DNA of 63,908 bases, the filler included, from Folioceros fuciformis (taxonomy: Eukaryota): assembly GCA_049999805.1 (NCBI GenBank). It is 5 parts of 4 records of this genome, joined end to end, with 100 filler letters (N's around TTAATTAATTAA, not from the genome) between each part and the next. Parts side by side here need not be neighbours in the genome. Positions count along the whole stretch, not along the records: positions 45,543 to 59,660 come from JBNGIO010004092.1; 4 more parts are not named here. One strand, 5' to 3'. Position 1 is the first letter of the stretch. The number at the start of each line of letters is the position of its first letter. The translations under genes were made by a program, and so were the position numbers. Below are positions 1 to 63,908 of the stretch, one piece after another. The notes under the pieces were generated by a model. The model did not search any database. It saw only the letters and a list, made by a program, of their open reading frames with translations, and was not told the DNA's origin.

Positions 1-194
1 GGACCACCTCTTCTCCTTTCCGCTCGACTCCACGCCAGTCCTGCGGGCTCTCGCGTCTCGGGCGCTCAGCTCATACGGAGACCCGCCATTGGTATCGGCA
101 TCCATATCGGCAGGTGTGTCGGATAACAGTCATCTTGTAGGCGAATGCACTCACACCCACGCATCGCCTGGAATCTTGTCAACAACACGACTTG

Positions 195-228
195 CGATTC
201 CCGATTCCCGATTCCCGATTCCCGATTC
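195..228. repeat. Heptamer microsatellite (CGATTCC) x ~4.9
   Basis: Perfect tandem CGATTCC units read directly from the sequence. Confidence 0.9.
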
Positions 229-1179
229 TGCTGCGTCTTTGCCCTACTCCGGAAGACTGACCATCGTTGTGACAAGATATCGAGTACGTATGTATTTCCG
301 GTTCCGAATCTTTTGATCTTCATGTACATGGTTTACTGCTCGAAACGTTCTCAATGGACTACCTCCTGAGTGAATTAGGGAGGTCCCTCTTGAGGCCTGA
401 ATTAGCGGGGTCTGAAGGCCGCAGGGAAGAAGCCGAACTTGCATCGATCCTGTAGCTGGCCAACGTATCAAGCAAGTGTAGGCGTGAAGAAAGGAGGTAT
501 CATTTTGGTGTGGATAAATCCTTTCTTAACGGTAACTAACAAGCGTTAGTTCCCGTTAACGATTCTTCTCCTGGACAGTACAGCATATGTAGTTCCCGCT
601 TCTCCGTTCATGTTGTCCTTCTCCGTTACTTTTTCTCCGACTTGGGAGACAGTGTTTGGCCTCAAGGCATTGGCGTGGTCGAGGTAAGTTCCGGGGGAGG
701 TATAGACTGATAATGCACGGACTCCCGTGTTGGCTGGAGCTGGTTGGTTTTAACGCGTGACCAGAAGAGCAACATACACAACATACGCAACTTCTTTGCT
801 ATGATGAGGCAACCACCAGTGGGCGACGCTTCTTGCCCTTTGTGTCCCAGCCGCCACCATCCGCGCTGGCACGCTGCTGATGGAGCAGTGTGAGCAACCA
901 GAAGCTCCCGACCTCCAGATCTGGTGGCGGCAATGCCTGCTGTGGCCGGCGGTGGATGCAGCCTCGGTCGTGAAACCGAATCGGACGCTCCAACCGCAGC
1001 AGAGGCGGGCCTCTAGACTCCGCGTCCACATCGGCACCCGCACCAGCATGGAGTTCCCCCGGCCTCAGCGAAGCGAGTGCAGGCAGCCCCGATGACGGCC
1101 GCGCAGGCCCGGATGCAGGGAGCGCGAATGCGGAGTGTCGCGGAGCTCGGCAGCTTCTCTTCTCGCCGGTGAGCTTGCA

Positions 1180-3030
1180 ATGGGGGTGAATCACGAGATG
1201 CTGGCCAGAGGGTGCAAATTCGCTTGCAAAGGCATTCCTTGGAAGGGCCTGCTGCTCAGCACATGGGACTGCACATGTACAGACAAGGTGTCCAGGAAGT
1301 ACTTCAAGCTGAAAGTGCGATCGGCCATCTTCATTTGCGTCTTCATGCTGCTGTTTACGGTGTTGCTGTTTGTGTGGTGCACATTGGACACGGGAGTGTT
1401 GTCGGAGATATCCCCGCCTGATTTGAAGCGGACAAGCACCGCCTGGAGCATGCTGAGGAGGAGCAGGTTTGAGCAGGCGCTGTCCTTGACCAAGGAGAAG
1501 GAATTGGAGTGGGATGGATATCAAGACCGGCTGGCGCTGCAGGGAATGGGAGTTTTGTTCCGGAGAGGTAGCCGGGGTATGCACGATCTGTTTGTGGCTC
1601 ATCTGGGGGAGGCCACCAGTCCGGAGGAGTTGCAGTTCTTTCTGAGGACGTTGCACAGGAGTGGGATGCCTGCTAGGTCGGATGTCGTGATTCTTTTTCC
1701 TTGGAGTCCGGTGCCGAAGGAGTTTGTGGAGGTGGTTCGGGCTGAGGAAAGGAGTTTTAGGCGTCTTGTGATGCAGGCTGAGCCTAGATTTCAAGAGCCT
1801 GGCTCTGGTAAGGATTGGCAGGGTGGCATGCAGGGGCAGAGTGGAAGGGAAGATGGACATACTGAGTATATTGGAGACAAGTCGGTTTCCTCAGTTGATA
1901 GTTCGGTGACAAGTGTAGAGACGCTTGGTTCCGGGTCGGGAGCATTGAATGCGTCGGTCAGCGTTTTCAACTTCCTGGCCTACAGGAAGTCCGCCGAAGA
2001 AACTAGAGGTCCAGTCGAGTCGAGTTTGTGGGGAAATGGCAGCGATTTTGACAGGGAGGAGGCTCCTCGATGGGCCGAGTGGGGTTCTATTGTTGGTTTT
2101 GAGATGCAAGACCTGGATCCTACGGAGATGCTCAAGGGCTTCATAGACAAACCCACCAGCCAGTTGAGGAGATGGGTGTGCTACCAGATGATCCTTGGAA
2201 TGGTGAGACCTCGGTATCGTAATGTGGTTCTTTCTCAGGTTGCTGGAGTAACGTTTCTGGGAGATGCCCTGGCAACTGTGAGGAAGCGTGATGGGCTGTA
2301 TCTTGCCATGGAGGACCGAAAGTGGAGTGAAGCCCCGGCTGCAAGGGAAGAGACCTTGCTCGAAGCCAGGCAAAACGTTGCCAGGTTAAGCGAGCAGGAA
2401 GTGGAGGATCACGGTGAGAGTGATGAAAGGCTGGACGATGCTGAAGCAGACCATGCAGTCGTGGATTTGTCTGATGTGGGGGAGAGAAAACTCCTGGAGG
2501 CGGGGAAAGGAGTTAGCAGGCGAAGAAGAGGTTCCAGAAAGCGGTCAAAAAAGGTTGGCACAGCTGGGTTGCTCGAGGAGGTATATGGTAAGCAGCTGTG
2601 GAAGTCGTTGGACAAGGAGGATAAGGAAAAGGACGTGGTGAGTAGCGAAGTATTGATGGGTGGCATTAAGCCAATCAGGACCCTTACGAATGCCATGGTT
2701 ACAGAGATAGTGCGTGTGGCCCTACAGAGGAAGAACAGGCACTTCTTCCACGACAAAGCCCTCATCAACTACCTGGTTCACAAGAGCCCTGTCCTGGGTA
2801 GACGAGTGTTGGATCACCTGAAGTTGATGAAGAATGAAGATGGAGTCATACATGTGCTATCAGGCTCACGCCAGCAGAAACCGTTCCATCTGGCACGAGG
2901 TTCGCAATACGTCGCCCTTGTTGGTCACAGACATGGTGCCCAACTTCTCATCTCCGAATTGGTGCATCAGGATATATGCCAACACCCATCCGACGCAGAG
3001 GCCTACCCTGACTGCAGTCTCGTTCCCTGA
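1180..3030 (+). CDS. Single-exon plant-specific type II membrane protein (DUF7780-like), ~616 aa
   Basis: Long uninterrupted ORF with first ATG at 1180 and one N-terminal TM segment (AIFICVFMLLFTVLLFVW). Motifs LQGMGVLFRRG, FLRTLHRSG..RSDVVILF, WGSIVGFE and LRRWVCYQMILG match my recollection of a conserved uncharacterised plant family. Confidence 0.75.
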   Translation: MGVNHEMLARGCKFACKGIPWKGLLLSTWDCTCTDKVSRKYFKLKVRSAIFICVFMLLFTVLLFVWCTLDTGVLSEISPPDLKRTSTAWSMLRRSRFEQALSLTKEKELEWDGYQDRLALQGMGVLFRRGSRGMHDLFVAHLGEATSPEELQFFLRTLHRSGMPARSDVVILFPWSPVPKEFVEVVRAEERSFRRLVMQAEPRFQEPGSGKDWQGGMQGQSGREDGHTEYIGDKSVSSVDSSVTSVETLGSGSGALNASVSVFNFLAYRKSAEETRGPVESSLWGNGSDFDREEAPRWAEWGSIVGFEMQDLDPTEMLKGFIDKPTSQLRRWVCYQMILGMVRPRYRNVVLSQVAGVTFLGDALATVRKRDGLYLAMEDRKWSEAPAAREETLLEARQNVARLSEQEVEDHGESDERLDDAEADHAVVDLSDVGERKLLEAGKGVSRRRRGSRKRSKKVGTAGLLEEVYGKQLWKSLDKEDKEKDVVSSEVLMGGIKPIRTLTNAMVTEIVRVALQRKNRHFFHDKALINYLVHKSPVLGRRVLDHLKLMKNEDGVIHVLSGSRQQKPFHLARGSQYVALVGHRHGAQLLISELVHQDICQHPSDAEAYPDCSLVP

Positions 3031-3514
3031 GGGACAAGGACGGGCTAGGTTTTCGTTTTGGCAAGAGTTACCTGTTTCCAGAGGGTTTCAATTCTTGACA
3101 CTCTGCGCGAGGTGACGGCAGCGTCCCTCTTGGAGGCGGAAGGGGTGATCAAGCACTACGCCAATTTATTTTTTAAGTTATTTTTTCTCGGGACAGCAGC
3201 ACAGAGACGATTGTGGGGCACAGGATGAACGCACGACACATAAAAGCAGTGCTATAGGGGGTAGATGTGCAATCTCTAAGTGTGCATGGTCATTTATTTT
3301 AATTTCATGTGGCAAGCAGCGCTGCAATTGGTGCTGTTTGCCATTCAGTGGTACACATGTGCGCATCCCGTTCCAGTAACAGTGGTGTCCTTGTCCTTAT
3401 TTTGAACAGAAACGGGACAAGTCCCTTCGGCGTGCTCTGGGCAGATACGATTCGCACTTCTTGCGTTCTAGGAAGAGTTCCGAGGAAGGTGCTTCACACT
3501 CTAGGAGTGTGATA

Positions 3515-4400
3515 TTAAACGGTGGCATCGTTCCCCTCGAAGTGATGAATACGCCTGTTTGCCTTGACACCAAACAGGTGTTCCACTTGCAGCCTGCAAA
3601 TGGATTCAGCAAGCTCGGAGATTTCCTCGCTGTATCTCCAGGCAGATATCCAAAATCCACACCGGGTTTTTCTAGTCCATTGCACAGCCCAGAAGTTTCC
3701 GTCCCTGCTTTTCAGTAACAAATGCTGCAGTGTCTGCTCAGAAGTGCAGGGCAAGTGCACGCTCCTGTGCAGTTGGAGGAATCGAACATAGGATTCCTGA
3801 GCCCCTCGTGTCAAACAACAGTAATCTGCTCACCCGGCGGCGGGGAGCCTCTGTCTCTTCCTCCGAACGGAACTTTCGTTGCCAGTCAGCAAGCTCCGAT
3901 AAACCGACGAGCTCCGGGAAGACGTTCTTAAGTTTTGGAGTAGGCCCACCTACGAGAACATTCACTCCAGGCTCCCTGACAGTCACTTTGTCCGTCTAGA
4001 AATGATGAGACTCCCTGCCCTGATGACTCTGAAGAGCTTATCTGTCCTGCTACTGTACTGTGTCCCATGGGAAAGGACACACCTTCACTACGGATGAGAA
4101 CTCCCCTGTCACTTCCATGTCAGGCCTGTTTATTACACACTTACAATCACAGATTCCCGGCACCGGAAGCCATGGCCATGTCAGGGAGATCTTTTAAATG
4201 CAGGTTCTCCGCGAAGGTGGTGAAAGTGTAGCAGCGTGGTCGAGAACATACAGTACCAGATTCGAGTTGCAACTTGATGAGGACGTCATAGAGTATATTG
4301 CCCTTCATTTTAGAGGACAACCGGCCCCGAATCTGGAAATTGGAAAGAGCAGGGCAACAACACAATGCGACCCACATAAGAACATTACTGCAAGCTCCGA
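3515..4400 (-). other. Possible small multi-exon hypothetical gene or gene relic
   Basis: Several protein-like minus-strand ORF segments (4147-4377, 3738-3986, 3515-3700) are flanked by plausible splice sites. No family recognised and no consistent phase model obtained. Confidence 0.2.
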
Positions 4401-4871
4401 CCAGCTTTCATCGTGGGTCTCGCCCGGCCTCTGAGACACGGAAGAAGAAGGCAGTTGATCTTCCTGCTGCAGTCAGTCGCTCTAGTGGACTGTTTCCTGA
4501 GCGTGTAGCACTTCGTTTGACGAGTTCAGAGGAAGGAATTCATTGCTCGTCTGGCCAGAAAGTTCCCGTCAGAGGGATGTAACATACGAGGGCGTTCCCT
4601 CCATGAACGGGAGGTCCGAACGAACTAGCGCAGACCCCCTTACTTGGATTCAATCCTGCTACGCCACTCTGGGAGTAGACTTGCAAAACTATCTCACAGA
4701 TAAGGATCTCCTGAACCCTTCACGAAAAACTGCAAAATTTTCTCTGTTCTTGTGGTCCTGGAAATCCAAGCTACCACATCACGGGCTGAGAGAGCAAAAG
4801 ACATAACTCGCAGTTCACCAGAGTAGCCCGCTACACTTGAGAACGTTGTGAAAGACTCCGCCAAAGCCTTT

Positions 4872-6266
4872 CTAGATCATCTGCTTGATCATGTTGTTGA
4901 TTTTGTCCTCCCTGTTGCCAGCACCTCCACCCTCGATATAGTGATTTCGCTTCTTCGACAGGCCACCCACAGGCGCGGTCAGCTTGAAAGGCCACAAGAA
5001 GTTGTTGGCCTCCTTGAAATGGGGACCCACGTTGTAAATTTCGTGGATCAAGTCTTCGACACAAATAATATTACATTTACCCAGGGCCTGTAGCAAAGAA
5101 GACGGTCAGTAACAGAAGAGACTCCAGGAACGCGGAGATGAGGCTGACACACTCACACACCTGTTCGACAATCGAGTTGTCTGTCAGCGCAGTTCGGCCC
5201 TTGTTTAACTTTCCATAACCACGCTTGTAAATGAGCTCCCTTACGCTCTTCAGGTTGGGGTAACTGGCAACGGTCTGTGGCCAAAAGACTAAAAATGCAC
5301 TGGGAAGGCAGGGGGGGGGAGGGGGATAACTTCACAGGCGAAAAATCCTTTCCTCAAGACAAAATACGTACCCGTAAGCCACATACGGCTCCACCCTTTG
5401 CAACATAGTGACGGTAGCCTTATTAACCTTCATGAAAACTCCATTAAAGATCTGCAGCAGCAGAGAAGGAGCAGAACATCAACTTAAAGACCTAAAAGTA
5501 CCAACCAAGGCAAGCCTCCGTAACACAAAAGCAACATGATAAACTTTGGAATAGCCCTACGGTGCGCCGGCAGGCAATTCCAGTGATAACACAACACCTT
5601 ACCTGCTTCAGCCGCAGAAGCTGCAGGATCTTGCGTGTCTTCGGATGCATATCATTAATACTGCATAGCAAAGCCCAAGACTTGTAGCCATTCTCGTCAT
5701 GCACATAACATGCTGCGACCAAACTGAATGAAAAACTGCAGAAAAATCCACCTACCCCCGAATTCGAACCACAAACAACAACTTGGCTTCAGGTTCCACA
5801 TAGAATCCGCCATTCAGCTTGGCCAGCCTCTTGAGTCTCACGAGGTCACGCTCCTACAAGTTCAACCAGCGAATACTCCTTCAGAATCGATACAGTCAGG
5901 CAACCCAGCCCCAGGGTTTCCGAATCACGCGACCTAGCCTACCACAATTCTCCAATTGACCTCTTCACAAGACTCCGCATACATCAAAAATCCAGACACC
6001 TACAACAGTCACGAAGCTACGATGCCGAGGACACAGCTCAACCCCGTTACATCAATGACACTCAAAAACCCTACCTGAGCCCTGTACTCCTTGATATACT
6101 GCTCCGCCCTCTTGAAGGTGACCTTCCTGTACTTAGAGTTCTTTGCCCTGGCCGCCTGCAGCTGCTCCTTCCTGGCTAAAGCCCACTGCTCATCCCTCTT
6201 GCGCTTCTTCAACAGAGTTTCCGGCACAGTTGGAATCGGCACAGTGATCTCCTCCTCGGTGCTCAT
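4872..6266 (-). CDS. RPL7: 60S ribosomal protein L7 (uL30), 6 exons: 6266-6075, 5853-5756, 5660-5603, 5451-5372, 5263-5161, 5087-4872
   Basis: Peptides [68 protein letters not shown] and [29 protein letters not shown]. All introns are GT-AG and in phase. Confidence 0.97.
6066..6073 (+). promoter_or_regulatory. Telo-box (AAACCCTA) at the 5' end of RPL7 intron 1
   Basis: Exact AAACCCTA match. Telo-boxes are known near the 5' ends of plant ribosomal protein genes, but this one overlaps the splice donor and may be coincidental. Confidence 0.35.
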
Positions 6267-6559
6267 CGTTGCAAGACAGTCGGCCGCCGCAAAATAACTG
6301 CGTGCCGGTACAACCTCTCAGTGTGAAAAGCCAATAACAATCCTTTATTTTAAAGTCCCCATATAGGTACGTATATGTCTGTATATGGGATCTTTAACCG
6401 GTGACCGATCGCCTTGCGTGTAGCTTTAGTCTGAATCGGTAGGCCCTTCCTTAATTTCCGATTCGGTGCGATAATGATAGGGATTAAGTTTGGTGTATTG
6501 TGCATTTCTTTCATCATATGTAAATATTTTCATGCTATATTTACACGAAGAAAGGTAGT

Positions 6560-7800
6560 TATTGTGGCGCCTGGATGAGAACGAGTTCGAGGGTCGGATA
6601 CCTGTGGTCCAATTTGACAAGGTTGCTGAGAAGCTCTCTCCGTGTTCAAACCTGAATCCCGCATGCCAAACATTGTTTTGTTGGAGACGGGAATTGATCA
6701 TGCCATGCGAGACAGCGGCAGGTGTTCAATATTGTTGCGACATCGGAGAAGAATGCATCATCTGTATCTGCATGAATGAACAGGATTTTCCTTCTTTCCT
6801 TTAGGGTTGAGGGTTTAGGGGTTATCACGCTGGAAGACACCTCCAGAGCTTCTTGGACCAGGTGATCAGGGTCCTGGCTGTTTGTTTATCCATACCGGTG
6901 AGGGAATGCTGTATCCTGTAAGGAGTAGATATGGGTTAGACGTTCTGGCTCAGTATTCACCACGACGAGACGGTTGGTCACAAGTTCTTCCAGAACTGGA
7001 GTTAGTTTGTCGACATCAAAACGGAGACCCTTGGCTTCTCGCTTTAACCCGGCTGGAGCTATTGCGACGGTGTTGCTGACAAGGAGTAGGGTTCCCTTCT
7101 TCACATTTTCAGTGAAAAACAAAACTCTTCCTAGTTGGCTGTACTCGCTGACCATCCGAATTTCACCAGGTCCCACGAAGTCAGGGCAAGGGAGGGGCTC
7201 TTTTTAAGCCACCCCTGAAGTAGGTCTTCAAGGTTTGATGGTTCACACTTCTCCTCTTCGAAACTTCTGCCAAGGGGAGCATGTTGGCCGGGTTGTTAAC
7301 TACCAGCTCCACTTTCGATTGGGAAAGAGGTGAAAGTCAGGTTCTATCATTGCCACTTCCGTCCCTTTTGAGCCTCTGTCCACAATGTCGGCACTGGCAT
7401 TGCACATTGACACTGTTAACTCTCTGTTGCCATTGTCATCCTTTTAACTCCACAACCGCCAAACACTGTCTTCCGATTACCCTGAAAGATGGTATCGAGA
7501 TGTTGACGTAGAGCACACGACCAGTGTGCCTGCAATCCACAATTAAGTGGATACAACATGGCATCGTTCATGTCAGCACAAAGTTATCCACCAAAGTATG
7601 CCTGCTTCAACGAGTAGGTGCTGGCCAAATTCAGGAACACAGGCTGCAAAAAGTTTCAAAACCTAGTGGGCCTGCTAACATCTCGCTAGACCTCCTCCAC
7701 AAGAGCTCTCTTGCAGCACACACCTTGGGTGCTCATAGCCCAAGCATCAAGTGAGGGGCTAAGACAACGTTGACGTGCAGGAAGGTGATCCATCAACAGC
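6560..7800 (-). pseudogene. Degenerate SET-domain methyltransferase (ATXR1/SDG35-like TPR-SET family) relic
   Basis: Minus-strand PCPDFVGPGEIRM..LGRVLFFTENVKKGTLLLVSNTVA resembles the SET N-terminal GRGLF..ni..GtLl motif. It is surrounded by broken frames, and no intact NHSC motif is visible. Confidence 0.55.
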
Positions 7801-8275
7801 TCACATAAGTCGAATTTCCACCAGGCCGGATACCGGTGGTGACAGAGGTAGTCTGTGCCTCAAACCCTAAACAAAGCGAATCGACCAGAGGCAGACCTCG
7901 CGAAGAAAACAGTATACTAGGGTTTTCTTTTTCGGGAAATAAGTTTTTAGGGTTTTCTTTTTTTAGGGTTTTTCTTGTTGAAAAATGGGTCTAGGGTTTA
8001 GGGTCTTTCTCTTCAGCGATTTCCTCTTACCCTGGGTTTGAGTGAATTCAAAATTGCCACAAGTAAGCTCTTCACCTTATTCTCATGTCCATCCCTATAG
8101 CATTTGAAGGGTTTTGATGTTGGTTTCCAAATTCCATGGCGAAGGGTTTGTGATTTGATGGGCCATGGAGGACATGAAAGAGTAGTTAAGTTTTACGCAA
8201 AAAAAAAACTAAAAGAAAGGTTTATATAATTAATTAATATTTGTTGAAGTACAAGGACGTGTTAAGTTGCATTGC

Positions 8276-10209
8276 TCATAGATTGTAAGGAATGTTGAAC
8301 CTAGAACTGTAAGAAGAAGACTTCACAGCTTGTGGTCCAATTTTGTGTTTTGGACACGAATGGAAATCTGGGAAGTCATTATAGATTGTAGAATTCCAAT
8401 GAATACCAAAATCACCATTTTCAAAGTCTAAAAAGAGGCTAGTGGTGTGGTTAAAGGATGGATTGTTAAAAGTGAATGAATTGAGAGACACCACTGGGTC
8501 TAACACCATATCACACTTCTTGTAAAATGGTATGTATCTTTGGTTTTGGGCATCCACTACAACAACCTCTACAATATTTCCTGTAGGAATGCCACTACAT
8601 CCTCCTGTCACATTTGATGGAACAGTGTATCCATCATTCGGATTACATTCTGTACCGTTAATACTTGTGAGGTTGCAGAAGTCATTTAAATAGGGGTACA
8701 ACTGCAAATGAACATCACTATACTTTCAGAGCATGCTCAGATCCTTGTGACTCAGTGAAACCATTGGTAAACATTTGGAAGAAGAAAGAATCTCTTTCTC
8801 AGAGCAAAAGACACATATTCTTAAGAACAAAGATAGATCACTTACAGTTTGAAAGATAGATCACTTACAGTTTGAAAGTATTCTGAATTGTACAATTGAA
8901 GACGTTGTGAATCCCAAGATGATCCTGGATCACGTAGACAATTATTTACATCATAATTTTGACAACTAATCCAAGCAGGTAACATCACTTGGATATTGAG
9001 AAAGCTTGAAATCTCGTTGTTGTGACCTGCATTGAGCTTCAGACCAGCACGAGTATTGTAACAAACCATACCGTCCACCACAACACCAGAAGATGCATAA
9101 TCTAGGTACAAGCATTGTGTGTAATTTGCTACATAATTACATGTGAGATAGTTTCCTGGATTCACCCAATGTGTATCAAAGTAAAAGCCAGCTGCATCTT
9201 GTTCTTGGATAAAATCATTAGCAATTGTGACAAGGTTGTTCTCTAGTTTTGTCAACATGCAATCACCAACATTATGCACTCCTAAACCACATTGTACACC
9301 TGAAAACATTTGATTTAGGAACATGTTGTTGGCAACAATCACCCCAACAGCACGTTGATAGAGCAGCACCCCACTAATACCTCCCATTATCACACTGTTG
9401 GTAATGGAAACATCGGCACCTGTTAAATTTGGCCCAGAACCCACCATCTGCACAGTGATACCTGCACAATCAACTGATATTGTATTGAGTGATATGCTAT
9501 CAATGCTGACATTAGCCGAGCGCCATACATCAATTCTTCCATTTAGATCAGTGGCTTGCACAATTTGGATGCCATAAGACTTGTGCACGTAAACAAGTGG
9601 GCATATCCTTCCTGTTCCATCCGGTAAGCTACACCTCGTTGGCAAATCAGGATTCCGATTTTGGAACTGCAATGCACAGCACAAAGATCAAGTAATAAGA
9701 AACTTTACAACAGCAGAAAAGAAAAACTTAGGATGCATGACGGTTGTGAATGTTTACTTGAAAGCTAATGTTTTGAACAAGGATGTTGGAAGTAGATCGA
9801 ATGTGAAGAGCAGGAAATGAATCGTCTGTAGTAGATATGCTATGTAGCTTGTCTTGACCACTTGTCAAAATCGTGCAAGCGAAGAGGTCATCAAAAACTA
9901 AGCTTGTATCAATCAACATATCTCTCACTACTACTAGTCGGACAGTCTGATTTACAGAGTAATTGTATCGTTTATCCAAATCCCTCCTTAAGTTCACATC
10001 GATTTCTATCTGATTTATTGAGCAAGGTCCACCTACACAATACAAGTGTGAGATAACCAACATTCTAAACTCTTCAAAGCAAACCCATATGGAAGAACAA
10101 GTACTCTAAGCTATCCATTTGCCTGTAATTGGATATTACCTGATCCAGCAGCCAGCTCTATGAAGTGGAACGGAAGTAGAAGCAAGAGCAGCCATATAGC
10201 TTTCCCCAT
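8276..10209 (-). CDS. Secreted right-handed parallel beta-helix (pectin lyase-like fold) protein, 4 exons: 10209-10140, 10032-9758, 9666-8869, 8701-8276 (~520 aa)
   Basis: Signal peptide MGKAIWLLLLLLPFHFIELAAGS, with in-phase GT-AG introns. Repeated beta-helix coils with Asn ladders (NILVQNISF, VSITNSVI, VIVANNMFLN, LENNLVT) and the motif QDAAGFYFD...LYLDYASSGVVVDG. Confidence 0.75.
8831..8876. repeat. 23-bp tandem duplication spanning the exon-3 splice donor
   Basis: AGATAGATCACTTACAGTTTGAA occurs twice in tandem. Confidence 0.9.
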
Positions 10210-10742
10210 TTTAACAACTCCAAGTGTGGTTTGAAAGGAATTCTACTTTTAAAGCCTTGGGTGCGGGGAGGGTAGGACGGTAACAGGTGGGTGGAGATGG
10301 AGAGTTGTTGCAGTGTGGTTGGTCCCCACAGCTCTTCCACGTTCTCATGTTTGGGCGGCCAATCTCAACAGGACCACGCTCTCAATGTGTAGATGTGGGG
10401 GCTCTGGTTCTGGCCGAACCCGGGTCACGGGAAATCTCCCCACGCAGAATCGGCTTCCTAATCAACATTTGTTTGACAGCGAAAGTGTCAGCAATCTCTC
10501 CAGTCCACTAGGTTGTAAACTCACTGTTTACAACTCACTCAAGGTGAGCACTCACTGTTAGTGAAAAGCCTCCGGCAGCGGCCTCACAACAGACGGGACG
10601 GTCTGAGCGCGAAGAAGCGCTGAATTGGAGAAGACATGGGACCGAGCTCGGTTCGCAATGTGTGCGTGTTAAGACCAACTTCAGGTTCCTTGAATTCGAT
10701 TATGAATGCGGGTCGCACTAAAATGTTGAGTGAGGTGATTAA

Positions 10743-13700
10743 TCAACAGCGCCAGGATGAGGCGGCGATGATGGGCTTGGAATTCCAGCCCAGAACGAGG
10801 CAGCCCTTCTCCTCCGCGAGCGTGTATCCAGGGCAATCGTAGCTGGCCAGCCATCGCCGCGTGTCGTGCAGGAACTTTAGAGGCTGTGGCTGGAAGCCGG
10901 CTCGGCTCATCCTGCGCCGCCATTGATCGATTCTCTCGTGCCGCTCTACCCGCGAGGGCCCCTCGCAAGAGACGATGTTGCGAATCTCCTCCCCGTAGTG
11001 GAACTGCTCGATCTTCACCCTCTGCGTCGAGTACCTCGGCAGCGTGGCGTCCAGGGAATCGAAGATGGCGGAATAGTAGTGCAACGCCTCCACAAACCTG
11101 CGCACATTGAAACAGCGGCATCCTCTCCAGTGAGCTCAAATGATGCGAGGATTGTGAACCGGACACTGCATGCATGCAAGCTTCGGAGATGAATGCTGCA
11201 GTGGTAGAGGTCATGGCCTAGGACTGGCCAGTCTCGGGATCGAAGACACGGTCTGGTTCTGGTTTGGATTCTCTCCTACCTGCCCATGAAGAAGGGTCCG
11301 TTGTGGCTGGCGTCCTGCTCCACCAGCGTCAGGATCTTAGGCCTGAGGTCGTGGATGGACTGCAGGACAGCGTTAAGCGAGCCGCGGCTCTCCTTGACGA
11401 CGCAGTGCAGCTGCAGCACCGAGTTCACGGCCAGCGCTTCCCCATCCCGGAGATCGAGCATGCTCCGGTCCAGGTTCTCCATGTTCTTGTTCACGATCCG
11501 GAAGGCGAAGGTGAGGTCTACCTCACGCGCCACGCGATCCAGCTGCTCTCCTGCTTCTGCCATCTTGGCCGCGTTGAGTCCGACGCCGGTGATTCTCAGG
11601 CTTCGGGGCTTCCCGCCAGCGCGGGAGGCCAGGCTCCGGATGAGGCCCGGCCATTGCAGGCCGTGCGACATGCCCAGGTCGATCACGTGCAGCGCGTCCT
11701 CCCCGGCGAAGGCCTCCAGCATGGCGGTGTTGGCGGAGTAGTGGCCGAATCCAACGTAGGGGCAGCTCTGGCAGAGGAGGGAGAAGCCCTCGTGCCGCTC
11801 CCGCTCGGACGGGCTCGCTCGAACCCTGGCGGGTACCACGGCCGCCATCGCCGCGTTGTTCCCCGAGCTCTTGAACCCGGCCGGGCTGTTGTCGATGCGC
11901 GTGGAGAGCCCGTCCAGGAAGCAGGCCGCCACGCGCTGCATGGCGTCACCGTACGGACTCGCCAGACCCTGCAGCGTCCGCAGGAGAGACGAGGCCTGCC
12001 TGCTGTCCCGGCAGGCCACTGCCTCGGCGCAGTTCACCAGGATCTGCACCAGCCGCAGCCCGCCATCAACCTGGTGCTGCTGTTGCTGTTGCTGCGGCTG
12101 CGTATTGTGCAGATTCCCGGAGGCTGCCGCGGCGGTGGCGAGCTTGGAGAAGCCCATCCCGATGGAGCTGGAGTCAGAGGAGGAGCCGGGGATGTTCATC
12201 CCGGCGGCGGCCCGGCTGATGAGCGCGGAGGCGGAGAGGCCGGAGGAGGAAGGAAGGTGCAGGCTGCGCGGATCCAACTGGTGGAGTCTGCTCGGATTCT
12301 CTTCCCGGTGACAGGCCTTGGATTGGGTGTAGGTCTGGATCTGAGCGCGGACCTGGGAGGAGGCGGAGCAGGACGGGAGCTCGACGGAGGACTGGGAGCG
12401 GGAGGGAAGAAGTATGGAGGAAGTGGGGATCATGCCGCTGGGGTAGCCTCCGCCATAGCCGGGTCTGGGAAGGTTCTTGACGCTGTCCTGGTACGAGGGG
12501 GCCCATCGGGAGCCTCGCAGCAGGGCTGGTTCGGACCTGGAGTGGCGGAGAGAGGGGCTCCTGCCGCATTTGGCGACGGGCTTGGAGCGGAGGAAGTCGG
12601 GGATGGCGGATTCCTTGCTCCGGCTTGGCTCTGCTTCCTGCTTCATAGATTCCGCGCTCTTGCAGCACAGCACGCCGTACCGGGCCCGTCGATCATAGGC
12701 GTAGAGCTTGTCTGCGGAGTTCCTGCGCAGGCGGAGGGTATTTCGGGCAGGGGGCCTCCCGCCCCCAGAGCTGTACCAGAAGCCGGGGCCGTCGGCAATT
12801 TGGGTGGCGGTGGATGGAAGCTTTGCGGGGTCTATGATAGCGTTGTCTCCAAGCATGCGGGAAATGAGCGGGGAAACTGGCCTGGTGGAAGGCGCAGGGA
12901 AGAGTTCTTGCTGGTAGTAGTCTGCGATTGCGCGGGACTCGTCCTGCATGCTGGCTTGGGCTTCCTCCGGCTCCATGGCGAACTCGCACTCCAGGCCTTG
13001 TCTGGTGCAAGCTTCCTCGCCATGGCCGGCTCCCGGTATCGTTGCTGTTTCATCGAAGTTGCTGTGCCCCGATTGGCTGGCAGTGATGGTGGAGAAGATC
13101 TCTGATTGGCTTGTGCCTCCTGCAGGACGCGTCAGGACAGGACCTCTGTTGAGCACTAGTTGGGTAATGAAGAATCAAAAGGTGGTGTGCTCGGATTTAG
13201 CAAAGCACTTGCTCGATGAACTTGTAACTACCTGAGTGTGCCGCGGTTTGGGCCCTTGATTGCTGCTGCATGGAGAATATTGTCATGGATCTGCTCCCCG
13301 GGAAGGATGTGGAGACGCTTGACATTGACAATGCATCGAATGAGGACCCTTCGATGCACTGAGGATCCCCGCACCCGCAGCTCGAGCCTATGTTGGGAGT
13401 AATGTCGTTTTCGTTGCAGCGGTCGTGATCGTTCGCCTGAGTAACCAAGGACGTGGAAGAATGGGAGCTGGGCAGAGATGACCTCCGAGATGGCCCCAAG
13501 AGGACGGGCATTGACTGTAGTAATTCAGGCTCTGTGTTCGCACTTGTTACCATGCTGGTGCTCAGCATGGGCACCAGATCACCGCCGTAGTTCCCAGCAT
13601 CCTGTGCCGCAGGCTCTTGCTCCATCTGATTCTCGTCGGTCCTGGAGAAATAGTCCTCGACCCCGAAGCTCTCGTCCAAAGCGACAGGGCTGGTGCACAC

Positions 13701-13877
13701 GCCAGCGGGAGTTGGGGGGAAATCCGAAGGGTAGAAGAAGGCCCCTCCATCGTCGTCGTCTTGACTTGTCACAATAGCCTTGAGATGAGGGAAAGGAATG
13801 TGAGCTCCTGCCCCAGGTATTCCTCGATTGAACATGCCTGCGGGTTCTGCTAGAAGGAGCCTAGTTGAGCCGAGCAT
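10743..13877 (-). CDS. RAD1: GRAS transcription factor of the RAD1 (Required for Arbuscule Development 1) clade, 3 exons: 13877-13232, 13119-11280, 11097-10743 (946 aa)
   Basis: Full GRAS domain: LRLVQILVNCAEAVACRD, LHVIDLGMSHGLQW, LHCVVKESRGSLNAVLQ, LVEQDASHNGPFFMGR|FVEALHYYSAIFDSLD, RVERHERIDQWRRRMSRAGF, IAASSW. The LHCVVKESRG and QWRRRMSRAGFQ strings are characteristic of RAD1. Exon lengths sum to 2841 nt in frame. Confidence 0.88.
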
Positions 13878-16800
13878 GCTTCACACAATTGCACTCTACA
13901 ATTGATTGGAACAAGTTTAGAACATTGACAAAGCATGGCCCCTTCTTCCTTCCCGCCCGCTACTCACGGCGCCGCAGAGAAGGGGATTCATGGCACAGGC
14001 CTGTCTGGACTCACAACAGCGTCATCATCCATCACCTACATGTCGCAGCAATAGAATGTCATTCACTTGACAGTTGGGGTAAACTTCAGACTGCACTATG
14101 ACTCGTCCAAAACTAGACTCATGAATGAGAATCGGACACTGGGTTTCTCCGACTTGTCTAGTGCTACGAAGGCTGCCTTGCTGAGCAGACCGGCACGGCC
14201 AGAGCAAGGGAGGGAAAGCCAGGCCAGGGAAGCCGAGATCAAACTTTTGTTCATTCCACGACGAGATAGGAAACTTGACAGGCAGCACAAGAGGAAGGAG
14301 AAGCACCAATGGTGCTACACACGGGCTCGCATGCAGAGCTCCGAAACTAGGCTTGAAGCCGAACATGGCCTTATGACATTGCACTCGGAAACGACAAAGC
14401 GTTAAGTCCGACGGCCTCGACATATACAATGCCGGCTGCGTAGGCCCTGAAAACCGCGGAGTAGAATGCCACATGGAGCTTAAGACTGTCTACCCTATAT
14501 ACGATACCTCATAACCAGTCTGGCGATTGGGTTTAGAGTGTTGTTTATCAGATGGCAAGCTGGCAAGGATTAAGATGTGTTGTTTTGCTGAGAACGCAAG
14601 CTGGCACCAATTAAGATGCGTTGTCTATCTGAGAACGTAAGCTGGCAAGCTTTAGATGTGCTGTTAATCTCACAGTGTGCATCAAGACGGGCTAATGAGC
14701 CTTTTCGTAGGGAAGGTTCCTGCAACAATGGAAGAACATCGACCAAGTATACGCAGCTGGGCTTTGCCAGTATATGATCAGAATGTTCGGGCATCGTTCC
14801 ACATGTCCGAATCATCTCAAGTCAGCATAATTTCTGTCAAGGGTCGCTTGTAATTGGACCAAGGAGACAGTACAACTGGGGCCAGACCATAGCACATATT
14901 CGCGCATCCAGTGCTTAGGATACCACTACGGTGTGCTGGAGAGGTGACCCAAAGGGTTGGGGAATTATGCCGCTGCCATGTTGAAGCGCAGCTGCATCCC
15001 AGTCAGAGTAGGATGGTAGAGGGCAGTGGGAGCGGCTCAATTTGCTTCTAATCTGTATTGCAGACTGAACATGGGCCCAGCGTAAGGACAAATTGAAAGC
15101 TGATGCAGTGTACTTGGATGTAATTCCATTGGGAGGGCCAGCACCAGGGATTTCATGCCAGGTTCATGCTTCGCAGGTTCTGTGAACCCACTCCTCTGTT
15201 CAGGCCCACACAACATGCAGGCAGCCATTTGCAACCCAACGATTTCTCACTAAGCGGCTGTACGTCCTGTGTACTAGAATAGCACCGGTTTTTGAGCTAG
15301 TGGTGACGTGCTGGCTCCAGGCAGAGTCTGGAGTCCACTAGATTCTGCAGGTCGTTCTGAGTGCTGAAATAAGGCAAGGACTACTGTTCCAGCTGGCGCT
15401 AGAGATCAATGTGAAACCAGCTGTATTCCGATCATCTCAGGGCGGCTGTGGTATCAACCAAGTATCTGTCGTTCTATCTCTTTATCGAGATTAGCTGAAC
15501 GGAACTCTTCGGCCGCCACTGTCACAGCCCGGGAACCAACCAGCGACCACATATTGAGACACATGTTTGCTTTGTTATCCCCGAAGTCAGTGGTGCCTTG
15601 TACAGAACTCCAACGAAGGACTAGTGAGGCAAGAAATCGAACAGGGTAATACCATGGATTCTGTTTGGGTTAGAATATTCCACTTTGAAATGAGCCACGG
15701 CCACCAATCCTGGATAGATCAGCTGTAGAAGAGAATTGAATAGGGTGAGCGCTAACAAACTTGGGCATGGCTGGTACGATGCACATCATGTAATTTTCAA
15801 AGAATCAAAGTGCACCCAGAAAAGTCTGAAGAACTGGGTAATGGAAGGATTCACTGATCCCACGTCCAATTCCGATCAGAATCTTTTATGGGGTAAAGTC
15901 CTACCTAGTAGGTTTGGCGTTTCTGGCACCTGCTAAGCAAAGCTCCAGAGCTAGATGCCACAAGCTATAATAATCATGGTCCACACGTGACAATTTAGAC
16001 CTGCTGCAAGGTATTTGGATTGTCTTTGTGTTGTCGGGAAGTCTGACAGGGACAGCGTGGTCGCACACAAGCGTTGCTGATATCGAAAGTCGCGCACCTT
16101 CTCCTTCCACTCGACCTTTCCTTCTTAAGTGGATCCGGTGTTTGACATGTCTTGGAGGTTAGCAGGCCCCGAGATCCTGGTGAACTGAAGGATAAGACCA
16201 CGACCCTGCTGATGCATTGATCTGCAAGACCTTGCATGATCCCAACCAACCAGGAACCGGGAGCCCATGGCAATACACGGCCCATTTTAAGCTAGGCGAA
16301 TGTCTATCCGTAACTAGAGCGAAGAGCGAAAAGCTTCCAATGCTTCAAAGTGAAAATGCTTGTTTCAACGCGTCATCTGCCACGGGACACCAGATCATGC
16401 ACCGTCGGGTACGTGTGAATGCCTGTAGGAAGTTCCGTTTGCAGATGTCGGACGAGGAACTTCCTTCCACAAGCTTTAAGAGCTACAAGCACATGATATC
16501 CTGGAACCAAGCTTGAAGTCTTGCAGAGCATGGCAAGGCATGTCGAATGATTGGACCTGCCGATTTCACCCACTCCTCTTTGCACCGTCCAAGTAATAAC
16601 TCAGAGCTTTTTTGCACCGCTTGCAGTGAACAACGAAGCTCTAGAAAGGACGAGGTGGGGACTGCGAGAGCTTCATTGAAGTACAGTTCATTCAAGTACA
16701 GGGTGAGCCCTGATGCTTGGGATTTTCATTTTTGAACAGGGTGGGCTGCTTAGATGGTCAGGAACCATCGCCCATAAGGAACTGTTAGCGCAGTTCAGCT

Positions 16801-17212
16801 GTTAACCTCTGCTTCCACTTGTATGCAACATGTTGACTTCAGGAATGGAATGGACTTTATAGCTGCCCAGCCTTTGCTTGTATATGTCGCTTGGTTAACA
16901 GGAAGCGTCACCTACAAATTTGCGAGCCAAGGCTGACGCAGCCAGTGAGGGGCACCTTAGCAACCCGAATTTTATTTAAGTTTACTAAGAACGGATTTCC
17001 GTCATGGGATCGAATTGTCTGACGCTACAGAAGAATTGTCTGACGTTACAAAAGAAGAAGACACTTAACTGCAACTCTGAGGCTATTGCATAGACCATGA
17101 ACCACTCTGCCATGAACGGTGATTGCTCACAGAGGGGCAGGGACAGCGGTATGAAACTGCGCAAAGGGTTTTCAAAAGGGGACATCAAAGTTATCTCCCC
17201 GACATGTAGGAC

Positions 17213-17217
17213 AAAAA
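17213..17217 (-). terminator. Pol III oligo-T terminator of tRNA-Leu
   Basis: T5 run immediately after the discriminator base on the minus strand. Confidence 0.8.
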
Positions 17218-17298
17218 TGTTGACAATGGGATTCGAACCCATGCCCTTTCGGACCAGAACCTTAATCTGGCGCCTTAGACCAGCTCGGCCATGTCAAC
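17218..17298 (-). tRNA. trnL-AAG: tRNA-Leu (anticodon AAG)
   Basis: Minus strand reads GTTGACATGGCCGAGCTGGTCTAAGGCGCCAGATTAAGGTTCTGGTCCGAAAGGGCATGGGTTCGAATCCCATTGTCAACA. It has an acceptor stem, D and T loops, a long variable arm, an upstream AT/TATA-like tract and a downstream TTTTT. Confidence 0.97.
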
Positions 17299-17329
17299 TA
17301 CATGCTGTACACTATGTTTATTAATATAT

Positions 17330-18551
17330 TTATTTATTTAGCATTCTCAACCAGGTGCACGGATCCCTATGAGGATGCTGGGGTGGAGAAGTTGAGCCCT
17401 TTGTTGAAGTCGATGTTACACTCCGCCCGGAAGGCATCAGTGTAGGAAGGTTGCTAAGCAACCTTCCTAGATGCATCCCAGCCTTGAAATTCTCTGCGCC
17501 ATTTTGCCAGGGTCTGAGGCATAGCTCAACTGCCGGCTGTTCGGCAGCTTTGTGGCCACTGCCATTTTTAAGACCTTGTCGGTCAGTCCACCTAGTCTGA
17601 CCTGGCTGCTGCCAAGGATGTGGGCTCATGCCCGTAGAGGGACGTGTTCGTGGGCGGCCTTATCTTGTCCTTGCACCTCTAAACCACATGTACGCCTCGT
17701 ATGGAGAGAGGTCTTTCACAGTACCTGCTGCCTGGGCATTGTGCCACAATCTCTTGTTACTCTCATCTTCCGGATCCAACTGCGGTCCCTGAAAGATGAC
17801 CACGAGTATAGGAACCGGACCTTTTGTGAACCCAACAAACTGGCGTGTGTGCAGAAATTCTACTAGGAGTCTCATCTTTTGCAGTCAACCCTTGGCAGAC
17901 AAATTTAACGCCTCCAGGTGCGCCAGTATGAGGAGCCCAGCAGTTCCATTCTGAGAATGCGTGAGTAGGACGTGTTTTCCAGCGGTGGTGGTCGTTGCCA
18001 GGAGCAGGAGCACTAACGGCAGCAATTTGTTTCTGGACCCTACCATTTGGCGGGACAACGAACGAGATAAGAAGATTCCGTTTCCTGCCTTTGAGCGTGC
18101 GGTGGCTTTCCACATACTTCAGCCAGCTTGGGTTGATGAGCAGCTCATTTCCTTGGATGTGGAGATGGACGTGGTGCCACCCCTTCAGAGTCCAGGTCTC
18201 CGGATACGTCTGTAACCAGGGGTGCCTCTCCTTCCAAGTCCAGGGATCCGGATGAGTCTGAAACCTGGCAGGCTTGCTGGATCTGGAATGGGCGGGCGTC
18301 GTAAAAACCCGTGAGCATGTTATGCGAGCAGAGAATAGCAGAGAGCCTTTCTGACGGAGTTGAAGTCCAGAAACCTTCAGCGCATACGGACTCTGCAATC
18401 TCTGTCCGACACGAACCAATTGCAAGGGGAGAACCTTATCCTGCCTGCCCATAAACGAAGGTAGAGGCAGGCTGAGGAGGTCATGACTCTGTTCACCAGG
18501 GTAGACGATCAGAACTATACGATCAGACACGTTTCCGCTATTCCGTTGCAT
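17330..18551 (-). CDS. Hypothetical protein, probably multi-exon; structure uncertain
   Basis: A 262-aa ATG-initiated ORF plus downstream same-strand ORF pieces (17660-17875, 17330-17629). No family recognised. Confidence 0.3.
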
Positions 18552-18825
18552 TTCCTTCTGTAAGGCACCGGTATGTTACAGAAAGGCATGCAACTGCACG
18601 GACACAGTCGCAATGGTACTGCTGGATCACTGCTGGTGGGCATCTGGCCCTTGAATGCATACCTAGGAAAGGTGGTGATGTGGAAGATGCGCGCCCGGAC
18701 TCTGACAGTTGCCCCTTCGCTTTTTTTTCTTTCTTCTTTTCTTCCCTTTTTTGTCTGATGTACTGGTTGTGTGAGGTAGCTTCACGTCCGCAACAGTCTT
18801 CCGTGTGCCTTGGATGAAGCTACCA

Positions 18826-18925
18826 NNNNNNNNNNNNNNNNNNNNNNNNNNNNNNNNNNNNNNNNNNNNTTAATTAATTAANNNNNNNNNNNNNNNNNNN
18901 NNNNNNNNNNNNNNNNNNNNNNNNN
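18826..18925. other. Artificial contig-joining spacer N44-TTAATTAATTAA-N44
   Basis: The identical 100-nt structure, with a stop-in-all-frames linker, occurs four times in the window. Confidence 0.95.
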
Positions 18926-19301
18926 TCGGAGGACGTTGTTCAGGTCTCTCAGCACTGCGAGCGGACATCGATTGCAGTCACAGCTGGCTGCAGAGATGTC
19001 CGTCACCAAGGGTGATGAGGATATTGTGGAGGAAAGTAGCCCTGTCAGGAAGGCTGCCAGGCAGCGGAGGAGCAGCGATGAGGGTGGCGTCTCCTCTCTG
19101 TTTGACAAGCCTACCTCTGGCTCTGGCTCTGGCTCTGGCTCTCCCTCGTCGGAAGCCGAGCTGGTAGGGCAGGATTCTGCTGGCTCCATCTGGGAGAGGA
19201 GGGCTGTCAACAGGCCAGGCATGTTGGAGACAGGCGTTGTGAAGGTGGCCGTGCCATCTTCAGGCGCACAGCCTGCACAGTTGTTTGTGGTTGCTCAATA
19301 G
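18926..19301 (+). CDS. 3' fragment of a Ser-rich protein, 5' end lost at the spacer; C-terminal WERR motif
   Basis: The frame is open from the gap to the TAG at 19301. SIWERRAVNRPGML resembles ALWERRQFSKPRAL at the end of the 23249-26098 protein. Confidence 0.45.
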
Positions 19302-20497
19302 TGGTGGTTTATTAGCAAGGAGATGGAAACCTTGCTTCTTAGCCATGTCGAGGAGTAGTGCACAGCGGATATTCTCAGCATCCAGTTTAGGCGATTCTTC
19401 AACCACTGGTACACGCGCCTTGTAGTCTCCGAGCTTCTCAGGTCTCGTGTTACTTGCCGGACCAGAGTTCATACTCCTCCAAGACAAGACGATGTGCTTA
19501 ACGACGCATCTTACGATTTGTCGATGACATCAAGAGTTGCGTACCATGTGAATTCTGACAGGAGTTGCGTAAGTTACCAATAGCTTGTGCATATACTATC
19601 TAGAGCTAGGTTTGGCTTGCATGCAGATTCTGAAGTGGCGTGTGCTTGATGCCCTTCAGTATCCCCGTCCATTTTTTTGCCCCTGTTGTGATGATCGCCG
19701 GTATTGGCAGACGCTGTGCATATTACGTTCCCACCACTTGTAATAATATGCAATTGGCCACTGCCCCATTCCTTCGCACTTGGCAAAGCAGCGAGCCTGC
19801 TGTGTAACAGCCTGTCCACTGCTACAGGATGGATAGTACCACAACCATTGCCTATTCCCCTGCTGATTCCAAGCTGTAAAGTACGCTTACAACGTGCCAG
19901 GAGAGGCCGAGATACCATTCAGCCGCTTTGTATCTACACATGCCTTTCCAACAGACGCACACGTCAGGCACACACGACACAACAACGGCGATGGGGGGCC
20001 CTTACTAGAAACAAAACAGTAGGACCCATACTTCAACAGACATGCGGAAGGACTGCCCTCCTTTCCCATCCCACAGAAGCACCTCCCACGCAATCGAAAC
20101 ATCAAAAGGATAGATATCTCAACAGTGTGGTAAATCTGCCATACAAAATAGCATGCACATCTGACACACCATGGAATGTTTCTTACTACTGTATTAGGGC
20201 AAGGAAGTTGAAGTGCCCAGCAGTCCAGTCCAGTCCAGACCCACAAAGGCGTGGATGAGTGTGTGCAGCGAGTACTAGTGGTGCTGCCTTCCTCATGAGC
20301 AGACTGGAACGCAAACAGTGCACCTCACACAAGTTGCACAGCCATAAACGAGAACGCCGCTGGCATTGGCTTGTGCCAGGCTGCCTTGCCGCCTGGATCT
20401 ACAATCGCGCCTGTATGCATCTCGTGCTGCCTGCTCAACGCGTGATGCCATCTGTGCTGACACAAAACCCACGGTGCTCGGCTTGCGGTACGTACAT

Positions 20498-20519
20498 CAC
20501 ACACACACACACACACACA
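20498..20519. repeat. (CA)11 microsatellite
   Basis: Read directly from the sequence. Confidence 0.95.
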
Positions 20520-21711
20520 TACAGTACATGCGTCGGTGACACGATGTTTCTCCGGAGCACTGTCACCGAGACTGCGCACGGACAGTGACGGACGTGACCT
20601 CATAACACGCTCCCAAGCCCCTTCCTCGATCAAGGCCAAGGCGAACCTCCTGCCACGGAGAAGCACCGCGACAAACGCGCCATCGCTGCCGACCCACTTC
20701 CCGCGGCCCGCTGCCCACTCGTCTGCTGCCACCTTCCCATTCTTTTCGTCCCTCCTCTCTCCCTCTCCACGGCTCCACCTAAAGCCTGTGCCATGTCTCT
20801 TTGGCTGTTGTGGACCGGAGATTCCATCGTACGTGCCTTCCGTCCTCTCCCGCGTGTTTGGGTACAAAATAATAGTTATTTTCATATACCGTGTTGCGTT
20901 CCTTTCTCATTGCATCTTCAACCCGTACCCAGCTACTCATTTCTCCCCCGACTCTGATCAGGGGCCTGCACTTGGCATCACAGCTTGTACCGTTCTTTGC
21001 CTTACAGTATTATTAACTCTTTAAGTACTTATTTTTATCCTTAAAAAATAACTTGTATAAAAAAATAATACTTTTCATTAAGGGCAGTTAAATGGTCTAA
21101 TAACTTGTCAGAAAGTTATTTAATGAAAGCTCTTTGGGCACCAACTTCATATGCCCTTTCAAGTATTGCCTACCTTCCTGTTCTTGCTTCTCCTAAACTT
21201 TTTCAGCATTAGCACTTGACCATAATATTTGAAATATTTTATTTTAATTAATTTTGACTTAAGAATTAGCATATAACCTTGTGTGTATGTACGATAGAAA
21301 AAGAACTTAAATCAAAAACTAAGCCTTGCACCATAAGCTTTGTCACTACAAGGCCTAGCACATGAGAACTAACACTCATCTAGCAAGAAAGAAAAAAGGA
21401 ATGACCCAACAAATTATTGCCCTAAGTAGTTCAATGTTATTTATGCACTTTAGTTTACAGTTTCCTACCTCGTGATTATTGAAACACTTCACAATCATGT
21501 TTCTACTATGGAGTGAAATGAAAGGGCAAATAGCTGTAAATCATGTGCAAAGTTTTTGCAATGAAGTAACAATCTCTCCGCCCACAAATGTATCATTCAA
21601 GTCTAACTGTAGAGTTTGTTTCATAGTGGAAAACCAAGAATGAATTGGCTCTACTTATACATAAGCACTCAATAATTCAGCAAGGATGAAATATTGTTAA
21701 TAAGTTTATGT

Positions 21712-22263
21712 TCATGTTTTAGGTCTACATAAAGATTTAGGTAATGAGGGACAAGCATTATAAGGTGTAAAAGCACTTAGTTGAGCTATTATGCTACAAT
21801 CTCCTTGGACAATGTTTAGATTACAATCAAATGGTCCGTCATAATCGTAATGTAAGAAACAATCTCCAACGAGCATTTCGGCAGACCGGGAGTTCTCACA
21901 AAGATGCAATAATAACTCATTGCGCACAAAAGTAAGACATTGTTCACACTGAGATGCTGATGACATTGATGGATTTTTTTCATAACAATTGATAACACCC
22001 CAATATAGAGTCTTCAACCCAAATAGATTGGCTTCGAAATAGAAGGGCATGTTTGGAAAGGTTGGTGCTCCTTCTCTAATCATTCTATCCGTGAAGAATC
22101 CAATGAGAGGTAGTAAAGGATCCCTGATATCAAATCTTTCCCCACATACGTGTTGCACATAGGTTGTGTTAGGAGGCACTTCTGTCATGGTGGTAGTAAT
22201 TAAGAACATGAAAACAGTCACTTCCTGGAGAGGAAATCGGTTATAGATCCTAGATCTTGCCAT
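21712..22263 (-). CDS. Single-domain Gnk2/DUF26 (stress-antifungal) cysteine-rich protein, probably secreted
   Basis: Hydrophobic N-terminus, then PNTTYVQHVC, GVINC...CEQCL and CENSRSAEMLVGDCFLHYD, matching the Gnk2 pattern. Intronless and located in an AT-rich block. Confidence 0.75.
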   Translation of the reverse strand: MARSRIYNRFPLQEVTVFMFLITTTMTEVPPNTTYVQHVCGERFDIRDPLLPLIGFFTDRMIREGAPTFPNMPFYFEANLFGLKTLYWGVINCYEKNPSMSSASQCEQCLTFVRNELLLHLCENSRSAEMLVGDCFLHYDYDGPFDCNLNIVQGDCSIIAQLSAFTPYNACPSLPKSLCRPKT

Positions 22264-23248
22264 GATGGTTAGTGAGTTAGTTAATTAGTCAGTCAAGGGG
22301 ATTTCCTGTATAATAAAATTAAACTTGTTTAGTTTTCCTGAGAAGAAGTAGCAATGGTGAGAGGGCCTAGGTAGGATGCGTGAGTATGATGATCACTCGA
22401 CACGTATCCATAACTTCCAAGGTGTTGTGTGCATTGATATGGTGGTGGTGCAGAAGGAGATGGCCCAGGCCCTGGGGACAAGGCAGGGGTCAGTGCAATT
22501 GGGCATTAAATGCGATGCAACACCACCCGGTTTCCTTGCCTCATGCCGCACTGAGATCAGGGATCGTTCATCAACCTGCTCTGTTTGGCGTGCAATGCAG
22601 GAAAGGAAGGCAAGACGTGCGAGAGTGGCTTAATGACTGCACGGGGTTCTGATATCGTGTGTCAGGGTGCAGAGGGGATGACGAGTTATTGCACCTCCTG
22701 GGAAAGCGAGTTTCTTGTGTGTCCAGGCCGGGTACAGGCAATCGAGTGTTCTTATAGTCCTGCCTCGCGTTTCGAGGGAATAGTATCATGGCATCTCTTC
22801 TGACGTCAAGGTTCTGGAGTGATTGAACGGTTTTACTAGTCATGACCCACGGCTTCGTCTCGCATCATGAAACTGAGCAGAGGCTTCAAGCCCCTCTCCC
22901 AGATTTCGAATGAGAGCGAGTGTACAAGGCAGAGTGAGAGGGCAAGACCCATCAGGAGCTTCATCTCATTCTTCTGATTAGAATCTATGAATGTTGAAAT
23001 GATGTTAGCAAGAAGGCTGTCAAGGGTATCATGTATGCTAGGGTAGGCAGGACGGCTGTGAACTGTAATACATCACACTCCTATCCTGATGATGTGACGG
23101 GCTTCTTGCCACACGGTGGATTACGGCGGCCGGAAATTGAGCAGTAATGTACAAGCAGAGGGTCGAGCCTGGCTGTGAATCTTCACCTTGAGTACAGGTC
23201 CGTCAGTAACATGCTCCCAGGCCTGAAATGGAGGGAGTCCTGACAGGC

Positions 23249-26098
23249 TTAGCAGGTGCCACTTATAGAAAGAGCCCTGGGTTTGCTGAACTGGCGCCTT
23301 TCCCACAGGGCTGATTGCGGAGGTATGCTGTTTTTCCCCAGAAGAACACATTGCAAACTGTCAGTCCCTTCATCCTGGTTCGGTGTAGATGACTCCGCGC
23401 TGTGCTGCTTGTCATGCTCCTCTGCAATATCTTGTAGAAGGAGGTGGCCTGAATCGGGTCCTGTTGGTTCCTCGTGGGCGGGGTTCTCTCCACCATTGTC
23501 TCGCTCACTGTCGAACATTTCTGGCTCGTTTGTGGTCTGTTCTGGCACACCTCCCGGGTGCGAACCGAACCTGTCAAAAGAAGTCTTCCTGCATCTGATG
23601 AGACAGATATCCCTGCTGGCTTCTTGAGGTGCAGCGGTCTTCTCCCCGGCAGCCTTGGATCTGTACAAGCCGAGAAGAGCTCTCCACCGTCCTTGCTTTA
23701 CCTGGGCCACCGAGGGCAGGGGTGCTTGCGGGGCCTGAGGTTCCGTGACAGATGGACGTACTAGAGGACCTGAGAATGGGGCTTTCGGCTGTGCCCGGGC
23801 CTTCCTTGTGTAAATTGCAGCAGACCAAGTGTGGTGCACGGCATAGGATGCTTCCAGTTTCTCAGGGACATCCGACCTGGCATCACCTTCCCTGGTGCAG
23901 CGCGGGGCTCTTGCCCGCACCCTGCCAATGCAAGTCACCTCCGGAGATGTTGGCTCTTCTGAGCTGTTCTTGTTTTCCTCTGTTCCAGATTCAGTAGATA
24001 CATCTGTGAGAGAGTAAAGAGAGCCCCAACCGTTCCCACCCCGTCGGTGCTCTCTAACTGGGCTCCCAATGCCCCCAAGAAAACCCCATCGCTGGTCCTG
24101 AGTTCCACCACCAGCACCACCAAGGCCTCGTCCCCTGTCAGCACCAGGGCTTCCTACCAGCATTCCAGACCACAGTTCTCTCTCGTGAAGAGGACTTTCA
24201 CCACCTGTTCCCGCGAGTTTCTTCTTCCTCTTCATAGACTGCAAGACCCCAAAGTGTCTTGATTTGTTTTTTGTTTTCTCAGCCTTGACCTCGTCATCTA
24301 CATTGGCAGGCCCAAGACGATCCTCGAAACTGTGCTGCAAGGCTCCTCTTCCAGGGCTTACGAACCCAAAAAATCGTCCATATTGCGTCTTCTCATCTCC
24401 TCTCTTTTGTGTGGATCGATTTCTACCCACCGACGTGACTCTGTCCAGAGTTCGAGCAGGGGTGGCCAAGAGCCCCGCGACATACCTGCTTTTACTCCTC
24501 GAGGATCCAGCAGAATCACCAGGCGCACCGGACACAGATGGGCTAGAATTAGCGCTTCTCACCTTCCTGCCTTGCGCATCACAGACATCGTCGTCGCTCG
24601 CCCTCTCCCGCCTACTACCCTGCTCAAGTTTGCCATCTGACACATCTCTTGAATCATAGCTTACGTCCCTTCCTGGGCGAGCGGACTCCTTCCCCCATGT
24701 TGCAGCCAAGTACTCTGCCATGTGGCCACTGAAGACCTTGCTGCCATCATTGAAGTAGCCACTGTCGAACAGTGCACTGTCACAAGTCTGGGAATCAAAG
24801 TCATTCCCAGTGCTGCCAGACCGATCACTAGTCTTCTGCTGCCGACTCTTGCTCCGAGCCTTGGATGAGAAGGCCTTCTTGAGGAACGTCAGCAGGTTTG
24901 GGCCCTTGAACTGGAAGTGATAGTGCTGCCTCTTGCTACCTTCTGAGGTGTCGGTCAGGATGGTCTCCTGCGGCCCAAGCTTGGAGCTCAAGGTCTCACA
25001 GATCACTCTCGCATGGTCCCTGCTACTGCACTTCATCAGCACGATTGGCCCCGTCTCACTGTCATCCATCACCCTCACCTGCAACCTAGGAAGGTTGGAA
25101 TCGGTGACAACCGGATCCTCAAGATCCTCCATCAGCCTAGCCACCTTCTCCGCCAACTTGTAGTGGCTTGCTGACCCTTCCTTCGAGGAGCCCTTGTTGG
25201 AAGCCTTGCTCGTCGGCACCTGAATCGAGTCCCTCTCCGGATAACCAAGCATGGCAGCAGAAGACATTCGCTCTTCCTCCCGACCGTCGTCGTTGCATCC
25301 ATCTCCGGTGGGCCCCTTCACCGAGGTCGCCGACTCCACGACGTAAATATCCTTCACTGCGACATTGGACTCCTCGCCAGCAGCCGACGGCAAGGCATGC
25401 CTGTTGTCGCTCACAGGAACGTTGTCCGATTCCGAATAACCACTCGCGCCATAGCCAGCGACCGGGCCCTCCGTCCCCCCTCCGATCTGCGCTGCATCAG
25501 GATCAACACGGGCAGTGAGCTCGGGATGAGACGACCCGGACACGATAACCACCGCCTCCTCCTCGCCCTCCGTCTCCTGCACCTTCACCCGCTCCCCAGC
25601 ACGGTTCCCCAATTTTCCCCGCTGCTCGCCTCCATCCGCAGCCCGCCTGCCCTCCAGCGCAGCCTTCCTCTCCGTCCTCCTCACGTGCGCTTCAAGCTTG
25701 AATCGAAGCAAGGCAAGCGCCTCCTTCCTCCTCTCGTTCTCATCCCTCAGCCGAGGCCTCTCCTTCCCGATCTCCTCCCTTTTCCTCTCCACGTCCTCCC
25801 ACCTAATGCTGGTAAGATCTCTATCCATCTTCATCCTCAAGTCCTTAACACTGGCGCTCCGATCAGAGCCCACAGTCTGGTCTCGAACATCCCTCCTCTG
25901 CAAATTTGGCCTCAGGACATCAAGCATGACAGACACCCCCGCGTCCCTCACAGCGTTGTCAGCATCTGTCTCCCGCGTCCTTGACGTCCCAGACCTACTC
26001 CTCTCCACACCTAGGCCTCCATCCCGCGCCCCACCTTCTCCGCCTTGCTTACTAACATCCAGCGCATGCCCCTCCACATCCACCCTTACAGCCGTCAT
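23249..26098 (-). CDS. Large single-exon, largely disordered plant protein (~949 aa) with EPTSPEVTCIGRVR, CLIRCR and LWERR motifs
   Basis: Uninterrupted ORF with first ATG at 26098. The EPTSPxVxCIGxVR motif is typical of an uncharacterised land-plant family, and there is an N-terminal coiled-coil-like charged region. Confidence 0.8.
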   Translation of the reverse strand: MTAVRVDVEGHALDVSKQGGEGGARDGGLGVERSRSGTSRTRETDADNAVRDAGVSVMLDVLRPNLQRRDVRDQTVGSDRSASVKDLRMKMDRDLTSIRWEDVERKREEIGKERPRLRDENERRKEALALLRFKLEAHVRRTERKAALEGRRAADGGEQRGKLGNRAGERVKVQETEGEEEAVVIVSGSSHPELTARVDPDAAQIGGGTEGPVAGYGASGYSESDNVPVSDNRHALPSAAGEESNVAVKDIYVVESATSVKGPTGDGCNDDGREEERMSSAAMLGYPERDSIQVPTSKASNKGSSKEGSASHYKLAEKVARLMEDLEDPVVTDSNLPRLQVRVMDDSETGPIVLMKCSSRDHARVICETLSSKLGPQETILTDTSEGSKRQHYHFQFKGPNLLTFLKKAFSSKARSKSRQQKTSDRSGSTGNDFDSQTCDSALFDSGYFNDGSKVFSGHMAEYLAATWGKESARPGRDVSYDSRDVSDGKLEQGSRRERASDDDVCDAQGRKVRSANSSPSVSGAPGDSAGSSRSKSRYVAGLLATPARTLDRVTSVGRNRSTQKRGDEKTQYGRFFGFVSPGRGALQHSFEDRLGPANVDDEVKAEKTKNKSRHFGVLQSMKRKKKLAGTGGESPLHERELWSGMLVGSPGADRGRGLGGAGGGTQDQRWGFLGGIGSPVREHRRGGNGWGSLYSLTDVSTESGTEENKNSSEEPTSPEVTCIGRVRARAPRCTREGDARSDVPEKLEASYAVHHTWSAAIYTRKARAQPKAPFSGPLVRPSVTEPQAPQAPLPSVAQVKQGRWRALLGLYRSKAAGEKTAAPQEASRDICLIRCRKTSFDRFGSHPGGVPEQTTNEPEMFDSERDNGGENPAHEEPTGPDSGHLLLQDIAEEHDKQHSAESSTPNQDEGTDSLQCVLLGKNSIPPQSALWERRQFSKPRALSISGTC

Positions 26099-29000
26099 GA
26101 TCTCTGTCTCCAGCACCCACAAAAAAGCAACTCACCCTCCCCTGCTACAAAATTCCTCTCAACACCTCCCTCCCATCCCAAACACACAACGACCCGACAT
26201 CCCTCATCCTGCCTCCCAAACACACAAAGCACCTCCCACACCCAGCAGCAGCGGTCAGAAAACGTGAGGCCCCAGCGCCCGAATTGGCGATAACGAATTC
26301 AGCACATCTGAAAGACCAGCAACGCCGCCTTCCTCACCCCGCTCGGACGCACCTAGTCTGCAGCAGCGACATACTCTACCGCTCAAACCTCAAACCAAAT
26401 CGCCCCAATCACCATCCCCGGCCTCCAAAGGACAACAGGACCACCGTACGCGTAGAAGTGAAAGAAGAAGCGCAGCCGTGTCCTGGCCTGGCCCGCCCTG
26501 CTGCCTCCCTTGCTCGCCCCCTCCCTGACCTGTCTCTCACTCAAAGCTCAGAAGGCCGTGGCTGCCACCAGAAATGGGAGACGGGTCTGCAAATGCCAAG
26601 GCATTTAAAGCTTCCCAGATCGGTCGTAAGATCGGATTGGCCTGGACCCGTGGTCAGCAAGCGTCGTGCGCGGATGCTGCTGTCCAACACACTGCATACA
26701 AACTAAACTAAGCTACAGTGCAGCCCCCGAGCACAGGTGCAGACATCACACACATGTCGGTCCTCCTCCCGCAGATGCACCTCGTGGCCTTCACTGCTCG
26801 CAACCCATGCAGCCGGAACTGGGCCTTCGTCAGTCAAACAGCGTGTGAGAGACTCGCGAGGAATTGACATGCGCCAGGCCCAGGCCGCGTGAAAACGAAA
26901 CCCGAAACACTACAACCTAATCCACCACACCCATCATCAAACACACATACTTAAGCGATTTCTATTTTCGACTGCCCCTTGCCGGCTCCCGGGATTCGAG
27001 CCCCGGATCTGCGCCTTCCCAGGCGTGCGCTCTTATCTGGGAAACTCGCTTGTCGCTCAGAGACCATCTCCCCTGCATCGTTTCGCCTCCGGCGATGCGC
27101 AGTAAAAAAGCATCGCAACAACAGTAGCCCCGTTCGTTACCTCAGGTGCACTGCACACCCGTGCCTGCCCGGACAACCGGTCCCGGGTAGGCGTCAGTCG
27201 TGCGGACGGCGACCGGCCTGTCCGGCAGCAAGTTCAGGTCGCGGTCACGACCCGGTCACGAGAGGCAGAGGTAGGTGATCAGGAATCGGGAGGTCAGGCA
27301 CCCCGTTGGCGAAATGCCTAGAGAGAGAAACAGTCGCTGCCCGCGAATTGACCTGACGTGACGTGACCTGGCCGACTCCTGACCGACTCGGCCACTGGCG
27401 GGCCGCCTCATGCACAAAGATGTACGAATCACGATACGCAAGCCGAGACCCAAAGCTATCCCAAAGGCCGGGCCGCCACAGGCCAAAAGCCAAAAAGGGG
27501 TGTATGTATGGGACCAGACCGGGGCCCGAGCCCGGGGCCCGGCCCAACAAGCGCCGTCCTTTCTACCCAACCCACTTTCCGTTTATTTAATAACGTCCCA
27601 CCATCCGGCAACTTCGTGCTTTAATTAAAGGCGTTTGAATTACAAACATGCCTATGTAGGAGTTCATGCATGAGGAACAAAGAAGGGAAGCCCAGGATTC
27701 CAGGTCTGTGCTCCGTCAGATCGGTAGTGAGCGCGGGAAACACGCAAATCGTTTCCAGGCGCCCATGCAGATCTTTCCACCAGAGGTCACGAAATCGGCG
27801 CACTGGTTGGAAGGGAAGATGGAGATATGTACATACATCCGCAGATATGTACAAATGGTGGTCACCTTTTCCCAACTCGCACGCACAAGCGACAGTCCCG
27901 GCCTCCTGTGGCTCCACGTAAGGGAAGCAAGTGAAGTCGGAAGGGGTTGGTTGGGTCACTTGGGCGGATCGAATCCTCGAGTGATTGGCTCTTGCAGTGT
28001 TAAATAAAAGGTCTGTGCCGGCATCCAAGACTCGGGACTCTCGTGTTCGATTGACCACTCATATTATAGGACCGTTAACCGGCCACTAAGCATCGCGTTC
28101 ACATTCCTTGGTCAGCCACTGAAGTCTCAGCCAGGATGGGATTCGAATATCGTCGGGGAATGGCATCGTCACCGGCAGATCCGTGCGTCATGCTGTACAT
28201 ACATACAGTCTGAGCACACACTACTTTACAACGGACCTCCTTGACGAGGATTGGCGACATGAGTTGGGCTGGTCCTGGTGGCTGGGGTAGGAAAGGTGGA
28301 AAAGCGCCAAGTGGGGAGTACAGTTATGAGGCAGGGGTACCGGGACGGAGCTCTATTAAATGGACCTCTCCGGACACCATGGATTTGTGCAGAGCACGAG
28401 ACGCTTGTGATAAGGTTGAACAGGTGAAGCCATGGCCCGCATTCATGGCCATGGCTGGAACTGGGGCTTTGGGCTCTTTCGCTCGTTGCTGGGCCTAGAC
28501 GTTGGTTGACTCGATCCCCCATTTGCGGCGTCGCCTTCATTCCTCCACTACAAACATATTCCCCTGAAACTGTCCGGGAACTCACCTTTCAGGTACTGTA
28601 CATAATGTGCATAGTGTGCAGCACAGTGAAGGGGAGCAGCCTGCACGAGTACGTTATTCACTGCGTCTTCTTACACAGAAAGGAGACGGGCATTAGGCTA
28701 GTACCTCTCATAGTTTCTTGTGCTCTGTTTTTTTAGATCAATAATGAGTAGGAAGTTGCAAAGTGTGTCCAGTCCAGCACATGGAGATTTGTTAGAGTGG
28801 GAGGTTACAAGAAGCCCTTCTAGTACAAAGACAACAAACAAACAATGTGGGGGAGTTGAAGGGAAGGGGCCTAAAAAGTGTGGCTAACTAGAGGTCTCTT
28901 CAACAACAAAAGGAAGGAGAATTGGATTGGAATAATCCAAGCCAAGGGGACTGCAAAAGTATGTAGCTAAGTAGAGGCCCCGTCCTACTAACGATCTTGT

Positions 29001-29978
29001 TGCTCAACCACACAAACAAGCGAAAACGCTACGGAATTCGCATCCTCAGGTAAATCATTGCGTTGCAAGGATAGGCTACTCTGTACGGTTGAGGTTTGTC
29101 ATGAACCAGCCTTTGCAAATTGGGCTATGGCCTTGTTGACAACAGCCTGTTACAAGTGTGTGATAGTGGAGTCCTCTGCAGGGTAACACTTCGGACACGT
29201 CCACGTCCCAGCCAATCGAGGCAGGGCAACTATGCTCCCAGGCTCCTGAAAACTCTCGTCAGGGCCCCAAGGCCTCGTGTTGCCACTAGACCATCGCCGG
29301 TGTAAAGTAGTGGGTTCCATGAGTCCATGGAAGCTTTCAATTATCTGTGCGGTTCCCGAATCCCTACCTTTTCAGACAGTCCATGTGCATTCTAAAAGCT
29401 TGTGCTAAATATCAAGGAGTGCACACGCTTCCTTGTCCTCCTTTTGTGTCATGAATCTTGAACTTTATCACCCACAGAAATCTGATGTGGCAGTAGGAAA
29501 AGGACTTTCGGGGACCACTGCAAGCATCTGTTGCGGTAGACTCCTTTAATCGTCGCCTGTTTAGCATCATCAGTTCGGGAAACTTGAGATTCGACCTTGA
29601 TGATATTGGTAGGTCGAATCTAGCCCTTCTCAGTGGCTGCGGAGCAAGAATGCATAGGACTGGGGATGGCGGATTCTACAAAGCTGAAACAACCATCAAC
29701 GGCAAAACGCAGGCTTCACATGAAGTTGGCACGGGTAGCAGGTAAGGAGATGGTGAGAACGGCAACTCCCTCATCAAACCTTCCAAGACACCGTTCCTCA
29801 GTGTTCCCGTACACAGGTAGACGTCAATATTTGGGTGGCTCGTCTCCATCATCTTCACCTCGGTTGCGCACTTTGGGCAGTTCTTCGTGCTGTGGAAATA
29901 CCATTTCCCGAGGTCAGCTAGGCTTAACAGTTTTACCCCCCGTCTGCGGAACGCTCACGGGACAGTAGGCTGTGAAGT

Positions 29979-30458
29979 ATGATCACCCCCGATATCTCAG
30001 TGGAGGAGGAACTAGAAGCTTCAAAACATGAAGGTCGTCCCATCACGAAAGAGGGCTTGAGGAAGAGTGCTGTCACCTGGACCGGCCACGAGGAGAGCTT
30101 AAAGATGGCAGCTGCACTCATGGAAGAATTCCAGCTCCCCGGAGGCCTCTTGCCGTTGCAGGACGTGGTGGAGCTTGGCTTCGAAAGGGCCACAGGCTAC
30201 TTTTGGATTGTGCAGAAAAAGAGAATCGAGCATCATTTTAAGGTTATTGGGAAGCTCGTTGCTTATGCCCCTGACATCAGTGGCTTTCTGGAAAAGCATC
30301 GCATCAAGAAAGTGTCTGGTGTCAAAGGCAAGGAGTTTCTGCTTTGGGTACCTGTTGGAGACATCTCGCTGGATCCATCCTCTGGGAAGATCCACTTCAA
30401 GAGTCTTGCAGGTATCACCAAGACCTTTCCCGTGGAAGCATTTGCTGTAGGACAGTGA
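29979..30458 (+). CDS. DUF538 family protein (159 aa)
   Basis: LMEEFQLPGGLLPL, GFERATGYFW, HHFKVIGKLVAYA, IKKVSGVKGKEFLLWVPV and GITKTFPVEAF are canonical DUF538 features. Confidence 0.92.
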   Translation: MITPDISVEEELEASKHEGRPITKEGLRKSAVTWTGHEESLKMAAALMEEFQLPGGLLPLQDVVELGFERATGYFWIVQKKRIEHHFKVIGKLVAYAPDISGFLEKHRIKKVSGVKGKEFLLWVPVGDISLDPSSGKIHFKSLAGITKTFPVEAFAVGQ

Positions 30459-30812
30459 CACAATGACAGGCTTTCCATCTATAGAGATTCACGGGAAAGT
30501 TCATATTTGATTTGGTGAAAAAACCATACATAGACCACTTTCAACAGCAAACCTTGGTCTGATTCTGGTGGACACCAGCAACGAGAGCATCTGAACCATT
30601 AAGTTGAAGTAATGTCAATCTAAACTTGCAAGCAATGGATGAGGTGAATTTCCCTCGTCTCTAATAAATCTTTTCAGAACTAGTCTAAGCAAGAAAGCGA
30701 AACAGTCCCTTTGCACACATTGCAACGGACCCCTTGTCAACAATGTCTTCAACACGGAACATGCAGATGAGCTCCAATCCTTTCACTCCACCACCCGGTG
30801 TACATAAGACCA

Positions 30813-32592
30813 TCAACAAATAAATATACGGCGGTCAGGCAGGGCATCCACAAGATTGAAATAGTTGACATCAGCCACCACGTTACCAAAATCATCTGTT
30901 GCACCCATTGTAAACCTTCAGTCGGAATCAGAACAATCTGGCAGAAAGAAGCTCAATCAGCCCCAGGAATAAAACACTTACACTCAGATATTGTCCGCAC
31001 AAGGTCTAGATATTCAGGAATGAGCTCCCTAAACAGTACACCCGCAGGATTCGCATCTAGTATAAACAGAGCACCTGCATGCCAGGTTGGGAGCAAGCGA
31101 TAATGGAAAAACACAGTCCAACAAGCATGACAGTTCCTACAAAATCCTCATCAATACCTGGAGCAAGCCAACGTGCTGAGCCGGTTGCGTTCGAAAAGCC
31201 AGGGTAAGGAGCTAACCACAGGATATTTCGCAGATCCATACTCTCATCGAAAGCCACAGTTGAGCCTGATTCATAGTAACAGGTCACAAATCTAGTTAGT
31301 GTGGCCTGACTCCGGGGTATCAATGACGACAAGAGGACAAGAAATAGTTCGACGCTCGTACTCAACTGCACATTGATTGCCTGAAAGGATAGAGCTAAAT
31401 GCTCATACCTGTTTGGCAATACCCAAGGTTGTAGGGAAAGTTCTTCTGATCTAAGACTGGATATTCACGGGCATGAAACCTGCACAGGAATAAGTCTACA
31501 TTCACGTCAACCAGCTGTTCCGACAAGCCTTAAAAATCCCTTATGTCACAAGGCACTTACAAAATTCCCAGTCTTCCAGTGTCAAAAGCTAGAAAAACAT
31601 GACCATGAAAAAGGTCAAAACGGCTCAATGATACATTGAAGCCGGCAGCTGGTGCAAGCACATTGATGGTCTGGAAGAGCGTTGCCATATAAGCATTCAG
31701 GTCCTGCAAAGGCGAAGAAAATCCATAAGGTCCTTCTCACGGCGCAAAGGCTTCGAGCACGCTTCTCAGGAAGGAAGAAATGTACAGAACTTACGCTTTC
31801 ATAAAACCTCAGGCCGTAGTCATACTTGGTCAGAGAGCAACGGTTTGCAAACGATCCTTCTACATCTGGGATCTGCAAAGGAGATCATAGAGCCGGAATG
31901 TCGGAAATCAGGACACCTCACTTGGGCTTCCCAAGCTTTCCAGACTACGAGAAATCCCTGGGAGCAGAAGTCACTGGAGGAGAGGATATTGCAGTGGCAG
32001 TCTGTCAGGGAGAGTCACAAACATCAAATTTTTCTGGACTGAGAGCGGTCATAAAAGCTGATGGATCTCCTCCGAATTGAACTACTCTCTTGGCCAAGTC
32101 CATCACAGCTCTCGGAGGCCATCGAATAAGACGTTCCAGAACCCGATGAGATCCCTGTCGGGTCCTCCTGGTGTCATAATGGTTTCCGACAGGATCCTTG
32201 AGTTTAGACCACGGCAGATCCAACCCATCTTCGTCAATGAACTCTGCCGCCACCCGTCGTCGCAACGGAACGAGCAGACGGACACAGGACAACAGGTCCG
32301 AAGACCTTGAACTATCTACAGAAGCTGCCATTTCTGCTCCGCTGAACAAAGCAATCAACTGGGATGCGCATTTTCTAGCAATCTCAGATTGCTGTGCAGA
32401 AGATGAAAGCGTAGCAGTCTTTGAATCGGAGTACTGATGTGCAACCCTTGGCAATGCAGGAATCTTTGACACAGCACTTCCTGGCAAGCAGACGGTCTGA
32501 AGACGGGGTAACAATGCTTTGCTCGCTGCCTGTGCATCAAGTGGCAAACGGCAAGCAAACAACATCACCAGAAGGAATAAAATCTGATGCAT
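30813..32592 (-). CDS. Conserved uncharacterised plant protein with signal peptide, multi-exon
   Basis: MHQILFLLVMLFAC signal peptide. Spliced segments IPDVEGSFANRCSLTKYDYG, FHAREYP, MDLRNILWLAP, LDANPAGVLFRELIPEY and DDFGNVVADVNY...RIFIC* are separated by GT-AG introns. Confidence 0.75.
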
Positions 32593-32778
32593 ATCAGCAA
32601 CTTCAGCGTCTCCCAAGCCCCTATGATCTGCGGCGCAGTTGTTGGACAGGCTTATTAGCCTTCGCGCTAATCAGTGGCTGCGCTCCAAATGACGTTTCCA
32701 TCGCTCCCAGAAAGTCTACTCCCGGGTTTTAGGTCAGGGGCAATCGTTTCCAACAAATCCGTCCGACCCACATCCAGA

Positions 32779-34317
32779 ATGACGGAATCGTCGGCTTTGG
32801 AGCTGGTCCTGCCATGGTTAACAGCCCAAGAGCTAGCGTCCGTGGCCTCGGTGAACAGAGCCTTGGCTGCAGCAGTAAGGCAGGTGACTTGGGTACGTTC
32901 GGAGGACGTTGCACAGGGCAAAGAAAAATGGAAGGTTCCCGTTTTCAACCAGGTGGATGCGTGTCGCTATCCCTACTTTCAGTATACCAGACATTCCGTG
33001 GTGTTCTCACCTTCACCTCTCCAATCCAGGAATCGATGGGGCTCACTGCTGGCTGAGCCATCCAGTGTAGTCTCTGAATCGACTGCTTCATCTCCTGATA
33101 GGCTTGGAGGCAGCATGCGGACCAAATCGAAGGGAAAGCTTGCAGAACATTCCGGGTCATCAGAGGTGGAGAAGCACCGACAATGTGATGTGCTATTCTG
33201 CAACGGAGATGCGGTTGGGTGCAGTTGCTCAGAAGATTGCGCTGTGGATCGAATGGATGATGTGACACCGTTCTCTGGAGGTTTGTGCTACAAAGGTTCT
33301 CTTTGCTTTGTCTCAGTCCACTGAATTCGCGCTGAGGTCTTAGGTTCCTTCTGTAGCTCATGCGTCATGTGGCCATGTCTCTGCAGGTAGCTCAAGAGAG
33401 GAGTGTAGAATTACAGGAATTGCAAGCGGAAAGAGGAAGGTAGGAATGAATAGGGACAACGACGCCGTGCCCTCGCGTGAAAGTCTCTGTAGATGTGGAA
33501 GGCTGATCGGAGGCGAACTGGCTTATGACAGGAACTCCAGGCTGCGAGTACTAACAGAAGCTTTGGAGACAGGATACCCTTCCTCTGAAAGTAGCCTTCC
33601 TGACGGGATTGAAAGGGACCTTGATGAAGATAGTGACGAAGATTCTGAGATTGACGAGGGTCCTCCCTTGGTGATGGAATGTGGAAGTGGTTGCGCTTGC
33701 AGATCTTGGTGTGCCCTTAGGGTCTCGCAACACGGGCTGGCGGTGCGGGTGAGCCTTGTGAGAAGCCCCCTGAAAGGATGGTGCCTTCATGCAGCCCAGT
33801 TCATTGCAGCGGGGTCATTTTTGTGTGAATATGCAGGTCAGTGCATGGACGTTTTGGTGAGAACTTTATGCAGAGTGCTCTGTACTGGAATGGTGTCTCA
33901 CAAACATTGCTTTTGCCAGGCGAGCTGCTGCCCACTAAAGAAGCTAAACAGAGGCAAAAGGTTTATGAAGAAACTCTGGCACCTGGGAGAAGACGCCATG
34001 GCCCTGCTCTTCTGATACTCAAGGAGCACTTACCGTCAGGTCGGGCTTGCCTGCGGGTGAATGTGGATGGTACCAGTATCGGGAATGTGGCTAGGTTCAT
34101 CAATCATTCATGTGATGGCGGAAACTTATATCCCTGCTTGATTCGGGCTGCTGGTTCGTTCATTCCAAAGCTAGGCTTCTTTGCTAGACGAAACATACTG
34201 GATGGGGATGAACTATCATACTGCTATGGTGCAGATACGACTGACGGTGCAGCATGTCGCCCGTGTTTTTGTGGATCTCCTGTTTGCCAGGGAATTCTAC
34301 CATCAGAAGCTACCTGA
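32779..34317 (+). CDS. SUVR3: Histone-lysine N-methyltransferase SUVR3/SDG20-like, 3 exons: 32779-33280, 33387-33836, 33920-34317
   Basis: N-terminal LVLPWL..ELASVA and VPVFNQVD..YPYFQY; pre-SET ECGSGCAC; SET KGWCLHA..FLCEYAGE, NVARFINHSCDGGNL and ELSYCYG; post-SET CFCGSPVCQGILP. An upstream in-frame ATG at 32689 is an alternative start. Confidence 0.9.
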
Positions 34318-35862
34318 TGAAGTCGTGTGCCTTGCCACTCCATGGGTAGAGGGGTTTCCTTTCATCTCCTTACCATTACATTTACCTACAGTCAGTCGAA
34401 TCACTACATTCATATTTGGTGGAACTGACACTGATGGTTAGGAGGCGATATCACACGAAGGCAAAGCTAGCCTTGACGTTATCCGAGATCCTCGGCTTAC
34501 CCCGAAGAACCAAAGGATCCTCTGCTACTTGTTCATATTTCACCTTTCTTCATATTTCCTCTTTTCCTCCTTGGCCCCGGCATTAGATGAAGTCCTGCAC
34601 GTTTTCTTCAGAAAACGCACTGTACTGTCTGCTCTCGACGAGGCCCTCTGACACAGGTAGCGCGCATCTGGGATCAGCCTCCCAAGGAATCCACCGATGG
34701 CCTGCAGTCCGCGATTGAGGCACTCCGTGCCTTTACCCGATTTTATGTGTTGGCGCCTGTTTCCACCAGAACAACATGTGATGTTTTTTTGTATGTGTTT
34801 GTTGTGACACCCAAACACGTAAAACAGAGCGGATGGATACTGTGTTCACAAGCCTTGCACTATCTACACGTAAAGAGGACAAAGCACAAAGTTGAGCTTC
34901 ATGGGTGTGAATAATGCGGTTTTGCAGACTCGGTTCCGCATATCCGTGTGGGGTTTCCTACCACCTTTGAACGTATGTACGTATATTGTAGAGTAACATC
35001 GTACACGGGTACTGTACCAAATAGTTTCTACTCTAAGTAACTGAAAGTCATAAGTTTCTACTCCTAGCAAATTAAATTTCTGCAATGCGGAATCTACCCA
35101 CGGTTACGACAACAGGACTAATAAGGCCCGGTGCCAATGCCGAGGTAGGATTGTAGGCTGGTGCCTAAGTTGCGGAAGCCTGGGTTCATGTGTCTGCATT
35201 GCCATCTCCTTTCCTTCCGGTCTAGATGACGGTGTGTCGGAGCTCCCTTCTCTGTCCTTATTCTGATTCCGATGAGAATCCGTACTTGGCAACTCCAATA
35301 GTGTCCCGGCCATTTCTCTTCGACTCGAATAGCATGAGGTTCACAGTTGTGCTTACAGCAAACAATATGATGAACAGACCGCAGACCAGCTCCTCGTTGG
35401 GCCCACTGGCATACAGTCCACACCAGATCGACTAATGTACTCCAAGGTCATGAGTTGATGACATATAGACGTGGCCGACGGATGCAGCAGATGCGCAAAC
35501 TGCGTGATGAAGGTCACAGTGATGGGACTGGCACAGTGATGGCATGGAGCCGCTCGGGAGCGTAACCCGATGGTAAGCGTCTTTCTGTGGCCGAAGGCCG
35601 GTAACTTAAAGGTCACTTCTATGTTGACTGACCATCATAGCTTCGGTCACACTCCCACCGTGGCCAGCCAATAGCTCCATCGGTTTAGCGTCCATGATAG
35701 TTATCTTGAGTGGACATTGAATCCACTGCCTGCAGACATACAGTACTTCCGTCCTCAAATCAGAGTGCTGACATGGTGATGATCTTGACTGGACATTATC
35801 AGGTATAATACAGTATTCTTTTCTTTGAATCCACTGCATTATTACTGTACTTCCTTGCCCAA

Positions 35863-36865
35863 TCAGAGTCCTGACAGCAGACCCCGAGCCTTCTCATACG
35901 CTACGAAAATGGCACCATTCACAACGAAGGCACGTGTCAATGTCACTCCCAACCCACGCCATAGGAACGCATGCCCCTCCGCCTGGATACTTTGCCGCAA
36001 ACAGTCCAGGCTACTGGAATACTTCAGCCTCGACGAGTCCTGCGCCTGCATCCTGCTCTTGATCACATCCACCGGGTAGATGGATGTCCAGCACATGACC
36101 CCTGCAATCCCACCTGCAACAAGCTGCGTCGTGAGACTGGACTCGCCGTGCGTTCGGGAACCTGGAGAGAGCAGTTCCCGGGCAAACTCGTTGGTGGCGA
36201 AGTACACTCCATAGCTAGGCGCGTCTCTCAACAACGTCAATCCGAAGCCCCGGTACAAGCCTCTCCATCCCTCTGTCCTCATAGTCTTCTGGACAACAGA
36301 CGAAGGTCCCGTTGCACGAGGGTGGGGGTGAAGAGAAGACACGGCAAACAAAGGATGCGGGGTGGCCGCTTGTAGTTGCAGCCGGATCTTAATAAGCTCT
36401 ACAGGTGTCATAAGCACAGACTGGACGGAGCCTGCTGCCGCACCAGCTAGCCACACCTTGGAATAGGAGAGGGGAGCATCGGAAGAGGGATCCGACAGTA
36501 CACGCTGGCAAAAGGACTTACTTACAAATGTCACGGCATTCTGTGAGGCAGTAAACGATGAGAAGGCAGCGAGGACTGATGCGCGAGGAATTGGCCAAAA
36601 GAGGAAAGCGGCTCGATGTCTTTCTTACCTGAACAGAAGCAGTGGCCAGTGGCGATAGCAGGCCTTTGAACAGAGCCTGGGGACCCTCCGAAGTCACAAG
36701 ATGTCGGAACAATCCACACACAGTAGGAGCACCAGATGCAGGGCATCGCGGTTGCTGCAGCTGTATTCTAATTGTGTCCAGAGGATGGCCAGTTATCACC
36801 CCAGCCATGCCTCCCAATCCTCCGGCCAAGAGCTCCCTCACCAGAGTCGAGCCACCAGTCTCCAT
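35863..36865 (-). CDS. BAC2: Mitochondrial carrier, basic amino acid carrier BAC2-like; exons 36865-36629 and 36540-35863
   Basis: Three PX[DE]XX[KR] repeats (HPLDTIRIQLQ, TPVELIKIRLQLQ, YPVDVIKSRMQAQ), plus LRDAPSYGVYF and RAFVVNGAIFVAYE. An alternative ATG lies at 36901. Confidence 0.85.
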
Positions 36866-37962
36866 TTCATCCCTTGTGCTCGTCACAAGCCCCGTTTGCA
36901 TTCAGGCAAAGCAGAATTAGAGGACTCCCTTGTTGTCCACAAGGAACGTGTCTGTGGCAAAATCAATCGTGAGCAGCTCTTTCGCACTCTGCAGGACAAC
37001 CCCGCTCTTCCACATACCAGAGAGGATTCCGATCCTCGGCGAAAATCAAATCCTCGCCCCTTCCAATCTAGTAGACATTCGGGCTAACAAATTGCATCGC
37101 ATAAGACATGGAGCATTCTCGTTTCCACACACATATAGAGGAATTCAAGATGCAGGGGCAATTGATCGAGAATTTCCTCCATAGCAACGGAATGCAAGCA
37201 AATTTGCTCAAATTCCAAAGTGACTGATGAACAGAAACGGGAAGACGGCGAGGATTGAGTCTCAGGTGCTGCCATTGCTGTGGCAGTCTTTGTCACTAGT
37301 AGACTTGATCCAACACGCCACTCCACAGACAGCGCGAGCTGCAAGGGCGGGCTCCGGCTTCAGCACCACACGTTCCACCGTTGGCGAAAAAGAAAATGCC
37401 GTACAACGGACGAACTTTATTGTACATACTGTGGTTCGGCCGAGACTCTCCTACCAATGGATCAACTTTTAGTCCCTTCCTGTCGCTTTGTAGTCCTGCG
37501 ATTCCCCCGAAAGGAATCGAAAGACTAAATAATATCGAAAAGGGATCGAAGGACTCAAAAAGCAGGAACAGCCTTCGAATGAGAACAGTGAAACCCTTAC
37601 TGGAGCAGAGCAGAGAGCACTCTCGTGCTCTTTCCGCACAGAGTTTGTCGTACTCATGTACTGAGGTCGGTTTTATATGCATTAAGACATTACAGAAACC
37701 TACCCTCAACATTTACAAATGGGAAGCTTCCCTACTTACAAATTGATGGCCCGTTCCCTATTAGTGGACATGAAATGTCGCGTGCATGTTAATTCTTCAT
37801 ATTCACATTTACCAACCACATTTAGCCCGTGAGTAAAGCGCATTCAGCCATAGTAGCCGTGGAGGTTACTCCTCTCATCCGCTTGCACCTCAGAGACATG
37901 CGATGGTGTCGAAAGGAGATGAAAGCTCCTGGAGAGCGCGGACAAAGGCCTTGTTCACGGGA

Positions 37963-39218
37963 TCATCGCTGTGAATGCATGATTCGAGATACCCAGGCGC
38001 TCCTTCCGAAGTCAGCAGATATCTGGACTCGCATCACTTCATACCTTGTTCCCCTCTCAATCACATCAAACACCTTCTGGCCATCAGAGTCCAGAAGAGA
38101 TGCCAAAGGAGCTGTCTTCACTTGGATGTCGTCACCTTTGCGAGAGCCATGAACCCACCCACCCAGAATCCACCATCTCAGACAGATCTGTCTGTTTGCG
38201 ATGCCACTGGATATTAAAGCCTCCCTCAAATACTTGTCCTGAAAAATCAGCTGGTGCATCATGTTTGCTGGCTGAGGCTTCAGCATGTCGACAGAGAAGA
38301 GAAGCATGTGGTCGTGAGGTGAGTACAAAGTCAGATTGTGGGGTTTAGGGTTAGAGGAGTGACCTCTATGCCGAGGTGGTAGAGACAGTAATGAAGAGCT
38401 ATCAGGTTGACCAGAACACTCTGAGTGGGTTTGAACAAGTTCACAACCACATCCTGGTAGTCGAAACCAAGAGCACACAGCAAAGCCATTGCCTTATGGT
38501 AGTCGATAACTTCCACCGATTCTTGACGGGCTGCAAATCGGTTCACGATCTCAATCACAGCCCTCGATCGGCTCGCCATCTCGGTGTGAATGCGCTTATA
38601 TGCCTCCCTCCACCCCTGCACTTCATAGCAAAGGCGGACCTTGAGATTCAGTCCTCAAAAATTTAGTGGTAATGGTAAGACGCAGATTTCGGCCACAGTT
38701 AAGAGCTAGGAGCTGCTGAACCTCCCCACCTCAGACAAAACATTTCTACAAGGTCCTGGAGACCAACCTCATTTGGTTCCTTAGCAACGTTGATCTGGTT
38801 GCAAGCCCTGCCAAGCAAGCACAAGCAGTCCGGCTTCTTTCTGGCACAATCCACCGGATAGGACCGGCCCGACATGGGCCATCTCACTTGGAAAATCTGA
38901 CCCCAAATTTCTTCGGACGAGCATGACTCATACCAAAAGCGCGAACAGAGCTGAAGGTGACAGACGTCTCGTGGCTTGACGGAACGAGAAAAAAATTTCT
39001 CAGCACCTCCAATTACATTCCCCACACTTGTGGCTGTTGTTTGAAATCGACATCGTACAGCCAAAAGTGGTCCAACCGAAAGACAAAAGCGAAGGAATCT
39101 GCTAGACAACCTGCAGCAGGGCGACAATGTGCCGAACTATGTCATCAGGCACCTGGTACCCCTCGACGCTCCAGTCCCTCTCCCCTTCACTTGAACCCTG
39201 AGAGTCCGCCTCCGCCAT
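37963..39218 (-). CDS. F-box family protein (conserved uncharacterised plant type), about 4 exons
   Basis: F-box VPDDIVRHIVALLQ|PRDVCHLQLCSRFW...IWGQIFQVRWP, followed by GWREAYKRIH, LVNLIALHYC, RQICLRWW and EVMRVQIS; GT-AG introns. Confidence 0.8.
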
Positions 39219-40336
39219 GATATCCCACCTACGGCAGGCAATCGTGCATACAGGTGAGGAACACCTTGCATGCCCTACCGCTCCATCCATCAGGCAACAA
39301 GAAGCCACGCGCTGAAGCCTGTCCTAAACCGTCACCGAATTGCAACCACATCCACAAACCTACAACCACCTTTGGTGCCTGTTGCTACCCTCTGCGAATT
39401 GGCCGCAAACGATTCCACCCATCAACTGCCCCTCACGCCCTTCCTGCAGGAGGAAACGGACGGCCCAACCTCCACGACAGAAGCAACTCCCCTGCTCCTC
39501 CGCCCTTCTACCACACGCCGTAATCCGACGACTCAACAGCATTAGACACACCGACCCAAGAGATTCCATCACATCGCCTGTCTCTTCACCCACAGGCACA
39601 ATGACTATACAACACCCCTCTCCTGCTCCCATCTACTTCCCCCACCAGCAAATTGGCCTCCGACCGCAACGTCACAAGCCAATCCCCGCATCCAACAAAC
39701 GCAATCATGCAACTTCACCTGAGCGGAAGCAAACGCAGGAAACAAAGAAGGAACGTTGGCCGAAGAGAAATAAACAAAGAGCAGCAAGAGAAGGTCGGCA
39801 ACCTGGGAACAGAGCACAAGCTGCGCTCCCGGCCTGATCAATTGATTTGCAGATATTTCGAGGGCCAAAGCGCATGATTCGAGGAAGCGCAAAGACTTAA
39901 TCGCGTCGCGCTTGGGCTTTGGTTTCTGCGGGGAAAGACGGGTTGGGAAGATACCCAAGAGCCAGGTTCAGGCCCCGCTGCAACGTGGCCCACCTTCCAT
40001 TTGGCCCGCCTCGCTCTAAATACAATACCTGTCAAGCAACTACTGGGGCAGCCAGGAGGCACGGCCACGGGTCTCGCAAAGATGCTCCACGAGGGCTCCT
40101 GTGGAAGGAGATTCAGCAGGCACTAAATGAATCCGCTTCACAAATCCTGACACGGAATCGAGGTGGTAACAGTCGTCCGCTCACTCCTGCAGGAAAGGGG
40201 CAAGGAAGAGGAGGGGTACGGAGGGAAGGCCCGTCCACGATGATGGACTCCCGCCTCAATAGCGGCCCGCCTCCGGAGAAGTGGAAGGGGATCGAAGTCG
40301 GAAGTTTCCTGCCTGCCGTGCCGAGAGGGGGATGAA

Positions 40337-41118
40337 TCATAGACGGAAGTTGTCAATAATGTGCGCAATCACATCAGCGCCGTCCCCATGCCTGGACGCT
40401 TCCTTCACCTGAATCGTGTTGTGCGCGGCGAAAGATCCAAAATTGATGTCCACTCTCCGCCAGCTCATCTTGCTGAGACCGGACACCATTTCCTCCTCCG
40501 CATCCTCCACCCCAGACTTGCCCCCGTTCATCGAGGGTTTCGGATCCGCCGCAACCACAGCCCCAGACGCAGCCTCCATGCCACCATCCAACGCCTCCTC
40601 CACCCGCATCACATGCGGATATTTCTCGCTCACCGGTTCCTGCTTCACCGGCGGCACGTCGGACTCCCGCCGAATGGACGCCGTCCGCCATCCCACCAGA
40701 TGGTCGAAGAACACGTTCGCATAAGCAGCCCGGGACTTGAACTCGTTCAACCCCGCCAGAAACCTCCCTTCCTGACAATCCGTGGCCATCCTCCGGAGCA
40801 GCGGCAGCCTCCCCCCGTCCCCGTCCGTCAAAAAGAGATGCCTCCCGGTCGGGCCGACGATCCAGTGCGCCATGGCCGGAGCCAAGGCCTCCAGGGCCCG
40901 CATCCCGAATAAGAAAGGCAGCTGGCCGTTCCCCCGCGACCCCAAGTGCGGGGTGGCTAGCGTGACGAAATTCATCGCCTCCAGCCCCGCGATCCCGCTC
41001 CTGCCACCTCCATTTCCTGCTCCCTCGCCGTCTCCTTGCACCAGCTGCCCTACCGCATACCTGGCCACCAAACCCCCGAGCGAATGCGCCACGAAGGAGA
41101 TTTTCCGCACCCCAGGCG
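40337..41118 (-). CDS. DUF676 alpha/beta-hydrolase (ROG1-like putative lipase), 5'-truncated by the spacer
   Basis: ISFVAHSLGGLVARYA nucleophile motif, FVTLATPHLGS, YANVFFDHLVGWRTASIRR and AHNTIQVK. Confidence 0.9.
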
Positions 41119-41218
41119 NNNNNNNNNNNNNNNNNNNNNNNNNNNNNNNNNNNNNNNNNNNNTTAATTAATTAANNNNNNNNNNNNNNNNNNNNNNNNNN
41201 NNNNNNNNNNNNNNNNNN
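41119..41218. other. Artificial contig-joining spacer
   Basis: N44-TTAATTAATTAA-N44; it truncates a different gene on each side. Confidence 0.95.
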
Positions 41219-42352
41219 CCCGTTAATTGCCCCTGTTAACAGTTGTCCGAGAACCACTCGATCAACAAATGCGAAAAAAGGCCAATGAACCGAGCCGGCA
41301 TTGTGCGTAGATCTGACACCACCTAGGACCAACAATGCCCGGATTTTGATTTAGACACCATGGTTGCAGCTAGCAATCAAATTGGAAGACTCACTCACCA
41401 TCCAAGGAATAGCAAACAACGCAGAATAGTTTCCCGACAACAAGTTCTGGGTATTGAGAACAATCTGAGGAAGCTGCAGCAGCAGGAATGCGAATGTGGC
41501 CGAATCCGCTAGCCTAGCGGTGATGTTATTCCACCGCACATACAAATCTTTGTATGCGAGTTCCTGGTAGCTTTCATCTTGCAGAGCTTTTGCCTCTCCC
41601 ATATCGAATGTCCCATAGCCTTCCGCCCCAGCCTGCAGAACAAGAGAAGAATTTTTCACATATTACTGAAAACTACTCCAAGCGAGTCATTTCGACAACT
41701 AAAGCCTCTATCACAGCAGCATAGCTCGACGAACAAGAGCAGGTACACGGGATTCCGAAACAAGACCTCGAGGTCAGCCACCACCACCGGCGGAGCCACC
41801 GACGTATCCTCCACCAAAGCGCGGGGAACCGTCATGGTTGCCATTCCCCGCAGCTTCTCGCCACAAAAATGCGCTCCGAAGCCGAGCGGATCAAAACTGT
41901 TCCGCGATGCCCCGCGTGGTAAGCGTCGAGGCCTCACAGTTTGGGATCCGGAGGTCTTGGCACAACTCACGCACGCAGGGGACCTCTTCCTCAGTTCTCG
42001 CAATCCAACACTGGAAGCAGAACGGGAAGCAAAACTTCTCCTTTGAACATTCAAAATTGCAATGCTGGTCGCAGAATGGCTTGATGCGGGTCCGCCGACT
42101 TCCTGAACGCCCGAAACCTTATCGATGCAGCTCGAAATTCTGCCTGCGGAAAGACATGCAACACACAACAACCCAGCGCTTGCAGACGCGGAAAAGAAGT
42201 AGAAACAACTCTCCAAACAAGTGCATGTAGAGAATCCAATAGACAATCGACTTCAATCCAGCAAGCAAGAAGAGGAAACGAGCCAAACATCGATGCACAC
42301 CGGCGACAGCAGCAGCCGGGGAGTTCGACTGCAAAATCTGAGAGATTGCCAT
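41219..42352 (-). CDS. MEX1: Plastid maltose transporter MEX1, 5' exons only (3' part lost at the spacer)
   Basis: Ser/Arg-rich transit-like region, then WNNITARLADSATFAFLLLQLPQIVLNTQNLLSGNYSALFAIPWM, an intron, and GQLT at the gap edge. Confidence 0.88.
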
Positions 42353-43169
42353 GACCGAAGATCCGCAGCAGCTTTTAACGCCTGTGAGTCGAACAAGTTT
42401 GAGTCTTGGCGGCTGTTTCTAAGAATCAATAGCGCAGGTGCGATCACAACGTCGAGTGAGGGAGGCGACACGAAGACAGTATCAAGCGTCTGTTGCGGGA
42501 GCAAAACATCGGCAGTGGCGATGACACCTGGTGCGGTTTGGACCTTCGGCAGTGCCCGGAGTCCCAGGCCACGCGTCTGTGAGCTACCCGCTGCTAAAAC
42601 TAGACATCATTTGTCCAATTTGATGCCTCTTACCAATTCACTTCAGGTCGACACGCTCCGCGGGCGCATTTCATCACCACCGAGCTCTTGTGGCGACGCG
42701 TTGCTCTACTGGTCACAAGCGATTCCTTAAGTAAAAAATATCAAAATCGACAGACCGTCGCACGTTAGGAAAACAATGGTCAGGGTCCAAGGAACAAGTT
42801 TCTAGAAACTGTGAATAAGAAAGGTCCTAATCCTTTGTATACATAAGGAATAAACTTAAACTATTTAAGTGATTAAGAAGGAGGGGCAATCCGTGTTCTT
42901 AGCGCCTGTATGTATATATCCACAACCAATAGCTTCTATTATGAATATTTATCAATTTGAGAAACCTATTTGGGGGCTATACAAGCCCTAAGCTTCTTCA
43001 CATGTATATAAGCTTTGTGGGCTTCCAAACTTGGAATATTGCATGTCATCAACTTTTGTCAAAGACTCGAAGAATATTTGCTTAGACCCCAAGCGCCTTC
43101 AAAAACATTGACTAAGACCATATTTTGCGTCCACTGGTCTCCCATCTTCTGCATCTCTAATACTTAGAC

Positions 43170-44753
43170 ATGGCAGAAGATATGGAACTTGAAGAAGGCG
43201 AGATAGCACAATCTACCTCAACAGATCCTAACGACCTCTTCTACAACATAGTAAGTTGTTGTGCAATTGTTGGCTTGGCACAAAATACTTGCATTCTATT
43301 GTATGCTTGTCTTGAATCATTTATTAGTTCTAAACTAATGCAAGGACTATGTCATGTGTTGTGCATAGGATGCAAGGCTTGAAAATATACTCAGGGAGCA
43401 ACGAACTCAATTTTTGAAAGCTAGTATGGCTCATCCCGATAGATTAAGAGGTATGTTGACATGTGCAACCTAGTATCATTGTTTCTATGATGGAGGTTTC
43501 TTAAGCGACTTTGAAATTGTGCATGTGCTCCTATGCTAGAGTTGTGTTGTGCACTTTATGTGTTTTGAGAAAAAAATTTCATATGAGTTTAGGTGTCATT
43601 GATTTTAGATTTTTAAATTTGATGCTTTCTTGTGCTATTGTAAGAGGTTGGATCCTTTGATTGTTGAAGTTTGCATTCACAACTTGTGGTTTTCATTTTT
43701 TGCTATAGGACCGCAATTTGGTGCTTACGGGACCTTTCTGCCTACTTATATTAGNNNNNNNNNNNNNNNNNNNNNNNNNNNNNNNNNNNNNNNNNNNNNN
43801 NNNNNNNNNNNNNNNNNNNNNNNNNNNNNNNNNNNNNNNNNNNNNNNNNNNNNNATATGAAAACAACACAAGACCTCCATATGCAAACAACACAAGACCT
43901 CCATATACAAACAACACAAGACCTCCATATGAAAACAACACAAGACCTCCATATGCAAACAACACAAGACCTCCATATACAAACAACACAAGACCTCCAT
44001 ATGAAAACAACACAAGACCTCCATATGCAAACAACACAAGACCTCAATATGAAAACAACACAAGACCTCCATATGCAAACAACACAAGGCCTCAATATGA
44101 AAACAACACAAGACCTCAAAATGCAAACAATAAGATGGCATCGCAACCAAAAATTGGGGACAATCTTTCATATCCTATGGGACCACTACCTCATGCTCAT
44201 GCTCATAGGGCTTCTTTTCCTATATATAACGAAATGCATTTGATGTCTACATCTCAACCTCTCGACAACGCTTCGCGTGAACGCTCTAAGACTTTGCTTA
44301 AGCCTCAAATGGAGGTAAAATCTAATGGTTTGAACATGTTGTCGTATGCCGTTCATTCTCGCTTACTTTTAAAATTGCAAAGAATGACCTAAGTACTAAT
44401 TACGAATATGTGATTGATTACATCATTCTAAGCTTTGGGTCTTTTTGATGTAGGAAAACATAAGGGCTTCATGTAAAGATAAGAACTTGGGGTTGGGACT
44501 AGAAGATGGTGCCGATGATTCTTTTTCCAACCTTACTATGAGTGCAACATCCATGATTGAGGTAAGCTTTTGCATACGTGAGATTCATTGTACGTGATTT
44601 TATTTACCTTATCGCTTTATCGTTCATGGTTGGTTGTGTTGTAGTTGCTTTCCTAATGTCCTACTTTCTCTATGGCAGATGATGACAAATTATCTTCCCA
44701 ACGAGGGCCTTCTCTCCCCTCTGTCCCAATCTTTGAGAAACCTTTCCGAATAA
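43170..44753 (+). CDS. Truncated CW-type zinc finger (CWZF3/5/7-like) paralog with N-terminal motifs only; exons 43170-43250, 43369-43450, 43709-44314 (contains gap), 44454-44561, 44679-44753
   Basis: MELEEGEI...DP..LFYNI|DARLENIL, GPQFGAYGTFLPTY, LGLGLE and SATSMIE|MMTNY...LLSPL follow the order of conserved CWZF N-terminal blocks as I recall them. Introns are GT-AG and in phase, and the stop is TAA at 44751-44753. Frame across the N100 gap cannot be verified. Confidence 0.65.
43855..44130 (+). repeat. 24-bp coding minisatellite (ATATGAAAACAACACAAGACCTCC), at least 11 copies, encoding Y[EAT]NNTRP[PQ]
   Basis: Read directly. It abuts the N100 gap at 43755-43854, so the copy number is a minimum. 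Confidence 0.95.
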
Positions 44754-45442
44754 TTTTTGATGGTCACAAAGTAGGTAGTTGATGAGAAAATAGGGATGAA
44801 GTTGCAAGTGTTTCCATCTAAGAAATAGATGAGGACTAGCAAAGGTTCAAATAGAAACATGAGCAAAATGTATTATGAAAGGACAAAGATAGAATCTATA
44901 AGAGTTTCTACATATTCATATATAAATGGAGGTGAATATTAATATAAAATTAGGCCTAAAAATTAAGGCTACTATTAAAGTGCTTAGCACAGATGTCCAA
45001 GAAGCACTTAGTGGTCAAACTAAGTAGTGTTCAAGTAGTGATAACTGGCTAGTTGGAGCTATGTTTTTCATGGATTATGTGACTATAAGACTATGGTCTT
45101 AGAAACGTATAAAAAGTACGATATTGTAGAGATTGTAATTGATAAATCTATAATTGACTGCGAGAAAACCTTTCTAACGACAATAATACTATGTCATTCT
45201 TAAATAATGCTAAGAATTATATATGTATACGTGAGTATGGACATATATTCAATTATTGTTGCAAGTTATTGTGATAATATATGGGTAAATTATGAATTTT
45301 ATGTATAACTTTTTAATATATTTTTATTTCATAATAGTATTATTAAAAATATATGATTTCTCTTGAAAACTATTTTTTACTTACAAAGCTTTTTTTATCC
45401 TTTTTTTCCATTTTATACTGAGTCATCTATATGCAAAAGGGT

Positions 45443-45542
45443 NNNNNNNNNNNNNNNNNNNNNNNNNNNNNNNNNNNNNNNNNNNNTTAATTAATTAANN
45501 NNNNNNNNNNNNNNNNNNNNNNNNNNNNNNNNNNNNNNNNNN
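45443..45542. other. Artificial contig-joining spacer
   Basis: N44-TTAATTAATTAA-N44. Confidence 0.95.
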
Positions 45543-45950
45543 GAAACAAAGCTCCATCGAGCCATGTGGAAGGTAGCGGAGTAGGTCGAGGGCACGTACG
45601 CTCTCTCCACTTCCGAGAAACAAAGCTCCATCGAGCCATGGGGAAGGTAGCGGAGTAGGTCGAGAGGCACTGGAGGTGATTCACGTGCCAATTGAGCAGC
45701 AAATATCCAAGAAACCGTGACAAGTAGAGGAGGAGCCATCGTTGAAGATGCATAGCTCGGAGAAGGAGGTGCCCAAGAAATTGTTGAAGATGCATAGCTC
45801 GGAGAAGGAGGTGCCCAAGAAATTGTGACATGCCGAGGTGTCGCCTTTGAGGCCTCAAAGTGTGGGGGAGGAGGAACCCAAGATATAGCATGACGGAGAG
45901 GGGTTCTTGATGACTCACGATGGGAGAGGGGTTCTTGATGACTCACAATG
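45543..45950. repeat. Cluster of short tandem duplications (periods of about 74, 42 and 28 bp)
   Basis: GAAACAAAGCTCCATCGAGCCATG at 45543 and 45617; GTTGAAGATGCATAGCTCGGAGAAGGAGGTGCCCAAGAAATT twice; GGAGAGGGGTTCTTGATGACTCAC twice. Confidence 0.85.
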
Positions 45951-46229
45951 CAGAGGAGGAGGCACCTAGGAGGAGAGGGTCGGTGGCAAAGTTGTTGAGC
46001 ACTCAAAGTGCGGAGGAAGAGGCGTCCATAAGGCAAACCTTCCCAAAGAAGTCGTTGAAGGTCCAAGGTGCAAAGGAGCAGGTGTGCCTATGAGACGAAA
46101 GTCTGGTGGGTAGTCGTTGAAGGCACGAGGTGAGGGACAAGAGGTGTCCAAGGAGTGAAAGTGCCATGGCCTACAAATGAAAGTGCCATGGCCTACAAAA
46201 ATAACAAACAGATGACTTAGCTTCACAAG

Positions 46230-46840
46230 GTTAGGGAAGCATTTCTCAATCATGTGCTTGGTGCCTTTGGAGCTTGTGCACAAGTTTTGACAAATCAAGG
46301 TATAAAGCTTTTGGGGGAAGTCGATGAGCTTTTAAATGAATATCTTATTGACCACAAAGTTACCTCTAGAAACCATCTAGAGGCTGGTGGTTTGGCTAAG
46401 CGGATGGTTCAAATGTGTAAAAATGCTCTAAGAAAGTATTACCGAGTGAGAAATAAAAATGAATGGGATAGAATGTTACTATGTCTTGCAATGGGTTATA
46501 TAAGATGAGTAGGTAGTCATCTTTCGGAAAGTTTTCACAGTATGAGGCAACAATTATCTGGGATGTTAGAAAACAAGGCAACAATTATCTTGGATGTTAG
46601 AAAACAAAGTAAATATTATTGTGGAGTTGGATGATCCTAATCAATGGTTGAAAAAAAGTCAGTCATAGCGCAGAATTATTTAAGAGGATCATACCCATAG
46701 TAATGGACAATTTGTTATTTAGCTCAACATAGAGATGAGTTAAGATATAGGAAAACAAGGAGTGGACAATTTAGACCTAAGATAAGGAAGTTTGAAGTGG
46801 GGGATTGCAAAGGAAAACTATGACGACAATTAATACTAGT
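46230..46840 (+). mobile_element. Ty3/Gypsy integrase remnant (degenerate)
   Basis: CAQVLTNQG...LIDHKVTSRNHLEAGGLAKRMVQMCKNALRKY...WDRML..LAMGY matches the rve core with mutated catalytic positions. It has stops and an internal 31-bp duplication. Confidence 0.8.
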
Positions 46841-47529
46841 NNNNNNNNNNNNNNNNNNNNNNNNNNNNNNNNNNNNNNNNNNNNNNNNNNNNNNNNNNNN
46901 NNNNNNNNNNNNNNNNNNNNNNNNNNNNNNNNNNNNNNNNATGACAAGAATGTCATGTCAAATAAGTTTTCAAGTTAAAAAAAAAACAAATGGCATGACA
47001 TTTTAAAAGCACATGAAAAATTGCACACCACCAAACCTAGACATCACTTGCAAGTGATCATGTTTTGGGTATGTGGGCCCATGTCGTATTAAGATCAAAA
47101 TCCATACATGCTTCCATACATGCTTAAGGAAGTAAAAAATGCACTGCAAAGCAAGTCTTTACAATTAGTCTTTACTAAGAGCATGTAAACAAAGCTGCAA
47201 AATATAAAGGTAAAATAAATTAGCCAAAAATAACATAAGCATGCAAATATCTAAGTTGACTGCATTCTAGTAAACCCAAGTTTACCTTTTAGCAACTTTT
47301 TCATCTCTTGCTTTGTCTATCAAACTCAATAAAATAGTTATTTTTGAATATCAAACTCAATAAACTATTTACTTCTAAATTATCAAACTCATAACCTGCA
47401 TTCTCAATATTCGCATATACAACCCCCCACATACTGAGCCTCATGCAAGGCATTTTCTATGTTCCTTACGACTTGTGCCAAGCCATATCACAATATGAAG
47501 AACAAAGTTGGTCCCCTTATATCCTATGT

Positions 47530-47632
47530 TGTGGCTGCCAAAATGGGCTACATTGTGGTTCTCAAAATAGCCAACGTTGTGGTTGCCAAAATAGCCTACA
47601 CAGTGGCTACCAACATAGCCTACAATGTGGCC
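47530..47632. repeat. Degenerate 24-bp tandem repeat x4
   Basis: Four TGTGGYTGCCAAAATAGCCTACAT-like units. Confidence 0.75.
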
Positions 47633-48224
47633 TTCTTATGACGGTGTGCGTCCATTGCCCTAGAAAGGGCACTAACAAATGCAATTTCCTGGACAATGGT
47701 GATCGCAAGGGAGGCGTCATCAACGATTCTAATGGTAGGTAGACCCTTTCACCACCTAGACTACGATAATTTAGGTGTCGTTGGTAGTTTTGAATTTGGA
47801 GGTCTTAGGGGGCTAGTTCTCTTTGGCCTTGTCACCTTTGTATATTGTCTCCATTTTTCAGGGTAGAAGGGTAAAAACTTGAAGGTAGAAGGGTCAAAAA
47901 TGAAGATGAGTCACCTTCAACATGTGGAAGTTCAAGACAAAGATGCTTTTGACAAAGACAGGGCTTTGGGTAGTATTGTTAGGGACTTAGCATGAGAGAC
48001 TAGCCAGGCAGGAGACAATGAAGGCAGAGCTCTATTGACCATTTGAGCCTCCCAACTTGTGGTTCTTCTAGAGTAGTTCTAGCTTCTACCAATCCTCCCT
48101 TGCACGAGTGCATGAGATCACATGTGTTAAGCACATTTAGTGGAATTTGAAGTCTTTATAGAAAAGAAGAGATGGACGTTCCATCTACCTTGTGACAAGG
48201 GGAACAACCCACAACCGCGCATTT

Positions 48225-48790
48225 AGTTGTGTGCTAGTGTTTTGTAGAGTGAATTGGCTTAGAGTTGTTTGCTAGTCTTTTGTGGATGGTTGAGAGTTGT
48301 GTGCTAGTCTTTGTGGACAGTTCAGAGTTGTGTGCTAGTCTTTTGTGAATAGTTGAGAGTTGTGTGCTAGTCTTTTGTGAATAGTTCAGAGTTGTGTGCT
48401 AGTCTTTTGTGGAGTCAATTGGCGGTTGAGAATTGTGAGAATGAGGCTTTTGTGGAGAAAATTACCTGAGAAAAGTCAAGTGTGTTGAATTGTTTGCTTG
48501 TCTTTTGTAGAGTGAATTGTCTAAGAATAGTGTGTTAGTGCGTTGTTGAGTGAATTGGCTAAGAGTTGTGTGTTAGTTTTTTGTGGAGTGAGTTGGCAGT
48601 TGAGAGTTGCAAGGCTAAGGCTTTTGTGAAGTGAATTCGCTGAGACTGGTGTACAAGGGTTTTGTGGAGTGGATTGGCCGATAATTGTGTGCTAGTCTAT
48701 TGTGAGTGAGTTGGCGGCTGAGTTGTGTGCTAGACTTTTGCGGAATGAGTTGGGGGCTGAGAGTTGAGTCCTAATATTTTGAGTCAGCCA
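48225..48790. repeat. Degenerate ~30-45-bp tandem array (GAGTTGTGTGCTAGTCTTTTGTGGA / GAATTGGC), interrupted by the MULE
   Basis: Many copies are visible, and related GAATTGGCC units resume at 52880-53000. Confidence 0.8.
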
Positions 48791-49171
48791 AGATGGGCTC
48801 CAAGGCGGGATTGAATGGCAGGCGCTAATGGTCACTATGCTCTTAATGCGAGCACGGAAACCAAAGTGCGGACTCACCATGGTTAGCATGTCACAGCGCA
48901 ACGGCCATGCCATCGCATCGCGCTCATCCACTCTCCCATTTGGCTCGACGGCATTTCGTGCTCCCCCTAATGTAATGTATAATATATATTAGCTATACCG
49001 TATAGCGATACATACCGTATACCCATATGTCTATGTATTCCTAAACTCGTCTTCAGTTTGGAGAAGTGCATACTTTGAAAGTGTCGTATCCCAGTGCAAA
49101 CTCTGAAAAATTTGTATCCCCGCACACTCGCGAGACCAAGCTCCAGAGCTGGTCGTGACCGAATTTGCAGA

Positions 49172-49571
49172 ATGAAGCTTGACTTGAACACGGTGGTCGC
49201 TCAGTTGGAGGAGGACGAGCCTACCCAGCTCAGCTTTATGCCTTTGCGCATCACTGTATAGGATTACGACAGAGGCTCACATGTCTATAGAGGTTGTGTG
49301 AAATGTTTCATTGGTATCTCACCGGGAGGGTGGTGTAAAAAATGTAAGGTTGTTGTGAATGGGCAAAATGCAATGCCGGCTGCGACTCCTCCTTGTTGAT
49401 TCCAGTTGTAAGGCATGGGCGACGACATTCACTGCTGGTAGAGATTTTATGAGGCTCACCCCTGAAGAGTTTAGCGTGAAGGAATTACAAGGAGAAGGTA
49501 CAGAAGTCTTGGACCGGTTGCTGCACAAGAGTTTCCTGTGTCTCTTCTCCATCAAAAAGGTGTCAAGGTGA
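49172..49571 (+). pseudogene. RPA70 C-terminal-like Zn-finger OB-fold gene inside the MULE (one premature stop, one frameshift)
   Basis: MKLDLNTVV...ITV*DYDRGSHVYRGCVKC...WCKKCK, then a shifted frame CRLRLLLVDSSCKAWATTFTAGRDFMRLTPEEF...LHKSFLCLFSIKK. This matches the Rep_fac-A_C pattern YxxCxxC..CxxC..l.l.D.t...w.t.F. Confidence 0.65.
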
Positions 49572-49747
49572 CACCCTTCCAGCATCATCATTCTAAGGGC
49601 TGATGTAGTCTACGTTCAGGAATTGTTTCCTGACCTTGGTGTGATGAACAATAGAGCTTATAATTTGCCATGGTTCTGCATAGTTGCTCAGACACTTCTT
49701 GTGCAAACATTTTTAGCTTTTCATGCGGACACAAATGAGTGCAGAGC

Positions 49748-52330
49748 CTATGAAGACCTTGTGAGCAAACATGTGAACAAGCCTTTGTCAATTGTTGTGC
49801 CCATTGTCGTTTGTTGTTCTCTGTCTATAGTTGTAACTATTGTGTTGGTTTCACTTCCAACAAAGAGTCTTGCTGCAATATATCTCGTAGTTTCTCTTGG
49901 AGCAATTATAATGTTGAAGCTTTTGTAAGCGGCCAAAGACACAAGCTGTCCAACGTAAATTACAAAGTGCTTACTATAGTTGGTTTTTAATTGATGTCTT
50001 ATATGTCCATATACCACAAATAGGCTTGCATTGCCTACCACATATTATGGAACAATGGTGTCCACTCGTCCAGCAAGCTCCACGAAAGTGGGCTGTTTCT
50101 TCTTATATGGCAACTTCCAAGTACTACTTCTTTCCCAAAAAGCAAGCTTCCTTTTCAAGTTATTATCTAAATTGCTATTATCAGCTAGCAATGGAAGTGT
50201 TGGAAGCATGGTGTTGCCTACTGTACCAGCTCCCATGCCCTCTAATTGTCTGATCATTTGCTGAAATAAGCTCTTCACGTGTTGCTGAAGCGAAGGCCAC
50301 TTTTCCAAAACCATTGTCAATTGTTGGTACAAACCTTCCAAACTTGGAGATGTCACCAATGTACCTACTGTGCACATGGTTGCTTGCTTAAGAACGGGAA
50401 TACCAATCTCACCTTGGCTACTTGTCCCCAAGCCATCGTCATGTGGGAGGAAATTCTCCCACATGGAAGTTTCCTCTTCAAGACTAGGTAGAAAGCTATG
50501 TTGGAACTTAGTTTGAGCGACTGCAACTTCAGAATACCTAACAACCAGCTTTTGAGTGGGGACTACCTTGTCCATGAGCAACATAACCTTGAGCTGGTGT
50601 TTGCACATGAAACCTCGCATCCCTCCCTTGCTTACACGTACAATAACCCCAAGCAGTTCTAGCACCACTCACAATATTTCTACGTGTTGTCCCATTGTCC
50701 TGACTATTGACATAAGCAATATTTGGAGAGTCTGGAGTTGGTAAGACCACATGGTTGTCTAATATGGCTGTTGCTTTTTGGAGAGCACTTCGCACAATGT
50801 TCTCTTGCTTGGAATTTCAAAGCATGCCAACTGCCTTACGCTGGGCTACATACCAAAAGTGTCTGTTAAACCTCTTCGAACAAAATATGCAGCAGCCAAT
50901 TCAATCGCCAATTACGAAGGGTTTTTCTTGGAGAGCAAACATATGTACTTCAGATGTTTGTGATATGCTTCTATGGATGAGTTGTAGTCTGGTCCGGCAT
51001 GTGGAATTGTCCTAATTGCTTTAATCCACTATAGCATGTTAAAACCCCACTGGTCTTTAAAATACTTCACAAAGCTGCTAGCAAACTCCTGGAAGGTAGC
51101 ATAAAAAAATCCAAGTCTTTGCACGCATGCTTGGTTTATGTCTACCCAACATCAATGTCCATATGCATGATATCACCTAAGGATTTCATAATTGTATACC
51201 TGGTGTCGGGTCCCTTCACCTTTTTTAGCAATTGCCGCAGCCAAGCCCTCCGAACATGCCATAGACATAAGAGAATCAGGACGTTACTTCCAAACACAGA
51301 CTTGATGCCATTTATTTCCACCATACAATTGTCTATCACAAAAGCAGTCGGTTGCCAATCTGCCCTATGTAGAAGCATCCTTGCTTGTAAGGATTCCAAC
51401 CACTGTGAAATATTGGCTGCCATATCCTGGCTGGTAATCACCCAAGCCATAGGGATACCGTTAAAATGATCGTAAAAAACCAACAGAGTGAATAGTTGGA
51501 ACTTCCACTTATTGGTGCCAAATGTGGCATCCATAGATATCACTCACTTGTGAGCCCAACGCAACATGGACTGTGACTGAAAATCTGTTTGGATGCCTAA
51601 CATAAAATCCTTGGCATGTAGCTCTTCTCTTGGCAAAGGGAAAAATACCTCCTCCCTGTGGACATCTATTCATAGCTTGACACTCACCTCATTATTTACA
51701 TGGAATCGCCACACCCTGGAATCCAACTATGCCTGCAAATTCCTTATGTCTCTAGGCAGAAAAAAAATCATCCCGCTCAAGGATTGCTTGCACATAACGA
51801 TGCTTCCTTAAAAACACCTGAGACTCATGGTCAATCAGGATCTGAAAAGTAGTCATCTTGCGGAGCAACTTATACTTCACCCACTCCTTCTTAGCTATGG
51901 ACAAGTAAGGAGCAAGGGTACAATTTGAAGCTGAATCACTCGCTAACAAACCATGACAATACTCTTCCGTTGAATCAATGTGCTCCCTTCGATGTAGTCT
52001 CAATTCAGCAACCTCAGAAAACATCTCTAGCTGTGTTACAAATAACAAAAACTGACACCCACGTTTCTTGCTTTCTCCACAGGCAATCTTGGACCGCCTG
52101 CTTCCTTTGCCTAACTTTGGCTTGTTAGTGATGTCCGCACAAACTCCAAAATCTGGAGGAGTTTGCTTTCGGTAGCCATAAGCACAAGCAAACTTGATGT
52201 AGTACCAAGGAGTGGTAGATGAAATTCCTCTTCGCCTCACACCAGATCTGGTCCAAACATTGGCCCTTATCAATTTGGTGGGGAAGAATGTCTACTTCTC
52301 TTCACCAGCAATGAAATATGGGTACCTCAT
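49748..52330 (-). pseudogene. MULE transposase with SWIM zinc finger, disrupted by stops and frameshifts
   Basis: Fragments KKRGCQF...HREH, ISMDATFGTNKWKFQLFTLLVFYDHFNGIPMAWVI, AFVIDN...LLCLWHVRRAW and YCTCKQG/CKHQLKV lie in several frames. Confidence 0.88.
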
Positions 52331-53351
52331 TCAGGGAATGTAGCAACGTTTCAAGGAAGTCACCTTCTCCTAGACAAGATGCTCACCATCCTACCAATTC
52401 AATCTCCTTACAGAAAGGATCAGGAACCTGGATTTTGTACTTCAAAAGGGCAAGTTGAGGCAGGATGGGGGCACCCACATGCCTTCTTGGCATTATTCAT
52501 CCATAAACTCTACAGGATTGTCTTCTCAGTTTGCAAATTCGGTCACGACCAGCTCTGGAGCTTGGCCTTGCGAGTGCGCGGGGATACGAAACAATTTGCA
52601 CGGGATGCGACACTTTCAGAGTATGCACTTCTTCAAACTAAAGACGGGAATACATAGAATACGAAGATATATAGGTATACGGTACGTATCGCTATATGGT
52701 ATAGCTATATTATACGTTACATTAGGGGCGCACGAAATGCCGTCCAGCCGAACGGTAGAGTGGATGAGCTCGATGCGATGGCATGGCCGCTGCGCTGTGA
52801 CATGCTAACTATGGTGACTCGGCACTTTGATTTCCGTGCTCGCATTAAGAGCACAATGACCATTAGCGCCTGCCGGATTGAATTGGCCAGGTGCAAGGCT
52901 GGAGTCAATTGGCCGGGTCCTGCAGGTCCTAGCCGGGAGAGAATTGGACAGGTCCGAATCGAGATTGAATTGGCCATCACGTCGTGAATTGGCCAGGCCC
53001 GGGAAGCTAGCAACTATTGCACCTGCAGCGTGGAAGGGGGCTATACTGTCCGTCCCCTTGTGGAAGCTATGGTCAAGTCCCTTAGATTGATGGTTCGACT
53101 TAAATCCGAGAAATCATGTAGTTCATGAAGTTCGACTAAGCGATAGACCGAGATCCGGCGACAGCTCACCAATGCGTACAGAATCAATTATGCTTGAATG
53201 ACGATGTAACTGCTGGTCAAAACTTCATAAAAAATTGAACCTCCGCACCAATTGAAACTGCTCGTGGCAATAAGCTTCCCCATGTACTCTGAAAAGAACT
53301 GCTTCCCCATTCACTCTAAAGAGGACAGAGGGAGGCAGGTTCTAACACAAG

Positions 53352-56300
53352 TCACACAGCCACCGGCTCCAGCTTTGCAGCAGCAACTTCTGGCACTGTG
53401 TCTGTTACCTGCCAACAGATACAAAAGAGATGAACGACTTGCAACATTGGACGTGCGAGCTGTCAAGGGTAGCACAGAAGTTACGAACGTGCGCCATTTT
53501 GAACAGTTCGTCTAAAACCTCCGACAGCGTTGGGTGCGCATGCACTGCGAACTTTATGTCCTGCAACGAGTAAACATTCGCACATCATTGGCAGCCCAAC
53601 AACATGGGTAGCCACTTGCCAATTCAGAAGTGTGCCGGGTGACACACCTTTACTGTTTGTCCAGTTGCAATTGCGTTTGAGGCCTCGTGGATAAGGTCAG
53701 CTGCATGCAGACCCAAAATATGGACTCCCAGAATTTCACCCGTATCCCCTCGGTATATCAGCTTCAATAGTCAGGAAAGAAAACGCTTTCAGCCCAGAGT
53801 TCCAAGTTGATAACCAGCTAAGAATCAAACCGTTCAGTAAGATATGATCAAGCACCTTCGCTATGCCATCACCCTCATTCTCGGCAAGGGCCTTTGTGTT
53901 TCCCTTGAAGCTTGTCTTCACAACTTTTACCTCGAATCCCTCTACTTTTGCTTTGTCTCGTGCCTGAGGCTGAAATTTTTCCGAGGAGCATATATGAGAG
54001 CCTAAGAAAATAGAATTAGAGAAAAATGGCACAAGACAAAACCATCTCACCTCCGTAAGGCCAGCCATACTGATCTCAGGATGAGTGAAACATGCAGCAG
54101 GAATACTGAGATGGTTCAGGACATTGTCGTTCCCAGATATCTGTTCTACAACTGGGATAACCCAAGAACCTTCATGGTCAGGGATGACCTGCTAGCAACA
54201 TTTAACACTGATGCACTCTAGGCCAGAAATCATCCAGGAAAGTCACATACCAGAAATTCCTTGTGCACTAGCTGCATGCGCAAGCATCATCTTGCCATTT
54301 GCATCTCCAATGCAAAATAGATGTGGGACCTGTGCAAAGGACCTCATCAGAGAAGGCACAAGATGCCTCAAACGTCAAATTAAACATGGCACAAGAGCAT
54401 GCATTTAGCCCATACAAAACCGAAGGGAAAGATTCAGACCAATTTGCCCTCCCCATCTAATACCCGCATGCGTTCATCCACAGGGACATAACCGCGCTGT
54501 GTGACCACACCCACCTGCAAGGACAAGTCTGAGAAAATGTTAATATCTTTGAAGTATTCGAAGGCAACATGAACGTTCAACAATTTTGAACAACCATAGC
54601 ATGGCACTCCACAAGCCTGTGGAGAACTCACGTTTTCTAGTCCCAAGCCCTTTGTGAAAGGTGCTCGTCCTGTGGCAATGAGTGCAGCATCCACCTGCCG
54701 TGGCAATGATTTACATGTTAGGGTCTAAACCAGTGCAAGCGTACGAGCCTCCTAAGGACAGATCCATAGAAGGCTACCTCCAAAACTTCCTTTAACTCCT
54801 TTGTCTTCGTGTCCACTAATTCGATCAAGACGGGCTTGCCATCCTTTGAAGGTGTGATCTGCACGTACAAACAACTCAAACACTGAGACTGCAGGCTCAG
54901 CAGTGACTAGCAAACAGAGCCCGTCCAGGCGACACCACCTTACCTTCTTAGCAAGGACACCCGTGTGGTAGTCAATCTTCCGTGGAGTGATCAAGATCCT
55001 CTGAGCAAGCTTTCCAATCTCAGGGTCAAATCCAGGCATTAGAGAATCGAGCGCCTCCACAAATGTCACCTGGAACAGAGCAGGGTGCTCTTATCAAAAC
55101 ATCTTAGGTCTTCACAGACGATGATGTTAGGTGCTCCTTCAAGATACTTCACAAACTGCTAACCTCACTTCCGAGAGCAGTGTATACATCACTGAACTCT
55201 AGACCTATGTACCCACTGCCAACAATGGCTATCCAATCGGGAACCCATTCCAACTTCAATGCATGATCACTCGTGAACACTGATTTACCTGCAAGCCCCA
55301 CAGAGATAACGAGACACTAAGGATTCTGATGGGTCTACAGAGTAGAAACGACATTATCCCCAGCAAGAAACTCTACCACTTCAATGTTTCAGGATGATTC
55401 TCACCATCAATTTCGATGCCTGGCGGCACGAAGGGAACCGATCCCGTTGCAATAATGATATTTCGGGCGGTCACAACCTTATCAGGATAACCTATCTTCC
55501 CATACTTCACTTTTTGTGGGCCCTGAGCAAAGCATCAGGGGATGATAAGTAAGTTCACAGACCTGTTCAGAAAACACCTATCGGAGTTCTAAGCCACGTG
55601 ACGAGTCACAGGTGTGATCATCAATCAAAGGTTTCAAGGGGATCCGGGACTTACAAGCAGAGTTCCGACACCTAGAAGGATATCCACGCCGATAGCCTTC
55701 ATCGAGTTCGTCAAATTCCCTCGGATTTTGAGAGCTAGGTTTTCTGCGTGAGCTGCAACAGCCTCCCTATCGTAGGAGGCTGCAGCAACCTGAATAGAGG
55801 AAAAGTTTCGCAACACTTAGTTGCAAATTCGCATTCGCTGTCCTCAGTATCTAAACACATGGGGTGCGTAATGAATAGCCCACCTGGATGCCGAGAGCCT
55901 TGAGATGATGCTCATCTCGGAGTTCTCTCATGCGCCCACTCGCAGCCAGAAGGGCTTTTGACGGCACACAACCTCTATTGACACACGTTCCTCCCACAAC
56001 ATCTCCCTCAATAATTGCAGTCTTGAGGCCCTGTTCAATTTCACACACATTCTCAAACAAGATAGAGATCTGCGACCCCCGTTCTAACAAACGAAAGTCC
56101 GATCCTCTCAAGATGCGCCCACGTGTCGCATCCTGCTAAATTCATCGAGTACCTACCCTCTCGACAGCATGAAGTGCAGCGCCATGTCCTCCAACGCCTG
56201 CTCCGATGATGATCAAATCATAGTCAAACGACTGAGGGCCCCCATTACTGGACGCCTGCGCTCTGAGATCGAAGGACCTTGCGAAACTCTGCGACAACAA

Positions 56301-56504
56301 GTGATCCTGCCCGCCGAACTTGCGAGAGTCAGATCTCCCAGACGCGCACAGACAGGCAAGCTGCTGGTAGCTACCCCGCAAAAACACCCGACCAGACGAC
56401 AGGGGCCAGCTGGAGGAAGCAGCAGACTTCCGGCATTCGGCTGCACCAGAAGTGTGAGAGCGCAGAGACGCAGGTTGGACAATGGCAGTAGCAGAAGCAG
56501 CCAT
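53352..56504 (-). CDS. LPD1: Plastidial dihydrolipoamide dehydrogenase (E3 of plastid PDC), many exons
   Basis: Transit peptide, [65 protein letters not shown] and [16 protein letters not shown]; last exon [18 protein letters not shown]. Confidence 0.95.
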
Positions 56505-57360
56505 TGCTTGTTCGCACCCCTGGTGTGCGAATGGGGTACAGGGCGTTCTGCAGGTGAGGAAGTCTTTCTCCTTTCCGCTTGCAAGCTTAGACGCTGGTTG
56601 TTGGGGAGTCTTGGTGTTGTCGTTGCACCTACACTCCTTCCTTTCCCCCGCCCCACTTCAGCTGCCCTGTCGAGGTGCAATGAGAAGGCCTGCCGGGACA
56701 CCCCGGACAAGACTAAGACACTGCCCCTAAGTTTGCCATGCAAGACTGGTGCCAGACCAGGAATGTCGGTGAGTCCGCCTAGCCTGCCCCACTTGGCCAT
56801 TGCCATCGTTTTTATCACTCTCCTTTCAACCATTCCCTTGGTCGCATAACCACCGATACCTTCGCACGGTAGCAAAGCAAACGTCATGTTAAAAATCCTA
56901 ACGGTTTACTTCTTTTTTAAAAATATTATAAAACAGACATGAAACCCATTTACCCATTAATAGGAAAGGCAATAACCAATTGAAGGGCACGTTATTTCGC
57001 GCCATCTTTCAAAATTATCAACTGCACATAGAACTCTATGGTCAAAGATGTGAAAGGCCTATGAACATAGAGTTTATTTTCTCGCGAGAACCTATTACCA
57101 TAGAGTTGAAGACGCACCTTCCTTCAACGCACCTTCTTCCAAGTTCATTGACTCATGTACAATGGTTTAAGTTCTTTGTAAATGGTTATGGATAACCTTT
57201 GCTCAAAGAAATCAACTATACAAGATGCAGCTTCTTCTACGTTCATTGACTTATGTTCATTGCATTGGTCTAAGTTCTTAGTAAATAGCAATGGATATCC
57301 TTTGCTCAAAGAAATCAAATATACAAGAAAGGGGAAGATTAGCATCAGTCTAGCAGTAGT

Positions 57361-57553
57361 GATAAACCTTGTTGCATGCTTGGTGAAGATAAACCTTGTT
57401 GCATGCTTGGTGAAGATAAACCTTAGCGCATGCTTTCGTGAAGATAAACCTTTACGCATGCTTTCGTGAAGATAAACCTTTGCGCATGCTTTCGTGAAGA
57501 TAAACCTTTGTGCATGCTTTCGTGAAGATAAACCTTGGTGCATGCTTTGGTGA
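57361..57553. repeat. 27-28-bp tandem repeat x7 (GATAAACCTTTGCGCATGCTTTCGTGAA)
   Basis: Read directly: two 27-bp units followed by 28-bp units. Confidence 0.92.
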
Positions 57554-59660
57554 CTATGGTGGCGAAACCTCAAGCACCTGAGGATCGAGACTTTGACCTC
57601 TACCGTCCACACTTATCCCTCTATTGTTGAGACATTGGGGTTTGTTCCCATGAAGGAGTGCTGGAGCTCTAGCTGTTAAGGATGGAGGGTCAGCCCTTCT
57701 ACTCATACAACCCACTATACCCTACGAACCCCCTAGGAACATATGACAAGGGTTGTATTCCTATGGCTGGTCCGACCTTACGATTTCAACACACATGCAC
57801 ACTCTTGATGATGGATTTGAGGGCTCCCTTTTAGCTCAGGTTAGATGTGGGATAGCCCTGGTTATCCAACGGTCTACTGCACCTCTCCGGTACCAATGTA
57901 CTCACTACAACCACTACAATGACACTCAACTCTAAGGCCTGCAACTTTCCTTTCTCAATCACTCACTCACTTATGCACCTACATCAACAAGACTACACTC
58001 TATACATTCTTATCAACTCTCCCACTCAACAAGAGCCACTCAACTAATGTGAAAGCGAATATATAATAACTCGTTACATTTATGGATAAGTGTCATTTCA
58101 GTTTTTAAGGTTTCAATAGTATTCAAGTTGATAGTTTGTTTTGAGATATTTACTATTAAAACGCCGTCTGAAATATATCGGCTTTCTCCACACATAATGG
58201 CTTCCAATGTTAATCCAAACATATTTGCCAATTTCTACCAATTCGGCTGGTTTTTTCAAGTTTTTGTAGGTGCATGTATGGAAAAAACATACAGTTTGGA
58301 CATGTCTATACCTCTAGTCCGTGACCTTGTGCTTTTTAGCATGTTGCATCCGATGACTCACCACGCTTTGTAGGTCTCTTCATCTGGCGAATGTGTCACC
58401 TTCCAACATTTCAGCATTTTATATCTTTTTGGATTTGGTATGCCATGGTGCCTCCAAGTCGTCTATGGAGGCAAAACCCCGGGCACTAATTGCCGATGGG
58501 TTCCACCTTTAGTGGCCACACTTATCCCACTGTCGTTGAGACATTTGGTTCCGTTCCCACGAAGGAGTGATGGGGTTCCTTGCTGTTGTGGATGGAGGGT
58601 CGGACTTGATCGACTCGATGATGGATTCGAGGGCTCCCCTCCAGCTCTGTTCAAGCGTAGGACAGGCCTCGCTGTCCGGCGGTCAGCTGCACCTCTCTCG
58701 ATGCCCACAAACTCACTCCAGTCACTACAACGACCCTAACCTCTTAGATCTGCGACTTACCTCACTCACTTCACTCACTCTCTCACTCCAGCACCAACAC
58801 CAGCAACTAACCATGACACCACTACCTTCTACATTTCCCTGCTGACTCCTCCTACCCGGCAAGAGTCACTAGACTAACCCAAAGAAAAGAAAGAAGGGAA
58901 CACACTCCCCTCTTGGGTATCTCCTCCCCACAACCTTTCCAGACGCCATGAGACATGGCCGGCCTACAACACTTGTCCAAGCAAGGAACAAGAGTGGACA
59001 GGTCGAGAGAAAGACACATTACAATCAAGAGCTAGGGGCAAGCCCCTTTACCCTGGTCATTACACCTTGTGATCCTACCAGACACTATACAACCGGCAAC
59101 ACGCTGCCTACGATCCTACCAGACACTGTACAGCCGGCAACACACTGCCTGCGATCCTACCAGACACTGTACAGTCGGCAACACGCGACTTGCGATCCTA
59201 TCAGACACTGTACAGTCGGCAACATGCGGCTTGCGATCCTACCAGACGTTGCAAAGCCGGCAACACACTACAGGTCCTAAACCAAGCAGGGACAGACCAC
59301 AAGAGCTCATGAAGAGAGGACCTCCAAGAGCTCACGAAGGGATAGACTGACTCCCAAAGTGAATGACTCCCTCCTCCTACAGGCTCACCTGATCTTATAG
59401 GAGCCTCTCTCTCTCTCTAACTTCACCTCTCTCTAACTTGAGAAATATTAGTTTAATAGCCTAGCCGGCTATCACCAGCCACTTATTTAGACTTCTAGCA
59501 CAACCTGCCACCAATGAGCTCCTGGCCCTACCACCACAAGGATCTACCACCTCTTAGACCATCCTAAGACTTCGGAGGATGTCTGATCTTCAAAGATCTG
59601 CGGACGCCGCCTCTTTCTTGTTGGGTGGTCGCCCGCTAAGTCTTCCCCTGCAACTGTTCA
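57554..59660. mobile_element. Two diverged direct copies (about 57554-58047 and 58462-58878) of an LTR-like repeat; the second probably continues to the spacer
   Basis: Collinear shared blocks CTATGG.GGC.AAACC, CCACACTTATCCC, GTTGAGACATT, GATGATGGATT.GAGGGCTCCC, CTGCACCTCTC and CAAGAG.CACT..ACTAA. No coding domain seen, so LTR identity is inferred. Confidence 0.5.
59068..59272. repeat. 41-bp tandem repeat x5 (GCGATCCTACCAGACACTGTACAGCCGGCAACACGCTGCCT)
   Basis: Units recur at 59070, 59111, 59152, 59193 and 59234. Confidence 0.92.
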
Positions 59661-59760
59661 NNNNNNNNNNNNNNNNNNNNNNNNNNNNNNNNNNNNNNNN
59701 NNNNTTAATTAATTAANNNNNNNNNNNNNNNNNNNNNNNNNNNNNNNNNNNNNNNNNNNN
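59661..59760. other. Artificial contig-joining spacer
   Basis: N44-TTAATTAATTAA-N44. Confidence 0.95.
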
Positions 59761-60410
59761 CAGCGTGGCTTATCTGTGCTCGATTTGCGAAGATGGCTGT
59801 GGGCAGACGCCGCGCAACATGCCTGCCCCAAGCTCATGTCTCTGTCAGCATCAGCGCGTTCACGATTACAGCGCGCAGCTAATGCACGGGCACTGGGCTT
59901 CATCAGGGGAACAATGAAGCGCTGAGGTGCCAACTTGTGATTTCGTCTTCTCTTGAAATTCTTTCAAGAACAATGAGGATGCTGCAACATTGGTGAAGAT
60001 GCCGAGGTGCAAGGCAGCTTCTCACACACAGTGGAGAAGTGTTTGCCCTCAACCTTCACCTAAACCAGCAAGGTTTTTTGTTTGTTCATCTTGCCGGAAG
60101 CTAGAATCCGGACATTTTGCAAGCAACCAGCCACAACCTTTTGTGAGACGTATTTCCAATCGAGGCCCTGCTCAGCATACACCTTCTTCATTTCCTCGTA
60201 ACTTTCTATAACGACAACTTGAAGCTGATTTGAGGGAAGCATCTCACCAGATCCATGATTTACAAGATTTTCTCTCTATTCTTCTAACTGGAATTCAACA
60301 ATTATTTTTTCTGTCTACTCCAACTGAAGAGGAGAAGCGTGTGCATTTGGCTAGGCTATTTTCACCGGGACGCCCACGCGTGCCCCGTTCTTAATGTTTG
60401 AAAATTGGAC

Positions 60411-63400
60411 ATGCAGCCAGGTTCGCCATCATCAGCGTCTGGCAAATTTAATGAAGGCGAAGATGTGGACCTTGGCAGATTGGATTTGCAGGAGGAACCC
60501 GCTTCCCCTTTTGTCGATTCCACAACTGGCATTGATGAGCAGCAAGCGGCGTCTCCTTTTGAGCTTTTGAGAAGTTTTTGGGGCAACCCATCTGGTGTTC
60601 CCTCTCCTGCAGCAGGCAACCCTGCTGGTTTTGCAAGCACCCTTGCAAGCGCGGCAGGCTATCCTGCTGGTGGAGTTGGAATTTCCACTGCACAAGCTGC
60701 ACATTTAGGAGCCAGCACATTTCAACAACCAGTGCCTCCTGTCAACACCCTTGCACAAGCTATGGCGATCACCCCAGGTTCCTTGAAGATTGAGTTCAAG
60801 GACAAGGATCGCTTCAATGGTAATGATTACCATATCTGGGCCATGAGGCTGACCAAAATTTTGGAGGGGCATGAGCTCATGTCCGTCGTGGACGGGACAG
60901 AACCAAAACCAGCAGCACAGCCCAACAATGCAAATGCTGCTGATATTCTTGCATGGCAAAGGAAGCACAGGAGAGCCCGGTCAATCCTGTTGGCATCCCT
61001 TGACAGGAACATGATGCCGCATACCATGGACGCTGACACCTCAGCTGCAGTTTGGAACAACTTCCAACTCATCTATAGAGATAAGAGTTCTGTTTCCCTT
61101 GTTTTGGCGCATCGGGATTTTTTCAATATTCGTATGAAGGATAATGAGACTGTTGAGTCTTATATCAATAAGTTTCGCACAGCTCGTGCGACCCTTGCAT
61201 ATTGTGGGACAACTTTCGCTGAGTTTCAAGCAGCTGTTTCCTTTTTAGCATCTCTGCCTGATAGTTATTCTCTGTTTATCAATTCTCAGAATGCTACTCT
61301 TCAAGCAGTTGGACCTGGTGCCAATGTAACATTGGAGCAGGTATTTGGAGCTTTGATTGCTGAAGAACGCCGAAGGAGCCTTCACAAGTCAAAGCCTACT
61401 ATGCAGCAAGGCAGCAGAGTTTTGTTTGCTTCAAGAGGACGTGCAGGCAATCGTGGCAGAGGACGTGGGGGCTCAACACGAGGAGGATCTTCAACCTCTC
61501 GGCAGCNNNNNNNNNNNNNNNNNNNNNNNNNNNNNNNNNNNNNNNNNNNNNNNNNNNNNNNNNNNNNNNNNNNNNNNNNNNNNNNNNNNNNNNNNNNNNN
61601 NNNNNNAGTGCAAGTTCCATTCCAGCATCCAATGTAGCCACATCTAAAGGTCTGCCCAAGCCACCCTCCATCTTAGCAGTTTGCTTATCTTCTGTCCAGA
61701 TCCAGAATGACATGTGGTTCCTCGACTCGGGGGCAACTAGCCACATCTGTTTTGATAGGAATGCTTTCACTGTTTTTGACTCTACTCCAGATCATCACCA
61801 ATTTGTTCTTTTGGGTGATGACAGTGGTTTATCCATTAAGGGTACAGGATTAGTCAAGATACAGCTCCTTGACAATTCACCCCTCACCATTTCAGGTGTG
61901 TTGTTTGTCCCATCCATGACAAAGAATCTCATGTCAGTTATGAAGCTCACAGAGGAGCACTCTTGTAGAGTTTGCTTTGACAATACAGGTTGTTCTATCA
62001 TTAGCAATAGTATTGGATCTAACCTATTTACAGGGACACCTTTTCATGATTTGTACCTTCTCAATGTTAGAACTTTGAATAGTTCACTTGCAACTGCTAA
62101 TGTTACCCAAGCTTTTGGTCTCTCCCCCACTCAGCTTTGGCATTGCCGAGTAGGACATATGAATTTTAATAGGCTTTCCACTTTGGTCAATAACTCAGTT
62201 TTTAGAGATCTCTTTTGATAATAGAGCCTTTTGTGATTCTTGTCAATTGAGCAAGGCAATTTCACAACCTTTTAGAGACCAAAACTTATCAAGAGCTATC
62301 AGTCTCCTTCACACTGTTCATAGTGACATATGTGGCCCCATGTCCACCATGTCTTTTGGTGGAGCATCATATTTTATCACTTGTATTGATGAATGGAGCC
62401 GCTATTGCACAGTTTTTGTTCTTGCACATAAGAGTGAAGCCCTGTCATGTTTTCAGACGTATTTAGCTTCTGCTCAGCGTCAGACAGGTCATCAACTGAA
62501 AATTCTCAGGGCTGATAATGGAGGTGAGTATATAAGTAATGCCTTCACAGAATTTTGTGCTGGAGAGGGAGTTCTTCATCAATTTACAGTTCCTTATACT
62601 CCAGCTCAGAATGCTTTCGCTGAACGCAAGAATAGGACCCTTCAAGAGGCTACACTGTCCAGCTTGGCATTTGCAGGCCTCACTAGGGGATATTGGGCTG
62701 AAGCCCTTATGGCAGCTAATTATGTGCAGAACAGGTTGCCTACGAAGGAGCTTGGCTTGGTTACCCCTTATGAGCGCTGGACTGGGAAGAAGCCACGGAT
62801 CACTCATCTACGTATTTTTGGAGCACCAGCATATGCCTTAATCCCTTCTGCACTTCGGAGTAAGCTTGATCCTAAAGCTGTTCGCCGCATTTTCATTGGT
62901 TATTCGGACGAGGTAAAGGGATATAAGCTTTTTGATCCAAGTACTCGGCAAGTTTCCATTTCTCGGAGTGTTGTTTTTCATGAGAATTCTCTTCTCCGAC
63001 GTCATGAAGCTGCTTTGGATCCTACTTCTTTTGATTCTACTGTTTCTATTCATGGAGTGGATGACTTGGCTGATTACAATACTGATGCTGATGCTGATGT
63101 CTCTATTTTTTGATACTGATGATGTTTCCAGTTCACCTTCCTCGGCTCCAGGGGGGGCTACAACATCCAGTTCACATGCACAAGCTCCTCTTCCTAGTGC
63201 TTCCCCAGCACTTGAATCTTCTCCACCAGATGAGTCTTCTGCAGTTCCCTCCTTGTTGGACCCTTGGAAGTTGATACTATTGTTGTTACTTTTGATTCTG
63301 ACCCCCCTTCGTCTGATCCTGAGCCCACACCTGATCCAGTTGAGCCTACACCTGAGCCAGTTTTGCGTAGATCTACACGCTATAGACCACCTCGTAGTGA

Positions 63401-63908
63401 ATGGTCTGAGCCACCTTTTGTAGCTGGTTTAGTTTTAGATAAGACCTTTGATACTTTTGAACCAGCCACTTATAAGGAAGCCAATTCTGGTCCTGAAGCT
63501 AAACACTGGCAAAAAGCTATCAAGTCTGAGTATGATTCCCTTATAGCCAACAAAACCTGGAAATTAGTTGATTTACCCAAGGGCCGCAAGCTTGTTGCTT
63601 GCAAATGGGTTTTCAAGAAGAAGTTGAACACCGATGGTAGTGTTGGACGTTATAAGGCCAGGTTAGTTGCTAAAGGCTATAGTCAGGTTGCAGGGCTAGA
63701 TTATAATGAAACTTTTTCCCCAATTGTTAAATCTACGTCAATTAGAATATTGCTTTCCTTGGCTGCCCATTATGGTCTTTATGTACATCAGCTTGATGTG
63801 AAGACTACCTTTTAAATGGGTCCTTAGAGGAAGAAATATATATGTCCCAGCCGGAAGGTTTTGTAGAAGATGCTAACAAAGTTTGTCAACTGCTAAAGAC
63901 TTTATATG
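60411..63908 (+). mobile_element. Ty1/Copia LTR retrotransposon gag-pol (gag, protease, integrase, start of RT); runs off the window end
   Basis: FNGNDYHIW gag, WFLDSGATSHIC protease, LWHCRVGH..CDSCQ integrase Zn finger, VHSDICGP / LRADNGGEY / QNAFAERKNRTL core, FIGYS..KGYKLFD, and RT WVFKKK..RYKARLVAKGYSQ / HQLDVKT. The domain order is Copia type. Confidence 0.96.

Follow-up and report, generated by a model that had tools for sequence, protein, structure and literature searches.

A decayed Mutator-like element of Folioceros fuciformis with a convergent second gene that probably encodes an RPA70-type zinc OB fold

Structure of the element and its insertion site

A Mutator-like element (MULE) of 4058 bp is located at 48817-52874 of the window, which is the whole analysed stretch of 63,908 nucleotides of Folioceros fuciformis DNA (assembly GCA_049999805.1, filler included). 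The element carries two genes between its terminal inverted repeats (TIRs) and is flanked by a target site duplication (TSD). The features are as follows.

48808-48816, no strand: left TSD, GGATTGAAT, read directly
48817-49175, plus strand: left TIR, 359 bp, with the ATG of ORF2 at its inner edge
49172-49571, plus strand: ORF2 in its present state, with TAG at 49259-49261, a +1 frameshift in the A-run 49365-49368, and TGA at 49569-49571
49572-49640, plus strand: ORF2 carried on in frame past the TGA, with the strands predicted to close the OB fold (...SIIILRADVVYV...), placed by eye against alignment A2
50045-52493, minus strand: transposase pseudogene, about 815 codons, with about six in-frame stops and about six frame changes
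50597-50642, minus strand: SWIM-like CxC...CxH motif, found by eye across a frameshift; Pfam is silent on both pieces
51145-51543, minus strand: MULE DDE/RNase-H-like core, Pfam PF10551 and PF21056
52526-52874, minus strand: right TIR, 349 bp
52875-52883, no strand: right TSD, GGATTGAAT, read directly and equal to the left copy at 9/9 bp

The two TIRs were paired by an inverted-repeat search as arms of 150, 68, 45, and 65 nt (82-91%). The left and right TIRs show 85.6% identity over 362 columns in blastn, and the MAFFT alignment of both exhibits 316 matches, 55 mismatches, and 16 gap columns. The long TIRs that characterise MULEs are present at both ends, and the 9-bp TSD fits the range of 8-11 bp that has been reported for the superfamily (PMC6446971). 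When the flanks are joined without the element, one unit of the local 32-38-bp satellite is restored, which matches the expectation for an empty site. The original prediction had described TIRs of about 350 bp and a perfect 9-bp TSD, and both were recovered. The element is a MULE on the basis of its TIRs, its perfect TSD, and the Pfam MULE match above the cut-off that is given below. One copy of the element was found in the window using blastn. The Rfam scan of the window reported a tRNA only.

The transposase gene

The right-hand gene reads inward from the right TIR on the minus strand, as had been predicted. Its likely start is the ATG at 52493, which lies 33 nt inward of the inner edge of that TIR. 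The piece at 51142-51543 on the minus strand matches PF10551 (MULE) with an E-value of 6.4e-10 and 39.8 bits (cut-off 27.6), and the core also matches PF21056 with an E-value of 3.1e-6. The 179-aa N-terminal piece acquired no Pfam family at E<=1, including no WRKY/FAR1-type domain, which is weak evidence as this region is broken. The core is distant from database MULEs, where none of the 70 candidates from the word-indexed search against longer proteins was a relative. Pfam also reported nothing meaningful on both strands between the two genes (49572-50044).

The position and lesions of ORF2

The left-hand gene, ORF2, is intronless and convergent with the transposase. Its ATG (49172-49174) falls within the last four bases of the homology between the left and right TIRs, where the right arm has CTG in the MAFFT alignment. 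The predicted start at 49172 and the direction towards the transposase hold, with the start codon at the very end of the left TIR, and every motif that had been quoted for the protein was found in the translation. Codons at about 49295-49345 specify the CxxC...CxxC zinc ribbon.

The frame of ORF2 is open for 252 codons except for the three lesions listed above, and it stays open beyond the TGA in this copy (49572-49928). Both genes of this copy are inactivated, largely through C-to-T type changes, in agreement with the earlier view that both are disrupted. The final strands predicted for the OB fold lie downstream of the TGA at 49569. The protein length of about 130 aa that had been proposed was too short since this TGA is a lesion: it is CGA in three X1 contigs (depth 36.9/43) and two X2 contigs of the same organism. 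Most other copies lack the TGA, so ORF2 is longer than about 130 aa, and its domain comprises at least about 150 aa in less decayed copies.

Other copies of the family

The evidence on other copies comes from the contig tables of one sample (runs X1 and X2). At an identity of at least 80%, 163 contigs in X1 and 137 contigs in X2 lie on the stretch. The X1 contigs comprise 62 at >=99% identity, 27 at 95-99%, 43 at 90-95%, and 31 below 90%. The summed contig depth is 24-131 within the element as compared with 5-15 in the flanks, and the bins that cover the ORF2 region (49128-49912) have an X1 depth of 45-69. Run X4 was left out of the difference counts; it exhibits C>T at 184 places and G>A at 265, an excess as in a bisulfite library.

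Some of the lesions of this copy are absent in other copies. One base fewer is found at 49365 in two X1 contigs and one X2 contig, and the frame of ORF2 is thus restored there. For the transposase, the minus-strand TGA at 50819 is CGA, and one base fewer is found at 50868 and at 50922. No intact copy of the element was seen in the contig tables of this sample. None of the runs listed with the element is on record as RNA, and the single contig of a run that is guessed to be RNA covers just 52657-53200 and beyond, at the right end.

The family has multiple copies. ORF2 is a gene of the family and was not captured by this copy alone. The question of whether ORF2 is confined to this copy is answered by several diverged copies in the contigs that carry ORF2 beside the transposase.

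Sequence relatives of ORF2

The phmmer search of ORF2 against 1.84e9 protein representatives returned just two matches, both bacterial repeat proteins, and no true relative. Pfam reported no family at E<=10 for the ORF2 read-through and both of its pieces, so that ORF2 stays far below the gathering threshold of Rep_fac-A_C (28.5 bits). Nothing was found by the NCBIfam and PDB sequence searches, and none of the eight candidates from the search for homologues of near length was significant. The metagenome scan with ORF2 gave 332 pattern matches of which none was confirmed, and the scan with a 20-nt TIR word gave no matches.

It had been considered that ORF2 might be nearly identical to an exon of the host RPA1 gene. 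No such match to a conserved RPA1 exon exists among the 1.84e9 representatives, and a recent copy of such an exon is therefore ruled out.

The predicted fold of ORF2

ORF2 probably encodes an OB fold into which a four-Cys zinc ribbon is inserted, as in RPA70 DBD-C and Rep_fac-A_C, judging from remote profile and language-model comparisons. The predicted order of elements in ORF2 is as in Rep_fac-A_C (PF08646; the human trimerisation core 1L1O and Tetrahymena Teb1 OB-C 3U50), with a beta strand, the four-Cys zinc ribbon, an R-x-hydrophobic-x-D strand, a helical stretch, and two final strands. The zinc ribbon follows the first strand, and the conserved Tyr before it is present. In the MAFFT alignment A2, ORF2 retains the residues Y, C, C, C, and D that are invariant in the family, together with the fourth Cys. 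In 32 archaeal Rep_fac-A_C domains, the columns that hold Y39, C42, C45, C55, and C58 of the read-through are invariant or nearly so.

These 32 domains were used to construct the first profile HMM. The search for longer proteins with the archaeal profile gave 191 proteins. The 120 listed all carry PF08646, the source names given for them are all archaeal, and they supplied no eukaryotic RPA70 for the profile. The ORF2 read-through scores 11.8-12.3 bits on this profile (11.8 bits corresponds to an E-value of 8.2e-6 for one sequence). This score was reached by none of the shuffled sequences in sets of 2,000 and 20,000, and none of the 1,244 natural ORFs of the window exceeds 8.3 bits. The alignment of ORF2 with the first profile using hhalign gave 84.3% with an E-value of 7.2e-6 over 90 columns. 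A second, more diverse profile of 21 sequences gave 24.1% with an E-value of 8e-4 in hhalign and 10.9 bits as an HMM, a score reached by 1 in 10,000 shuffles.

The zinc-ribbon half holds most of the HMM signal, with 7.8 bits (2 of 5,000 shuffles score as high); the half without the ribbon scores -1.8 bits, which 823 of 5,000 shuffles reach. The Atlas search, which compares language-model features, points to the same family from the other half. For the natural 70-aa piece that excludes the zinc ribbon, the top match is Rep_fac-A_C (score 0.92, 190/256 features). Rep_fac-A_C is found in 15 of its 30 matches, the others shown include RMI1_C, CTC1, and OB_POT1A, and the ten best family-bearing matches all fall within the family or clan of the best match.

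It is improbable that ORF2 is another small zinc-ribbon protein, or a decayed non-coding CxxC...CxxC stretch, whose likeness to Rep_fac-A_C arises from cysteine spacing or composition. Such a reading would agree with the empty Pfam, PDB, and NCBIfam searches and with the low hhalign value for the second profile. The zinc piece alone finds generic zinc-ribbon neighbours in Atlas, all below 0.9, and a chance Cys-rich ORF at 7239-7508 reaches 8.3 bits, matching the zinc piece alone. By the tool's own figures, shuffled proteins attain a first Atlas match of >=0.9 in 4 to 10 of 100 cases. However, the Atlas result stems from the half that has no zinc ribbon, with its ten best family-bearing matches in agreement, and the full-length collinear match outscores all 20,000 shuffles and all 1,244 natural ORFs. 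The Y, the D, and the four Cys of ORF2 occupy invariant columns of the family. The open frame of ORF2 also argues against a decayed non-coding stretch, as the TGA is absent in most overlapping contigs and the frameshift in some.

The predicted RPA70-type reading therefore stands in part. It is favoured by Atlas, by the first profile, and by the higher of the two hhalign values; the scores stay below the family thresholds, and the second profile is matched less well. AlphaFold2 on the single sequence of ORF2 with no alignment gave a pLDDT of 37.5, which is unusable. The model that was obtained with a borrowed Rep_fac-A_C alignment has a pLDDT of 83.1, which is circular and denotes compatibility only. 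The top Foldseek matches of that model are the RPA70 DBD-C chains 9pd3_N, 1l1o_F, and 8rk2_A (TMq 0.61-0.67), and they are not independent since the borrowed alignment was used to build the model.

Comparison with MuDR and other MULEs

MuDR itself has a convergent layout of mudrA and mudrB. It has been reported that mudrB is needed for integration (PMC6446971; PMC12973397). The element shares with maize MuDR and the MuDR clade the long TIRs, the 9-bp TSD, and a MULE DDE transposase, behind whose core a putative SWIM-like finger lies. As in MuDR, the second gene is convergent and starts at the opposite TIR (ATG at 49172 versus 52493 for the transposase). The MuDR-like two-gene layout that had been proposed is thus confirmed, with the genes starting at or near opposite TIRs. 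Unlike MuDR, ORF2 comprises a single small Zn-OB-like domain. No likeness of ORF2 to MURB was seen, to judge from its lack of relatives among the 1.84e9 representatives.

The accessory ORFs of MULEs are diverse and lineage-specific, and include vanB/vanC (VANDAL/Hiun), mutB (Mutyl), PMD, Zf-GRF, and Peptidase_C48 (PMC6446971; PMC12973397). An RPA-type OB fold is not named among the MULE accessory proteins in the available parts of PMC6446971 or in section 2.3 of PMC12973397. No paper on a Mutator element carrying an RPA-like gene came up in the literature search, and such a partner gene is so far not known to have been described for Mutator transposons.

Proposed role of ORF2

The interpretation that we favour, by a modest measure, is that the element represents an inactivated member of a multi-copy MULE family of autonomous type that is organised like MuDR, and that ORF2, a gene of this family, most likely encodes a Rep_fac-A_C-type Zn-OB. 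From each of the two TIRs, of about 355 bp, one gene reads inward. The gene on the right encodes the transposase with its N-terminal region, MULE DDE core, and putative SWIM-like finger, and the intronless gene on the left, whose ATG lies where the TIR ends on its inner side, encodes one small domain. The TIRs would drive the transcription of both genes, and the OB protein may act as an accessory factor. Its candidate roles are the binding of single-stranded DNA (ssDNA) at cut ends or in gap repair, and docking on the transposase or on host RPA subunits. MURB in MuDR and the RPA-like gene carried by plant Helitrons are the proposed parallels.

A stronger version can be offered only tentatively. 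There would be a Mutator lineage with an RPA70-DBD-C-type Zn-OB as its obligate second gene, expressed from the TIR opposite the transposase, which handles ssDNA at excised ends or the gapped donor site or recruits host RPA32/RPA14. If true, the Zn-OB gene would correspond by convergence to the RPA gene of Helitrons and would take the functional place of MURB, and it would imply a directly testable single-stranded step in MULE transposition.

ORF2 may instead be a passenger, which we consider rather unlikely. The ancestor of the family would have gained it from a lineage-specific RPA-like gene (a host paralogue or a Helitron RPA), and it would have no role in transposition. MULEs often capture host DNA, and a host origin is often presumed for the extra ORFs that they carry (PMC6446971; PMC6431247). 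In plant TIR elements, 335 Pfam domains were found once only among the non-transposase proteins (PMC12973397 section 2.3). The divergence within the family also agrees with a passenger. As compared with this copy, a 605-nt contig has 15 differences in 49177-49367 and 36 in 49477-49741. These ORF2 differences (15/191 and 36/265) are about equal to those of the transposase in a divergent copy (74/554 and 55/490), and no extra conservation of ORF2 is therefore visible. However, the TIR edge, the first codon of ORF2, and the beginning of the domain coincide, and ORF2 is an intronless, whole domain, unlike typical captured genomic fragments. Its presence beside the transposase in several diverged copies and its lack of detectable similarity to any RPA70 among the 1.84e9 representatives also speak against capture. 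In the available part of PMC4683698, plant Helitron RPAs are reported from monocots and dicots only. The word-indexed protein search also left the MULE core without relatives, an outcome that would not be usual for a MULE from an angiosperm.

The roles of Mutator second genes are still poorly understood, and MURB is the studied case. If ORF2 does encode the OB domain of an integral gene, a recognisable ssDNA-binding fold would provide a concrete and testable biochemical hypothesis for MULE partner proteins. If it is a mere passenger, the element is one more decayed MULE of little note.

Comparison with RPA70, Helitrons, and Pack-MULEs

RPA70 DBD-C is the last of four OB folds. ORF2 differs from RPA70 as it stands alone (about 150 aa) and is encoded within a cut-and-paste transposon. 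Helitron transposition goes through single-stranded DNA, which gives an obvious rationale for the Helitron RPA, whereas the cut-and-paste transposition of MULEs offers no such obvious rationale. Together with the plant Helitron RPA genes (PHRPA), the element shares a transposon-borne RPA-like protein beside a transposition enzyme (PMC4683698; PMC6431247). If the fold is correct, RPA-like proteins would have been recruited by two unrelated transposon classes. In contrast to RPA-bearing Helitrons, the element combines TIRs and a TSD with a DDE transposase and lacks a Rep/helicase. ORF2 also exhibits no sequence likeness to any database RPA-like protein in the phmmer search. The element as a Helitron with an RPA-like gene was ruled out by its TIRs and TSD, and Pfam on the scanned pieces named MULE-type domains only.

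The extra coding sequence between the TIRs is a feature that the element shares with Pack-MULEs and with MULEs that have accessory ORFs. Pack-MULEs carry fragments and no transposase, whereas the element carries a whole domain beside a transposase. The element as a Pack-MULE was ruled out by this transposase pseudogene.

Structure of the element and its insertion site

The Mutator-type element (MULE) at 48817-52874 is 4058 bp long and is the only copy in the window by blastn self-comparison. Its terminal inverted repeats (TIRs) pair with each other and identical 9-base target-site duplications (TSDs) flank it, in agreement with the TIRs of about 350 bp and the perfect 9-bp TSD of the original prediction. 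The features of the element are as follows.

48808-48816 and 52875-52883, TSD of 9 bases, GGATTGAAT, directly outside both element ends
48817-49175, left TIR, pairs with the right TIR
52526-52874, right TIR, pairs with the left TIR
52493 (ATG) to 50045 (stop), minus strand, transposase, about 815 codons with the frames followed through lesions

The TIR pairing consists of four inverted-repeat blocks of 45-150 nt each (82-91% in the repeat search). The TIRs share 85.6% identity over 362 columns in blastn, and their global alignment has 316 matches, 55 mismatches and 16 gap columns. Both flanks of the element are made up of a 32-38-bp tandem satellite, and the MULE insertion hit one satellite unit. 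Joining the two flanks with a single TSD copy restores a satellite-like unit, which matches the expectation for an empty site. The satellite around the element covers 48218-48780 and is degenerate at 52884-53030, and its core GAATTGGC recurs.

Two disrupted genes

The minus-strand piece 51142-51543 matches the Pfam family MULE (PF10551; E 6.4e-10, 39.8 bits, cut-off 27.6) and also ZSWIM1-3_RNaseH-like (E 3.1e-6). The transposase reads inward from the right TIR, as had been proposed. A CxC...CxH motif at 50597-50642, split by a frameshift, resembles a SWIM finger and has no Pfam call. The 179 aa at the N-terminus match nothing in Pfam, and none of the 70 word-sharing protein candidates is a relative of the transposase core.

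The second gene, ORF2, lies on the plus strand and is convergent with the transposase. The TIR homology extends through its ATG at 49172, where the right arm has CTG, which bears out the predicted start at the inner edge of the left TIR. Both genes are disrupted, as predicted. The transposase is interrupted by stops and by frame changes, about six of each, and ORF2 carries a TAG at 49259 and a +1 shift in the A-run 49365-49368 before it ends at a TGA at 49569. The ORF2 frame beyond this TGA stays open to 49928.

Copies of the family in public sequencing runs

Parts of the stretch occur in three public sequencing runs, X1 (0.86 of words), X2 (0.67) and X3 (0.05). X1 and X2 come from one sample, and since they are contig tables they give no copy number. 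Contigs were placed on the stretch at 80% likeness or more. The matching contigs number 163 in X1 and 137 in X2, and those of X1 fall into identity classes of at least 99% (62), 95-99% (27), 90-95% (43) and below 90% (31). The summed contig depth is 24-131 within the element versus 5-15 in the flanks. The contig numbers, identity classes and raised depth indicate that the family is multi-copy.

The X1 depth across the ORF2 bins (49128-49912) is 45-69, on par with the transposase part. One 605-nt contig differs from ORF2 at 15 places over 49177-49367 and at 36 places over 49477-49741, with an unlike stretch between. Contigs with one base fewer at 49365, two from X1 and one from X2, have the frame restored (...NGQMQCRLRLLLVD...), so only some copies carry the ORF2 frameshift. 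At 49569, CGA stands in place of TGA in three contigs of X1 (depth 36.9 of 43) and in two of X2; the TGA is a CGA-to-TGA change in this copy. Since the stop is a mutation and the frame is open to 49928, the true length of ORF2 is at least about 150 aa, and the predicted length of about 130 aa is too short. At 50819, likewise, contigs from other copies have CGA where the transposase of this copy reads TGA on the minus strand, and a single base is missing from them at each of 50868 and 50922. The element, differing from other copies at several of its lesions, is a decayed family member. It belongs to a two-gene MULE family with multiple copies, and this copy is dead. The ORF2 depth and the ORF2-bearing contigs of other, diverged copies make ORF2 part of the family, and the possibility that it occurs in this copy alone, raised with the prediction, does not hold.

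Most of the differences that run X4 shows over positions 48500-53200 are C>T (184 places) or G>A (265), which is bisulfite-like, and the differences of this run were left out of the copy comparison owing to this excess. If X4 is a bisulfite library, the methylation state of the transposon family could be read from it.

Fold of the ORF2 protein

ORF2 matched no Pfam family at E<=10, no NCBIfam family and no PDB sequence, and none of eight near-length homologue candidates was accepted. The phmmer search against 1.84 billion representatives gave two matches, both bacterial repeat proteins aligned on repeats. RPA70 is conserved across eukaryotes. A near-identical copy of an RPA1 exon would thus match many species, and no RPA70 was found, which excludes recent capture from host RPA1, an alternative named with the prediction. 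ORF2 may have been captured from a lineage-specific RPA-like gene.

In the Atlas feature search, the natural 70-aa piece 49359-49571, which lies outside the zinc ribbon, had as first match a cluster of Rep_fac-A_C (PF08646, the RPA70 DBD-C zinc-OB domain; 0.92, 190 of 256 features). Rep_fac-A_C was carried by 15 of the 30 matches, and further families shown include RMI1_C, CTC1 and OB_POT1A, which are RPA-type OB folds. Shuffled proteins reach 0.9 in 4-10 of 100 cases by the tool's own figures, so this match is a lead and not proof. Rep_fac-A_C alone was put to a profile test because that family had been named beforehand.

Archaeal genomes were chosen via a 16S primer scan and searched with PF08646, which was found in 2 of 5 genomes and then, within one phylum, in 123 of 151. 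An HMM was built from 32 excised archaeal domains. The ORF2 read-through (the protein read past its lesions, X marking each break) to 49640 scored 11.8 bits (E 8.2e-6, single sequence), and the match is collinear over the first strand, zinc ribbon, R-x-hydrophobic-x-D strand and helical part. This score was attained by 0 of 2,000 and 0 of 20,000 shuffles (top shuffle 11.1 bits), and the maximum among 1,244 natural window ORFs was 8.3 bits. The hhalign comparison with the 32-domain profile gave 83.7% and 84.3% in two runs (the latter with E 7.2e-6 over 90 columns). Aligned by MAFFT to these 32 domains, ORF2 retains the Tyr, three Cys and Asp that are invariant in them, as well as the fourth Cys, which is nearly so. 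The signal comes mainly from the zinc half, which scores 7.8 bits alone (2 of 5,000 shuffles as high); the zinc-less half scores -1.8 bits, matched by 823 of 5,000 shuffles. With a more diverse 21-sequence profile, ORF2 scored 10.9 bits (1 of 10,000 shuffles equal) and hhalign fell to 24.1%.

AlphaFold2 gave a pLDDT of 37.5 for ORF2 as a single sequence and 83.1 with a borrowed archaeal alignment. RPA70 DBD-C chains rank first in Foldseek on the latter model and Teb1 OB-C is within the top six (9pd3_N, 9mj5_C, 1l1o_F, 8rk2_A and 3u50 among the top matches; TMq 0.61-0.67). The borrowed alignment dictates the fold, so the model and its matches indicate compatibility only.

The predicted RPA70-type zinc-OB fold is favoured by the Atlas search, the 32-domain HMM and the conserved residues, whereas the Pfam search and the second hhalign comparison do not favour it. 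On balance, ORF2 is quite likely a Rep_fac-A_C-like zinc-OB domain.

The plus-strand ORF 7239-7508 (CPQC...CCHC), a natural control, scored 8.3 bits, as high as the ORF2 zinc piece alone. It was rejected as an RPA-like gene and is a chance Cys-rich frame.

Integral gene or captured cargo

ORF2 may be captured cargo of the MULE family. Gene capture by MULEs is described as frequent (PMC6446971, PMC6431247), and between-copy conservation in the contigs looks no higher for ORF2 than for the transposase part. However, the ORF2 ATG sits at the edge of the TIR, the protein begins at the domain start and spans the whole domain, the gene is intronless and adjoins the transposase in several diverged copies, and in the phmmer search it is far from all known RPAs. 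These points argue for an integral gene. ORF2 is a component of the MULE family and probably codes for a stand-alone zinc-OB domain resembling RPA70 DBD-C. By analogy with MURB, the second protein of maize MuDR, and with Helitron RPA, we infer that its protein might be an accessory factor in ssDNA handling, or in docking to the transposase or host RPA subunits.

RPA-like genes are described for Helitrons, in plants from monocots and dicots only (PMC4683698), and active plant TIR elements have 335 Pfam domains that occur once each among non-transposase proteins (PMC12973397). Neither the literature searches nor the text consulted turned up a Mutator element with an RPA-type OB gene; the full domain list in Table S6 of PMC12973397 may contain one. 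Metagenome scans with ORF2 and a TIR word found no relatives.

Other features of the window

One contig of 2737 nt (depth 292, 0 differences) from X3, a run guessed to be RNA, starts at 52657 inside the right TIR and extends outward into the flank, past 53200. A minus-strand host transcript may end inside the right TIR. The remaining features are as follows.

1096-3030, plus strand, 644-codon open frame, DUF7780 (E 3e-64), host-type gene
17218-17298, minus strand, tRNA (Rfam), host-type gene
35863-36624, minus strand, mitochondrial carrier, host-type gene
40337-41170, minus strand, DUF676 serine esterase, host-type gene
55851-56135 and 56142-56657, minus strand, exons of a host gene right of the element, in which redox-disulfide and FAD motifs like those of a dihydrolipoamide-dehydrogenase-type oxidoreductase are seen by eye
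60402-63113, Ty1/copia-type retrotransposon ORFs, with Retrotran_gag_2 (E 8e-28), then rve integrase core and retroviral SH3-like domain

The window contains 652 N. Other minisatellites are located at 43855-44130 (24 bp, 11.5 copies), 57361-57553 (28 bp, 7 copies) and 59071-59266 (41 bp, 4.8 copies).
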